Shown piece after piece: positions 1 to 64,000 of a DNA stretch of 64,000 bases. The position numbers were made by a program, and so were the translations under genes. The notes beneath the pieces are model-generated. The model saw only the letters and a list, made by a program, of their open reading frames with translations, searched no databases and was not told the origin of the DNA. Positions within the stretch are counted from its first letter, which is position 1, and each line of letters starts with the position of its first letter. The stretch comes from Eledone cirrhosa. Lineage: Eukaryota. Location of the stretch: the NCBI GenBank assembly GCA_964016885.1, contig OZ024758.1, positions 25,606,001 through 25,670,000 of the forward strand, written 5' to 3'.

Positions 1-73
1 CTTCTACTCCTAACTTTTCTTTATTTTACAATAATTCAAATAAAGAAGATGGCAAGTTGGTAAAAAAAAAAAT

Positions 74-255
74 GTTTCTTCTTTTTGGCACAAGGCCAGC
101 AATTACCCAGTGCATTACTGGTACTTTATTTTATCGACCCCGTAAGGATGAAAGGCAAAGTTAACCTCGGCGGGATTTGAACTCAGAATGGCAAGGGCCG
201 TAACTCTATGCGTCAAAGCATGGCGTCCGACCCTCTACTGATTCTGCCAATCCAC
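74..255 (-). mobile_element. tRNA-derived SINE family A (Deu/Nin-like central domain)
   Basis: Shares GCCTTTCATCCTTACGGGGTCGATAAAATAAAGTACCAG core with about 25 copies in the window. Confidence 0.85.
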
Positions 256-359
256 AAAATAATAAAGCGATCAACTAAATGTTTTACATTAAGGTAGAGC
301 GCCGGACAACATGCTTTGTGCGGTATATAGAGCAAAGTAAATGTTGGATTAGCATCATC

Positions 360-632
360 ATCATCATTCGTCGACTACTGTCGAGATGATGGATCTCACT
401 CTCATGCCCCAGAAATCCCTGTTCCCCATCGCTGCCCCAGGTCCTGTCTACTGATTCCCGTATCACTAGAGATAACGTCAGGGAATGACAGCTTCCTACT
501 CCTAGTCAGGCTGGAGTCAGGGTTCCAGAGCAAGAGAGCGGATATGATTTCATTGCTGGCACGGTGACAGTGGCCAGCAAATTGAGCTCTCCGGGATTTT
601 AGAAGGGCAGAGGCTCGAGGGAGTTTGCCATA
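360..632 (-). mobile_element. RTE-clade LINE 3' fragment
   Basis: Translates to IYGKLPRASALLKSRRAQFAGHCHR..LLLW, followed by a (GAT)n tail. Confidence 0.7.
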
Positions 633-1745
633 GATTAGCAGTATCGGTAGAGCGCCGGACACCATGCTTTGTGCGGTCTATAGAGCAAAGTAAATGATAG
701 ATTAGCAGTATCGGTAGAGCGTAAGACACCATGCTTTGTGCGGTATATAGAGCAAAGTAAATGTTGGATTAGCAGTATCGGTAGAGCGTCAGACACCATG
801 CTTTGTGCGGTATATAGAGCAAAGTAAATGTTGGATTAGCAGTATCGGTAGAGCGTCGGACAACATGCCTTGTGCAGTATATAGAGCAAAGTAAATGTTG
901 GATTAGCAGTATCGGTAGAGCGTCAGACACCATGCTTTGTGCGGTATATAGAGCAAAGTAAATGTTGGATTAGCAGTATCGGTAGAGCGTCAGACAACAT
1001 ACCTTGTGCGGTATATAGAGCAAAATAAATGATAGATTAGCAGTATCGGTAGAGCGTCAGACAACATGCCTTGTGCGGTATATAGAGCAAAGTAAATGTT
1101 GGATTAGCAGTATCGGTAGAGCGTCAGACACCATGCTTTGTGCGGTATATAGAGCAAAGTAAATGTTGGATTAGCAGTATCGGTAGAGCGTCAGACACCA
1201 TGCCTTGTGCGGTATATAGAGCAAAGTAAATGATAGATTAGCAGTATCGGTAGAGCGTCGGGCACCATGCTTTGTGCGGTATATAGAGCAAAGTAAATGA
1301 TAGATTAGCAGTATCGGTAGAGCGTCAGACAACATGCTTTGTGCGGTATATAGAGCAAAGTAAATGATAGATTAGCAGTATCGGTAGAGCGTCAGACAAC
1401 ATGCTTTGTGCGGTATATAGAGCAAAGTAAATGATAGATTAGCAGTATCGGTAGAGCGTCAGACAACATGCCTTGTGCGGTATATAGAGCAAAGTAAATG
1501 TTGGATTAGTAGTATCGGTAGAGCGTCAGACAACATACCTTGTGCGGTATATAGAGCAAAGTAAATGATAGATTAGCAGTATCGGTAGAGCGTCAGACAA
1601 CATGCCTTGTGCGGTATATAGAACAAAGTAAATGTTGGATTAGCAGTATCGGTAGAGCGTCAGACAACATGCCTTGTGCGGTATATAAAGCAAAGTAAAT
1701 GTTGGATTGGTAGTATCGGTAGAGCGTCAGACAACATGCTTTGCA
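633..1745 (+). repeat. 67-bp minisatellite (~16 copies) built from the SINE-A 5' head
   Basis: Unit ttagcagtatcggtagagcgtcagacaccatgctttgtgcggtatatagagcaaagtaaatgttgga; runs directly into a SINE body at 1745-1890. Confidence 0.95.
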
Positions 1746-1890
1746 GCATAGAGTTATAGCCCTTTACGTTCTGAGTTCAAATCCCGTTGAGGTTAACTTT
1801 GCCTTTCATCCTAACGGGATCGATAAAATAAAGTACCAGTAATACACTGGGGTAATTGTTGGCCTTGTACCAAAAATAGAAGCAATTATT
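1700..1890 (+). mobile_element. SINE family A, full-length
   Basis: A box TGGTAGTATCGG, B box GAGTTCAAATCC, core domain, AT-rich tail. Confidence 0.85.
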
Positions 1891-2809
1891 TACGTGGATT
1901 GTCAGTAATAGGTAGAGCGTCGAACAATATGCTTTACGCGGCATATAGTTACGTCCCTTTACGTCCCGAATTCAAATCCTACCGAAGTTAGCTTTGCCTT
2001 TCATCCTTACTAGGTCGATAAAATAAATATGGTTTTATAAAGATAGTTTCCATTTATTAATATTATTGATATACATATACATATACATATATATATATAT
2101 ATACAGCTCTGAGTTATTCATCCTCAGTGTATACTGATTAATGGTTAACATATGTTGATGCTCTAAGGACAGACACTGGTCTGTTGGAGACGCAGGAAAT
2201 GGCAGCGATAATGAGGGACAGAGACCGCTGGAGAGAACTCGTCCATGGATCTCGGGAATTTTACCCGCCTTAGATAGATATATATATACACAAATATATA
2301 TATAAGAGAATGCAACAACATGGGAAAACAATACAGTACAGATTATTAGTTTGACGTTTGATACAATAAGAAAATAGTCTTAAAATTTCGGATGTTAGTT
2401 CTTCATCGAAAGATAGAAAAATAGAAGAGAGTAAGAAAATAAAGACAACAAACATTTAGAGGTGAGTGTTGGTAAAGTAAATGCGTATTCATTTGATTTA
2501 ACTTATTAACTTATTAAAAACTGCAATGAAGGAGATGGAAAGTTAAGTTATTACCTGAAAACCCTGATTTGGTATCGATAGTTCCTGTAGCTTTGCACAT
2601 CTTTAAACATTGGCTGTTTATATTTTTACAATGGTATAAACCAATACTCGAACAAAACTAGTAACTTTCACCTGAGACTTACGGTGAATTATTCCCCTCA
2701 CTAAAAAAAAAAAATGAAAATTATTTCTGAATATATTATCTACGAGGACACCATCAGCCAATGAAACTGCTTAAAAAGGTCACCTAGTCCAAAGAGGGGA
2801 GATAACAAA

Positions 2810-3110
2810 AACTACGACGACGGCGAGTGTTCCAATTGATACGATCGACGGTACGGCCTGATCATGAAATTAACGTACAAGTGACTGAGCATTCTACAAA
2901 CACACGTACTTATAATGTAGTTCTCAGGGAGATTCAGCATGACACAGAATGTGACAAGGCTGGTCTTTTGATTTACAGTTACAACTCACATTTGCCAACT
3001 GAGTGAACTAGAGCAACGTGAAATAAAGTGTCTTGTTCAAGGACACAATGTACTGCTGGGAATCGAGCTCACATCCTTACGATCTTGAGCTGAATACCCT
3101 AACCACAAAG
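2810..3110 (-). mobile_element. tRNA/CORE-like SINE (family D)
   Basis: tRNA-like head plus GTGTCCTTGAACAAGACACTTTATTTCACGTTGCTC CORE-like domain on the minus strand. Confidence 0.65.
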
Positions 3111-3424
3111 CATTTAGGTGATATCCAATTATTCAACATACAATACAAATGGGTCTGACTATGTGAAGAAATAACAAAAAGACATCCAATCTAAAGCTTT
3201 CTCCCTCCTGTTGAAGAAACCCCACTCAGGTTGACCTTCATTGCTTTCTCTTTGGTTTTAGTTATGTCAGGAGTATAGCCGTACTCACCACGCTTAGTTA
3301 ATTGCGGGTTGGTGAAGCTATTTAACCCATTGTTGGGGTCAATGGCCGTTGACTCCGACGAATTCATCCTCCTTTTTTACAACTCTTATTTATTGTGCTA
3401 CAGACATATGTCTGAAGTCTGTCT

Positions 3425-3712
3425 TAAGCCAGAAGGCTCGTTAGGCCGGTGTTTATCTCGGTTACATGGCGTGAAGTAACTGAGAGTACAAGACTCCCCG
3501 ACCCCCCCCCCCCCCGGGCAGGACGCCAGTCCATCACAGGGTTAAACCTCCAGCTATTGCTGGTACTAATTTTCAGCTGAGTATAATGGAGTAGCTTGAA
3601 ATGAAGTGTTTTACTCAAGAACACAATACAACACAGAACCCAGCCCAGGAATCGAACCCATGACATTACAATTGTAAGCCCAACACCCTTACCACTAGAT
3701 CATGCGCCTCCA
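3425..3712 (-). mobile_element. tRNA/CORE-like SINE with V-domain-like segment (family C)
   Basis: AACCCTGTGATGGACTGGCGTCCTG segment; related copies at ~27520-28215, 32890-33310 and 63180-63445. Confidence 0.7.
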
Positions 3713-4641
3713 CGCTGCAGACATAAAGACCACTAAATAACAGTATTACACTTAGACGTACGAGCAAAATATTTCAATGTTGGGTGGCTAAATATTTTTT
3801 TGTATTTTTTGCCTTGAAAATCTTTCAAATTGCCTGGAAAAATAAGGGTTTCTGAATTGGGCACAAGGCCGAAAATTCTTTTGGTGGAAGGGAAAGTCAA
3901 TAAAATCAACCCTTGTGCGTTGCTGATACTTTATTCTATCGACCCCGTAGGGATGAAAGGCAAAGCTAACCTCAGCGGGATTTGAACTCAGAACGTAAAG
4001 GGCTGTAACGCTATGCTGTGTCCAGTGAGTCTTTCCTGAGATATTCTAACCACATGCCCATAGTATCGGAGCCGTGATCTCTCAGTTCGGAGAAGTGTTG
4101 GCTCTACCTAGAGTGACTCTCTAATCTCCGAGTTACAAACTTTATCGAGTAACGTTACTCCAAAGACCCTTTAGAGTTTTTGGAGTATCGTTAACAACTG
4201 CCAAAAAAAAAATTAAAAAAATTAATAATAATGATAATAATTGTTTCTACTTTTGGCACAAGGCCAGCAATTACCCAGTGCATTACTGGTACTTTATTTT
4301 ATCGACCCCGTAAGGATGAAAGGCAAAGTCAACCTCGGCGGGATTTGAACTCGGGACGTAACTATGCTAGAAAGCAAATGATAATAATTGTTTCTACATT
4401 TGGCACAAGGCCAGCAATTACCCCAGTGCATTACTGGTACTTTATTTTATCGACCCCCGTAAGGATGAAAGGCAAAAATGATAATAATAAAAATAAATAA
4501 GATTTGTTTCTATCAAAAGTAAGTATGATGACCAATCTCTGGAATTTGAAAAGAATTATTTTAGTAATATAGGGTTTGTGATAATCTCACCAATAAAAGA
4601 TATTTATAATTGTTGAAAGGGGTCAGATTATTATCATAACA

Positions 4642-4895
4642 CAGACCTACCAACCCCTAAAAGCCCAAACGGGAGTACCATTAAAAAAGTGCCTCAAAAT
4701 GGGGGAGATTTTACATAATTGTTTCTACCATTGGCACAAGGCCAGCAATTATCCCAGTGTATTACTGGTACTTTATTTTATCGACCCGATAAGGATGAAA
4801 GGCAAATACCCATTTTCACAAGAGAAGACATCTCTCACCCACCCCAAAGTGGAGTGGGAGATCTCCCTGTCGGACGGGGAGAGTTGACAGGTCTG
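4642..4895. mobile_element. hAT-like MITE (CAGACCTGCCAAC termini) with nested SINE-A fragment at 4718-4807
   Basis: Terminal inverted repeats cagacctaccaac / gttgacaggtctg; related copies at 6275, 19746, 19937 and 56457. Confidence 0.65.
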
Positions 4896-4949
4896 GCATC
4901 AAATTCTAACTGATTCAATTCAAAGTTAGTCTCAAAGATCTACACAAGT

Positions 4950-5404
4950 CAGTGCATCTGTGTGTGCGTGTGTATGTGTTTGTATGTGAGTGTGTGTGTA
5001 TGTGTATGTCTGTGAATGTGTGAGTGTGAGTGTATTTGTGTAGGTCTGTGTGTGTATGTGTATGTCTGCGTATGAGTGTATGTGTGTGAATGTGTGTGTG
5101 AGTGTATTTGTGTTTGTGTATGTCTGTGTGTATGTGTACGCCTGTGTATGAGTGTATGTGTGCGAATGTGTGTGAGTGTATTTGTGTCTGTATATGTCTG
5201 TGTGTATGTGTTCGCCTGTGTATGAGTGTATGTGTGCGAATGTGTGTGTGAGTGTATTTGTGTCTGTGTGTGTATGTGTATGTCTGCGTATGTGCGTATG
5301 AGTGTATGTGTGCGAATGTGTGTGTGTGTGAGTGTATTTGTGTATGTGATGTGTGTATGTCTGTGTGTGTATGTGTATGTCTGCGTATCAGTGTATGTGT
5401 GTGA

Positions 5405-5458
<54 letters not shown>

Positions 5459-5480
5459 ATTTGTGTCTGTGTGTGTGTGA
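4950..5480. repeat. (GT)n-derived cryptic microsatellite/minisatellite
   Basis: Degenerate TG/TGTA repeats; source of the His/Thr- and Cys/Val-rich spurious ORFs. Confidence 0.9.
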
Positions 5481-5627
5481 ATTTGAGAAATTTGGAATTG
5501 AAAGTCAAAGTTCAGAAGATGATGGAATTCAAATGATAATGCTAGATAACATCCAAACATCCTAGCAATGTGTGAAAGTATTTAGAATATCTTCAATCAA
5601 ATTATCCAAACCTTAATATATATTATA

Positions 5628-6147
5628 CATGGTGATTGAAAAGGAACTCCCTATTGAATGGCGAAAGGTAGCTCACCATGCTGCAAGATGAAATCTGCCC
5701 AGTTATCAGTACTTGGGAGAATATTGAAGATTTGATTTGGCTATTGTTGTTCGTGAATGGCTGAATACTCATTTCCCTGGGAGATGGATATGTCGTCATG
5801 GTCCGCCCGAGTGGCCAGCCAGAAGCCCTGACTTAACACCCTGTGACTTTTTCTTTGGGGTTGGTTAAAGGAGCAAGTCTATTCTACCAAACCAACGACT
5901 TTGGAAGAACTTGAAGGATGAATACAAGAAGGTTATGTCTTCCATCCCACAAGAGTTCCTGGTGAAATCAGTTGATGTGGTTCCCGGGCAGCTTTAAAAG
6001 CTGGTGGCAAATGTTGGTGCCCATATCGAATTTTAAATAAAACTCCATTCTATACGCTTTCTTCTCGTATTTATTTCTTGTAAAAATTATAGTTAAGAAA
6101 TAAATTATAAGAATTTCAAAACAGGGAGTTACTTTTCAATCACCCTG
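5628..6147 (+). mobile_element. Internally deleted Tc1/mariner element (rosa/DD41D-like)
   Basis: TA-flanked TIRs CATGGTGATTGAAAAGGAACTCCC / GGGAGTTACTTTTCAATCACCCTG; degenerate transposase VREWLNTHFPGRWI..WPARSPDLTPCDFF. Confidence 0.85.
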
Positions 6148-6518
6148 TATATTAATATATGTATTTAATCTATCATTAACAAGAAATGACTTCTGAATTT
6201 CAGTTAGTAAAGGTGGTATTGGTGATATTACTGTGTCACATGTTGATAGAAATAAATATAAATCTGGATGTAAGCAGACCTGCCAACCTCTAAAAACTCA
6301 AAAGGGGAGTTCCATGAAAAAAAGTGCCCCAAAACAGGGAGAAATGAAGCAAAATGGGGAGATTTTACATAATGAAAGCTATAGCTCTATATAAGAGAGG
6401 ACATCACAGGAACACAGTATTAATGATATCAACAGAAGCTGGTTAGTTGTTGATCACTGTAAAACTATTAATAATTCCGAAGCAAGCATTTTGTTTTGAA
6501 GACAGTGAGCGAAGTTTG

Positions 6519-6756
6519 AAATTTAGTAGAAATAGAAGCTTTTGCTGTATTTTTGACTAAAGAAATTAGTCTGATAGTGGGGTTTAAACCCTCTAAAAAA
6601 TGGAAAAGGATGAGTGTTGACATACATGGGAGTCGAACCCACATATTTAGTTATATGTCAATGTTCGTCCCCTTCCATTTAAAGGATTTTAAACCCCACT
6701 ATCAGGCTAATTTCTTTAGTCAAAATACAGCGAAAGTTTCTATTTCTACTAAATTT
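6519..6756. mobile_element. Fold-back element with tRNA-like apex (same family as 34043-34310)
   Basis: About 100-bp imperfect inverted arms; loop contains GTGGGTTCGACTCCCAT on the minus strand. Confidence 0.8.
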
Positions 6757-7534
6757 TAATAATTCATCTACTTAGATACTCAGTCTATGCCTAGCTTAAA
6801 TGACTTTGGTTAACAAAATGTCTTCTTACAAAGTATTTAATTCTATTGACTCAAGTAACATATACCGTAATTATGTTGAATCCAGTTAGTAAAGTAATTT
6901 ACCACTTTCAATACTACTGCACGTTCTCAACAGATTATAGCCAATCCTTTTTGCGAAATGAGTTAGAAGCATGTGCCAAGTGGTAAAACAAAACAATGAT
7001 TTATCTAATTTTGTGTGTATGTGGGGGCCTTGTTCATAAATCTAATTTAAATAATGATACATGTAAATGATACAACTAAATCTATTTGTAATCTTAGTTG
7101 TTAAATTAATCATAACAAATTGTGTCTTGACCCCTGCACGTTTAACTCCACTTAAAGAAATGTCTGTGGCTACTAATAAACAATCCTATTTTGTATTACA
7201 AACATATATTTGCTTATTATACCCAAATGAGTTCCCTGCTTATCTGAAAGATTAAAACCTCTAAATCAATGCACAGTTTCCCCCTTTCAGTCAACACTGT
7301 ATCAGCAATCTGTGACGTAACCCTTCTAATACCAACCTCCCCAGAACCACCTTTGGTCTATGAAACAATACCACTATTTTAAAGGATTCCTATTTCAGTT
7401 AACCTGTTGACTGCTGCGTATATTTTACACAGCTACAGTTGCTGTGCTGGGGGGGGGGGGGGGGGGGGGGGTTCCAGTAAAATGACTATTTTGATTGACA
7501 AACGTCACATCAATAAACTATTAATCCCATCTAG

Positions 7535-7857
7535 CTTTGAAGTTATGAACTGTTGGAAACAAGTTCACAACTTTGAAGTTATGAACTGTTGGAAAGGAGT
7601 TCAAAACTTTGAAGTTATGAACTGTTGGAAAGGAGTTCATAACTTTGAAGTTATGAACTGTTGGAAACAAGTTCACAACTTTGAAGTTATGAACTGTTGG
7701 AAACAAGTTCACAACTTTGAAGTTATGAACTGTTGGAAAGGAGTTCATAACTTTGAAATTATGAACTGTTGGAAACAAGTTCACAACTTTGAAGTTATGA
7801 ACTGTTGGAAAGGAGTTCATAACTTTGAAATTATGAACTGTTGGAAACAAGTTCAAA
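7535..7857. repeat. 33-bp minisatellite (~10 copies) inside a TTAA-ended element (7400-7945)
   Basis: Unit ctttgaagttatgaactgttggaaaggagttcataa-like; same unit and flanks at 39290-39965. Confidence 0.93.
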
Positions 7858-8450
7858 CATGTTAGGGCAAGTTATCTCGTCCGTGGCACTGGTATACATA
7901 CATGTTAGGATGAGTTATCTTGTCTACAGCACTGAAGAGGTTAAAACCTTCCAACATATATTTTTATCTTTTGTTAAATTATGTTAGGCAGCAAATTGGC
8001 TGAATTGTTAGAATGTCAGATAGAATGGTTTGTGGTATTTGTTCTGGTTCTCTGCTCTCTCAGTTCAACTCCTTATGTATGTCTCCTCACATTTCTTCAA
8101 AACTACAGGAATAAGCATGAAAATCTAGCTTTCTTGACCAGAAAGTTATTATTGAGGAGGTACTTAGATAGTGACTAATACCACCACTTAGCATTTGGCT
8201 GCTTTTAAGCATCCAAATCAGGTCTCTGGTTTGAAGATACATTGCTCCCTACTTCTCACAAGTCTTTTGGGGCTCTGAAAAGGGCCATGGACATGGCCCT
8301 CCCTCCTGACCAAGAGATTAAAAAAATCAAACTCCTCAATTTTAAGAAATGACAATAATCAAAATAATATGTATCACTAAATTCGAAGCATGTTAGTTTA
8401 TCAAGTGAATTGATATTGCAGTTATGAACCTGCTTGAATTGAACAGCAAA

Positions 8451-9150
8451 ATTAACCCTTTAGCATTCACATTACTCTATATATACTATTATATTTTCAT
8501 GGTAAAGGCTTTACCTCACATAATATCGAATCTATGAGATTTTGAAAGTATTTATTTTGAGAATAAACATTATATAAACATTAAATCCCTTAACATCAGT
8601 TTGAGCGACCAGTTACTGCCAGTTTCAACAGAAAGAGGTAGAGAATTCTAGCCAGTTTTGGCCAGTTTGAACATTAAAGGGAGACAGTGATTCTTTTTAA
8701 TTCTTTAGCATTTAAATAGGCTGTATCCAGTCAGAATTTTCTCACCTCCTTCTGCTCAAACCAGCTGCCCATACCGATGTTAAAATATTGTTCTCAAAAC
8801 AAATAACAAAATCTCGTAGATTCAATATTATGTGAGATAAAGTGTTTAGTGTGAAAATACAATAGTAAATACTAAAGGGTTAAATATGCCATATCCAGCC
8901 AGAATTCTCTCGCCTCTTTCTATTTAAACCAGCCGTATCCAGCCAGGATTCTTTCACCTCTTTCTATTTAAACCAGCTGTATCCAGCCAGAATTCTCTCA
9001 CCTCTTTCTGTTTAAACCAGCCACTCATACTGACATTGAGATATTGTTCTCAAAATAAATATCATCATCAAAATCTTGTAGATTTAATATTATGTGAGAT
9101 AAAGCCTTTATAGTGAAAATACAATAGTAAATATAGAGTAATGTAAATGG
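8451..9150. mobile_element. Cluster of three piggyBac-type MITE copies
   Basis: TTAA|CCCTTTAGCATT termini, same family as 52770-53000. Confidence 0.75.
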
Positions 9151-9339
9151 TACTACTTAATATATCTGTATTTTTCACTCAGAATAATGTCTATATATAA
9201 ATATATAGAGCTAGTTTTTCAAAAGAAATTTACAATATAAATTAAAATTGCACTATTTTTTTCACATAACATGAAAATTTTAATTCATGTCGATTAAAAA
9301 CAAAAGTAAATTTCGCACTGCAAACTTACTGTAGCATCA

Positions 9340-10400
9340 TCATCATTTAACTTATGCTTTTCAAAACTTGCATGGGTTGGATGGATTTTCTCAAGCACAA
9401 TTTACCCTCACTTGTGTTCTTTCATTATCTCCTCTAAGAGGTTCAGCATTTTGTGCCCAGGTTTCCCTCTTCTGCAGCTTCCTTCCACTGGGAACACTTG
9501 GGACTTCATCACCTAATAATCTTCATCCATATGCATCACATGTCCACACCAATGCAGTCTTCTCTTTTGTACACTACATCTAATTCCTCTCATGCCCAGT
9601 TTTTCCTTCAGCTTGTCTGTGCTTCATTGTTGAAGCACACCAACATTAAACATTCAGTGAAGCACGCTAGGCTTTGCACATCCTCTGTATTCAATGCCCA
9701 TACCTCACTACCATGCCACTTTGCACTATGTACATCATACAGCCAGCTTTTCATTTATAGATAGAAACCATTTGTTATTGTTATCAACAGATGTAGTGGC
9801 TCACTGAACTTCTTCCATCTTGTTCTTGTTCCAGATATTATATTATCAGAACATCTTCCGTCACTGCTAATTAGGCCATCTAGGTAACAGAATCTCTCAA
9901 CTACTTCTATAGTACCTTCCAGTGATTGGAAAAAGTATATTCCACTGTGATTATTATTACCAACTCTCTCTGTACATCTACCATATAAAATCTATCTTTT
10001 CTGTCAACCTGTCTGCTATCCCACTCTTGTGTACCCATATTTTACACTGGGTACATCACATAGAGCTCATAACCTGTCTGCTATCCCATTCTTGTGTACC
10101 CATATTTTACATTGGGTACATCACATAGAGCTCATAACCTGTCTGCTATCCCACTCTTGTATACCCATATTTCACATTGGGTACATCATTTAGGGTTCCT
10201 ATCTATTCCTTTTCTACATAAGGAACCTGATGAGAGCACTGATCAGTCTTTTTCACTTTTCTACTTATAGAACTGTAGAATTTATGTACATCACTGTTGA
10301 ATAGTAAATGTCTGTTTTGCTCTCATATACTCACAAATACAGATGTCTTTGCTTTATTTATTGTATGCAACACTGTGCTAATAAAACCTGACAAACCTGA
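9340..10400 (-). mobile_element. Degenerate RTE LINE ORF2 3' part with internal 65-bp triplication (10006-10190)
   Basis: Minus-strand similarity to the RTE C-terminus (LHWCGHVM.M; TRWKKF.E) and (GAT)n tail. Confidence 0.65.
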
Positions 10401-10501
10401 CCTGTGAATATCAAAGTTAAACCTATCCCCTCCATTCAAAATAATGTCAGGGTTATCATATGAAAAGGGAAACATTTAACAATCAAATATTCATTTTTAG
10501 T

Positions 10502-11030
10502 GCTCCGATACTATGGACATGGGGTTAGAATGTCTCAGGAAAGAATCACAGGAGTCACTCCAAGTAGAGCCACTACTTCTCCGAATTAAGAGATCACAGC
10601 TCCGATACTATGGACATGGGGTTAGAATGTCTCAGGAAAGAATCACAGGAGTCACTCCAAGTAGAGCCACTACTTCTCCGAATTAAGAGATCACAGCTCC
10701 GATATTATGGACATGCGGTTAGAATGCCTCAGGAAAGAATCACAGGAGTCACTCCAGGTAGAGCCACTACTTCTCCGAATTAAGAGATCACAGCTCCGAT
10801 ACTATGGACATGTGGTTAGAATGTCTCAGGAAAGAATTGCTGGACAGATTTTATGGGCAAAACCAGCTGGTAGGAGACCCAGGGGTACACCCCGAGCAAG
10901 ACGGTTGGATAACATCCATGAGCTTGACTGGTCACGTTTGGGAATCCAGCTGGATCAATTGGAGACAGGAATAAATGTTTGAGGACTCTGCCTCCAGACC
11001 TTCTCAGGAATAAGTGGGCAAAGAAGAAGA
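10502..11030 (+). mobile_element. 5'-truncated RTE LINE whose 5' 97-bp segment is tandemly repeated ~3.4 times
   Basis: RIKRSQLRYYGHVVRMSQERIAGQILWAKPAGRRPRG; 97-bp period (10502, 10599, 10696). Confidence 0.85.
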
Positions 11031-12124
11031 AAAAGATGTTTGAAATCATTCTAATTTGTACATAGTATTTTCCAGATCTATGAAGTGCAGGGTCTCCAAG
11101 GCTACTGTCAAGGTCACTTTGCTATATAGTTCAGAGTCCTAGATTCTCAGTGTTGCTTGCTCAAGAAAACTTGATTCCTACACCAAAATGTCATGTGTGG
11201 TGTTCAACATTTTGTGGCAGAGTCGAACTAACAACAAAGTTCTTTGTAGTGCCCAGCCACAAGTTTCACTGTATGTTCGATCCCAACACTTGGCTCTAGC
11301 TGGTCATGTTTCCCGCCATAATGAACCTGCAGGGAATCTGCTTCTCTGGTTGGTCACCAGTTACAAAGAGCCAAGTAGTACGTCCAAACATAACCATCAG
11401 GAGTGTGTTGGCAAGGGACACTGGCCCTCACTGGAGAAGATATTCTTGCTGCAATGAGAGATCAGGAAGTCTGGAACAAGAGGTTTGTGTATGCTTCACC
11501 TTTGATGAAGGGATGACTCAAGAAGACGACAAACATATTCCAGCATAGACAAAATAAATGTAGAATAAATGTAGAATAAATGTAGAATAAATGTAGATCA
11601 CACTGAAAATAAAAGTTAAACATTTACAAATGGTAGCAAAGAAAGCAAAGAACAAAAAGATTTTTGTTGTTTTTAAGTTGAAAAGATTTATATATAGAGA
11701 TATATCTTTTATCATTTTTTTTTTTTCAGTATTTCAAGTTTATTGTTCAGGTAACCTGAATTTTTTAAATATATATATATAAATAAATACATAGTTCAAG
11801 AGAACTAGGATAGTTGGATACGAAAACAAACACAACAGGATTGGGTTGGAAAACGATGGCTGTTCAAATTATAAAATACATTAAAAAAAAACAAAAAAAA
11901 AAACACTTTTTTTTTTAATATTTCTCCCAATGATAAAAAATATAAGTTCACTAGAACTCCATTTATCCCAGAACTATATATATGTACATTGATGTGACCA
12001 TAGAGGAAAACTATTAACAAGTCTTACAAATACAGAGAAAACAAAAGAGCAATAGAACAGTTGACATTTTTTCCAATAGAAAACACTTTAAAACATACAA
12101 GTGTAAATGATGATTACAATGATA

Positions 12125-12410
12125 ACTGTGTGTGTGTATACGTGTGTGTGTGTGTGTATATATGTATGTGTGTGTGTGTATACATTTGTGTCTATATATA
12201 CATGTGTGTGTGTGTGTGTGTATACAGGTAGGTCTGTACACATGAATGTGTGTATACATGAATGTATTCAAATATGTGTGCATGTGTGTGTGTATGTTTG
12301 TGTGTGTGTGTGTGTATACATGTATGATGTATACATGTGTGTGTGTGTGTGTGTGTGCATACATGTGTGTGTATACATGTATGTGTGTATACATGAATAT
12401 ATACATGTGT
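12125..12410. repeat. (GT/AT) cryptic microsatellite
   Basis: Direct observation. Confidence 0.9.
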
Positions 12411-12489
12411 CGTATTTCTAAATATTGATGAAATATATATTTATATCGAATTGAGATTGAATACTTACATAATCAGACATACCATGATG

Positions 12490-14565
12490 ATATTAAGACA
12501 TATATAGTCTATGTCAGATAGTTATATTAAGACATATATAGTCTATCTTAGATACTTATATTAAGACATATATAGTCTATGTCAGATACTTATATTAAGA
12601 CATGTATAGTCTATCCAAGATACTTATATTAAGACATATATAGTCTATCTCAGATACTTATATTAAGACATATATAGTCTATGTCAGATACTTATATTAA
12701 GACATGTATAGTCTATCTCAGATAGTTATATTAAGACATGTATAGTCTGTCTCAGATAGTTATATTAAGACATATACAGTCTATGTCAGATACTTATATT
12801 AAGACATATACAGTCTATGTCAGATACTTATATTGAGACATATATAGTCTATCCAAGATACTTATATTAAGACATATATAGTCTATCTTAGATACTTATA
12901 TTAAGACATGTATAGTCTATCTCAGATACTTATATTAAGACATATATAGTCTATGTCAGATACTTATATTAAGACATGTATAGTCTATCTCAGATAGTTA
13001 TATTAAGACATGTATAGTCTGTCTCAGATAGTTATATTAAGACATATACAGTCTATGTCAGATACTTATATTAAGACATATACAGTCTATGTCAGATACT
13101 TATATTAAGACATATACAGTCTATGTCAGATAGTTATATTAAGACATATATAGTCTATCTCAGATAGTTATATTAAGACATATACAGTCTATGTCAGATA
13201 CTTATATTAAGACATATACAGTCTATGTCAGATACTTATATTAAGACATATACAGTCTATGTCAGATAGTTATATTAAGACATATATAGTCTATGTCAGA
13301 TACTTATATTAAGACATATACAGTCTATCTTAGATAGTTATATTAAGACATATATAGTCTATCTTAGATAGTTATATTAAGACATATACAGTCTATCTTA
13401 GATAGTTATATTAAGACATATATAGTCTATCTCAGATAGTTATATTAAGACATATACAGTCTATGTCAGATACTTATATTAAGAAATATACAGTCTATGT
13501 CAGATACTTATATTAAGAAATATACAGTCTATGTCAGATACTTATATTAAGACATATATAGTCTATGTCAGATAGTTATATTAAGACATATATGGTCTAT
13601 CTCAGATACTTATATTAAGACATATATAGTCTATCTCAGATAGTTATATTAAGAAATATACAGTCTATGTCAGATACTTATATTAAGAAATATACAGTCT
13701 ATGTCAGATACTTATATTAAGACATATATAGTCTATCTTAGATAGTTATATTAAGACATATATAGTCTATCTCAGATAGTTATATTAAGACATATATAGT
13801 CTATCTCAGATAGTTATATTAAGACATATATAGTCTATCTTAGATAGTTATATTAAGACATATATAGTCTATCTCAGATAGTTATATTAAGACATATATA
13901 GTCTATCTTAGATAGTTATATTAAGACATATACAGTCTATCTTAGATAGTTATATTAAGACATGTATAGTCTATCTCAGATACTTATATTAAGACATATA
14001 CAGTCTATCTTAGATACTTATATTAAGACATATATAGTCTATCTCAGATAGTTATATTAAGACATATAAGTCTATCTCAGATAGTTATATTAAGACATAT
14101 ATAGTCTATCTTAGATAGTTATATTAAGACATATATAGTCTATCTTAGATAGTTATATTAAGACATATATAGTCTATCCAAGATACTTATATTAAGACAT
14201 ATACAGTCTATCTCAGATACTTATATTAAGACATATATAGTCTATCTCAGATACTTATATTAAGACATATATAGTCTATCTTAGATAGTTATATTAAGAC
14301 ATATATAGTCTATCTCAGATAGTTATATTAAGACATATATAGTCTATCTTAGATAGTTATATTAAGACATATATAGTCTATCTCAGATAGTTATATTAAG
14401 ACATATATAGTCTATCTCAGATACTTATATTAAGACATATATAGTCTATCTCAGATAGTTATATTAAGACATATATAGTCTATCTCAGATAGTTATATTA
14501 AGACATATATAGTCTATCCAAGATACTTATATTAAGACATATACAGTCTATCTCAGATACTTATG
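12490..14565. repeat. 34-bp AT-rich satellite, ~60 copies
   Basis: Unit tattaagacatatatagtctat(g/c)tcagata(c/g)tta. Confidence 0.97.
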
Positions 14566-14789
14566 TTATTAGAACTATTTTTTTTAGATTTAATACAGCA
14601 ATAAGTTACTAAAATAAATGAGGATCTTGAAGATGGTAGATTATATACATCAGGAAATATTCATAAAAAATAATCTACTTGACAGCATTCAATGGGTACA
14701 TCAAATCAGTTGACTGGTTAGCCTGGTCAGAGCTATGTCGGTTTTATCTCAATTACCGCTGGCAGCAAATATGTTTCACCCTTGACCCA

Positions 14790-15815
14790 TCTCAGACAGC
14801 TCTGTAGGGGACAATATTTTTCACGCTCGACCCACTCTCAGACAGCTAAGAGTGTGACAATATATTCCACCCTCGACCCCATCTCAGACAGCTAAGAGTG
14901 TGACAATATATTCCACCCTCGACCCCATCTCAGACAGCTAAGAGGGTGACAATATATTCCACCCTCGACCCCATCTCAGACAGCTAAGAGGGTGACAATA
15001 TATTCCACCCTCGACCCCATCTCAGACAGCTAAGAGGGTGACAATATATTCCACCCTTGACCCCATCTCAGACAGCTAAGAGAGTGACAATATATTCCAC
15101 CCTTGACCCCATCTCAGACAGCTAAGAGGGTGACAATATATTCCACCCTCGACCCCATCTCAGACAGCTAAGAGGGTGACAATATATTCCACCCTCGACC
15201 CCATCCCAGACAGCTAAGAGAGTGACAATATATTCCACCCTCAACCCATCTCAGACAGCTAAGAGAGTGACAATATATTCCACCCTTGACCCCATCTCAG
15301 ACAGCTAAGAGAGTGACAATATATTCCACCCTTGACCCCATCTCAGACAGGTAAGAGAGTGACAATATATTCCACCCTCGACCCCATCTCAGACAGCTAA
15401 GAGTGTGACAATATATTCCACCCTCGACCCCATCTCAGACAGCTAAGAGGGTGACAATATATTCCACCCTCGACCCCATCTCAGACAGCTAAGAGAGTGA
15501 CAATATATTCCACCCTCGACCCCATCTCAGACAGCTAAGAGAGTGACAATATATTCCACCCTCGACCCCATCTCAGACAGCTAAGAGGGTGACAATATAT
15601 TCCACCCTCGACCCCATCTCAGACAGCTAAGAGGGAGACAATATATTCCACCCTCGACCCCATCTCAGACAGCTAAGAGAGTGACAATATATTCCACCCT
15701 CGACCCCATCTCAGACAGCTAAGAGAGTGACAATATATTCCACCCTCGACCCCATCTCAGACAGCTAAGAGGGTGACAATATATTCCACCCTCAACCCAT
15801 CTCAGACAGCTAAGT
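14790..15815. repeat. 46-bp minisatellite, ~22 copies, with internal hairpin
   Basis: Unit cagacagctaagagggtgacaatatattccaccctcgaccccatct. Confidence 0.97.
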
Positions 15816-16140
15816 GGGTGACTGGTCAGAGCTCTGCTGGTTTTATCTCAATTATCCCTGGCAGCAAATACGCTTCGCCCCCAACCCATCTTAGACAGTT
15901 ATCTGGGTGACTCAAACAACCCTCATAGGCACATTATTCACACAAAAAAACACTAAATCTTCCCAGAAGTCCACCCACAACTGTTCTTAGGTAGTACAAG
16001 CAAAGGACACCAACTACAACCTTGAAGACAGCCACCCTCCACCATACCTGTAAGACTATTATGAAAGAAGCAAAGGATGTCTTTGTACACTGTACAGTCT
16101 GCAAGCTTTTCCACCTCAGAAATTACAGCAGAGCCTTTAA

Positions 16141-16375
16141 CTAAACACACACTCAAGTCCTTTCTCTCTGGAACTTGTCCCTTCTAGAAGCCACGGTAAA
16201 CACAAACTCCAGAACTTATTCCTTCTAGAACCTGCACTAAACACACACTCAAGTCCTTTCTCTCTGGAACTTGTCCCTTCTAGAAGCCACGGTAAACACA
16301 AACTCCAGAACTTATTCCTTCTAGAACCTGTACTAAACACACACTCAAGTCCTTTCTCACTGGAACTTATCCATC
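16141..16375. repeat. 96-bp tandem duplication (~2.4 copies)
   Basis: ctaaacacacactcaagtcc starts at 16141, 16237 and 16333. Confidence 0.9.
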
Positions 16376-16479
16376 TAAAAATCCCCCACTGCCTAGATTT
16401 TCCCTACCTTAACATTGACTGAAAAGTCTTAATGGTTTGGGAGGGACTGCCCAGATTGTAGACTCTGACTCATCTCCTG

Positions 16480-16517
<38 letters not shown>

Positions 16518-17534
16518 CCCATACATGTTGACCCTTGTGTCCAATAAATGAAATCATTATTATTTTTATTGCTGGCCTTGTGCCAATAGTAGAAACAATT
16601 ATTATTTTTATTATTAATGAACAAAGGCAAAGTTAATCCCGCCGAGGTTAACTTTGCCTTTCATCCTTACGGGGTCGATAAAATAAAGTACCAGTAATAC
16701 ACTGGGTATTTGCTGGCCTTGTGCCAAAAGTAGAAACAATTATTATTAATGAACAAACAGAACCAGTTAAAATTAAAAAATAACTTTTATGACGAATTAA
16801 ATAATGTCTTGCTATGGGAAAATAGAATGAATCCTTCAAAAGATGACCTTAAGAGGTTTCTTCTAAAAAAAACTTAACATTTTGTCAGAAATGAAAAACA
16901 ATTGAAACTAAAAACTTAAGTCAAGGGAGGTAACTATTGCAACTAAAATGATGTATCACTGAGAATTATTATGTTTTATAAATTGAACGATTAACAGTCA
17001 TTTTTGTTTAGTTTATCTACCTAAGTTTTAGGCTCTACAAACTTTAAGATGTTTTATAGTCTTTAGCAGTGATGAAAGGGTTAGATAAAGTAACCATAGA
17101 TTTATTCATTATCTGCAGTTAGAGAGAACATTACAAGCATACCTCATTTTGTAACTTTTGTTACTGACTTTACACTCTCTGTTTTGATATTTTAATCTTT
17201 AGCACACTGAATTATTTTATGAATTGCTTCCCTTGACAATGTATTAAGGGGGAGATTACTCTATCAGTCTAGAGCACCCACCCAGAACGTTAATGTGTTA
17301 GCAATCAATAGGAAGAGTTCGTCTTTGTAACTATAATATTAAAATATGATGATTTCATTTTTTTTTTGTATTCATAAAACTATTTCTAAAGCCCCAAAGG
17401 ATATTATTTATAATTTCAAATCTAGGCACACAGCCAGCAATTTATGGAGGAGAAAGTCGATTGTATCAACCCTATTCAATATATTATTGCACTGAACTAC
17501 ATTATGCACACACAGACACACCATTTTGTTAATC

Positions 17535-17748
17535 AACCCATTAGCATTTAAACCGGACATATCTGGCCAGAATTCTCTCACCTCTTTCTGTTCAAACCGG
17601 CTGTAACCGGCCACTCATCCTTATGTTAAGATATTGTTTTCAAAATAAATAATATCAAAATCTCATAGATTCAATATTATGTGAGATAAAGTGTTTACCA
17701 TGAAAATACAATAGTATATACAGACCAATGTAAATACTAAAGGGTTAA
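17535..17748. mobile_element. piggyBac-type MITE
   Basis: aacccattagcatttaa ... aaatactaaagggttaa. Confidence 0.75.
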
Positions 17749-19745
17749 CCATGTTTAATGTTGTCTTGTTTTGTTTGTTGTTGTTTTGTATAGAACAATA
17801 TGAAAATCAGAACTGAACCAAAAGAGTATAAATGCCGACTATTGAGGAAGAGTTTGGTATTAAAAAGAAACATTTATGACAATAAAGACTAAAAACAATT
17901 TTAGATTCCCCTGAATTTAAATAAAAAACGAATTGATAGACAAGGTCCCAGACCTCATTTGTTTACCAAGTTGGGTGGACCTCGTCAAATCAGACCAAAG
18001 AAACAATGTTTCCATTGATCTTTCTATTGCTGATACTATCTACCAGTTGTAACTCCTGGCAGAAAGAGCAACGTGAAATAAAGTGTCTTGCTCAAGGACA
18101 TAACGCATCACTCGGTCTGGGAATCAAACTCACAACCTCATGATTGTGAATCCGATTCTCTAACCACTAAGCCATGTGCTTTCACTTTTAAATATATATT
18201 TTTTTTTAGATTAGACACCATAAAATAATATAATTATTGTTAAAATATCTTTACAAACTTATTTCTATTAAACAATAATATTATCAAAAGCATAACAGTT
18301 AATGCGTTTGTGTGTGTATGTATGTGTCTGTGTGTGTGTGTGTATGTGTCTCTGTATGTATGTGTATGTGTGTGTGTGTGTGTATGTGTCTCTGTATGTG
18401 TGTGTCTGTGTGCTTATACGTATATGTTTTATATAAATTTTTGAAAGCTTATTCAAATTTCATTTGTAAAGTAAAAAAAAAACTCAAAAAACAACAAAAA
18501 TCTGTAGTTAGACAGTTCACTTAAACAACAAAGTGTAAGAATATATAATGATATTGTATAATCTCAGGAGAATGGCAAACTAGTTGTCTGGCACCATGAA
18601 CTGCTAAACAAATGGAGATGATTAATGTTGAGATATGCTGGCAGATATATATGTATTATTTTATGCAAAAACATCTCTAAATTTAACCAATTTCCCATAC
18701 ATATACTTTTGTATAAGACCCACTACTATTTTTCATACAAAATGTTTACAATGTACCACACATTTTGAATTGAAATTTTGTAGGCCCAATAGATGAGTTG
18801 TATGTTGGGTTTATTTCCATATGATATTTTCATGGAAAAAGGTGCACCTTATACACAAGGTTATTATTAGGGTGTGTACTGTTCCTTTCTTAGATACAGA
18901 AATAAAAGCAATTATTAAGTTTCAATAATAATGGTTTCTGATTTAGGCCCAAGGCCAATAAATATGGGGGGAGAGGGAAGTCGATTAAATCGACCCCAGT
19001 GTGTTACTGGTACTTTATTTTATCGACCCCATAAGGATGAACGGCAAAGTTAACCTTGGAAGGATTTAAACTCAGAACATAAAGGGTCGTAATTCTGTGC
19101 TGTAAAGCATATTGTCTGACGCTCTACTGATTCTGCCAATCCGTTAAGTTTCAATAAGATAGAACATTATATAAGTATTATTTTCTGTTATTCAGGATCC
19201 TTATTACTTTTCTTATAAATTCTATAGTGTTTTACTCGAAGGCAGTGTTTTTAGCAGAAATATAATTTTGGATAGTTAATAAAACAAAATATTATAAATT
19301 CAACAAAGATAATCACGCAATAAACATGTAAGCAAAAATATATAATCAACGTTGATATATGTATTAAATTTACGAGAGAGTCCCATAAAAAAAAAATGAT
19401 AAATATGAATGCTTTACTAAAAATTTGTTATTAAACCATATTGAGAAAACAACCATGAAAAGAGGAGGTAAAACTTTGATTACTTCAGATTAAAAATAAA
19501 ACGATAACAACAATTAAAATAATAACTTGGGTGGTGGGGTTTGAAGTATTTAACTTCTCTAATCAAAAACTTAATTTACAAATCCACTTGGGAGAAATTT
19601 AGAAATGGATTTACTATATAATTCAGCCTATTGTGTGACCTATAAAGGGAGATAACACTGTCAAGTAAAAACTATAACATTAAATTGGCAAAGACTTAAA
19701 TACAACCATATCTACATTGTTCATTTTATAAATACGATCATAGCT

Positions 19746-20113
19746 CAGACTTGTCAACTCTCTCCGTCCGACAGGGAGGCCTCCCACCCACTTAGGGAGG
19801 GGGTGAGAGATGTTTTCTCTTGTTGAAATGGATATAGCTTTTATTATGTAAAAAACTCCACATTTTGCCTCATTTCTCCTCAACCTTTTTATGAACTCTA
19901 AGATGATTAGTATGATTAACTTTGCTGAGTAAAACACAGACCTGTCAACTCTTCCCCGTCCGACAGGGAGATCTTCCACCCACTTTGGGGTGGGCGAGAG
20001 ATGTCTTCTCTTGTGAAAATGGGTATAACTTTCATTATGTAAAATCTCCCCAATTTTGGGACACTTTTTTTCATGGTACTCCCCATTTGGGCTTTTAGAA
20101 GTTGGCAGATCTG
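19746..20113. mobile_element. Two adjacent hAT-like MITE copies (no SINE insert)
   Basis: cagacctgtcaac ... gttggcagatctg termini. Confidence 0.65.
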
Positions 20114-20239
20114 CATATCTACATTTATTTATATTATTAAATACGACCATAGATCTACATTATTTAAATTATTATACAACCATAGATCTACATTATTTAT
20201 ATCATTAAATACAACCATATATCTATATTTATATTATTA

Positions 20240-21496
20240 AATCATTCTTGTGGATTGATTTTCTGTTGTTATTTACTCAAAGGTTTATTTACCATCATTT
20301 CAAAGTAGTCCTTATTTCTTAAAATAATGATCAAGTTAAAAATCAAAATAGACTTTTTATAAACTGCTACAAAATATAGATGACTAAATGAAAGCTCATT
20401 GTTGGTTTGCTAAAATACATTATCTAACTGTACAATTAAACAATTGATATATATTTAAACAAGTAGATAAAAATAAAGAACTTAATTTTTCACTAGTCAT
20501 TAATTTAAAATAAAGTGTTTAGTAGAGCTTAAGATGAAGTTAAGGTTTTTGTGGAAAGATTACTGAATGAATGGAGATGGAAATGAATGTTGATTACTGA
20601 TGGATTTGAAGTTGAATAAGAATGATATGAGTAAATAAAAATCTTTGTAGTAGATAGACAAAAATATGACAAATCTCATTCATACTTAGAAAAACATTTA
20701 TATGACTATTATACCTTCAAGATCTTTTTTCTCTTCCTCTTGAAAAAATTTTTTTTTTGTTTTGTATTTTTACAAATGCACCATCTCGGATCAGATTGAT
20801 TTTCTTTCATAACTATAAATATATTTTCATTTTAGACCCTCATTTGTACAATGGCAGATAAATGATAACCCTTTTTCTTTTCTTTTTTTTTTGTTCTTTC
20901 TTTTCTTTTTTTTTTTTGTTGTTTCGAAGATGACAAAGTTAAAAGACATGTTGCTGTGAACTGACAAGCAAATATAAAAGCAGCTAAAATATTACATCCT
21001 CATCTGAAGAATAATGAAATAAATAGTTAGCCATCTAGGCTGTCTGCAACATTAAGGCATCTTCGCAAATTTCTGTTATGAAGCTACCTCAGTCTAGAGA
21101 AATTCTTTGCTCGAATATCACAGTCTAAAGAAAAATAGGCTACTTTTCTCTACATAATGTCCATTGGGATTACTCCACCTATAACTAAAATCTCTAACAA
21201 ATATACATAACCCCAAAATTATACAAAGAAAAAAATAAAGCCTGTCATGAAAAAAGCCTATGCCTTCTGAGGCTTGCACCATCTCATAGGCAGTTGTACC
21301 ATATCCACTAACAATTAGCTCCATTTTCTCAAAGAGAGAGACAGAAAGAGATATTTGCTACAAGTTAGTGATCAGTATTTTCTTATAACTCTTTTCAATA
21401 TAACATGTAAATGACAACCTAGAGAGCAATTCTGTCCCCAAACTGATAATCTTCTTTCTTTTTAACAGTGTCATAATCCAGGAGTCTTACATTAGA
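20240..21496 (-). other. Probable proximal 3' UTR of NR2C
   Basis: TE-poor, U-rich (minus strand) sequence directly after the stop; AATAAA on minus at 20284-20289; true end unknown. Confidence 0.5.
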
Positions 21497-21834
21497 CTAT
21501 GTACTTGAATTACTAGTAGCAGATATTTCTGTTTCGGCTGAAGATTCTGTAAGTTCCGGTGCACATTGGCCAACCATCTGAGAATTGTATTCAGCTGCCT
21601 CCATCCTGAGAATGTGTGGGATTATGCTGTCTATCTGAACACTGCCAGTTAAACCAGAGAAAAATAATTCTTCCATGATACTCGGATTAACTGAACGCAG
21701 TGGAGGTAGACGTAAGAGTAATTTTGAGAGTCTATTTTGGTTTTGTGGATGTACTTCTTGGATATGATGTTGTAGTTCTATGTGAGCCTTTTCTTGAAAC
21801 CTCTCCACTTGCTTGCTTCCTTTGCATGTATTAT
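21497..21834 (-). CDS. NR2C: NR2C terminal coding exon: LBD H9-H12/AF-2 plus Ser/Thr-rich tail, TAG stop
   Basis: actcag|AT acceptor; [41 protein letters not shown]; stop at 21497-21499. Confidence 0.97.
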
Positions 21835-23156
21835 CTGAGTAAGTGATAAAAAAAAAATTAAAAAATGAAACAACAACATTATTTAACGATTGTAATTATT
21901 AGAAGCACAAATATTAAAATTTCAATAAAGTTCTTAAGAGTGTCAATAAACAGTAATGATTTCTAATTTAAGCACAAAATCAACAATTTGGACAGGGGCA
22001 GGGATGGGGGTGGGGGTCGATCAAATCAACACCAGTACTTCACTGATATTTTATAATACTGGTCATGATGGCGACATGACAAAAAGCCCCCAGCCCACAC
22101 TGTCAAGTGGTCATGTAGAAACACGACAAAAAGCCCCCAGCCCACACTGTAAAGTAGTGTTGTAGAAACACAACAAAAAGCCCCCAGCCCACACTGTAAA
22201 GTAGTGTTGTAGGAACATGACAAAAAGCATCCAGCCCACACTGTAAAGTAGTGTTGTAGGAGACACTACAAAAAGCCCCCAGCCCACACTGTAAAGTAGT
22301 GTTGTAGGAGACACTACAAAAAGCCCCCAGCCCACACTGGTAAATTTCATTTGTAAAGTAAAAAAAAAAAAAAACTCAAAAAACAACAAAAATCTGTAGT
22401 TAGACAGTTCACTTAAACAACAAGGTGTAAGAATATATAATTGTTTCTACTATTGGCACAAGGCCAGCAATTACCCAGTACATTACTGGTACTTTATTTT
22501 ATCAACCCCGTAAGGATGAAAGACAAAGTTAACCTCGGCGGGATTTGAACACAGAATGGCAAGGGCCGTAACTCTATGCGTCAAAGCATGGTGTCCGTCC
22601 CTCTACCGATACTGCCAATCCACCACCCTTGGGATTGTGTAAGAATATATAATGATATTGTATAATCTCAGGAGAATGGCAAACTAGTTGTCTGGCACCA
22701 TGAACTGCTGAATAAATGGAGATGGTTAATGTTTAATGAGATACTCTCTGTCTGAGTTTCAGTGTTTGTTACTGTCATGTAAAATATTACGTTCAGCTAA
22801 GTGAGTCTTGTGGCGAGACATTTCTCCAGTTGGTATTCTAATCCAAAATAATTCAAACCACTTTTTTAGGGATCGCTTAGCCTAAGATTGAAGCCTGTTG
22901 GTGGGCCAGACAAAAATCCTTCGCAGGCTGCATGTGGCCCGTGGGCGAAGGATGCCGACCCCTAATCTAATATATTCCTTGGTACTAATCACTTCTTCCC
23001 CAAATTTCTATCTTTCTTACTTGTTTATACTTTCCCTCCAACTATTAACCTACAGGAATTAAAACATTAATCATACTTTTTTCATCTAGTTTTCCTTATG
23101 GTATGGTCCCGTAACTCCTGACAGAGTCATAGCAGTGCTGTAGTGACATATGGCGT

Positions 23157-23197
<41 letters not shown>

Positions 23198-24255
23198 TTC
23201 ATTTTACGTCCGCTTTTCCCTGCTTGCAAGGGTGGGATGGGAACAGATTCTGGCTTGATTTCTACAGCTGGATGCCCTTCCCAACACCAACCTCATTTAC
23301 AGTGTGGGCTGGGTGCTTTTTTGCCATGTCACCTCCACGACCACTTTACAGTGGAATGATAGGGACCCCAGTCCCTATCATCTCATTTCTACAGCTGAGT
23401 AAACTGGAGCAATGTGAAATAAAGTGTCTTGCTCAAGGAAACAACACATCACCTGGTCTGAGAATTGAACTCACAACCTTTCGATTGCAAGGCCAATGCT
23501 CTAACCACTAAGCCATGTGCCTCCTTTCTTGGATATTTTAAGCTTGGCAGAGCCCATCCCTCTCCAGGCCTGTGTAGTGCTGATTTCTTCCTGAGAGAGG
23601 AAGAATCGAACCCAGTACTTGACTGGTACTTTTTTTTATCAACCTCGAAAGGATGAAAGGCAAAGTTGGCATCAGCGGGATTTGAACTCAGAGAGCAGAG
23701 AACTGGAACGAAAGCCATAAAGCATTCTATCTGACGTTCTAATGACTCTCGCCATTTCACCGCCATTTCGCCGCCTATGTTTTCCTTATACCTTGGACCA
23801 AAGAGTCTGGATAATACAATGGACACAGCTTTTCCTCTCCATGCTAAATATTTTTCTAAAATCCTGTGGAAAGCATGATAAAATGGTAACAAAATAACAA
23901 TATGAGAGAAACTGCGATACTAGAAATTGTACTAGAATCAAGAATAATTTATAAAAGATTTCACAATTCCTTTTTCATAACCAATCATTCAAAACACTGG
24001 AGTATTGAGTACTTAAGTGAAGGTGTGTGGCTTAGTGGTTAGTGGGTTAGATTCGCAATCGTGAGGTTGTGAGTTCAATCCTCGGACCAGGTGATGTGCT
24101 GTGTCCTTGAGCAAGACATTTTTATTTCACATTGCCCCTTCTGTCAGGAGTTGACTGGTATATGATATCAGCAATGGAAAGATAAATGGAAACGTTTCCT
24201 TGGTCTGATTTGACGAGGTCCACCCCACTCAGCAAGCAAATGAGGTCGGGGATCG

Positions 24256-24289
<34 letters not shown>

Positions 24290-27200
24290 TTTATGTCCGC
24301 TTTTCCCTGCTTGCAAGAGGGGGACAGGTCCTTTTCAGCACAACATCTCTCCATTCATCATGGTCCTTCGTCACCTCCTCTGTGAGCTTTACCGATCTGA
24401 GGTCTGCTCTCACCACCTCCGCCCATGATTATCGTAGTCTTCCTCTACCACGTCTTCCTTCCACTGGGATTTCTTGGCATTTCTTTACCCAGCGGTCATC
24501 CTCCATGCACATCACATGTCCATACCAACGCAGTCTTCTCTCCCGCACACTACAGTTTATCCCTCTTATACACAGTTTCTCTTTCAACTCCTGTCGATCA
24601 AAATGAAGTACAATAGCACAATTTCAAATATCTACAAGACCTGTGCAATAGTTTACATAGGTAGGCTGAAAGGTTCATAGGCTAACTATGAAGTAGTGAT
24701 GCTAGTGCTGTGAAATCTTGCATGCATTAATTTTAACTCTTTGTTAAATGCCTTTGTATTGTTTCTTTCCAGGGACTATGTTGAAAAATAAACCTCATTT
24801 GCACATTCCATGAGAGTATCTTGGTCAGCTATGAACTTTTCAGTCAACCCTCTAAGTTGAAATTATTATTTCAGATTCCACTAGGGCGGTGGATTGGCAG
24901 CATAGAGTTATGACCCTTTATGATCTGAGTTCAAATCCTGCCGAGGTTAGCTTTGCCTTTCATCCTTACGGGGTCGATAAAATAAAGTACCAGTCACACA
25001 CTGGGGTCGATTTAATCGACTTTCCCCTCCCCCAAATTACTGGCCTTGTACCTATACTAGAAATTATTATTTCAGATTCCACTCTACCAAATATGAAAGG
25101 GATTTAATGAAAAAAGGGATAAGGGTTCAATTTTCTTCTTTTTTATAAAATTTGACGTTCAGAAGACTTTGGTTTCGATTATGAGTACCCTAGTTTTTCA
25201 ATCAATGGGACAGCCTACTTGAACTTATATAAGTGGCCGAGCATTCCACATACATGAGTACTGAACTTTTCAGTCGACCCTTGTATATTGAATAAATTAG
25301 CATGAATTAAATGAGATAGATTGTACACTGTCTCTATCTAGGGCAGGTATAATTCCAGAGATGGAGGCACATGGCGTAGTGGTTAGAGCATTGGCCTTGC
25401 AATCGAAAGGTTGTGAGTTCAATTCTCAGACCGGGTGATGTGTTGTTTCCTTGAGCAAGACACTTTATTTCACATTGCTCCAGTTTACTCAGCTGTAGAA
25501 ATGAGATGATAGGGACTGGGGACCCTATCATTCCACTGCAAAGTGGTCGTGGAGGTGTCACGGCAAAAAGCACCCAGCACTCACTGTAAATGAGGTTGGT
25601 GTTAGGAAGGGCATCCAGCTGTAGAAATCAAGCCAGAATCAGTTCCTGTCCCACCCTTGCAAGCAGGGAAAAGCGGACGTATGATGATGATGATCCATGG
25701 ACGAGTTCTCTCCAGCGGTCTCTGTCCATCATCACCGCCATATCTTGCATCTCCCAGAGACCAGTGTCGGTCCTTAGAGCATCAACATATGTCATCCTCG
25801 GTCTCCCTCTTCTACTGTGTCCATGTAGCGACTCCCACTGGAGCACTGAATGCAGTGTCAACTCTGAATGTCGGTGAGCATGTCCAGCTTCTAGTGTGTC
25901 CATGTAGAGGCTCCCACTGGAGCACTGAATGCAGTGTCAACTCTGAATGTCGGTGAGCATGTCCAGCTTCTAGTGTGTCCATATAGGCTCTCCCACAGGA
26001 GCACTGAATGCAGTGTCAACTCTGAATGTCGGTGAGCATGTCCAGCTTCTAGTGTGTCCATATAGGCTCTCCCACAGGAGCACTGAATGCAGTGTCAACT
26101 CTGAATGTCGGTGAGCATGTCCAGCTTCTAGTGTGTCCATGTAGGGGCTCCCACTGGAGCACTGAATGCAGTGTCAACTCTGAATGTCGGTGAGCATGTC
26201 CAGCTTCCACTGTGTCCTTATAGGGGCTCCCACAGGAGCACTGAATGCAGTGTCAACTCTGAATGTCGGTGAGCATGTCCAGCTTCTAGTGTGTCCATGT
26301 ACGGGCTCCCACAGGAGCACTGAGTGCAGTGTCAACTCTAAATGTCGGTGAGCATGTCCAGCTAACCTCTGTGGGGAACTATTTAATGCTTATTAACAAA
26401 GATATTAATTAATACCATTAAATATTTAAGAATTATAACAGAAATGATGTAACATATATATAAAATAAAAGGTTTGACTGACCAGGACAAAATAATGTCA
26501 TGGCTTTTAAATAAGCATATTCTGTACTGTTAACTTGAAGATTCTCCATTGTGTGAACATAACTCTGTAGTTTAATTATGTGTTCTGTGACCAGCTTGGC
26601 TCGTTCACTGTTGTTTTTATCTGAAAAATTGTGTAAAAAATAAAAATGAAAATGGATCAGGCAGATTATAGATTATTCTGAAACTAATATAGTTTGGATA
26701 CATATAAAAATGAGATAACTCATCGCTAGAACAGCCATTAAAACAGCTAAATACTGTCAAAGACAGCAATGGGCAACAATGCCTCAGATGAGAGAGACCA
26801 CTGGTCAGTGGTTAACAAAGAAACACTCCACAAGATGGATGACAGGCAAATGAAATATAGAAAAGATTGAAACAGGAGTATTTGCTAACACACTTCTCCT
26901 CCTCTTTCAATCTTTTCTATATTTCATCTGCCTGTCACCCACCTTATAGATTGTCTCTCTGTTGACCACTGACCACTGGTCTCTGTCCTCTGAGGCATTT
27001 TTACCCATCACTGTCTTTTCTATGGATTTCTCCCATAATTCCACATCCCGTAACTCCTGATGGACTTATAGGGGGACTGTAGTGGCATTTCTTGGCCATT
27101 TTAAGCCTGGTGGAGTCCATTCCTCTCTACGTCTAACCAAGTAGATTTAAATAATAATAATAATGAAATTATTGTGTACAGTGCTCAGGTGCACTACAAC

Positions 27201-30200
27201 TCATCAAAGGTGCATGTATAGTACATAGAATAATGTACAAATGTCAGGAAAATGAACAGTGTATGAGTCATGATATAATAATAACAGAGAAAGATAGAAA
27301 ATGAGAGATAGGAAGCAAGAAATAGATATAGAGGAAGAATCGACCCCAGTACTAGACTGGCACTTTTTTTTAATCAACCTCGAAAGGATGAAAGGCAAAG
27401 TTGACTTTAGCAGGATTTGAACTGAGAGAGCAGAGAACCGGAATACTACAGAGTTACCTAACAACTCTGCCTTTCTGTCTATAGAGACACAGAGCAATAT
27501 ATTGCTTAAAGTCTGACTCATCAAGCTGGTGCTTATCTCAGTTTCATGGCATGAAGTGACTGAGAGTACAAGACTTTCCTCTGGGACAGGACGCCAGTTC
27601 ACCACAGGGTTAAACACCCGGCTACTGCTGGAACTCATTTTCAGCTGAGTATACTGGAACAATGTGAAATGAAGTGTTTTGCTCAAGAACACAACTGACA
27701 ACTGACAACCCGGCCCAGGAACTGACCCCACGAAATTATGATTATAAGTGGAGGCACATGGCTTAGTGGTTAGAGCATTGGGCTTGCAATTGAAATGTTG
27801 TGAGTTCAATTCTCAGACCGGGTGATGTGTTGTTTCCTTGAGCAAGACACTTTATTTCACATTGCTCCAGTTTACTCAGCTGTAGAAATGAGATGATAGG
27901 GACTGGGGTCCCTATCATTCCACTGCAAAGTGGTCGTGGAGGTGCCATGACAAAAAGCACCCAGCACTCACTGTAAATGAGGTTGGTGTTAGGAAGGGCA
28001 TCCAGCTGTAGAAATCAAGCCAGAATCAGTTCCCGTCCCACCCTTGCAAGCAGGGAAAAGAATCAGTTCCTGTATGAGCAAGACAAGGTCAGCCGACCGG
28101 ACACTGCCCACAACAGGACAACCCGACTAACCCATGTTAGCATGGAAGAACAGACGTAAAACGGCGGTGATGATGATGATTATAAGTCCAACACCCTTAC
28201 CACTAAGCCATGCACCTCTACAGTATGTTGTTGCACTAACTAAACTAATTTATATCAACAGATGACAGTAATGACAGCATTAACAGTGACAATAGTTCTA
28301 CGACATTGTTCTTCCAGGCAAGATCGTTCACTATATACAATGTCATTATGTCTGGAAGTTGAACACTTAAAAAAATACATCTTATTCATAGCAAGCATAT
28401 GAATAAACTTTACTTTAAATTTGACTTCTGCAACTCTTCATTCTTGTTTCATAATAAATACCAAATTATCCTTTATCCATTTGGTAATGAACTACACAGA
28501 AAGAATAAACACTTTTTTTTAAAATATTTTATTGACTATTGCAGTCTACCTTATGCTGAGTTCTTTACCTCACATAATATCGAATCTATCAGATTCTGAT
28601 AGATTCGATATTATGATATTCAGATTTTGATATTATTTATTTTGCAAACAATACCTTAACATCAGTATGAGCTGCCAGTTACAGCCAGTTTGAACAGAAA
28701 GAGGTGAGAGAATTCTGGCTGGATATGGCTGGTTACAGCCAGTTTGAACAGAAAGAGGTGAGAGAATTCTGGCTGGATACGGCTGGTTACAGCCAGTTTG
28801 AACAGAAAGAGGCGAGAGAATTCTGGCTGGATTTGACCGGTTACAGCCAGTTTGAACAGAAAGAGGTGAGAGAATTCTGGCTGGATTTGGTTGGTTACAG
28901 CCAGTTTGAACAGAAAGAGGTGAGAGAATTCTGGCTGGATTTGGCCGGTTACAGCCAGTTTGAACAGAAAGAGGTGAGAGAATTCTGGCTGGATTTGGCC
29001 GGTTACAGCCAGTTTGAACAGAAAGAGGTGAGAGAATTCTGGCTGGATTTGGCCGGTTACAGCCAGTTTGAACAGAAAGAGGTGAGAGAATTCTGGCTGG
29101 GTTTGGCCGGTTTAAATGCTAAAGGGTTAAATAAATATGATGTTGAAAATTAATAAAACAAAATGAAACAAAACTGAAAACAAAACAAAAATATTTCTTT
29201 GAATATTTACCAAATGACAATGGAGACTGTAGATGATTTAGGATAGCTCCGAGTATTGTGGACAAATACATGGCTTGGGAACATTGAGCAAGACCAAGTA
29301 CAAACATTTCACACCAGCAACTCCGTACAAGAAGCATTTGAGTATCTGCACTGAAAAATTTATATAATAAAAATAGAGTATTTCTAAATCAATTTCAAAA
29401 TCTGTATACTGTTATCCAGGGTGGATAAACTTTCATAGAAACCATTATTACATAAATAATTTTATATCAATATATATATATATATATACATAAATAAATT
29501 ACAAAATAAAATTTGTTTTCGCTCTTAACATAATAGATACCTAAATGTATTCATGAGTGAATAATAATAATATCATATTATTAATACTATTAGTTCGACA
29601 CTGTAAATGTGGTTGGTGTTAGGAAGGGCATCCAGCCGTAGAAAACCCGCCAGACAGTCCTATGCGAGCAAGACAACCACTCTTGCCTCAAGTGGGAAAA
29701 CTCCCGTCCAAACCCATGCAAGCGTGGAATATGGACGTTAAACTATGATGATGATGATGATGATGATGATGTAATTAATATTCAGTTTGTTTGCAAGTAA
29801 ACAGCCTCATAAAACACCATGTGGTAGCTGAGAGAAGACAATTGACAATAGTTTCAGAGTATGTTGCTCCTTGTCAAGCTTGTGTATTCTCCTCGCTTGC
29901 TCCTGTTGGAACTGCTGAGAATACATAGTATTCTCAAATGTATACATTGGCTGATTAGCCTCATTTGCATACTGAGCGACTTTACAGCCGGCTTTGCCGA
30001 AAAATAAGAATAAAATTTGTTTCCTGAGGCCGTTTACTTGTAAACAAATCGAATATTAATAATATTATTAATATTCACTCACGAATAACATTACAAAATT
30101 CTCTTCTTTCAGAATAACATTACAAATATAATGTTGTTGATAAACACAAATAGAAACACATATAACAAATACAACCAACCATCGCCAGGAACCTCACAAA

Positions 30201-33200
30201 CAAAACAACAAAACACAAGGCCAGAGAGAGAGAGAGAAAGAAAAAATAAGAGAGAAGAAAAAGAAAAAAAGGAAAGGAGGAAGCAAAAATAAAACAAAAA
30301 CGACCCTCAATTCACCACCAAGTACAACAATTGGCCACCCATCATAGGGTCAACAGAACACTTTGAAGCAAACCAACTCACTGGCAACATTACCACAAGT
30401 GATGGCGAGGCTAAGACACTGAAACAACCAGGCACCCTTCAAAATGTAACTTATTACAAAAAGAAGTTTTAAAACAGTTAGTTAAGGGTGAAATTAATTT
30501 CTAGTGATCTTTCATTGAATGACTCCAAATGAAAATCATAGTAAACAAAAACAAAACAAAAAATGATTGGCCCTTTATTTTTTTAGTCTGGAAAGAGGGC
30601 ACTGCTGATGACCCTTTTCAGGACATCTGGGACTGGTACGAGAGAAGGAGCAAGTTATCTTTAAACTAGAGACCAAACCTAAATACTTGCAGCAGAGAGG
30701 ACTCTGTAATAGCACCCAAGCACAAAATAGTGACGATTAAATAAAGTTTCTATATGTCAGCATCAGTAAAAATCATGTCATCTGGAGCTGTAGGTAGTTT
30801 CACATGTGATAATTGTTTCTACTATTGGCACAAGGCCAGCAATTACCCAGTGCATTACTGGTACTTTATTTTATCGACCCCGTAAGGATGAAAGGCAAAG
30901 TTAACCTCGGCGGGATTTGAACTCAGAATGGCAAGGGCCGTAACTCTATACGTCAAAGCATGGCGTCTGACCCTCTGCCGATACTGCGAATCCAGGTTAT
31001 AAATGTACTAAAACACTCACAAAGAGCATTAATGGCACATTCACCCAAATGCTGAGAAAGGTCCAGAAGAAATCCTGCAGGACACACATAGCAAAGAAAT
31101 TGCTATACAGCCCATGCCTTCACCTTTCTCACATCATAAGGTGAAGCAGGCTTGCATTAGATGGACATGTGAAACATCACAATAAACCTGCTGGCAGAGT
31201 CCTTTTCTGGAAAACTGATCTGTGCAGATGAGTTGTGAGACCAACCACAGTGCTGAAGGATGTTCTTGAAGATGACACCGGATGACACGGGATGACACCG
31301 GGTTGGATGCAGGGGAAATTCAAACAGCAATGCTAGACAGGTTGAGCTGGAGGAGGAGCTTCGCCATGACACCAGCAACGGATGTATAGAAGAAGAAGAT
31401 AAATGTACTCACTAGTGTTAGGTAAGGAAAGAATGTTAATCGAAACTAAAAACATGACTACTGCCTTTGTAGTTGTAGAAATCAGTATTCTGGAGGGAAA
31501 GCAATGAAGTTAACAAGCCAAGAAGCTCTAATAATATCTTACTGTGTAAAGAGCACAGAATTTTAAATGAGGCTACAGCAGTGGAGACTTCCGGCATTCT
31601 TGGCCCCTGGACTACATCCCTGATCACTGTTATTGGAGTGGAACTGGTGCCCAACAGGCACAAGCTCCATGAGGTGGAGTGGCTGTTCCAGCATGTCTCC
31701 TTCACAATCCACTGAGGCCGATGTCTTCTCCATCCTGTCAACCAGGACCACGAGGTGGACAATATATTCGGGCAGGAGTAGGGTAGCAGTCTTCAGATGA
31801 AAGGGTTAATAATGCTGACACACACACTCACTCATACACAATAATATATAGTTCAAGATTTATACAATTCAATTTAATCTAGCTGTAGATAGATTTTTCA
31901 GCAATAGACAATTAATTAAAAACAAAGATAGTTAAGTACTTTGCATTAACTGTCGACTTTACAACTGATATAAGTAGAACTGTTCAACTATAATTGTTAA
32001 AGAAAGATAGGCTGAGCTTATTTCTTAGGTTTTATAAAGTAAATAAGAAAGCATTAAAATGTTAAAATGAGAATATATTTTTGTTGGTTTGAACAGTAAT
32101 CTCTTTAGTATTTACATTACTCTATATATATTATGGTATTTTTGAGATAAAGGCTTTATCTTAAATAATTATCTCACATAATATCGAATCTATGAGATTT
32201 TGATGTATATTTTGAGAACAATACCTTAATGTCAATATGAACGGTCAGTTACGGCCAGTTTGAACAGAAAGAGGTGAGAGAATTCTGGCCAGATATGGCC
32301 GGTGTAAATGCTAAATTGTTAACATGTTCAAATGAGAGTATATTTTTGTTGGGTTTGAACAGTAATTTCTAGAGTTACTGGATGGATAACTAATTTAACT
32401 GAATGGATAGAAACTTACTTGAGAAGCTGGAAAGCTGGTATTGAGCGCACCCAGTGCATCGAGAGAAACAGCAGTCGTGAAGCACTTTCGCAGATATATT
32501 GGACATTCAAATAGGCAGGCATCGGTGATGGCGTATTAAGGTTAAAAAGGAAGTTTGTTGCAGAAAGAAGATTGCCTGAGAAGAAAAGAAGAGTTTACCA
32601 ATTATTTCTGTTGTACTTTTGTTAAAATTCTCAAGTTAATGTTCAGTAGGTTTATTGGTCTAATACAGTGGTTCCCAAAGTGGATTCCGCAAAGGAGTGT
32701 CTGGGGTTCCATGTAAAAAGGTAGAGGAGTATATTTATATTACAACCATACAACAGTATTAGACTTTAGGGTTCTCCCAAAAGTTTCTGAACCAAAAAGG
32801 GTTCCCCATTTGAAAAAGTTATGGAAACCCTGGTCTAATATATTCAATTATCTCCTCTTAGTTGATATCCTTTCTCAATAACATGAATAGAGGTGCTGGC
32901 CAAGTGGTAAGGATGTTGGAGATATGATAATAATGTTGTGGGTTTGATTCCTTGACTGGGTTGTGTGTTGTGTTCTTGTGTAAAACACTTCATTTCACGT
33001 AGCTCCAGTATCATCATCATCTTCGTTTAACCTCCATCTTCCACACTAGCATGGGTTAGACGGGAGTTGTCCCACTTGAGGCAAGGTTGGTCGGGTGCCC
33101 GTGTCTCGCTCATATAGGACTATCTGACAGGTTTTCTACGGCTGGATGCCCTTCCTAAAATACTTAGCTAAAATGAGAACCAGCAATAACTGGGTGTTTA

Positions 33201-34343
33201 ACCCTGTAATGAACTGGCGTCCTGTCCAGGGGGAAGTCTTGTACTCTCAGTCGCTTCATGCCATGGAAACTGGGAGAAATACTGGCCTGATGAGCTTCAG
33301 AGTTCGAGACAGACTTTTCAATAACCTGACCATTCTAGTCTTGAAAAAATAAATAGAGAGTCTTTTGTGGCTCACCATGACCACCGCTCATGAATTATTG
33401 TTTAATTAAGAATTGTCACCTGGTCTCTAAACAATTTCCATGAAAATACTGACAATCTTGTGAGAGGACACTGCAGAAGCCTGTTGTGTACATGTGTGTG
33501 TGTGTGTGTACATGTGTGTGAGTGTGTACATGTGTGTGTGTGTGTGTTTGAGTGAGTGAGATTTGAACTCAGAAAGCAGAGCCAAAACGAATACCGCAAA
33601 GCATTCTATCCAATACTCTAACAACTCTGTCAATTCGTCGCCTTAATAAACAGATTACATGTAGTCAAAACTAAAAGATATCAGTATAAAGTGCTCATGT
33701 GCAGAGAAGCTATAAAAATGGCTTATAAAATAGTGTGAAGATCCTTAAAAGAAGCAAAAAAGAAGTTGCCATTGGTCGCTATGAGGAATGGAACTCCATA
33801 TCTTCCAGATACCGGTTTTTAACGGTCTTCGCCCTATTTTATAAGTTATATTTATAGCATCTCTGTACTTGAACATTTCATCCTTTATATATATATTTTG
33901 TTGTTGTTCCTATTTGTTGCTGTGCTGATAAGCGTTTTGGCATTGATACACTGGTTGGATGCCCTTCCTAACACCAGAGCCACTTTACAGCATGGTGTTA
34001 GGAAGGGCATCCAACCAGTGTATCATATGTATATATATATATATTATTATAAATGTAAGCTATCGCCGTATTTTGACTAAAGAAATTAAAGAAATTATTT
34101 AGCCTGATAGTGGGGTTAAGAACCCTCGGAGAAATGGAAAAAGATGAGTAGCACAGTGGTCTGGATAACCAAAGATGTGGGTTCGACTCCCATGTACGTC
34201 AATACTCATCTTTTTCCATTTCTCTGAGGGTTCTTAACCCCACTATCAGGCTAAATAATTTCTTTAATTTCTTTAGTCAAAATACGGCGATAGCTTACAT
34301 TTCTAATAATTTCAAATCAACTCGCTGTTTCGAAAATATTCTT

Positions 34344-34387
<44 letters not shown>

Positions 34388-37300
34388 AAAATTAAATTAA
34401 GGGTGTCATGTCCGAGAGAGATACGCCATATCCACTGTAGAATATGCTCAAAGATTCCAACGAATAGATCCAAGCATTTTATATCAACTACAAATCGATT
34501 GACAGATATATATATCTACAATAAACACATGAAACAATCACAGGGGATAATTTGTAAAGTGTGTAAGCACACATAGCTAGGTAGGTAACTAATTGTTGAA
34601 AATCCGGGATTTAACTACTGTGATTTACCAATTAATGGTGAAACATTTTTTTTAATGAAAGATTTTTTTTTAAAGGAAGATTAATCATTTTAAAAGGTAT
34701 CTACATTTGAAGTTCTAGTTAAACTTTAATTAGTTACCTACCTAGCTGTGTGTGCTTACACACTTTACAAATTATTCCCTGTGTGTTTCATATGTTTATT
34801 TTAGAGGTGAGACCAGAGCCAATGAGGGTTATCCTAGGCGTGGTTATTGCTAGTTGAAAACTATTTTAGATATATATATATGTCAATCAATTTCTAGTTG
34901 ATATATATATATATATATATCTGATATATATATATATATATCTGATATATATATCATCATCATCATCATCATCATCAGGTTTAGCGTCCGTGTTCCACGC
35001 TTGCATGGGTTTGGACGGGGGTTTTCCCACTTGAGGCAAGAGTGGTTGTCTTGCTCGCATAGGACTGTCTGGCGGGTTTTCTACAGCTGGATGCCCTTCC
35101 TAACACCAACCACATTTACAGTGTGGGGCTGGGAGGTTTTTACCGTGTTGCCTACACGGCCACATTACAGCGTGGACTGTCTGGCGGGTTTTCTACAGCT
35201 GGATGCCCTTCCTAACACCAACCACATTTACAGTGTGGGGCTGGGAGGTTTTTACCGTGTTGCCTACACGGCCACATTTACAGCGTGGACTGTGTGTTTT
35301 TTGTCGTGACACCTACACGATCTCATTTGTTTCGGCCTGGATGTTGTGGGACCAACATAACTGTATGTTGAAAGGGGCGGTGTGGATGGGGTGGAGGTGG
35401 TGGGACGGGGGGGTGTTTTGATAGAGATGCCTACTGACTGTAGTAGGTTTTTACTTTGTATTTAGGTAAGGCGGGTCTTCTCTATTACTGAGTACCGCCA
35501 AAGGTCTCGGTCCAGTGACATTGTCTTGGAGAGGTGTAAGCGTGTGAGGTCGGAATTTATCAGCTCATCCCATGTTTTTCTGGGTCTGCCTACTCCGTGG
35601 CTACCGTCTATCTTTATTGCCCTGCACTTTGTTATACAGCTGTCGTCTTTCATGCGCATCACGTGACCGTACCAACGTAGCCTTCTCTCGAGTAAACAAC
35701 ATCTGATCCCTCTTATTTCTAATTTTTTCCTTAGTTCGTTTATGCTTTGCCGTTCACGTATATTACTATTGCACATCCAGCGGAGCATGCAAGCTTCGTT
35801 CCTCTCTAGTCTGCGTATATCCTCTGCACACAATGCCCAGGTCTCACTGCCATGCAGCATTGCTGTTCGTATGCAGGCATCGTATAACCTGCCTTTCATT
35901 TTTAGGGAGAACCCTCTAGCGGCTAATAGTGGTATAAGCTCTCTGAACTTTTTCCATCCAGTTCTGATCTGATATATATATATATATATCTGATATATAT
36001 ATATCTGATATATATATATATATATCTGATAGGGTGTGGTAAAATACCAGGTGGACTCTAACCCGTCAGAGTACTCAATACTTGGGGTAGTAGAGTAGGT
36101 AATACCTGTCAAAACAGCTGGAGCTCAGCCGTCAGGGTCCTAAATCCTTTCATATATATATACAAAGGTAAGGTATTGTCGAGACAAATGTATCTACATT
36201 GTATTTGTATGAATTATACAGCTACAATGACATACGAAGATCTGAGAGGAAATATGTTATTCTTACCATCCATATATATACATACATACATATACACATA
36301 TATATATATACATACACACATATATACATATATATATACATACATACATACACACACTGGCTTAGTGGTTAGAGCATTGGCCTTGCAATCGAAAGGTTGT
36401 GAGTTCAATTCTCAGACCGGGTGATGTGTTGTTTCCTTGAGCAAGACACTTTATTTCACATTGCTCCAGTTTACTCAGCTGTAGAAATGAGATGATAGGG
36501 ACTGGGGTCCCTATCATTCCACTGCAAAGTGGTCGTGGAGGTGCCACGGGAAAAAAGCACCCAGCACTCACTGTAAATGAGGTTGGTGTTAGGAAGGGCA
36601 TCCAGCTGTAGAAATCAAGCCAGAATCAGTTCCCATCCCACCCTTGCAAGCATGGATAAAGCGGACGTAAAATGAAATGATGATGATGACGACACACACA
36701 CATATATATATATATACATAGATGCACTGCCAAAGAAAAGTTGGATAGAAGCTAAAGAACTTATGTAGATGGTAACATTTTGATTATTGGAGTTTAGTGA
36801 GATATTCCAGATACAAGTAGGTGTACATTATAGTCCTCGAAAAACATGAGCGGAGATGGTGAGAGCAGACCTCAGATCGCTGAAACTCACTGAGGAGATG
36901 ACGAAGGACCGTGGCAAATGGAGAGATGCTGTGCTGAATAGGACCCGTCCAACCCTTGCAAGCAGGGAAAAGCAGACGTAAAATGATGATGATGAATAGC
37001 AAGTAAAAAGACGTACTTAAGAATGGTAAGATTCCAAGATTTCATAATTCTATATAGCATTATTTCATGAGTGAAAAACAGAATGGCAATGCCACATATT
37101 CTCGGTCCTTAAAAGTCAAAAATTCGGCTTTGTACATTGTTTGTGAAAATAGATCTGTTTTAATGAATGGAATTTATAGTACATTCTTACCTTCTATTTC
37201 TAAAACTGGTTCCTCTGACTCTGCGTTCTCTGCCTGGAATATAAAGAAATTACAGTGTATACATCATTATTTAACATCTGGGCGGTGGGTTGGCAGTATC

Positions 37301-40300
37301 GGTAGAGGGTCAGATGCCGTGCTTTGCAGCATAGAGTTACGGCCCTTTATGGTCTGAGTTCAAATCCTGTCGGGGTTAACTTTGCCGTTCATCCTTACGG
37401 GGGTCGATAAAATAAAGTACCAGTAATACACTGGGGTAATAGCTGTAGAAACAATTATTTAACATCTGTTTTCCCTGTGTGTAACAAAGAAAACTGTGCT
37501 GGTACAGACATGTAATGGTTCCTGATATAAGCACAGGGTCAACAATGTGGGCAGGAGGTAAGTCACTTAAATTGACCCCAGTGCATTACTGGTACTTTAT
37601 TTTATCGACCCCGTAAGGATGAAAGGCAAAGCTAACCTCAGCTGGATTTAAACTCAGAACGTAAAGGGACGTAACTCTATGCTGCAAAGCATGTCCGATG
37701 CTCTACCAATTCTTCCAATCCAGGCACAGGGCCAGCGATTTAGGAAGAGAGGAAAGTAGATTAAATCAACCCCAATACTTGACTGGTATTTTATTTTATT
37801 GATACCCTCCCTCTCCCCGGAAGGATGAAAGGTAAAGTTGACCTCGGCGGGGTTTGAACTCACAGTGTAAAGGGTCATAACTCTATGTCGCAAAGCATGT
37901 TGTTCGACGCTCTACCGATACAGTCAATCAGTCGCCATGACATAGACATATTATACATATAACGACAGTTGGGTAAAGATGATCCAGGAGCTCAAAGTGG
38001 AAGAAAGATGTAGAAGGGGAAGACCAAGGAAGACAAGTACGGAAGTGATGGAAGCTGACTTCAGGATGCTTGAACCTCCCAAACAGATGCAAAAAAAAAG
38101 AACAAAACTTGAGACACCTGAGGAGGACCTGTCCAACCCATGCAAGCATGGACAAGAAGATATGAAAATTATGATATTAACCCTTTCATGATTGCATTTT
38201 TAATGAAATACACTCTATGTTAATTAATTAATGAAAAATTTTGAAGAATTTACTAAAATTATTGATTATTTCATTACTAATATATTAACTTTAATTAAAA
38301 ATATATAGTAATTTTCATATAAAATTATGTTGGAAGATTTTAATTTAAATTGGAAACCATTAACCTTTAAAATGACCCCAGTGTATTACTGGTACTTTAT
38401 TTTATCGACCCTGAAAGGATGAAAGGCAAAGTTAACCTCGGCGGGATTTAAACACAGGATGTAAAAGGACGTAAGTCTGTGCTGCAGTTGCTGTGTTGAC
38501 TGCCGTGTATATTTTACACAGCTACAGTTGCTGTGTTGACTGCAGTGTATATTTTACACAGCTACAGTTGCAGTGTTGACTGCTGTGTATATTTTACACA
38601 GCTACAGTTACTGTGTTGACTGCAGTGCATCTTTTACACAGCTACAGTTGCTGTGTTGATTGCTGTGTATATTTTACACAGCTACAGTTGCTGTGTTGAC
38701 TGCTGTGTATATTTTACACAGCTACAGTTGCTGTGTTGATTGCCGCGTATATTTTACACAGCTACAGTTGCTGTGTTGACTGCCATATATATTTTACACA
38801 GCTACAGTTGCTGTGTTGACTGCCATGTATATTTTACACAGCTACAGTTACTGTGTTGACTGCTGTGTATATTTTACACAGCTACAGTTGCTGTGTTGGC
38901 TGCCATGTATATTTTACACAGCTACAGTTGCTGTGTTGACTGCCGTGTATATTTTACACAGCTACAGTTTCTGTGTTGACTGCCATGTATATTTTACACA
39001 GCTACAGTTACTGTGTTGACTGCCGTGTATATTTTACACAGCTACAGTTGCTGTGTTGACTGCCATGTATATTTTACACAGCTACAGTTACTGTGTTGAC
39101 TGCCATGTATATTTTACACAGCTACAGTTGCTGTGTTGACTGCCGTGTATATTTTACACAGCTACAGTTGCTGTGCTGGTTTTTTTTTTTTCAGTAAAAT
39201 GATTATTTTTTTAAAGAAGAATTTATTAACAACATATATCTGAATAATTGACAAATGTCACATCAATAAACTAGTAACCCCATCTAGCTTTGAAAGTAGG
39301 AACTGTTGGAAAAGAGTTGGTAACTTTGAAATTGTGAACTGTTGGAAAGGAGTTCATAGCTTTGAAGTTATGAACTGTTGGTAGCAAGTTCATAACTTTG
39401 AAGTTATGAACTGTTGGAAAGGAGTTCATAACTTTGAAGTTATGAACTGTTGGAAAGGAGTTCATAACTTTGAAGTTATGAACTGTTGGAAAGGAGTTCA
39501 TAACTTTGAAGTTATGAACTGTTGGAAAGGAGTTCATAACTTTGAAGTTATGAATTGTTGGAAACAAGTTCATAACTTTGAAGTTATGAATTGTTGGAAA
39601 CAAGTTCATAACTTTGAAGTTATGAACTGTTGGAAAGGAGTTCATAACTTTGAAGTTATGAACTGTTGGAAAGGAGTTCATAACTTTGAAGTTATGAACT
39701 GTTGGAAAGGAGTTCATAACTTTGAAGTTATGAACTGTTGGAAAGGAGTTCATAACTTTGAAGCTATGAACTGTTGGAAACGAGTTCATAACTTTGAAGT
39801 TATGAACTGTTGGAAAGGAGTTCATAACTTTGAAGTTATGAACTGTTGGAAAGGAGTTCATAACTTTGAAGTTATGAACTGTTGGAAAGGAGTTCATAAC
39901 TTTGAAGCTATGAACTGTTGGAAAGGAGTTCATAACTTTGAAGTTATGAACTGTTGGAAAAGAGTCGAAACATGTTAGGACGAGATATCTCATCCGTGGC
40001 ACTGGAATGTATACATGTTACGAGTTAGCTTGTCTACGGCACTGAAGAGGTTAAATTGGGTGGTTTTATTTCATAGAACCAGAGCTGGTTTTGGCCAGAT
40101 TGGTAACAAAAGGGTTAAATAACACTCACCTGTGATAAGCCTGTTTGGGTTTCTTGGCTTTGTGATTGTGGATGGTTGACTGCTCGGGCAAGTGTATCAA
40201 AGGCTTTCACTACAGAATCAGCACTTTCTCCTGGGGATGAAACATGCCCGTTACTATTACTGCTGCTGATGGCAACAGTAGAGGTCCCAGAACTATTTGG

Positions 40301-40666
40301 ATCTGTTGATTCTTGGGCACCATTTTTTCCCATAGCAGCCAATGTTGTAACTACACTAGCAAGAGTACTCAGATCTGAAATAAGATTGGCAGCTGAGAAA
40401 TGAGGAAATAAGCAACTTATCAGAAACCCAGAGAGAAAAGGACAGAAAGATAATTGGGCTAAAAATAAAGAAAAAAATAATAACATACATTCATACTCAA
40501 AAACACATGTGTATACATATATATGTGTGTGTGTGTACATATATATATATATATATATAAAACAAAGGAAATGTGGCAAGGAACCAGGTGGACCATAACG
40601 CACCAAAGTACTCAATACTTAGGGTAGTAGAGTGGGTAATAGGAACCAATATATATATATATGGTT

Positions 40667-40711
<45 letters not shown>

Positions 40712-40925
40712 GTTTCTTATATAGGCACAAGGCAAGCAATTTTGGGGGAGGGGAAAGTCGATTAAATTGACCCTAGTGCGTGACTGGTACTTTATTTTAT
40801 CGACCCCCGTAAGGACGAAAGGCAAAGTTAACCTTGGCGGGATTTGAACTAAGATCGTAAAGGGCCATAACTCTATGCTGCAAAGCATGGCGTCCGACCC
40901 TCTACCGATACTGCCAATCCACCAC

Positions 40926-40967
<42 letters not shown>

Positions 40968-41779
40968 ATAATAATAAATATGAAGACTAAAATCCGAAGA
41001 GGGCTTGATAAGGATAATATCATCATCATCATTCTGAGGTTACTGTAGAAAAGAAACAGGAGAATGTATTCATCATCATCATCATCATCATCATTTTACG
41101 TCTGCTTTTCCCTGCTTGCAAGGGTGGGACGGGAACTGATTCTGGCTTGATTTCTACAGCTGGATGCCCTTCCTAACACCAACCTCATTTACAGTGAGTG
41201 CTGGGTGCTTTTTTGCTGTGGCACCTCCACGACCACTTTGCAGTGGAATGATAGGGACCCCAGTCCCTATCATCTCATTTCTACAGCTGAGTAAACTGGA
41301 GCAATGTGAAATAAAGTGTCTTGCTCAAGGAAACAACACATCACCCGGTCTGAGAATTGAACTCACAACCTTTCGATTGCAAGGCCAATACTCTAACCAC
41401 TAACCACTATATATATATATGTAAAAGTTCTATTTAAATTGTTGGGATACAACAAGCAAATATTTTTATAACTGATATAAAGCACTCAAGAAATAATTGG
41501 AGTAAAAATACGATATTAACAAATGGAAACCCAACGGCTTATTTAAAAATATCCAATACTAACTTACCTAATAGTATAATTAAAGATATAACTCCACATC
41601 CGGGAGCTTCCAACAGTAATGGTTGCATTCTTTAAGGGTATGTCAATATTTATTTATAAAACTGCTCTATATTATATTTTATCTGTTGAAAGCACACCAT
41701 AATTTAACTTGGTGTCCTTGAAATATGTATAATGAAATAAATATGGGTTTATAAATATAGTTTCCATTTGTTAATATCG

Positions 41780-41811
<32 letters not shown>

Positions 41812-42286
41812 AACGGAAAAAATGAAACGATATTTCATTTCCCACTCTTAGTACGGCTGTTACTTAAATATAAGTATGTACACGTACATACATATATGTA
41901 TACCGACGTACAGTAGTATGTATATATATATATATACATACATGCACACATATATATATGCACGATATGCAAATTGGGCTACTCAGCCGTTAATATGCAT
42001 AAGGTAAGTATATACGTTCAACAATCTGGCAGGAAGGTATACGTTGCTGACGATAGCTAACAAGCTTGAAACTAGTACAGCGTTCCTTTGTCGGTGTTGA
42101 ACAAACGAGCAACGGTGGTTGCTAGACACTACGGCTTAATATGGGATGTTTGTTTACAAACACACCGAGCATTATAATAAATATTCGGTGAATCCATACG
42201 TGCATATATATATGTGTGCATGTATGTATATATATATATACATACTACTGTACGTCGGTATACATATATGTATGTACGTGTACATA

Positions 42287-42333
<47 letters not shown>

Positions 42334-45031
42334 GAGGTGTGTCAGAAAAGTTCCAGGATTGATGTCACAAAAGATTTATTTCAAACCCAAACTTCACACT
42401 AAGAGTTTTCTCTTTCAAAGTAATCCCCCTGGAGTATGTAACTGTAATCTTAGCTCTCTTCAGCGATCAAACTTTTTTCTTCATAATTTTATATACATGT
42501 CCTCTGTTTCAGGTCGTCAAGCAATGAACACAGAGCAACGAACGGTTGAGGAAAACTACGTCAGAAGCACTGGGATTGCTGCAGCAAGTGTATGGAGATG
42601 AGACGATATCACGCTCACGTGTTTTTGAGTGGTGCAAGAGGTTTAAAGAAGGACACGAGGACGTGGAAGATGACCCCAGGAGCAGAAGGCCCTCAACAAC
42701 CAGCACTGGGGTCAACGTTGAGCACGTCAGGAAGATGGTGCATAGCAATCATCGGCTGACTGTTCGACTGATGGCAAATGAGCTGGGCATGAATCGGGAC
42801 AGCATCTGGAAGATTCTCACTGAAGATTTGGACATGCGGAAAGTCTGCGCGAAGATGGTGCCAAAACTGCTGAATGATGACCAGAAGGGTCGACGCATGC
42901 AAGTGTGCCAGGACATCCTCGAGCGTCTTGAAACCAAACCAGACTTGCTGGGACAGTCATCACCGGTGATGAGTGATGGATCTTTGAGTACGACCCGGAG
43001 GGGACCCATTTTGAAGACGTGGACAACGAAACTGCGGAGGATCCCGGAAGAATCTTTCCAGGAGTGCATGCAAGCATGGCAGAAAAGGATGGAAAAGTGC
43101 ATTAGGCTCCAGGGGGATTACTTTGAAGGAGAAAACTTTTAGTGTGAAGTTTGGGTTTGAAATAAATCTTTTGTGACATCAGTCCTGGAACTTTTCTGAC
43201 CCACCTCGTATATATATATATATATGTAGATAAATCATCCCTAAAATAATCTTTCATTCATAATATTCTTTCCATCGAAAACTGAAATCTACCCCTAAAT
43301 TAAGGCTCTATTACTACTATTTTACCATCTTGACCTTCACTATCTTTCTATTGGTCAATTCAAAACCTGTTCCCAAACAGACCTATTGTATTAAATCTTT
43401 GTTGGTTTTTTTCAATAAACAAATATCATTATTTCTGAAGACAGCATATATATGTGTAGGTATGTATATTCCTTTTGATAGTTTGTAAAAATTTTACATA
43501 GATCTATAGGATATGCATACCAACACTAACATATATATCCTAGAAACGATCGTAAAATGATGAATTTTTTAATATAAGGAACTGTTTCTTTGTTTATTCA
43601 TTATTTTTATTAATTTATATATATATATATATATATTGTTATACTTGGGGAGGGTCATATTGTTGTAATAATATTGCCAGAAATAATAACAGAACACACT
43701 CACTGTTTTGGTTGGTTTTCGATTCTGTTTCTTTTATATCTCCACAGTTAATTTATTTGGTCCTCAATATTTATCATTGACTGATCAACGGTCAAAAATA
43801 CAGATGTACACACATATAGTCTAACAAAGTTCTTTCGTTGCACATCTGCAACATCATCAGTGGTACTATTATGTTCATAATAGTACCACTGATGATGTTT
43901 AAGATGTGCAACGAAAGAACTTTGTTAGACTATACAGGGTGTGGACGATATTTGTTCGCAACTTTCAAATGCTAATTTCATGCAAATTTTTTTTACTTCC
44001 GTTCTCACTCTTGTCTTCATAAAAACAGTGACTATATTTCCATTATTTATTTTCAGAATAATTGATTATGAATAATTTTGAACCTCCAAATTTGTGGAAG
44101 AGACACGGAGTTCTTCTTGGAATCTGCGCCGGGAGAACAAATAAGGACCAGAAGATCAACTCCCAGAACAACAGGTGGCTCGCTGTCTCATCCAAAGATG
44201 TGCCCAGAATAAAGTTTCCAGCGACAACATAGGTCTTAGGTGTCGTCAGCAGTCAAGGTGACGTTATGCCACCTCACTTCTTCCCTGAGGGCCTCAAGCT
44301 GAACACCGGTGGCTACATCCGCGTTCTGAGCGAGGTAGTAAATCCCTGGATCGACCAGGTAGCTGCAGGTAGGCCGTACATGTGGCAGCAAGACTCAGCG
44401 TCCTGCCATACCAGCCGAAAGACCCAAGCCTGGCTGTCAGAGAACTTCGTCGACCACACTTCACCTGACATCTGGCCTCCCAGCTCGCCTGACTGCAACC
44501 CCCTCGACTTCTTTGTGTGGGGCGCAGTGGAACGAGACACCAACAGATCTAGCTGCAATACGAAAAACGATCTGAAGGCCAGGATCACAAGTGCCTTTAG
44601 GAGCCTAAGTCGGGGAACAGTGACGAAGGCCTGTAGCCGGTTCCGAAGCCGCCTTGAGGCCGTCATCAAAGCCAATAGCGGGTTTATCGAGTGAGATCGA
44701 AAGAACAAGTCATGCAGACAAACTGACCCAAGTTTGATAAATATATCTTAACAAATAAAACTACTGTGTTACTTTTTAAGATATCGTCCGCACCCTGTAT
44801 ATGCGTTTATATCTATATTATATCTGTATTTTTTACCGTTGGTCAGTCAATGGTAAACATTGAGGACCGAATGAATTAACTGTGGAGATATAAAAAATAC
44901 AAAAGCGAAAACCAACCAGACAGTGAGTGTGTTCTGTTATTATTTCTGGCAATATTATTACAACAATATGACCCTCCCCAAGTATAACAATATTTGTTTC
45001 GACACACAATTTCATATCAAAAACCTTGCAA

Positions 45032-45086
<55 letters not shown>

Positions 45087-47122
45087 GTAGAAACTGGAGG
45101 GTAATATGCGTAGTAGTAGATCACTCAATCCAGGGGTGGCAGAAACTCGAGTTCGGGAACTACGTATAGGTACCCGTTTACGTGTGTTGTATCCAAGCGA
45201 ATAACTATGTGTATACACTGGGAGTGTATTTTACCTATTGAGTACGCTGAGATGCAACCGGTCCTAGCATTGATACCTATGCTGGGTCCGTCAACTTATT
45301 ATTATTATATATATATGGTGGATTGGCAGTATCGGTAGAGGGTCGGACACCATGCTTTCCAGCATAGTTACGTCCCTTTACGATCTGAGTTCAAATCCCG
45401 CCGAGGTTGACTTTGCCTTTCATCCTTACGGGGTCGATAAAATAAAGTACCAGTAATGCACTGGGTATTTGCTGGCCTTGTGCCTAAAGTAGAAACAATT
45501 ATTATATATATATGGAGGCACATGACTTAGTGGTTAGAGCATTGGCCTTGCAATCGAAAGGTTGTGAGTTCAATTCTCAGACTGGGTGATGTGTTGTTTC
45601 CTTGAGCAGGGCACTTTATTTCACATTGCTCCAGTTTACTCAGCTGTAGAAATGAGATGATAGGGACTGGGGTCCATATCATTCCACTGCAAAGTGGTCG
45701 TGGAGGTGCCACGGCAAAAGAACACCCAGCACTCACTGTAAATGAGGTTGGTGTTAGGAAGGGCATCCAGCTGTAGAAATCAAGCCAGAATCAGTTCCCA
45801 TCCCACCCTTGCAAGCAGGGAAAAAGCGGACGTAAAATGAAATGATGATGATATATAAACACACACAATATGTAGAATTCCGATGTAAATCTGGAGGTGA
45901 CCACTGTGAATACATTAGTAGAGTATAGGCATATTCATTTTATTATAGAAATTACTTCTACAGGATTAGAACTGTCTCATTGGTAGGAAATCATCCTGAT
46001 GATTATGTATGTTATATATATATATATATATATATATGAAAAAAAGGAAAAGAATGTGTTCATCGTAGTGTTAAAAAATTTTTGATTTAATTTTATAATA
46101 TTATAATATTATACAATTAAATCAAAAAATTTTTAATACTTCAAGTGAAGTCATTCTTTTCCTTTTTTTCAAATATACCTAACTGTACCAAGGATCTCAC
46201 ACATTTTCCAATACAGTGAAGGAGGCAGAGGATTTGATGCAGGAGGTTGAGACTGTGTCGATGAGTGTGGGGCTGAGAATGAATGAGACTAAAACAAAAT
46301 ATCTGGTAGAGAATGTTGAGAAGCCAGAGGGGATCACTAATGTAGGCGGGAAGCCGCTAGAATTGGTTGAGGACTTCCTGTATTTGGGAGCAAAGATTGG
46401 GAATACGGAAGATGATGTGGGTGAGAAGAAGAACAAAGCCTGGGCAGCGTGCCACAGCTTGAGATCGATGTGGGAGTCGGACCTTCGTAAAGACCTGAAA
46501 ATCCGCCTCTTCATTGCTTCTGTGCTGCTGTACGGGTCTGAGACTTGGACACTGACCAAGAAACTCACTCAGATGGTGGATAGGTGCTACACGAGAATGC
46601 CGAGGATGGCTCTGAACATTAATCAATATACACTGAGGATGAAAAACTCAGAGCTGTATGGGAGCCTCCCAAAAGTCAGCTCAAAAGTGACACAGAGGAG
46701 ACTGAGGTTAGCTGGACATGCTCACCGAATCCAGAGTTGACATTGCACTCAGTGCTCCTGTGGGAGCCCCTACATGGACACACTGGAAGAGGAAGACCAA
46801 GGTTAACGTATGTTGATGCCCTAAGGACAAACACTGGTCTCTTGGAGATGCAGGACATGGCAGCGATAATGAGGGACAGAGACCTGCCCTAGAATAGAAT
46901 ATATATATATATATATATATATAGTAATAATAATAAATTTGAAGACTAAAATCCAAAGAGGGCTCGATAAGGATAAATATATATCAAATATATAAGAACC
47001 CTAGAGCAAATATTTATTAAAATAACAGATTAAAGTTTAAGCAAAGAATCGCTGCTTTCACCCTTAATGGGATCCCGTTAAGGGTGAAAGCAGCGATTCT
47101 TTGCTTAAACTTTAATCTGTTA

Positions 47123-47182
<60 letters not shown>

Positions 47183-50100
47183 CACACACATATATATATA
47201 TCCCACATGTGTAGGTTGAAACTAGCATGGGAAGGAAGGTAGTAAAAGCAGAAGTTGTTCTAGTCTTAGAGAAGTCATCTCTCCATGAAATAAATGTCTA
47301 TCTTCTCTACTAATATATTGAGTACCTTATTGAACTGGTCATATTTTCCATTCCTCTTCAAAAAACCCATTCTTCATATGTATACATATACTGACACACA
47401 CAAACATACATATACATACACACATAATATACCACATGCTCATACAATAAAATATATTAGAAATATAATTAATTTTATATATACACACCACACTGTGTAG
47501 ATTAATAGTAAAGAAAGCTTACATACACACAGACACACGTATATTAACCTTTTAGCATTTACATTACTCTATATTTACTATTGTATTTTCACGGTAAAGG
47601 GTTTTATCTCACATAAATATCTCAAATAATATCGAACCTATGACATTTTGATATTACCTTTACTTCCCTCTGAAGAAGAGATATTATCTCAAAACTTAAG
47701 GAAATTTAAGGTAAAAGACTAATTGTCAGCGATATCTTTTGTATTTGTATTTCATCATCATCGTTTAACGTCCATCTTCTACGCTTGTATGAGTTTGGAC
47801 AGGCTTTTTATATTCTATATCCATACATGCATTGTTCTGGCCTTCTAGCTCCAAACGTTTATACCTCATTACGCAATGCTTCAAGTAAACTACAATTTCC
47901 TTCATTTTGATATTATTTATTTTGAGAACAATACCTTAACATCAGTATGAGTGGCTAGTTATTGTCAGTTTGAGCAGAAAGAGGTGAGATAATTCTGGCC
48001 AGTTTAAATGCTAAAGGGTTAAACATACATACACTCACATATTTACAATGTATACTTGATATTTCTCACAAAACTTGTATGTAAATGTTACTTATACATA
48101 ATATATATATATGCCATATTATCTGACACTGATATTTTATAAGAGACATTTTAATCAACAGAATAATCACAAAGTTGTTTAACCCTTTAGCATTTACATT
48201 ACTCTATATATATACTATTGAATTTTTGAGGTAAAGGCTTTATCTCACATAATTATCTCACATTATCGAATCCACGAGATTTTGATATTATATATTTTGA
48301 GAACAATACATTAACATAAGTATGAACAGCCGGTTAAAGCCAGTTTGAACAGAAAGAAGTGAAAGAATTCTGGCCGGATATGGCTGGTTTAAATGAATCA
48401 ATGGCCAACTAAGGATGACTAGCTGTAGGAAGTATAGCTTCAATGGCAGTGCCCCAGCATGGCCTCAGACTGTCGGCTGGCAGACATAACGTGGTAATAG
48501 AGTAATTTTATATAAATTCAATGCAACTATTCAATAATTCTTCTTATTTTTGTCACAAGGCCAGCAATTACCCCAGTACATTACTGGTGCTTTATTTTAT
48601 CAACCCAGTAAGGATGAAAGGCAGTAAAGCTAACCCTGGCAAGATTTGAACTCAGAACGTAAGGGGCCATAACTCTATGCTGCAAAGCATGGTGTCTGAT
48701 GCTCTACCGACTCTGCCAATCCACCAACCTTTAGTCAATAATTGTTTCTACTTTTGGCACAAGGCCAGCAATTACTCCAGTGCATTACTGGTACTTTATT
48801 TTATTGACCCCCGTAACGATGAAAGGCAAAGTTAACTTCAGTGGGATTTGAACTCAGAACATAAAGGGCCATGACTCTATGCTGCATAGCATAGTGTCTG
48901 ATGCTTTACTGACTCTGCCAATCCAATAATGTTTACTAGTTTAGTTAATTGAGTAGCATAAAGTAATAACCAGATGGGTATAACATGTGATTAAATAATC
49001 TTAAGTTCTAATGCTGTTTGCTAAAAGATTATTATTTTGAAAACTAAGATCATTGACTTTTATCAACTTTGCTGACCTTTTCTTTGTTATTAATTAGAAG
49101 GTAGAGATGCCATTAAAGAAATAAATCTGTTAAACTTAGTGAAAAGGCCAATGTCATGAAAAGAACAACTATTTGTCTTTGGAGAGCTTTATGAACTTTC
49201 TTAAGTAGCTAGAACAATTTAGTCAACCTCATGGATAAGACACTTAAAATGGTTTTTTTTAGAGAAAGAAAGATAACTGAAGGTTTAAAATCCAGAAGAA
49301 CCACAAGTGAAGTGGACACAAACAGATCTGACAGGTTCAATCTTTTGATAAGATCAACCCACTAAAGTGTTTAGTTTAACATTCTTTTTTTTAAATACTT
49401 TTTAAAATGTTAACACATTGTGTAGTTTAGAATCTTAGATCAAAGTTTGCAGCAATATCATCATTGATCAGTTGAAGCCATTCCCTTATCATAATCATCA
49501 TCATCATCATTTTACGTCCGCTTTTCCCTGCTTGCAAGGCTTGCACGGGTCCTATTCAGCACATCATCTCTCCACTTGTCACGGTCCTTCGTCATCTCCT
49601 CGGTGAGTTTCAGCGGTCAGAGGTCTGCTCTCACTACCTCCGCCCATGTTTTACGTGGTCTACCTCTACTGCATCTTCCTTCTACAGGGATTTCTTGGCA
49701 CTTCTTTACCATGCACATCACATGTCCATACCATCTCAGCCTTCTCTCCTGCACACAACTTATCCCTCTTATACCCAGTTTCTTTCTCAACTCGTCTATG
49801 CTTGGTCGTTCACACACATTGACATTGCACATCCAACGGAGCATACTTGCTTCTTTTCTCTCCAGCCGTCGAATTATCCTCTGCAGTTGCTGCCCATGTC
49901 TCACTACCATGCAGCAACGTGCATCTCTCACAGGCATCATATAACCGGCCTTCCGTATGCAGGGAGAAACCCTTATGCATATGAAATAGGATACTTCTGA
50001 GGTTTAGATGTGTGTATGATTTATGCATGCATGATCTCATAACTCCTGAAAGAGTCGTAAGGGTGGTGTATTGATATATAGCGCTTCTAGGGCAGAATCG

Positions 50101-50368
50101 GTAGAGCATCAGATTGGCAGAATCGGTAGAGCATCAGACACCAAGTTTTGCAGCAGAGTTATGGCCCTTTACGTTCTGAATTCAAATCCCGCCAAGGGTT
50201 AACTTTGCCTTTCATCCTTACGGGGTCGATAAAATAAAGTACCAGTAATGCACTGGAGTAATTGCTGGCCTTGTGCCAAAAGTAGAAACAATTATTTAAA
50301 ACATGGCAGAGCCCAACCCCTTTCCAGGTCTGAAGACAGCAGATTTCTTCCAGAGAATGATACAAAGT

Positions 50369-50412
<44 letters not shown>

Positions 50413-53400
50413 GTAACAAAGAAATATAGAGGAAGAATCGACTCCAGTACTAAACTGGTACTTTTTTTTATTGACCTCAAAAGGATGAAAAGCGAAGTTG
50501 ACGTTGGTGGGATTTGAGAGAGCAAAGGGCCAAAACAAGTACCACAAAGCAATCTCTCTGAAATACTCATGACTGCCAATTTTCCGCCTCTGTATGATTT
50601 ATAGGAACAACTATTATACAAACAGATCTCATTCCTGGCTGGGACAAAAGTCTCTAATTTCTATCTCTAATCTATCTTGGTATAACTATGACTAATTCCA
50701 TACACATTACTCCACCTGGCTATTATCAAATCAAGGTAGCATAATTCAGATATTCTTACGACACAACAACCCTTTACTACTTGAAATCAAGCTAACTAGC
50801 AAGACTACTGCCATTTCTGTGTTGTTTCAACCCCCCCCCCCCCTCCACACACACACACACATACACACCACATCACACCTGTCTCAGGCAACAAAGTAGG
50901 TGACTGAAACCACCCTGCTAGGTATAACCCAACCACCTCTTGCCAAGTGGTTCACTTTCATCTATTATACTGCAGCACATACAAAGACTACTGCCTACAT
51001 ATGGGTGATACCACCCACTACAACCAACTACAGGTTGTTTATCTACCTCAGCACAGATAAGGACCATTAAAAAAGAAAAAAAGATACTTCCGGCTCTCTT
51101 CTAAGAGTGTTTCCATTAACTTTGTATAATCTTTCTATTTACCACTCCCAACCCAGATCACTATAAGTGGTACTTCCACTTATAAAGCCACCATAACTAC
51201 AGCAGTATCTATTGCAGGTTAGCCTTCAACTCTAGACTGTACACACATAACAAAACTCCTCCCAAACTCTCTCTCTCTCCTCTCCACCAGTTTTAACACT
51301 CTAATAACAATAATAAAGTTTCTACTTTTGGCACAAGGCCAGCAATTACTCCAGTGCATTACTGGTACTTTATTTTATCGACCCCGTAAGGATGAAAGGC
51401 AAAGTTAACCTCGGCGAATTTGAACTCAGAACGTAAAGGGACGTAACTCTATGCTGCAAAGCATGGTATCTGCCGCTCTACTGATATGTCAAACCACCGC
51501 CCTGATAATAATAATAATAATTGTTTCTACTTTTGGCACAAGGCCAGCAATTACCCCAGTGCATTACTGGTACTTTATTTTATCGACCCCGTAAGGATGA
51601 AAGGCAAAGTTAACCTCGGTGGGATTTGAACTCAGATTGGAAAGGGCCGTAACTCTATGCATCAAAGCATAGCGTCCGACCCTCTACCAATACTGTCAAT
51701 CCACTGCCCTGAAAATTAATGTGTACAGTGCTCAGGTGCACTACAACTCATCAAAGGTGCATGTATAGTACATAGAATAATGTACAAATGAATGGTGTAT
51801 GAGTCATGATATACACACAGATACATGCATGCGTGTGTATGGAGGGGGAATATCAGGTGTAGTGTTGTCAAATTTCAGGAAGCATGGAAGTGTTCAGCCA
51901 AGAACTGATGCAGGTAGTTTGTTCCATGCTACAGCAACTCTGAGCATGAAAATATGTTTCCAAAAGTCAAGGTAGCTGTGCTGTTTTCTGGCTTTGTAGG
52001 CATATCCATGGGTGTTGGACACATGGAATTCAAAAAGGTGCTCAGGGTTGTTGTTAGAAAGATGATTAATACAGTTGTGGCACATATAAAACTCCTCTCC
52101 ATCAGTTTTAACACTATGTACATGCAGATGTCAAGTGGGAATGCTTCTTTCATCACTATTAGGCAACGAGTCCAGACAGTGTTCATTCCATTATTCTTAA
52201 ACATAGAGAAACATCCCACAAGCTAAATTAACCCTTTACCAATTACATTACTCTATATTTACTATTATATTTTCACAGTAAAGGCTTTATCTTACATAAT
52301 TATCTCACATAATATCGAATGTATGAGATTTTGATATTATTTATTTTGAGAACAATGCCATAACATCAGTATGAGTGGCTAATTACAACCAGTTTGAACA
52401 GAAAGAGGTGAGGGAATTCTGAACCGAAAAGCATACCCTAGAGCCATTCCCATACTGCTGAAGAATAGATTCACTCTCCACTTCATTATATTTTCAATTA
52501 ATTTTGATTAATTTAAATTCCTAATTTATTGCCCTTGTCTCTCTCTTGTCCAAAATTTATCCTTAAGATAATTATTATCCTTTTAGTATTTAAATTTCTT
52601 AGCCAATAATCTTAAGTCTGTTAGCACCTACTTTACTCTTTGTTTTTCACACAACAGACACTCTTGTGAATTTTCTCCAAGCCATTCTAACACAAATTAT
52701 TGCCCCTTACATCATGTATCAATGGAAGAGGTCATATTATAACAATGCTACATCAATCATAAGATTTAACCCTTTAGCATTTACATTACTCTATATTTAC
52801 TATCATATTTTCACAGTAAAAGGCTTTACCTCACATAATTATCGTAATATCGAATCATAATATCGAATCTACGAGATTTTGATAATATTTATTTTGAGAA
52901 CAATACCTTAACATCAGTATGCGGGGCCAGTTATGGCCAGTTTGAAAAGAAAGAGGTGAGAGAATTCTGGCCGGATATGGCCAGTTTAAATGCTAAAGGG
53001 TTAAGATTACATATATGAACTACATGTTACATTAATTCTTGAAAGGAATATAAGATAAAGAATATAAAAATCCAAAAATTATGAATCTCTAAAGAATTCT
53101 TACCTGTATTGTTAGATTTTTGAGAATTTTGAGTTAGAGCTGAACTTAATACCATAGTGCCATGATCAGTATGGATTAACCTTTCCTGGAGATTGGCAAG
53201 TAAATTCTCATTTGATTTACTTTCTTCATCCTGAAAGAAAAGACAAAATCCTGAATAATAGAGCACGTATTTGTATATTTTCAATATGAGATACACACAA
53301 AACTATAAACACATACAGATATCATCATCACCATCATCATCATTTTACGTCCGCTTTTTCCCTGCTTGCAAGGGTGGGACGGGAACTGATTCTGGCTTGA

Positions 53401-54725
53401 TTTCTACAGCTGGATGCCCTTCCTAACACCAACCTCATTTACAGTGAGTGCTGGGTGCTTTTTTTTGCCGTGGCACCTCCACGACCACTTTGCAGTGGAA
53501 TGATAGGGACCCCAGTCCTATCATCTCATTTTTACAGCTGAGTAAACTGGAGCAATGTGAAATGAAGTGTCTTGCTCAAGGAAACAACACATCATCCGGT
53601 TTGAGAATTGAACTCACAACCTTTCGATTGCAAGCCCAATGCTCTAACCACTAAGCCTTGCACCTTATCAGTTTATATATATATATACTGTATTCCGATC
53701 AGGAGAGGAGAGGAGCTCTAGAAATGCTGTATGTTAATATGGTCCCCCTATGACCCCCTCGAGAGTTACAGAACCATGAATATATATCTGAAAAAATTCA
53801 GGACCCCAACGGCTGAGCTCCGGCTGCTTTGACAACTAGATCCGTTGAAACGGCCGGAGCTCAGCCGTCGAGGGCCTGAATATTTTCATATTACCCACTC
53901 TATTACCCTAGTATCGAGTACTCTGGTACGTTATGGTCCACCTAGTTTCTTACCACACCCTCTTTGTTATATCATCATCATCATCGTTTAACATCTATTT
54001 TCCACGCTAGCATGGGTTTAGACGGGAATTGTCCCACATGATGCAAGGCTGCTTGCCTTGCTCTTATAGGACTGTCTGGCGGGTTTTCTACGGCTGGATG
54101 CCCTTCCTAACACCAACCACGTTTACAGTGTGGACTGGGAGGTTTTTACTGTGTTACCTACACGGCCACATTACAGCGTGGACTGTCTGTTTTTTTTGTC
54201 GTGACACCTACACAACCTCATTTATTTAGGACTGGATGTTGTGATACATATATATGTTGTGATATATATAACAAAAAAAGGTGCAGAGCACTAGAAGTCG
54301 ATGGAAGCCGCGGAGTGGGGAGACCCAAGAAAACCTGGGATGAAGTGATAAAAGCCGATCTTACCCAATTACACCTCTCAAAGGCGATGACACACGACTG
54401 TGACCTCTGGCGTCACACAGTAATACAGAAGACCCGACTTCCCACGGGTACAAGCCAATGCTGAAGCATATAGACAATATGCTCCCACTGCAAAGTGGTC
54501 GTGGAGGTGCCACGGCAAAACAGCACCCAGCACTCACTGTAAAGAGGTCGTGGAGGTGCCACAGCAAAAAATCACCCAGCCCACACTGTAAAGAGGTGCC
54601 ACGGCAAAAAGGCACCCAGCACTCACTGTAAATGAGGTTGGTGTTAGGAAGGGCATCCAGCTGTAGAAATCAAGCCAGAATCAGTTCCCGTCCCACCCTT
54701 GCAAGCAGGGAAAAGCGGACGTAAA

Positions 54726-54760
<35 letters not shown>

Positions 54761-57700
54761 TACATTCTCCTGTTTCTTTTCTACAGTAACCTCAGAATGT
54801 AAATAATATGAGAAGTGTAAGTTTTAACAATAGTAATATGAGAAGTGTAAGTTTTAGCAATAGTAATAAACAGTTGAACTGTTTATTGGGTCATCTAGTA
54901 TGTCCAGTCCTAAGTAAGTAATCTATACAAGATGTGACACAGAATAGAGGTTATCTTATTAGAGATCACATGCCCAATATAGCAATAGTAGCAGTGGAAG
55001 ATGGTCAGTTTGTTATAACATCCACCATGTATATATTTATATATATATGATGGAGGCACATAGCTTAGTGGTTAAAGCATTGGGCTTGCAATCGAAAGGT
55101 TGTGAGTTCAATTCTCAGACCGGATGATGTGTTGTTTCCTTGAGCAAGACACTTTATTTCACATTGCCCCAGTTTACTCAGCTGTAGAAATGAGATGATA
55201 GGGACTGGGGTCCCTATCATTCCACTGCAAAGTGGTCATGGAAGTGCCACGGCAAAAAAGCACCCAGCCCACACTGTAAAGTGGACGTGTAGGCGCCACA
55301 GAAAAAAAGCACCCAGCACTCACTGTAAATGAGGTTGGTGTTAGGAAGGGCATCCAGCTGTAGAAATCAAGTCAGAATCAGTTCCCGTCCCACCCTTGCA
55401 AGCAGGGAAAAGCGGACGTAAAATGATGATGATGATGATGATGTATGTGTGTGTGTGTGTGTGTTATGTTGTGTTATGTTGTGTGTGTGATGGAGAAAAT
55501 TGACACATTAAGCAGATGGAGTTGAACTCAATGGTATGGTTATTCTTAAAGAATTATGGCCTCAGGACTAAGAGATTATTGAAATCCATGAACTGTTTTA
55601 TGATTTTCTTCATACATATATAAATATGCATATATAAACATGTATATATAACCCTTTACCATTTACATTACTCTATATTTATTGTTGTATTTTCATGGTA
55701 AACACTTTAACTCACATAATTATCTAACATAATATCGAATCTACGTGATTTTGATATTTATTTATTTTGAGAAAAATACCTTAACATCAGTATGAGTGGC
55801 CATTTATTATAAACATGTATATTGTATATATAAAAATGTGAAGGCACATGTCTGAGTGGTTAGAGGATTGGATTCGCAATCGTGAGGTTGTGATTTCGAT
55901 TCTTAGACTGGCTGATGCATAATATCCTTGAACAAGACATTTTATTTCCCGTTGCTCCTTCTGCCTGGATTTAGGACTGACAGATAGTGTTAACAATTGG
56001 AAAGACCAATGGAGACGTTGTTTCCTTGGTCCAATTTGACGAGCACCATCCCACTCATTAAGTGAATGAGGTCTGGGATCTTGTCGATCGACTGACGATA
56101 TAAAAATGTATATATAAACGTGTATATATAAACATGCATATATAAACAGGCATATATAAACATGTAAATATAAACATGTAAATATAAACGTGTAAATATA
56201 AACATGCATATATAAACATGCATATATAAACAGGCATATATAAACATGTAAATATAAACATGTAAATATAAACAGGCATATATAAACATGTATATATAAA
56301 CATGCATATATAAACATGTAAATATAAACATGTATATATAAACAGGCATATATAAAAATGCATATGTGAACTGACTAGACTTTTCATGAGTTGCATATAC
56401 AACACTACTTATACATATATCCAAAATGGTGAAAAAGTTATAAATATATTATAAAAGACCTGTCAATCTTTAAAAACTCAAACAAGGAGTACCATAAAAA
56501 AAGTGCCCCCAAAACGGGGAGAAATGAGGCAAAATGAGGAGATTTTACATAATTGTTTCTACTTTAGGCACAAGGCCAGCAAATACCCAGTGCATTACTG
56601 GTACTTTATTTTATCGACCCCGTAAGGATGAAAGGCAAAGTCAACCTCGGCGGAATTTGAACTCAGATCGTAAAGGGACGTAACTATACTGGAAAGCATG
56701 GCGTCCAACCCTCTACCGATACTGCCAATCCACACATAATGAAAGCTATATCTATTTCCACAAGAGAAGACATTTCTAACCCACCCCAAAGTGGGTGGGA
56801 GATCTCCATGTCAGATGGCGAGAGTTGACAGGTCTGTATATAAGCACAACTATCAGAACTTTTATTTGGTTCTGGTGTCATGGTAAATCAAACTAATGAG
56901 GTAATGAGATATATCTTCTCTATATAGGACACTAGGCTATTACAGGTAACATCCTCCCAAATAGGTAAGCTGTTGCTAAGTGAACTAGAACAGGTTTAAG
57001 TATCTTCACTAGAATCATTTACAGTAGATATGAAATATAAGAGACAATTATACATTCCTTCTCAGGGAGTAAATTAGCACAATTGTTACAGTGACAGATA
57101 AAATACCTTGTGGAAAATAGGCTTTAGTAAATTTAACTGAAAAGATAGTAATTCTGGCTCAAAGTTAAATAATAAATATTAGAAAGTAAAACAAACTTTA
57201 AACTATTTGCTCCTGATTTAAAACAATTCTGGTCTAAGTTCATATGTAACCAAATGTGTGCCCGTATTAGCAAGAAAATAGGGGATGGATTGGCAGTATC
57301 AGTAGAGGGTCGGACACCATGTTAGGGTGGGGGATTGGCAGTATCGGTAGAGGGTCAGACACCATGTTAGGGTGGGGGATTGGCAGTATCGGTAGAGGGT
57401 CGGACACTATGTTAGGTCGGTGGATTGGCAGTATCGGTAGAGGGTCAGACACCATGTTAGGGTGGGGGATTGGCAGTATCGGTAGAGGGTCGGACACTAT
57501 GTTAGAGTGGGGGATTTGCAGTATCGGTAGTAAGTCGGACACCATGTTAGGTCGGTGGATTGGCAGTATCGGTAGAGGGTCAGACACCATGTTAGGGTGG
57601 GGGATTGGCAGTATCGGTAGAGGGTCGGACACTATGTTAGAGTGGGGGATTTGCAGTATCGGTAGTAAGTCGGACACCATGTTAGGTCGGTGGATTGGCA

Positions 57701-60700
57701 GTATTGGTAGAGGGTCGGACACCATGTAAGGGTGGGGGATTGGCAGTATCGGTAGAGGGTCGGACACTATGTTAGAGTGGGGGATTTGCAGTATCGGTAG
57801 TAAGTCGGACACCATGTTAGGTCGGTGGATTGGCAGTATTGGTAGAGGGTCGGACACCATGTTAGGGTGGTGGATTGGCAGTATCGGTAGAGAGGTCGGA
57901 CGTCATGCTTTGTAACATAGAGTTACGGTCCTTTATGATCTGAGTTAACTTTGCCTTTCATCCTTACGGGGTCGATAAAATAAAGTACCAGTAACGCACT
58001 GGTGTCAATTTAATCGACTTTCCCCTATCCCAAAATTGCTGGCCTTGTGCCTACATAAGAAACCCATATTAGCAAGAAAATGATAGATAGAAAGCCATTA
58101 AATAAAATGAAATGTGTAGGACAGGCTTTGCTTAATCAGACAAGTTTCTGGCAGTATCATCATCATCACCATTTTACGGGTTGTTCTGATGTGGGCAGTG
58201 TACAGTTGGCTGACCTTGTCTTGCTCATACGGGAACTGACTCTGGCTTCATTTCTACAGCTGGATGTCCTTCCTAACACCAACCTCATTTACAGTGAGTA
58301 CTGGGTGCTTTTTTTTCCATGGCGCCTACACGTCCACTTTACAGTGTGGGCTGGGTGTTTTTTTTTGCCGTGGCACCTACACGACCACTTTACAGTGGAA
58401 TGATAGGGACCCCAGTCCCTATCATCTCATTTCTACAGCTGAGTAAACTGGAGCAATGTGAAATAAAGTGTCCTGCTCAAGGAAACAACACATCACCCGG
58501 TCTGACAATTGAGCTCACAACCTTCGATTACAAGCCCAATGCTCTAACCACTAAGCCATGCAGTATCTGGTAATATAATAATAATGAAAATTATTGTGTA
58601 GTGCTCAGGTGCACTACAACTCATCAAAGGTGTATGTATAGTACATAGAATAATGTACAGATGTCAGGAAAGTGAAAAGTGTATGAGTCATGATATACAC
58701 ACATATACATGCGTACGTGTGTGTATGGTGGGGGATTATCAGGTGTAGTGTTGGCGAATTTCAGGAAACATGGAGGTTTTAAAGGATGCAGTGTCTCGAC
58801 AGCTAACAACTGATGCAGGTAGTTTGTTCCATGGAGGTTTTAAAGGATGCAGTGTCTCGGCAGCTAACAACTGATGCAGGTAGTTTGTTCCATGGAGGTT
58901 TTAAAGGATGCAGTGTCTCGGCAGCTAACAACTGATGCAGGTAGTTTGTTCAATGGAGGTTTTAAAGGATGCAGTGTCTTGACAGCTAATAACTGATGCA
59001 GGTAGTTTGTTCCATGGAGGTTTTAAAGGATGCAGTGTCTTGACAGCTAATAACTGATGCATATAGTTTGTTCCATGGAGGTTTTAAAGGATGCAGTGTT
59101 TCGGCAGCTAACAACTGATGCAGGTAGTTTGTTCCATGGAGGTTTTAAAGGATGCAGTGTCTCAACAGCTAACAACTGATGCAGGTAGTTTGTTCCATGG
59201 AGGTTTTAAAGGATACAGTGTCTCGACAACTAACAACTGATGCATATAGTTTGTTCCATGGAGGTTTTAAAGGATGCAGTGTTTCGGCAGCTAACAACTG
59301 ATGCAGGTAGTTTGTTCCATGGAGGTTTTAAAGGATGCAGTGTCTTGGCAGCTAACAGCTGATTCAGGGAGTTTGTTCCATGGAGGTTTTAAAGGATGCA
59401 GTGTCTCGACAGCTAACAACTGATGCAGGGAGTTTGTTCCATAGAGGTTTTAAAGGATGCAGTGTCTCGACAGCTAATAACTGATGCATATAGTTTGTTC
59501 CATGGAGGTTTTAAAGGATGCAGTGTTTCGGCAGCTAACAACTGATGCAGGTAGTTTGTTCCATGGAGGTTTTAAAGGATGCAGTGTCTCGGCAGCTAAC
59601 AACTGATGCAGGTAGTTTGTTCCATGGAGGTTTTAAAGGATGCAGTGTCTCGACAGCTAACAACTGATGCAGGGAGTTTGTTCCATAGAGGTTTTAAAGG
59701 ATGCAGTGTCTCGACAGCTAACAACTGATGCAGGTAGTTTGTTCCATGGAGGTTTTAAAGGATGCAGTGTTTCGGCAGCTAACAACTGATGCAGGTAGTT
59801 TGTTCCATGGAGGTTTTAAAGGATGCAGTGTCTCGGCAGCTAACAACTGATGCAGGTAGTTTGTTCCATGGAGGTTTTAAAGGATGCAGTGTCTCGACAG
59901 CTAACAACTGATGCAGGTAGTTTGTTCCATGGAGGTTTTAAAGGATGCAGTGTCTCGACAGCTAACAACTGATGCAGGTAGTTTGTTCCATGGAGGTTTT
60001 AAAGGATGCAGTGTCTCGACAGCTAACAACTGATGCAGGTAGTTTGTTCCATGGAGGTTTTAAAGGATGCAGTGTCTCGACAGCTAACAACTGATGCAGG
60101 GAGTTTGTTCCATAGAGGTTTTAAAGGATGCAGTGTCTCGACAGCTAATAACTGATGCAGGTAGTTTGTTCCATGGAGGTTTTAAAGGATGCAGTGTCTC
60201 GACAGCTAACAACTGATGCAGGGAGTTTGTTCCATAGAGGTTTTAAAGGATGCAGTGTCTCGACAGCTAACAACTGATGCATATAGTTTGTTCCATGGAG
60301 GTTTTAAAGGATCCAGTGTCTCAACAGCTAACAACTGATGCAGGTAGTTTGTTCCATGCTTCAATATCTCTGAGTTGATAAATAACTTACTAATTATACC
60401 ATAACTAATTACACCATAACTAATTCCATCATAACTTTATTCTCAAACTTCTTCTTCGTGCTCTTGCTCGATGAGACTGGGATCATCATCCTAGGTCAGC
60501 AATCCTAGAGGCGTCAACATGTAGAGCTGACCAGTCTCCTCCATCACAGGGAGTCCTGTGCCAGCCCCTCTGCACCCCCCAAGGTGACGTCGAGCCTCTG
60601 GAAGTCTTCCTTAATCACACCCAACCAACTGGTGCGAGGCCTCCAGTTGGGCCCTCTTCCGGCCCACAGCTGCTGTATCAAATGAGAGTAAGGCCCTGGT

Positions 60701-63700
60701 AGGATGATCTGGTGGGAGGCAGAGGACATGATGGCTATGGAAATTATTCATCTATTGGGTATGAGTAAAAAGACTCCAACCAAGAACGGAAGTTACTAGA
60801 AATCTTTAGTAATATAGCAGGTACATATCATCATCATCATTTTACGTCCACTTTTCCCTGCTTGCAAGGGTGGGACGGGAACTGATTCTGGCTTGATTTC
60901 TACAGCTGGATGCCCTTCCTAACACCAACCTCATTTACAGTGAGTGCTGGGTGCTTTTTTGCCGTGGCACCTCCACGAACACTTTGCAGTGGAATGATAG
61001 GGACCCCAGTCCCTGTCATCTCATTTCTACAGCTGAGTAAACTGGAGCAATGTGAAATAAAGTGTCTTGCTCAAGGAAACAACACATCACCCAGTCTGAG
61101 AATTGAACTCACAACGTTTCGATTGCAAGCCCAATGCTCTAACCACTAAGCCATGTGCCTCCATGTTGGAAATAAATTACAAGAAAAACTAGGTCAATAT
61201 GTGTCACGGTTGGGAGGAAATCAGGAAAAAACCTTAAATAGGATACTTTAAATGACCTAAATAATTATCCAAAACTAAGAAATCATTATGAGAAAGAACA
61301 TAGAGTCTAATAATCAATACTAATAAAATTTAAAATGTATAAAAATTATACTTTTATAAAACTGCCTTAATAATTCAAAAACCAACATTTTATTAATGTT
61401 TTATATTCAACTCACCAAACTGTTTGGATATTTGAAAGCAGGAGGTGTCACCCACTTTTTTTTTTAAATAGCTGAATGCCCTTTCAACAGCTAAACACTC
61501 AACTGGGAATTAATAATGGAATTTATTCCCAGCCAGGAAATACTTGGCAATCAAAGTAATTTAAGTTGTTTGAAAGAATGACTGCTAATTATAATTAAAC
61601 ATCGTCTAACCCATACTAGTGGAAAAATGGACGTTAAATGGTAATAATGATGGTGACATCCTGTATAGCATTATGCTAAAATAAGCAAAATAACTAACTA
61701 TTTATAAATAAGATTGTTATAGAAATACATCCCTACTCAAACCATTTTTTCATCATCACCACCACCACCACCACCACCACCACCATCACCATCATCATCA
61801 TCACTGTTTAAAGTCTTAATTTTCCACACTTGCATGGGTTAGACAGGCTGTCCACATTATAAAACATGTCTGGCTAGTTGGTTACACCGTACCTTGCTCA
61901 AATGGAACAGTATTTTGGTTGGATTTTTTTTTACAGCTAGATGCCCTTCCTACCACCAACTACATTTACAGTGTGGAACTAGGTGGTCCTATTATGAGGA
62001 GGGTCTGGCCAGTTGGCTGTGCCCTACTTTGCTCATAGTAGAACTATATTTGGGGAACTGTATCTTTTTTTTTTCCCTTTCTAATTCCAAATTTTTTTTA
62101 AACTATACAATTTAAAAGAAACAAAACACTAAAAAGCAATGAAACTAAGGATAGACAATGTGAGAAGAGGAATAGAGATTAAATAAACTGACCATAATTG
62201 TAAATCATAAATCTCAAATACAGACTCGTTGTCCATCATCATCATCATCACCACCGCCATTGCAATCATCATTGAACTGCAGTAACAAACAGCCACAATC
62301 CTCTGCCACTTATTGTAGTTCCTGTAGTCAGGGATTAACCCTGGCCATCAGGGAGATTTGAATCATTTAGGCAGAATTTGAACTCAGAATGCAAAGTGCT
62401 GAAACAAATACTGCAAGGCATCTTGTCCAACAATCTAAAATGACAGCTTAATCCACCGCCCATAGACTGCTATTGTGTTTTAGCAATCCCGAAAGGATGA
62501 AAATACTGCAAGGCATCTTGTCCAATACTCTAAAGATTCAGTCTAATCCACTGCCCATGGACTGCTATTGTGTTTTAGCAATCCCGAAAGGATGAAAATA
62601 CTGCAAGGCATCTTGTTCAACACTCTAAAGATTCAGTCTAATCCACCTCCATGGACTGCTATTGTGTTTTAGCAATCCCGAAAGGATGAAAATACTGCAA
62701 GGCATCTTGTTCAACACTCTAAAGATTCAGTCTAATCCACCTCCATGGACTGCTATTGTGTTTTAACAATCCCAAAAGGATGAAAATACTGCAAGGCATC
62801 TTGTCCAGCACTCTAAAGATTCAGTCTAATCCACTCCCATGGACTGCTATTGTGTTTTAACAATCCCAAAAGGATGAAAATACTGCAAGGCATCTTGTCC
62901 AACACTCTAAAGATTCAGTCTAATCCACTCCCATGGACTGCTATTGTGTTTTAGCAGTCCCAAAAGTATGAAAAGCAAAGGTGGGCTTGAAAGGATTTGA
63001 ATGCAAAATGTAAAGAACCAGAACAAATCTATTGTGGAGAGCTGGAACAAATAGCACAAAATATTCTGTTTGATGCTCTAACAACTCTGTTAATTCACCA
63101 CCAACAGACAAATATGATATCAACAGTTGAAAGAAAATAGAACTGAGAGCTGTGTCTAAGTCTAATCTAAAAAGATCTAAAGTCTGTCTTAAGCCAACAG
63201 GCTCATTAGGCCGGTACTTATCCCAGTTTCGTGGCCTGAAGCGACTGAGAATACAAGACTCCCCCTGGACAGGACGCCAGTCCATCACAGGGTTAACCCC
63301 CATTTATTGCTGGTACTCATTTTCAGCAACATGAAATGAAGTGTTTTGCTCAAGAACACGACACACAACCCAGCCGAAGAATGAAACTCATGACATTATG
63401 ATCGTAAGTCCACCACCCTTACCACTAGGCCATGTGCCTCCACTTGAAGCTGTATGCACAACCTAGTGAATACTAACTAATAAAACGGGAACTAAGAGAT
63501 GCAAAAATACATTTTTGGCGTTCAAAGAGTTATGAAAATATGAAATTTGGCAGAGTGGTCCTACCTCCATTTCAGATATACGATTGGAAAAATTGGGAAT
63601 TGCAGCAGCTGGACTGTTTAGATCTTTGCGAATATAAATTCTCTGAGTTGAAGTAGCCATAGCTGTCGGAGCTTTTTTCTCAGAATCAGGTGGCTTCCTC

Positions 63701-63713
63701 TCTTGCTGAACAG
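21497..63713 (-). CDS. NR2C: NR2C-class orphan nuclear receptor (TR2/TR4/Hr78-like), 5'-partial multi-exon gene: join(63713-63565,53230-53104,40392-40130,37233-37191,32575-32419,29350-29211,26620-26483,21834-21497)
   Basis: Eight GT-AG exons with matching phases (149+127+263+43+157+140+138+338 nt) splice into one open frame. It carries TR2/TR4 hallmark motifs VQx[83 protein letters not shown]. The DBD exons are outside the window. Confidence 0.95.
22440..22630 (-). mobile_element. SINE family A with 17-bp TSD
   Basis: TSD gtgtaagaatatataat on both sides; empty-site paralogue at ~18533-18550. Confidence 0.9.
23157..23524 (-). mobile_element. tRNA/CORE-like SINE family B with RTE-derived (GAT)n tail
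   Basis: A box TGGCTTAGTGG, B box GAGTTCAATTC, CORE-like domain, 3' end GCAAGCAGGGAAAAGCGGACGTAAAA(TGA)n. Confidence 0.88.
24290..24595 (-). mobile_element. RTE LINE 3' fragment
   Basis: [34 protein letters not shown]. Confidence 0.8.
24657..24852. mobile_element. Mariner-derived MITE
   Basis: Degenerate TIRs (gctgaaaggttcatag / ctatgaacttttcagtc) and remnant GDYVEK* transposase end. Confidence 0.6.
25362..25695 (+). mobile_element. SINE family B
   Basis: Near-identical to the 23157-23524 copy, opposite orientation. Confidence 0.88.
25695..26372 (-). mobile_element. 5'-truncated RTE LINE whose 5' 79-bp segment is tandemly amplified (~7 copies, 25810-26365)
   Basis: Unit encodes [24 protein letters not shown]; single-copy homologue at 46215-46885. 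Confidence 0.9.
26483..26620 (-). CDS. NR2C: NR2C exon: LBD ([46 protein letters not shown])
   Basis: ttttcag|AT acceptor, G|gtcagt donor; EYAYLKA..LF.P motif. Confidence 0.95.
26759..27019. repeat. Imperfect palindrome, ~120-bp arms
   Basis: aaagacagcaatggg...gaaaagattgaaa mirrored by tttcaatcttttc...cccatcactgtcttt. Confidence 0.85.
27750..28060 (+). mobile_element. SINE family B nested in a family C SINE
   Basis: Sequence identity to other family B copies; host SINE resumes at ~28180. Confidence 0.8.
28675..29130. repeat. 51-bp minisatellite (~8 copies) from the subterminal part of a piggyBac-type MITE
   Basis: Unit ggttacagccagtttgaacagaaagaggtgagagaattctggctggatttggcc; ends in AAATGCTAAAGGG|TTAA. 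Confidence 0.92.
29211..29350 (-). CDS. NR2C: NR2C exon: LBD ([46 protein letters not shown])
   Basis: ttttcag|T acceptor, G|gtaaat donor; WxELFxLGLAQC motif. Confidence 0.95.
29545..30092. mobile_element. Fold-back element interrupted by a SINE 3' fragment (29598-29770)
   Basis: Inverted arms attcatgagtgaata../..tattcactcacgaat and aatattcagtttgtttgcaagtaaacagcctca / tgaggccgtttacttgtaaacaaatcgaatatt. Confidence 0.7.
31568..31760 (+). mobile_element. CRE/NeSL-type non-LTR retrotransposon C-terminal (REL endonuclease region) relic
   Basis: [20 protein letters not shown]...[15 protein letters not shown] then (frameshift) DVFSILS; resembles the AVETxGxxG...LFQRxSxAIQRGNAxSIL motif. Confidence 0.6.
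32419..32575 (-). CDS. NR2C: NR2C exon: LBD start ([51 protein letters not shown])
   Basis: Near-identity to the TR2/TR4 LBD helix-3 signature; ctcag|GC acceptor, AA|gtaagt donor. Confidence 0.97.
32666..32832. mobile_element. hAT-Charlie-type MITE
   Basis: CAGTGGTTCCCAAA / ATGGAAACCCTG termini with perfect 8-bp TSD GTCTAATA. Confidence 0.9.
34043..34310. mobile_element. Fold-back element in (TA)n with tRNA-like loop
   Basis: 100-bp arms (34051-34150 / 34203-34302) with one mismatch seen; loop has T-arm GTGGG-TTCGACT-CCCAT. Confidence 0.88.
34481..34905. mobile_element. Fold-back element between (TA)n tracts, probable Penelope-like pLTR relic
   Basis: About 110-bp inverted arms (34481-34595 vs 34728-34905, with an insert); degenerate hammerhead-like motif at 34618-34648. 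Confidence 0.6.
35462..35970 (-). mobile_element. RTE LINE ORF2 3' fragment
   Basis: [44 protein letters not shown]. Confidence 0.9.
36358..36690 (+). mobile_element. SINE family B
   Basis: Identity to family B copies. Confidence 0.88.
36845..36995 (+). mobile_element. RTE LINE extreme 3' end
   Basis: [38 protein letters not shown] then (GAT)n; last ~45 nt shared with SINE family B. Confidence 0.8.
37191..37233 (-). CDS. NR2C: NR2C 43-nt small exon ([15 protein letters not shown])
   Basis: ttccag|GCA acceptor, GAAG|gtaaga donor; needed to bridge phase 0 to 1; joins to give EIEGNLLS, similar to TR4 EVEGPLLS. Confidence 0.85.
38485..39178. repeat. 40-bp minisatellite, ~17 copies
   Basis: Unit gctacagttgctgtgttgactgccgtgtatattttacaca. 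Confidence 0.96.
39290..39965. repeat. 33-bp minisatellite, ~20 copies
   Basis: Same unit as 7535-7857. Confidence 0.96.
40130..40392 (-). CDS. NR2C: NR2C exon: hinge ([20 protein letters not shown]...[12 protein letters not shown]...GLSQ)
   Basis: tctcag|CT acceptor, CAG|gtgagt donor; DLSTLASVV and AFDTLA motifs of TR2/TR4. Confidence 0.93.
41071..41403 (-). mobile_element. SINE family B with 3' extension (41021-41070)
   Basis: Tail followed by a 40-nt segment identical to the 3' flank of the 54485-54758 copy, then a second (GAT)n. Confidence 0.85.
41868..42293 (+). mobile_element. Penelope-like pLTR/fold-back element containing a hammerhead motif
   Basis: About 95-bp inverted arms (41868-41964 / 42199-42293), AAG|GTAAGT donor-like site at 42004, hammerhead at 42041, AATAAA at 42176; (TA)n flanks. 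Confidence 0.7.
42041..42083 (+). ncRNA. Minimal type-I hammerhead ribozyme motif
   Basis: ACGTTG-CTGACGA-T-AGCT-AACA-AGCT-T-GAAA-CTAG-TA-CAGCGT: stem I, core, stem II, palindromic stem III, GUA site. Confidence 0.72.
42333..43208 (+). mobile_element. Internally deleted mariner element (~68-bp TIRs, TA TSD)
   Basis: TIR CGAGGTGTGTCAGAAAAGTTCCAGGA..CTTCACACTA; HTH region [29 protein letters not shown]-terminus [11 protein letters not shown]; catalytic core deleted. Confidence 0.93.
43426..43563 (+). ncRNA. Type-I hammerhead ribozyme motif with long stem II
   Basis: TCATTATTT-CTGAAGA-[~100-nt imperfect hairpin]-GAAA-CGATCG-TA-AAATGATGA. Confidence 0.68.
43815..43934. repeat. 120-bp near-perfect palindrome with a CTGATGA..GAAA hammerhead-like core on each arm
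   Basis: tatagtctaacaaagttctttcgttgc...gcaacgaaagaactttgttagactata. Confidence 0.8.
43935..44797 (+). mobile_element. Internally deleted Tc1/mariner element, DD37D (maT-type)
   Basis: TA-flanked TIRs CAGGGTG(T/C)GGACGATAT; ORF 44266-44694 with QQD-x37-D ([12 protein letters not shown]). Confidence 0.92.
45317..45500 (+). mobile_element. SINE family A
   Basis: Full head, core and tail. Confidence 0.85.
45513..45852 (+). mobile_element. SINE family B
   Basis: Full head, core and tail. Confidence 0.88.
46038..46170. repeat. AT-rich imperfect palindrome adjoining (TA)n
   Basis: gaaaaaaaggaaaagaatg..ttaaaaaatttttgatttaatt / aattaaatcaaaaaattttta..cattcttttcctttttttc. Confidence 0.75.
46215..46885 (+). 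mobile_element. RTE LINE ORF2 3' fragment (RT thumb to end)
   Basis: [43 protein letters not shown]. Confidence 0.9.
47015..47130. repeat. 116-bp almost perfect spacer-less palindrome
   Basis: Centre gggatccc; one mismatch seen. Confidence 0.92.
47544..48022. mobile_element. piggyBac-type MITE with nested hammerhead-bearing insert (~47654-47900)
   Basis: TTAA-CCTTTTAGCATT..AAATGCTAAAGGG-TTAA; attttgatatta repeated on both sides of the insert. Confidence 0.7.
49500..49980 (-). mobile_element. RTE LINE 3' fragment
   Basis: [38 protein letters not shown]. Confidence 0.85.
51318..51710 (-). mobile_element. Two tandem SINE family A copies
   Basis: Complete copies at 51318-51503 and 51520-51710. 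Confidence 0.85.
51715..52130 (-). mobile_element. CR1-clade LINE 3' fragment
   Basis: [28 protein letters not shown] (CR1 TRGH..R..FF..RV...WN.LP motif). Confidence 0.8.
52770..53000. mobile_element. piggyBac-type MITE, complete (231 bp)
   Basis: TTAA|CCCTTTAGCATTTA ... TAAATGCTAAAGGG|TTAA. Confidence 0.9.
53104..53230 (-). CDS. NR2C: NR2C exon: hinge ([42 protein letters not shown])
   Basis: tttcag|GAT acceptor, ACAG|gtaaga donor; phase 0 to 1 fits both neighbours; low sequence conservation. Confidence 0.85.
53323..53665 (-). mobile_element. SINE family B
   Basis: Identity to family B copies. Confidence 0.88.
55031..55443 (+). mobile_element. SINE family B (variant with internal duplication)
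   Basis: Identity to family B copies. Confidence 0.85.
56100..56365. repeat. 14-bp AT-rich minisatellite (aaacatgcatatat)
   Basis: Direct observation. Confidence 0.88.
56457..56837. mobile_element. hAT-like MITE with full SINE-A insert (56551-56733, TSD acataat)
   Basis: agacctgtcaa ... ttgacaggtct termini. Confidence 0.75.
57281..57900 (+). repeat. 45-bp minisatellite (~13 copies) of the SINE-A 5' head, followed by the SINE body to ~58065
   Basis: Unit ggattggcagtatcggtagagggtcggacaccatgttagggtggg. Confidence 0.95.
58157..58560 (-). mobile_element. SINE family B variant
   Basis: Identity to family B copies. Confidence 0.8.
58575..60375 (-). mobile_element. 5'-truncated CR1 LINE whose 5' 61-bp segment is amplified ~26 times (58769-60360)
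   Basis: Unit catggaggttttaaaggatgcagtgtctcgacagctaacaactgatgcaggtagtttgttc ([20 protein letters not shown]); unamplified homologue at 51715-52130. Confidence 0.93.
60828..61162 (-). mobile_element. SINE family B
   Basis: Identity to family B copies. Confidence 0.88.
62406..62975. repeat. 94-95-bp tandem repeat (~6 copies) spanning the head of one old SINE-A and the core of the next
   Basis: aaatactgcaaggcatcttg recurs at 62406, 62501, 62596, 62690 and onward. Confidence 0.9.
63565..63713 (-). CDS. NR2C: NR2C exon: post-zinc-finger T-box/hinge ([50 protein letters not shown])
   Basis: Acceptor tttcag|CT, donor GAG|gtagga; resembles TR4 SVQSERKP...KIYIRKDLRSP. Confidence 0.93.
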
Positions 63714-63859
63714 CTGAAAGTAGAAAATTGAAGACATTTTAAAACTTTTTTATCAAAAAGAAAAACATTTTTGTGAACCTATAAAAAAATTTATTTTGTC
63801 TTTTTTTTTTTTTCATCTTCTTTCTAACCTTTCTTTATTTTTATTTTTCAAAAATTAAC

Positions 63860-64000
63860 CACGGCGGGATTTGAACTCAGACCATAAAGGGCCGTAACTC
63901 TATGTTACAAAGCATGGCGTCTGACCCTCTACCGATACTGCCAATCCACCGCCCTAACATGGCGTCCGACCCTCTACCGATACTGCCAATCCGCCGCCCT
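63860..64000 (-). mobile_element. SINE family A head, with the start of another 45-bp head repeat running off the window
   Basis: catggcgtc(t/c)gaccctctaccgatactgccaatcc(a/g)ccgccct present twice. Confidence 0.8.

Follow-up and report, generated by a model that had tools for sequence, protein, structure and literature searches.

Truncated Penelope-like insertions and a retrozyme-like element with predicted hammerheads in an NR2C intron of Eledone cirrhosa

Hammerhead motifs in the NR2C intron

The window, a 64-kb stretch of the Eledone cirrhosa genome, contains a minus-strand NR2C gene, and tblastn placed exons of this gene at 53236-53096 and 40396-40130, on either side of the region studied here (Table 1). 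The initial annotation had described a cluster of elements within a single NR2C intron, with the plus strand antisense to the gene, and these exons bear that out. It had listed five short elements, named here by core position: A (42047), B (43435), C (41683), D (43889), and E (47670). All five belong to high-copy families (1,437–2,728 first-look candidates each), though two more stubs, F and G, had been missed.

Table 1. Features of the NR2C intron region, in window coordinates (HHR, hammerhead; '.', no single strand assigned)
Feature	Position	Strand	Evidence
NR2C (TR2/TR4-type orphan nuclear receptor) exon, downstream of intron	40130..40396	-	tblastn with octopus NR2C proteins P0001/P0002, 94% identity
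Element C, Hydra-clade PLE truncated to its 3' end and flanked on either side by (TA)n; plus arm (41528-41779) has the HHR and no tail, minus arm (about 41530-41420) has the tail	41420..41779	.	98% identity to 3' end of ORF-bearing copies L076-L078; 91-nt tail
HHR of C: helices I and II of 8 and 9 bp, helix III palindromic; this copy has a mutation at base four of the CUGANGA box	41675..41739	+	family core intact; 4 two-sided pairs among 38 unique copies
Element A, ORF-less retrozyme-like family (monomer 424-468 nt) inserted as a fold-back; plus arm has the HHR and no tail, minus arm (41812-about 41960) has the tail and no HHR	41812..42293	.	
HHR of A: core intact at 42047, helix I of 6 bp, helix II of 4 bp with a U-U mismatch at its base, helix III a 6-nt palindrome; cleavage predicted after 42077	42041..42083	+	type I descriptor, stem covariation
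mariner (Mos1-type HTH) DNA transposon, internally deleted, TIRs; inserted at TA between A and B, separate from HHR elements	42331..43210	+	PF17906 match
Element B, truncated 3' end of second Hydra-clade PLE; 11-nt inverted stub of tail end 43226-43236, then tail-less HHR arm	43226..43616	+	95-96% identity to 3' end of ORF-bearing copies L071-L074
HHR of B: core 43435 intact, helix I of 9 bp, extended helix II of 101 nt, helix III an 8-nt palindrome; cleavage predicted after 43554	43426..43563	+	descriptor; fold z = -5.35
Element D, 3' end of likely Neptune-like PLE in fold-back form; 92% identity between arms, tail at about 44990-45039 (plus), one HHR-like core on each strand	43636..45039	.	
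HHR-like motif of D, NR2C sense strand; core starts 43860; intact 6-bp helix II	43815..43872	-	fold z = -2.49
HHR-like motif of D; core 43889; helix II damaged by two substitutions	43876..43932	+	fold z = +0.26
Remnant of a Tc1/mariner-type DNA transposon that entered D at a TA	43933..44799	+	weak PF13358 DDE_3 match, E = 0.005; TIRs
Element F, fold-back PLE-like stub; degenerate HHR core 45997, NR2C sense strand	45871..46007	-	
Element G, fold-back plus tail; arms meet inside HHR-like core; tail-bearing arm on minus	46924..47129	.	
TTAA-flanked MITE with terminal inverted repeats, presumably piggyBac-like, host of E; second copy near 48180	47544..48022	.	
Element E, single arm with tail, 11-bp target duplication, and a SINE-end fragment inserted in it; HHR minimal, with helix I of 3 bp and helix II of 6 bp; core at 47670 with a mutated GAAA box	47657..47904	+	
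NR2C exon, upstream of intron	53096..53236	-	tblastn, 91% identity

The only strict matches to a type I hammerhead descriptor in the window are the cores at 42047 (helix I from 42041), 43435 (helix I from 43426), and 41683, the last with one mutated base; 40 shuffles gave a mean of at most 0.15. Descriptor motifs numbered 67, against 2–4 in shuffled sequence – an approximately 20-fold excess. The type I features (CUGANGA and GAAA boxes, a UH site, and helices I–III in type I order) are intact in the window copies of A and B and in the family of C; helix I is imperfect in D, and the E hammerhead has a helix I of 3 bp and a core that is broken in the window copy. The 41683 copy had been described as degenerate, and one of its catalytic bases is indeed mutated; the GAAA box at 47670, also a plus-strand core, is mutated too. 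Across family copies cores are conserved while stems covary, with two-sided changes at four stem pairs in C, three in D, two in A, one in B, and none in helix II of E, all counted among related copies with kinship ignored.

An alternative is that these motifs are chance look-alikes in AT-rich, palindromic MITE-like repeats. Consistent with this, the motifs of A, E, and the plus strand of D fold no better than shuffled sequence (z = -0.14, -1.12, and +0.26, respectively), and those of D and E (43889 and 47670) fail the strict descriptor, though both lie within hammerhead-like families. Against it stand the excess over shuffles, the conserved cores with covarying stems, and the location of motifs in the 3' UTRs of Penelope-like elements (PLEs), downstream of GIY-YIG ORFs. 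We consider chance matching scarcely tenable and already largely refuted, and take the motifs, as first proposed, to be real hammerhead motifs. An Rfam scan returned no hammerhead family among the 120 matches listed at E values up to 10 – those in the region being below-threshold hairpin miRNA look-alikes – and Rfam thus appears blind to these minimal hammerheads.

The motifs resemble known PLE type I hammerheads in their short helix I, extra base before helix II, and palindromic helix III. Those hammerheads occur mostly as single copies from truncated PLEs, some in opposite-strand pairs 100–700 bp apart, as here. We find no essential difference, apart from a very long helix II in B that is at the unusual end of the range.

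ORF-bearing families and an ORF-less family

Longer copies of families B, C, and D continue, colinearly and at 93–99% identity, into RT and/or GIY-YIG ORFs. Among copies picked for long shared upstream sequence, ORF pieces lie upstream of the hammerhead end in 4/4 from B and 3/4 from C. The B and C ORFs encode Hydra motifs (RWR, DKT, a CxCX5C linker, CxxC and CxH) and lack CCHH; B has the full set, and in C the RWK region falls outside the ORF pieces translated. Pfam returned no RT or GIY-YIG match for five B/C ORF pieces, and the assignment rests on motifs. Judged from sequence, B and C are 5'-truncated 3' ends of ORF-bearing PLEs of the Hydra clade.

Published work on C-terminal EN+ Hydra-clade PLEs, which include Hydra-1_Obim of Octopus bimaculoides (Craig et al. 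2021, PMC8557442), describes the same features as in B and C: a single ORF with RT and C-terminal GIY-YIG, RW(R/K), DKT, CxCX5C, CxxC/CxH, and no CCHH, as well as a 3'-end hammerhead, a (TA)n target, an inverted truncated arm, and a tail. The tails of B (~130 nt) and C (~91 nt) exceed the published 30–40 bp, and B differs in its 101-nt helix II, with a diverged partial repeat upstream of it. The suggestion that such families might be uncatalogued in cephalopods was overstated, as a hammerhead-bearing, (TA)n-targeting Hydra PLE is known from O. bimaculoides (PMC8557442 supplement). By eye comparison of protein and hammerhead with that published element, the families here are nevertheless other families.

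The D family ORF encodes a C-terminal EN with a CX4CX2C linker and Cys/Cys/His/His residues (L082, L094), with the hammerhead downstream. RT thumb and EN were recovered, frameshifted, in 2/8 loci translated, the RT core lying outside the flanks examined. D is likely a 5'-truncated 3' end of a Neptune-like PLE, from Neptune or perhaps Nematis. The description of Neptune-type PLEs (PMC8557442) gives a CX2-5CxxC linker and a CCHH endonuclease, and D matches in linker, CCHH-type residues, downstream hammerhead, and (TA)n target, though D is known from RT thumb and EN alone. The linked ORFs rule out B, C, and D as non-LTR retrozymes.

Family A is organized differently from B, C, and D. Its monomers (424–468 nt, GC 34–39%, one type I hammerhead each) occur head to tail in arrays of at least seven, and the 36-nt hammerhead motif has 1,830 exact copies genome-wide. 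In 30 loci with flanks to 1.5 kb, we found no ATG ORF longer than 60 amino acids and no common flanking ORF. PLE ORFs beside four copies (L015, L024, L025, L027) were considered as partners and, because their distance and order vary, judged to be neighbours. The loci examined yielded neither an autonomous partner nor a sequence link to a given PLE pLTR. Of the five listed elements, the one at 42047 is the only clear ORF-less retrozyme by its sequence, and as such would be expected to give rise to linear and circular monomer RNA in abundance. Reports on metazoan non-LTR retrozymes (Cervera and de la Pena 2020, PMC7229834; Li, Clavereau, Pollet, bioRxiv 10.64898/2026.07.22.740005) likewise describe short ORF-less tandem monomers with one type I hammerhead per unit and GC under 50%, and the axolotl HHR_Amex2 described there has the same U-U mismatch at the base of helix II. 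Family A differs in that its copies bear the two-end footprint of PLEs, and it is known here from genome copies alone. Literature searches found no published octopus retrozyme.

Family E, in 15 search loci and two control loci, showed no linked ORF, no tandem copies, and no shared sequence beyond ~60 nt upstream – only short fold-back or single copies – and the loci examined contained no autonomous partner. The initial proposal of several non-autonomous, ORF-less RNA families therefore holds for A and fails for B, C, and D.

Insertion ends and a candidate mechanism

An inverted 5'-truncated arm, a tail on one arm, and a (TA)n target are found together in A, C, D, and G in the window, and as a stub in B. 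This combination is the published PLE footprint, and together with the linked PLE ORFs it upholds the earlier view of PLE-type insertions with type I hammerheads. The architecture then described – inverted arms, a one-sided extension, and mostly (TA)n targets – fits A, C, and D; B retains only an 11-nt inverted stub, and E has one arm and an 11-bp duplication within a TTAA MITE in place of (TA)n. In family E the footprint is seen in other copies.

The ends of A insertions are fixed, at monomer position 274–277 in 19/23 insertions and at 221 in 11/23. The end maps, read with work on an anole Poseidon element (Frangieh et al. 2024, PMC11167929), suggest a mechanism. The PLE GIY-YIG endonuclease would nick both strands of a (TA)n tract, and RT would start at two fixed internal RNA sites, one per strand, giving two facing arms distinguished by the tail, which measures 56 nt in A, ~91 nt in C, and ~130 nt in B. 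Which arm extends as far as the hammerhead would depend on where synthesis happened, at random, to stop early. Poseidon likewise has two fixed ends separated by the tail, extension of both strands, and ends away from the hammerhead cut site; that work was done in vitro, whereas the footprint here is read from genomic ends and extends to an ORF-less family. According to the same study, hammerhead cleavage is dispensable for insertion.

Genomic junctions gave no sign of cleavage-defined 5' ends in A. Raw junction counts relative to the cut site were 32 (-33..-30), 43 (-12..-9), 68 (-2..+2), 154 (+4..+7), 72 (+10..+13), 14 (+19..+23), and 34 (+44..+48), which resemble a 5–10-fold peak. The junction anchors, however, differ in copy number (9,829, 14,252, and 2,536 for the three of seven that were counted). 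Per 1,000 copies, junctions numbered 4.4 upstream, about 5–7 at the cut site (denominator bracketed), 10.8 at +4..+7, and 5.5 at +19..+23. No peak at the predicted cut site survives this correction, and we reject the raw counts as evidence of cleavage. By hand count, 21/58 cut-site junctions keep the base before the cut, after removal of 10 indel look-alikes. The 2–2.5-fold excess that remains at +4..+7 fits pausing at helix I. Comparison with four of 18 RNA runs gave only ~35-nt simple-repeat matches and has no bearing on expression.

Density and orientation of the insertions

The cluster holds six library-detected hammerhead loci (seven including family B) in 6.5 kb, against a control mean of 0.57 and control maxima of three in 239 non-overlapping bins and four in sliding bins (1.6 Mb); counts in control bins resemble a Poisson distribution. 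Outside the cluster, the library has no match to the NR2C gene body within the window. TA runs also peak at the cluster, at 13 per 6.5 kb against 0–8 elsewhere in the window. Within about 1.5 kb of sampled PLE copies, hammerhead loci of other families are 2.2 times denser, and the flanks of these copies are 2.6 times richer in TA runs. Consistent with this, the new TA flanks of an insertion would likely draw further PLE and mariner insertions.

TA content alone may be insufficient to explain the density (12 TA runs against 6.5), and the 2.2-fold enrichment near PLE copies falls well short of the density observed in the cluster (Poisson P about 3e-5 per bin). The patch could instead be a special hot spot, through a chromatin or sequence feature or as a block copied from a repeat-dense region. 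The count above the control maximum and an excess of about 10-fold, against 2.2-fold near other PLEs, speak for this. The window was, however, chosen for this density, the TA runs peak at the same place, the families are of different clades and ages, and stacked stubs of several families are common at other loci examined. A hot spot beyond TA-seeded nesting is therefore unlikely.

The initial annotation had further held that the best-preserved cores lie antisense to NR2C, as expected if sense copies would cut its pre-mRNA. A and B are indeed intact on the plus strand, but the best D core (43860) is on the sense strand, a further degenerate core (45997) is also on minus, and the antisense cores of C and E are broken. 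Five of the seven full-length core positions in the intron are on plus (p=0.45), and the listed single-strand elements all share one strand (4/4, two-sided p=0.125). Dynein heavy-chain gene bodies totalling 1.6 Mb contained 55 sense and 57 antisense intact cores (p=0.92). The sense fraction (55/112, CI 0.40–0.59) is compatible with up to about 35% depletion of sense copies, and the control genes are probably mostly axonemal and tissue-restricted, as the one checked is, rather than widely expressed. Loci with cores on one strand (27 vs 30) and same-palindrome same-strand pairs (9 vs 8) were likewise even, and sense cores were not more often broken (26/81 vs 38/95 antisense, Fisher p=0.35). Because motifs pointed both ways equally in control genes, the antisense pointing in the NR2C intron is likely chance, and the inferred selection against sense-strand cleavage finds no support.

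The larger model, in which several non-autonomous hammerhead RNA families are kept antisense by such selection, gains from the ORF-less A, the absence of an ORF in the E loci, and a report that retrozymes are depleted in Xenopus introns (bioRxiv 10.64898/2026.07.22.740005, whose supplementary data span 35 genomes: 31 from vertebrates, three from insects, and one from a coral). With B, C, and D being PLE 3' ends and the strand counts even, we regard it as very unlikely. Minimal PLE hammerheads have low in vitro activity (PMC4209133), and the same preprint reports that 1/9 retrozyme dimers cut. We propose that minimal hammerheads with a palindromic helix III would cut poorly as single copies, so that a lone sense copy would cost the pre-mRNA little and strand bias would not build up.

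In a variant of this model, a lone hammerhead would be neutral, whereas hammerheads able to dimerize, chiefly those in tandem A arrays (over 14,000 monomers), would cleave RNA during transcription and be selected out of the sense strand of NR2C and other broadly expressed genes. The ~2-fold junction excess 4–7 nt downstream of the cut site would then be a genomic trace of ribozyme folding or cutting in copied RNA. We consider this quite unlikely; if true, octopus introns would carry a strand-specific ribozyme filter.

The region very probably accumulated through separate insertions of truncated Penelope-type elements into a TA-rich stretch of the NR2C intron. By this reading, three are 3' remnants of ORF-bearing elements, two from the Hydra clade and one likely of Neptune type; one is a copy of an ORF-less retrozyme that Penelope enzymes likely mobilised, and the others are smaller stubs. 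The hammerheads predicted in them are likely randomly oriented with respect to the host gene. The even strand split is a useful negative: in the introns tested, PLE hammerheads avoid neither strand, in agreement with their weak, dimer-dependent activity. These findings leave current views unchanged and extend known classes by octopus families, of which two are Hydra, one is Neptune-like, and one is a retrozyme. Family A, one large young retrozyme, is well suited to studying how animal retrozymes move, being ORF-less and yet carrying a two-start-site PLE footprint in thousands of near-identical copies.

Hammerhead motifs in an NR2C intron

The window derives from a 3.0-Gb assembly and contains a gene whose last exon matches octopus orphan nuclear receptor NR2C proteins at 96%. 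Using tblastn, we mapped the coding exons of NR2C to the minus strand, from window position 63714 to 21524, with the element-rich patch at 41400–47900 between the exons at 53236–53096 and 40396–40130. Because the coding exons are on the minus strand, the plus strand is antisense to the NR2C pre-mRNA, as the initial annotation had stated. A U4 snRNA-like sequence (Rfam score 59.1, gathering score 46) also lies antisense within an NR2C intron; it has a degenerate 3' end, adjoins a TA run and is probably a retroposed pseudogene.

Elements of the patch and other repeats in the window
Feature	Position	Core (strand)	Tail-bearing arm	Remark
C	41420–41779	41683 (+)	minus	
A	41812–42293	42047 (+)	minus	
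B	43226–43616	43435 (+)	minus	11-nt stub
D	43636–45039	43889 (+), 43860 (−)	plus	
F	45871–46007	45997 (−)	minus	further stub in patch
G	46924–47129		minus	further stub in patch
E	47657–47904	47670 (+)	plus	
U4-like sequence	34792–34912 (+)			
Stubs of tail-bearing families	40575–40650, 40965–41030, 45085–45300			at TA runs
ORF fragment	46183–46880 (+)			185 aa
79-bp tandem repeat	25809–26363			
Minisatellites (examples)	633–1743, 12490–14568, 57287–57901, 58769–60358			

A strict type I hammerhead descriptor applied to the whole window identified intact cores in A and B and a core with one base mutated in C, exceeding the mean of at most 0.15 matches in 40 dinucleotide shuffles; Rfam listed no hammerhead match in the window. 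The plus-strand motifs of D and E fail this descriptor. The helix III of D recurs in a family whose helix I is perfect in our control DNA (1,597 kb inside 13 of 19 dynein heavy-chain genes, 8 on the plus strand and 5 on the minus, the genes being found by their N- and C-terminal domains). The E motif combines a 3-bp helix I and an extra base with a 6-bp helix II closed by a G-C pair, and its helix III, 4 nt long, forms a palindrome in 9 of 27 copies. This is the minimal hammerhead form of PMC4209133, and the copy in the window has a mutated GAAA box. Consistent with the annotation's hammerhead reading, stems covary in A (two pairs with two-sided changes), C (four) and D (three, in helix II, across 20 unique copies), and barely in B (one), as counted on related copies without phylogenetic correction. 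First-look candidates number 1,437–2,728 per family genome-wide for A–E, with 40 scored for each family.

Penelope-like and retrozyme-like families

B matches the 3' end of longer copies at 95–96% identity; four of these, picked because they share a long upstream stretch, all have pieces of reverse transcriptase (RT) and/or GIY-YIG ORFs upstream. C matches a second family's 3' end at 98% identity, and three of four long copies of that family carry ORF pieces. Pfam did not recognize the B and C pieces; their proteins have DKT, CxCX5C, and CxxC and CxH flanking E and N, lack CCHH and, in B, include RWR. These motifs are the Hydra signature for Penelope-like elements (PLEs) set out in PMC8557442 (DKT, CxCX5C, CxxC/CxH, no CCHH), by which we assign B and C as putative Hydra-type PLE 3' ends. 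In two of the eight loci translated, D continues into the thumb region of an RT and a C-terminal endonuclease that has CCHH residues and a CX4CX2C linker; it appears to be a Neptune-like PLE. In four copies of family B (L071–L074), we observed a partial repeat, 83–87% identical, that lies ~235 nt before the full B hammerhead on its upstream side and ends just past a first CUGAAGA half-core.

A forms head-to-tail arrays of at least seven monomers of 424–468 nt (GC 34–39%) with no ATG ORF longer than 60 amino acids, and no ORF accompanied it consistently across 30 loci with 1.5-kb flanks. Its 36-nt hammerhead occurs 1,830 times in the genome as an exact match, and an 18-mer taken from the wider family 14,252 times. 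This array form fits the definition of a non-LTR retrozyme as given in PMC7229834, to which the sequence of A would assign it. The initial annotation had described ORF-less, non-autonomous, retrozyme-like elements – a reading that holds for the tandem monomers of A and fails for B, C and D, which continue into PLE ORF pieces in longer copies. Our literature searches turned up no paper about retrozymes of octopus, so family A has probably not been described before.

The 17 loci of E showed no tandem copies and no ORF. The patch also holds two mariner remnants and one TTAA-flanked MITE. The fold of G (in the window and in copies L141, L149 and L187) is type I-like, its helix III being long and paired; most copies read CAG in place of the core CUG, and the family is very abundant (31 BLAST matches in 1.6 Mb). 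Three more stubs, from repeat families that bear tails, lie between the listed elements or immediately beyond them; the one at 45085–45300 opens with the tail of a repeat family that also occurs in control loci and has GAAA and an 8-nt palindrome without an upstream core. By eye, the ORF fragment resembles the terminal part of a LINE reverse transcriptase; it has no Pfam match, and its 3' end recurs as the 79-bp tandem repeat. Many young minisatellites (34–135-bp periods) occur in the window, at least some derived from SINE or LINE pieces.

Insertion ends and clustering

Among 23 distinct insertions of A, an arm ends at monomer position 274–277 in 19 and an arm ends at 221 in 11, and inner ends are scattered. 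Two fixed ends also occur in B (~130 nt apart) and C (~91 nt apart). This layout corresponds to the inverted arm plus tail described in PMC8557442 and, as read here from genomic ends, agrees with the pair of internal RT start sites of an anole PLE that extends both target strands in vitro (PMC11167929). The octopus elements may have inserted by this anole-type route, from two internal RT starts with both target strands extended, and A could have been mobilized by a borrowed PLE protein. The extent of copying of each arm would then decide which arm carries the hammerhead, and the plus-strand cores therefore do not mean one shared element polarity.

Seven raw genome-wide counts suggested a peak of A junctions near the predicted cut site. 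Dividing three of the seven windows by anchor copy number gave 4.4 junctions per 1,000 copies at −12 to −9, 10.8 at +4 to +7 and 5.5 at +19 to +23, with about 5–7 at the cut site itself. Junction counts along the monomer thus gave no evidence of cut-defined ends in A, in agreement with the dispensability of hammerhead cleavage reported in PMC11167929. The 2–2.5-fold per-copy excess just downstream of the cut (+4 to +7), relative to two control windows, might, at a guess, reflect pausing at helix I.

Across 239 control bins of 6.5 kb, 136, 74, 25 and 4 bins held zero, one, two and three loci, respectively (mean 0.57; sliding-bin maximum 4); by the same counting method the patch holds six. The rest of the NR2C gene body in the window gave no full-core match. 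In the flanks of 88 sampled PLE copies, other families are in 2.2-fold excess and TA runs are 2.6 times more frequent. TA-seeded nesting is the likely cause of the patch's density, explaining only part of the 10-fold excess, and the apparent excess is further raised by the window having been chosen as a dense one.

Orientation relative to host genes

The initial annotation proposed that selection had kept cores antisense to the host gene. A descriptor scan of the control genes identified 32 sense and 35 antisense motifs (shuffles, 2–4). A library search, extended to families D, E, F and G, found 55 sense and 57 antisense intact cores (p=0.92, CI 0.40–0.59) in a set that under-represents long tandem arrays and – because its dyneins are probably mostly axonemal (the one checked is) – strongly and broadly expressed genes. 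All cores gave 81 sense and 95 antisense (p=0.33), and loci intact on a single strand 27 and 30, with 22 two-strand loci. Broken cores were not in excess on the sense strand of these genes (Fisher p=0.35), and pairs with the same palindrome on a single strand of one gene numbered 9 sense and 8 antisense. Two dynein heavy-chain genes, at 6705821–6811056 of the window's contig (G000:C19:6705821-6811056), lie tail to tail with identical domain scores, an arrangement that suggests either an artefact of assembly or an inverted duplication of recent date.

The NR2C intron itself has five antisense and two sense full cores (p=0.45). Of the two D cores the sense one folds better (z −2.49 versus +0.26 for the antisense core), and the broken cores are those of antisense C and E. 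Literature searches on hammerhead strand bias found nothing relevant; a preprint reports that retrozymes are depleted from Xenopus introns (bioRxiv 10.64898/2026.07.22.740005), strand being absent from the sections covered.

PLE hammerheads, dimer-type palindromes, (TA)n targeting, the fold-back footprint and the retrozyme–PLE link are already in print. So is an octopus Hydra element with a hammerhead (PMC8557442), contrary to the suggestion that such elements might be uncatalogued in cephalopods, and a repeat annotation of O. vulgaris gives 31 PLE families as recently active, ribozymes being unmentioned in the sections covered (PMC13282606). Strand selection on hammerheads is unsupported, and the families of this patch add to kinds already known.
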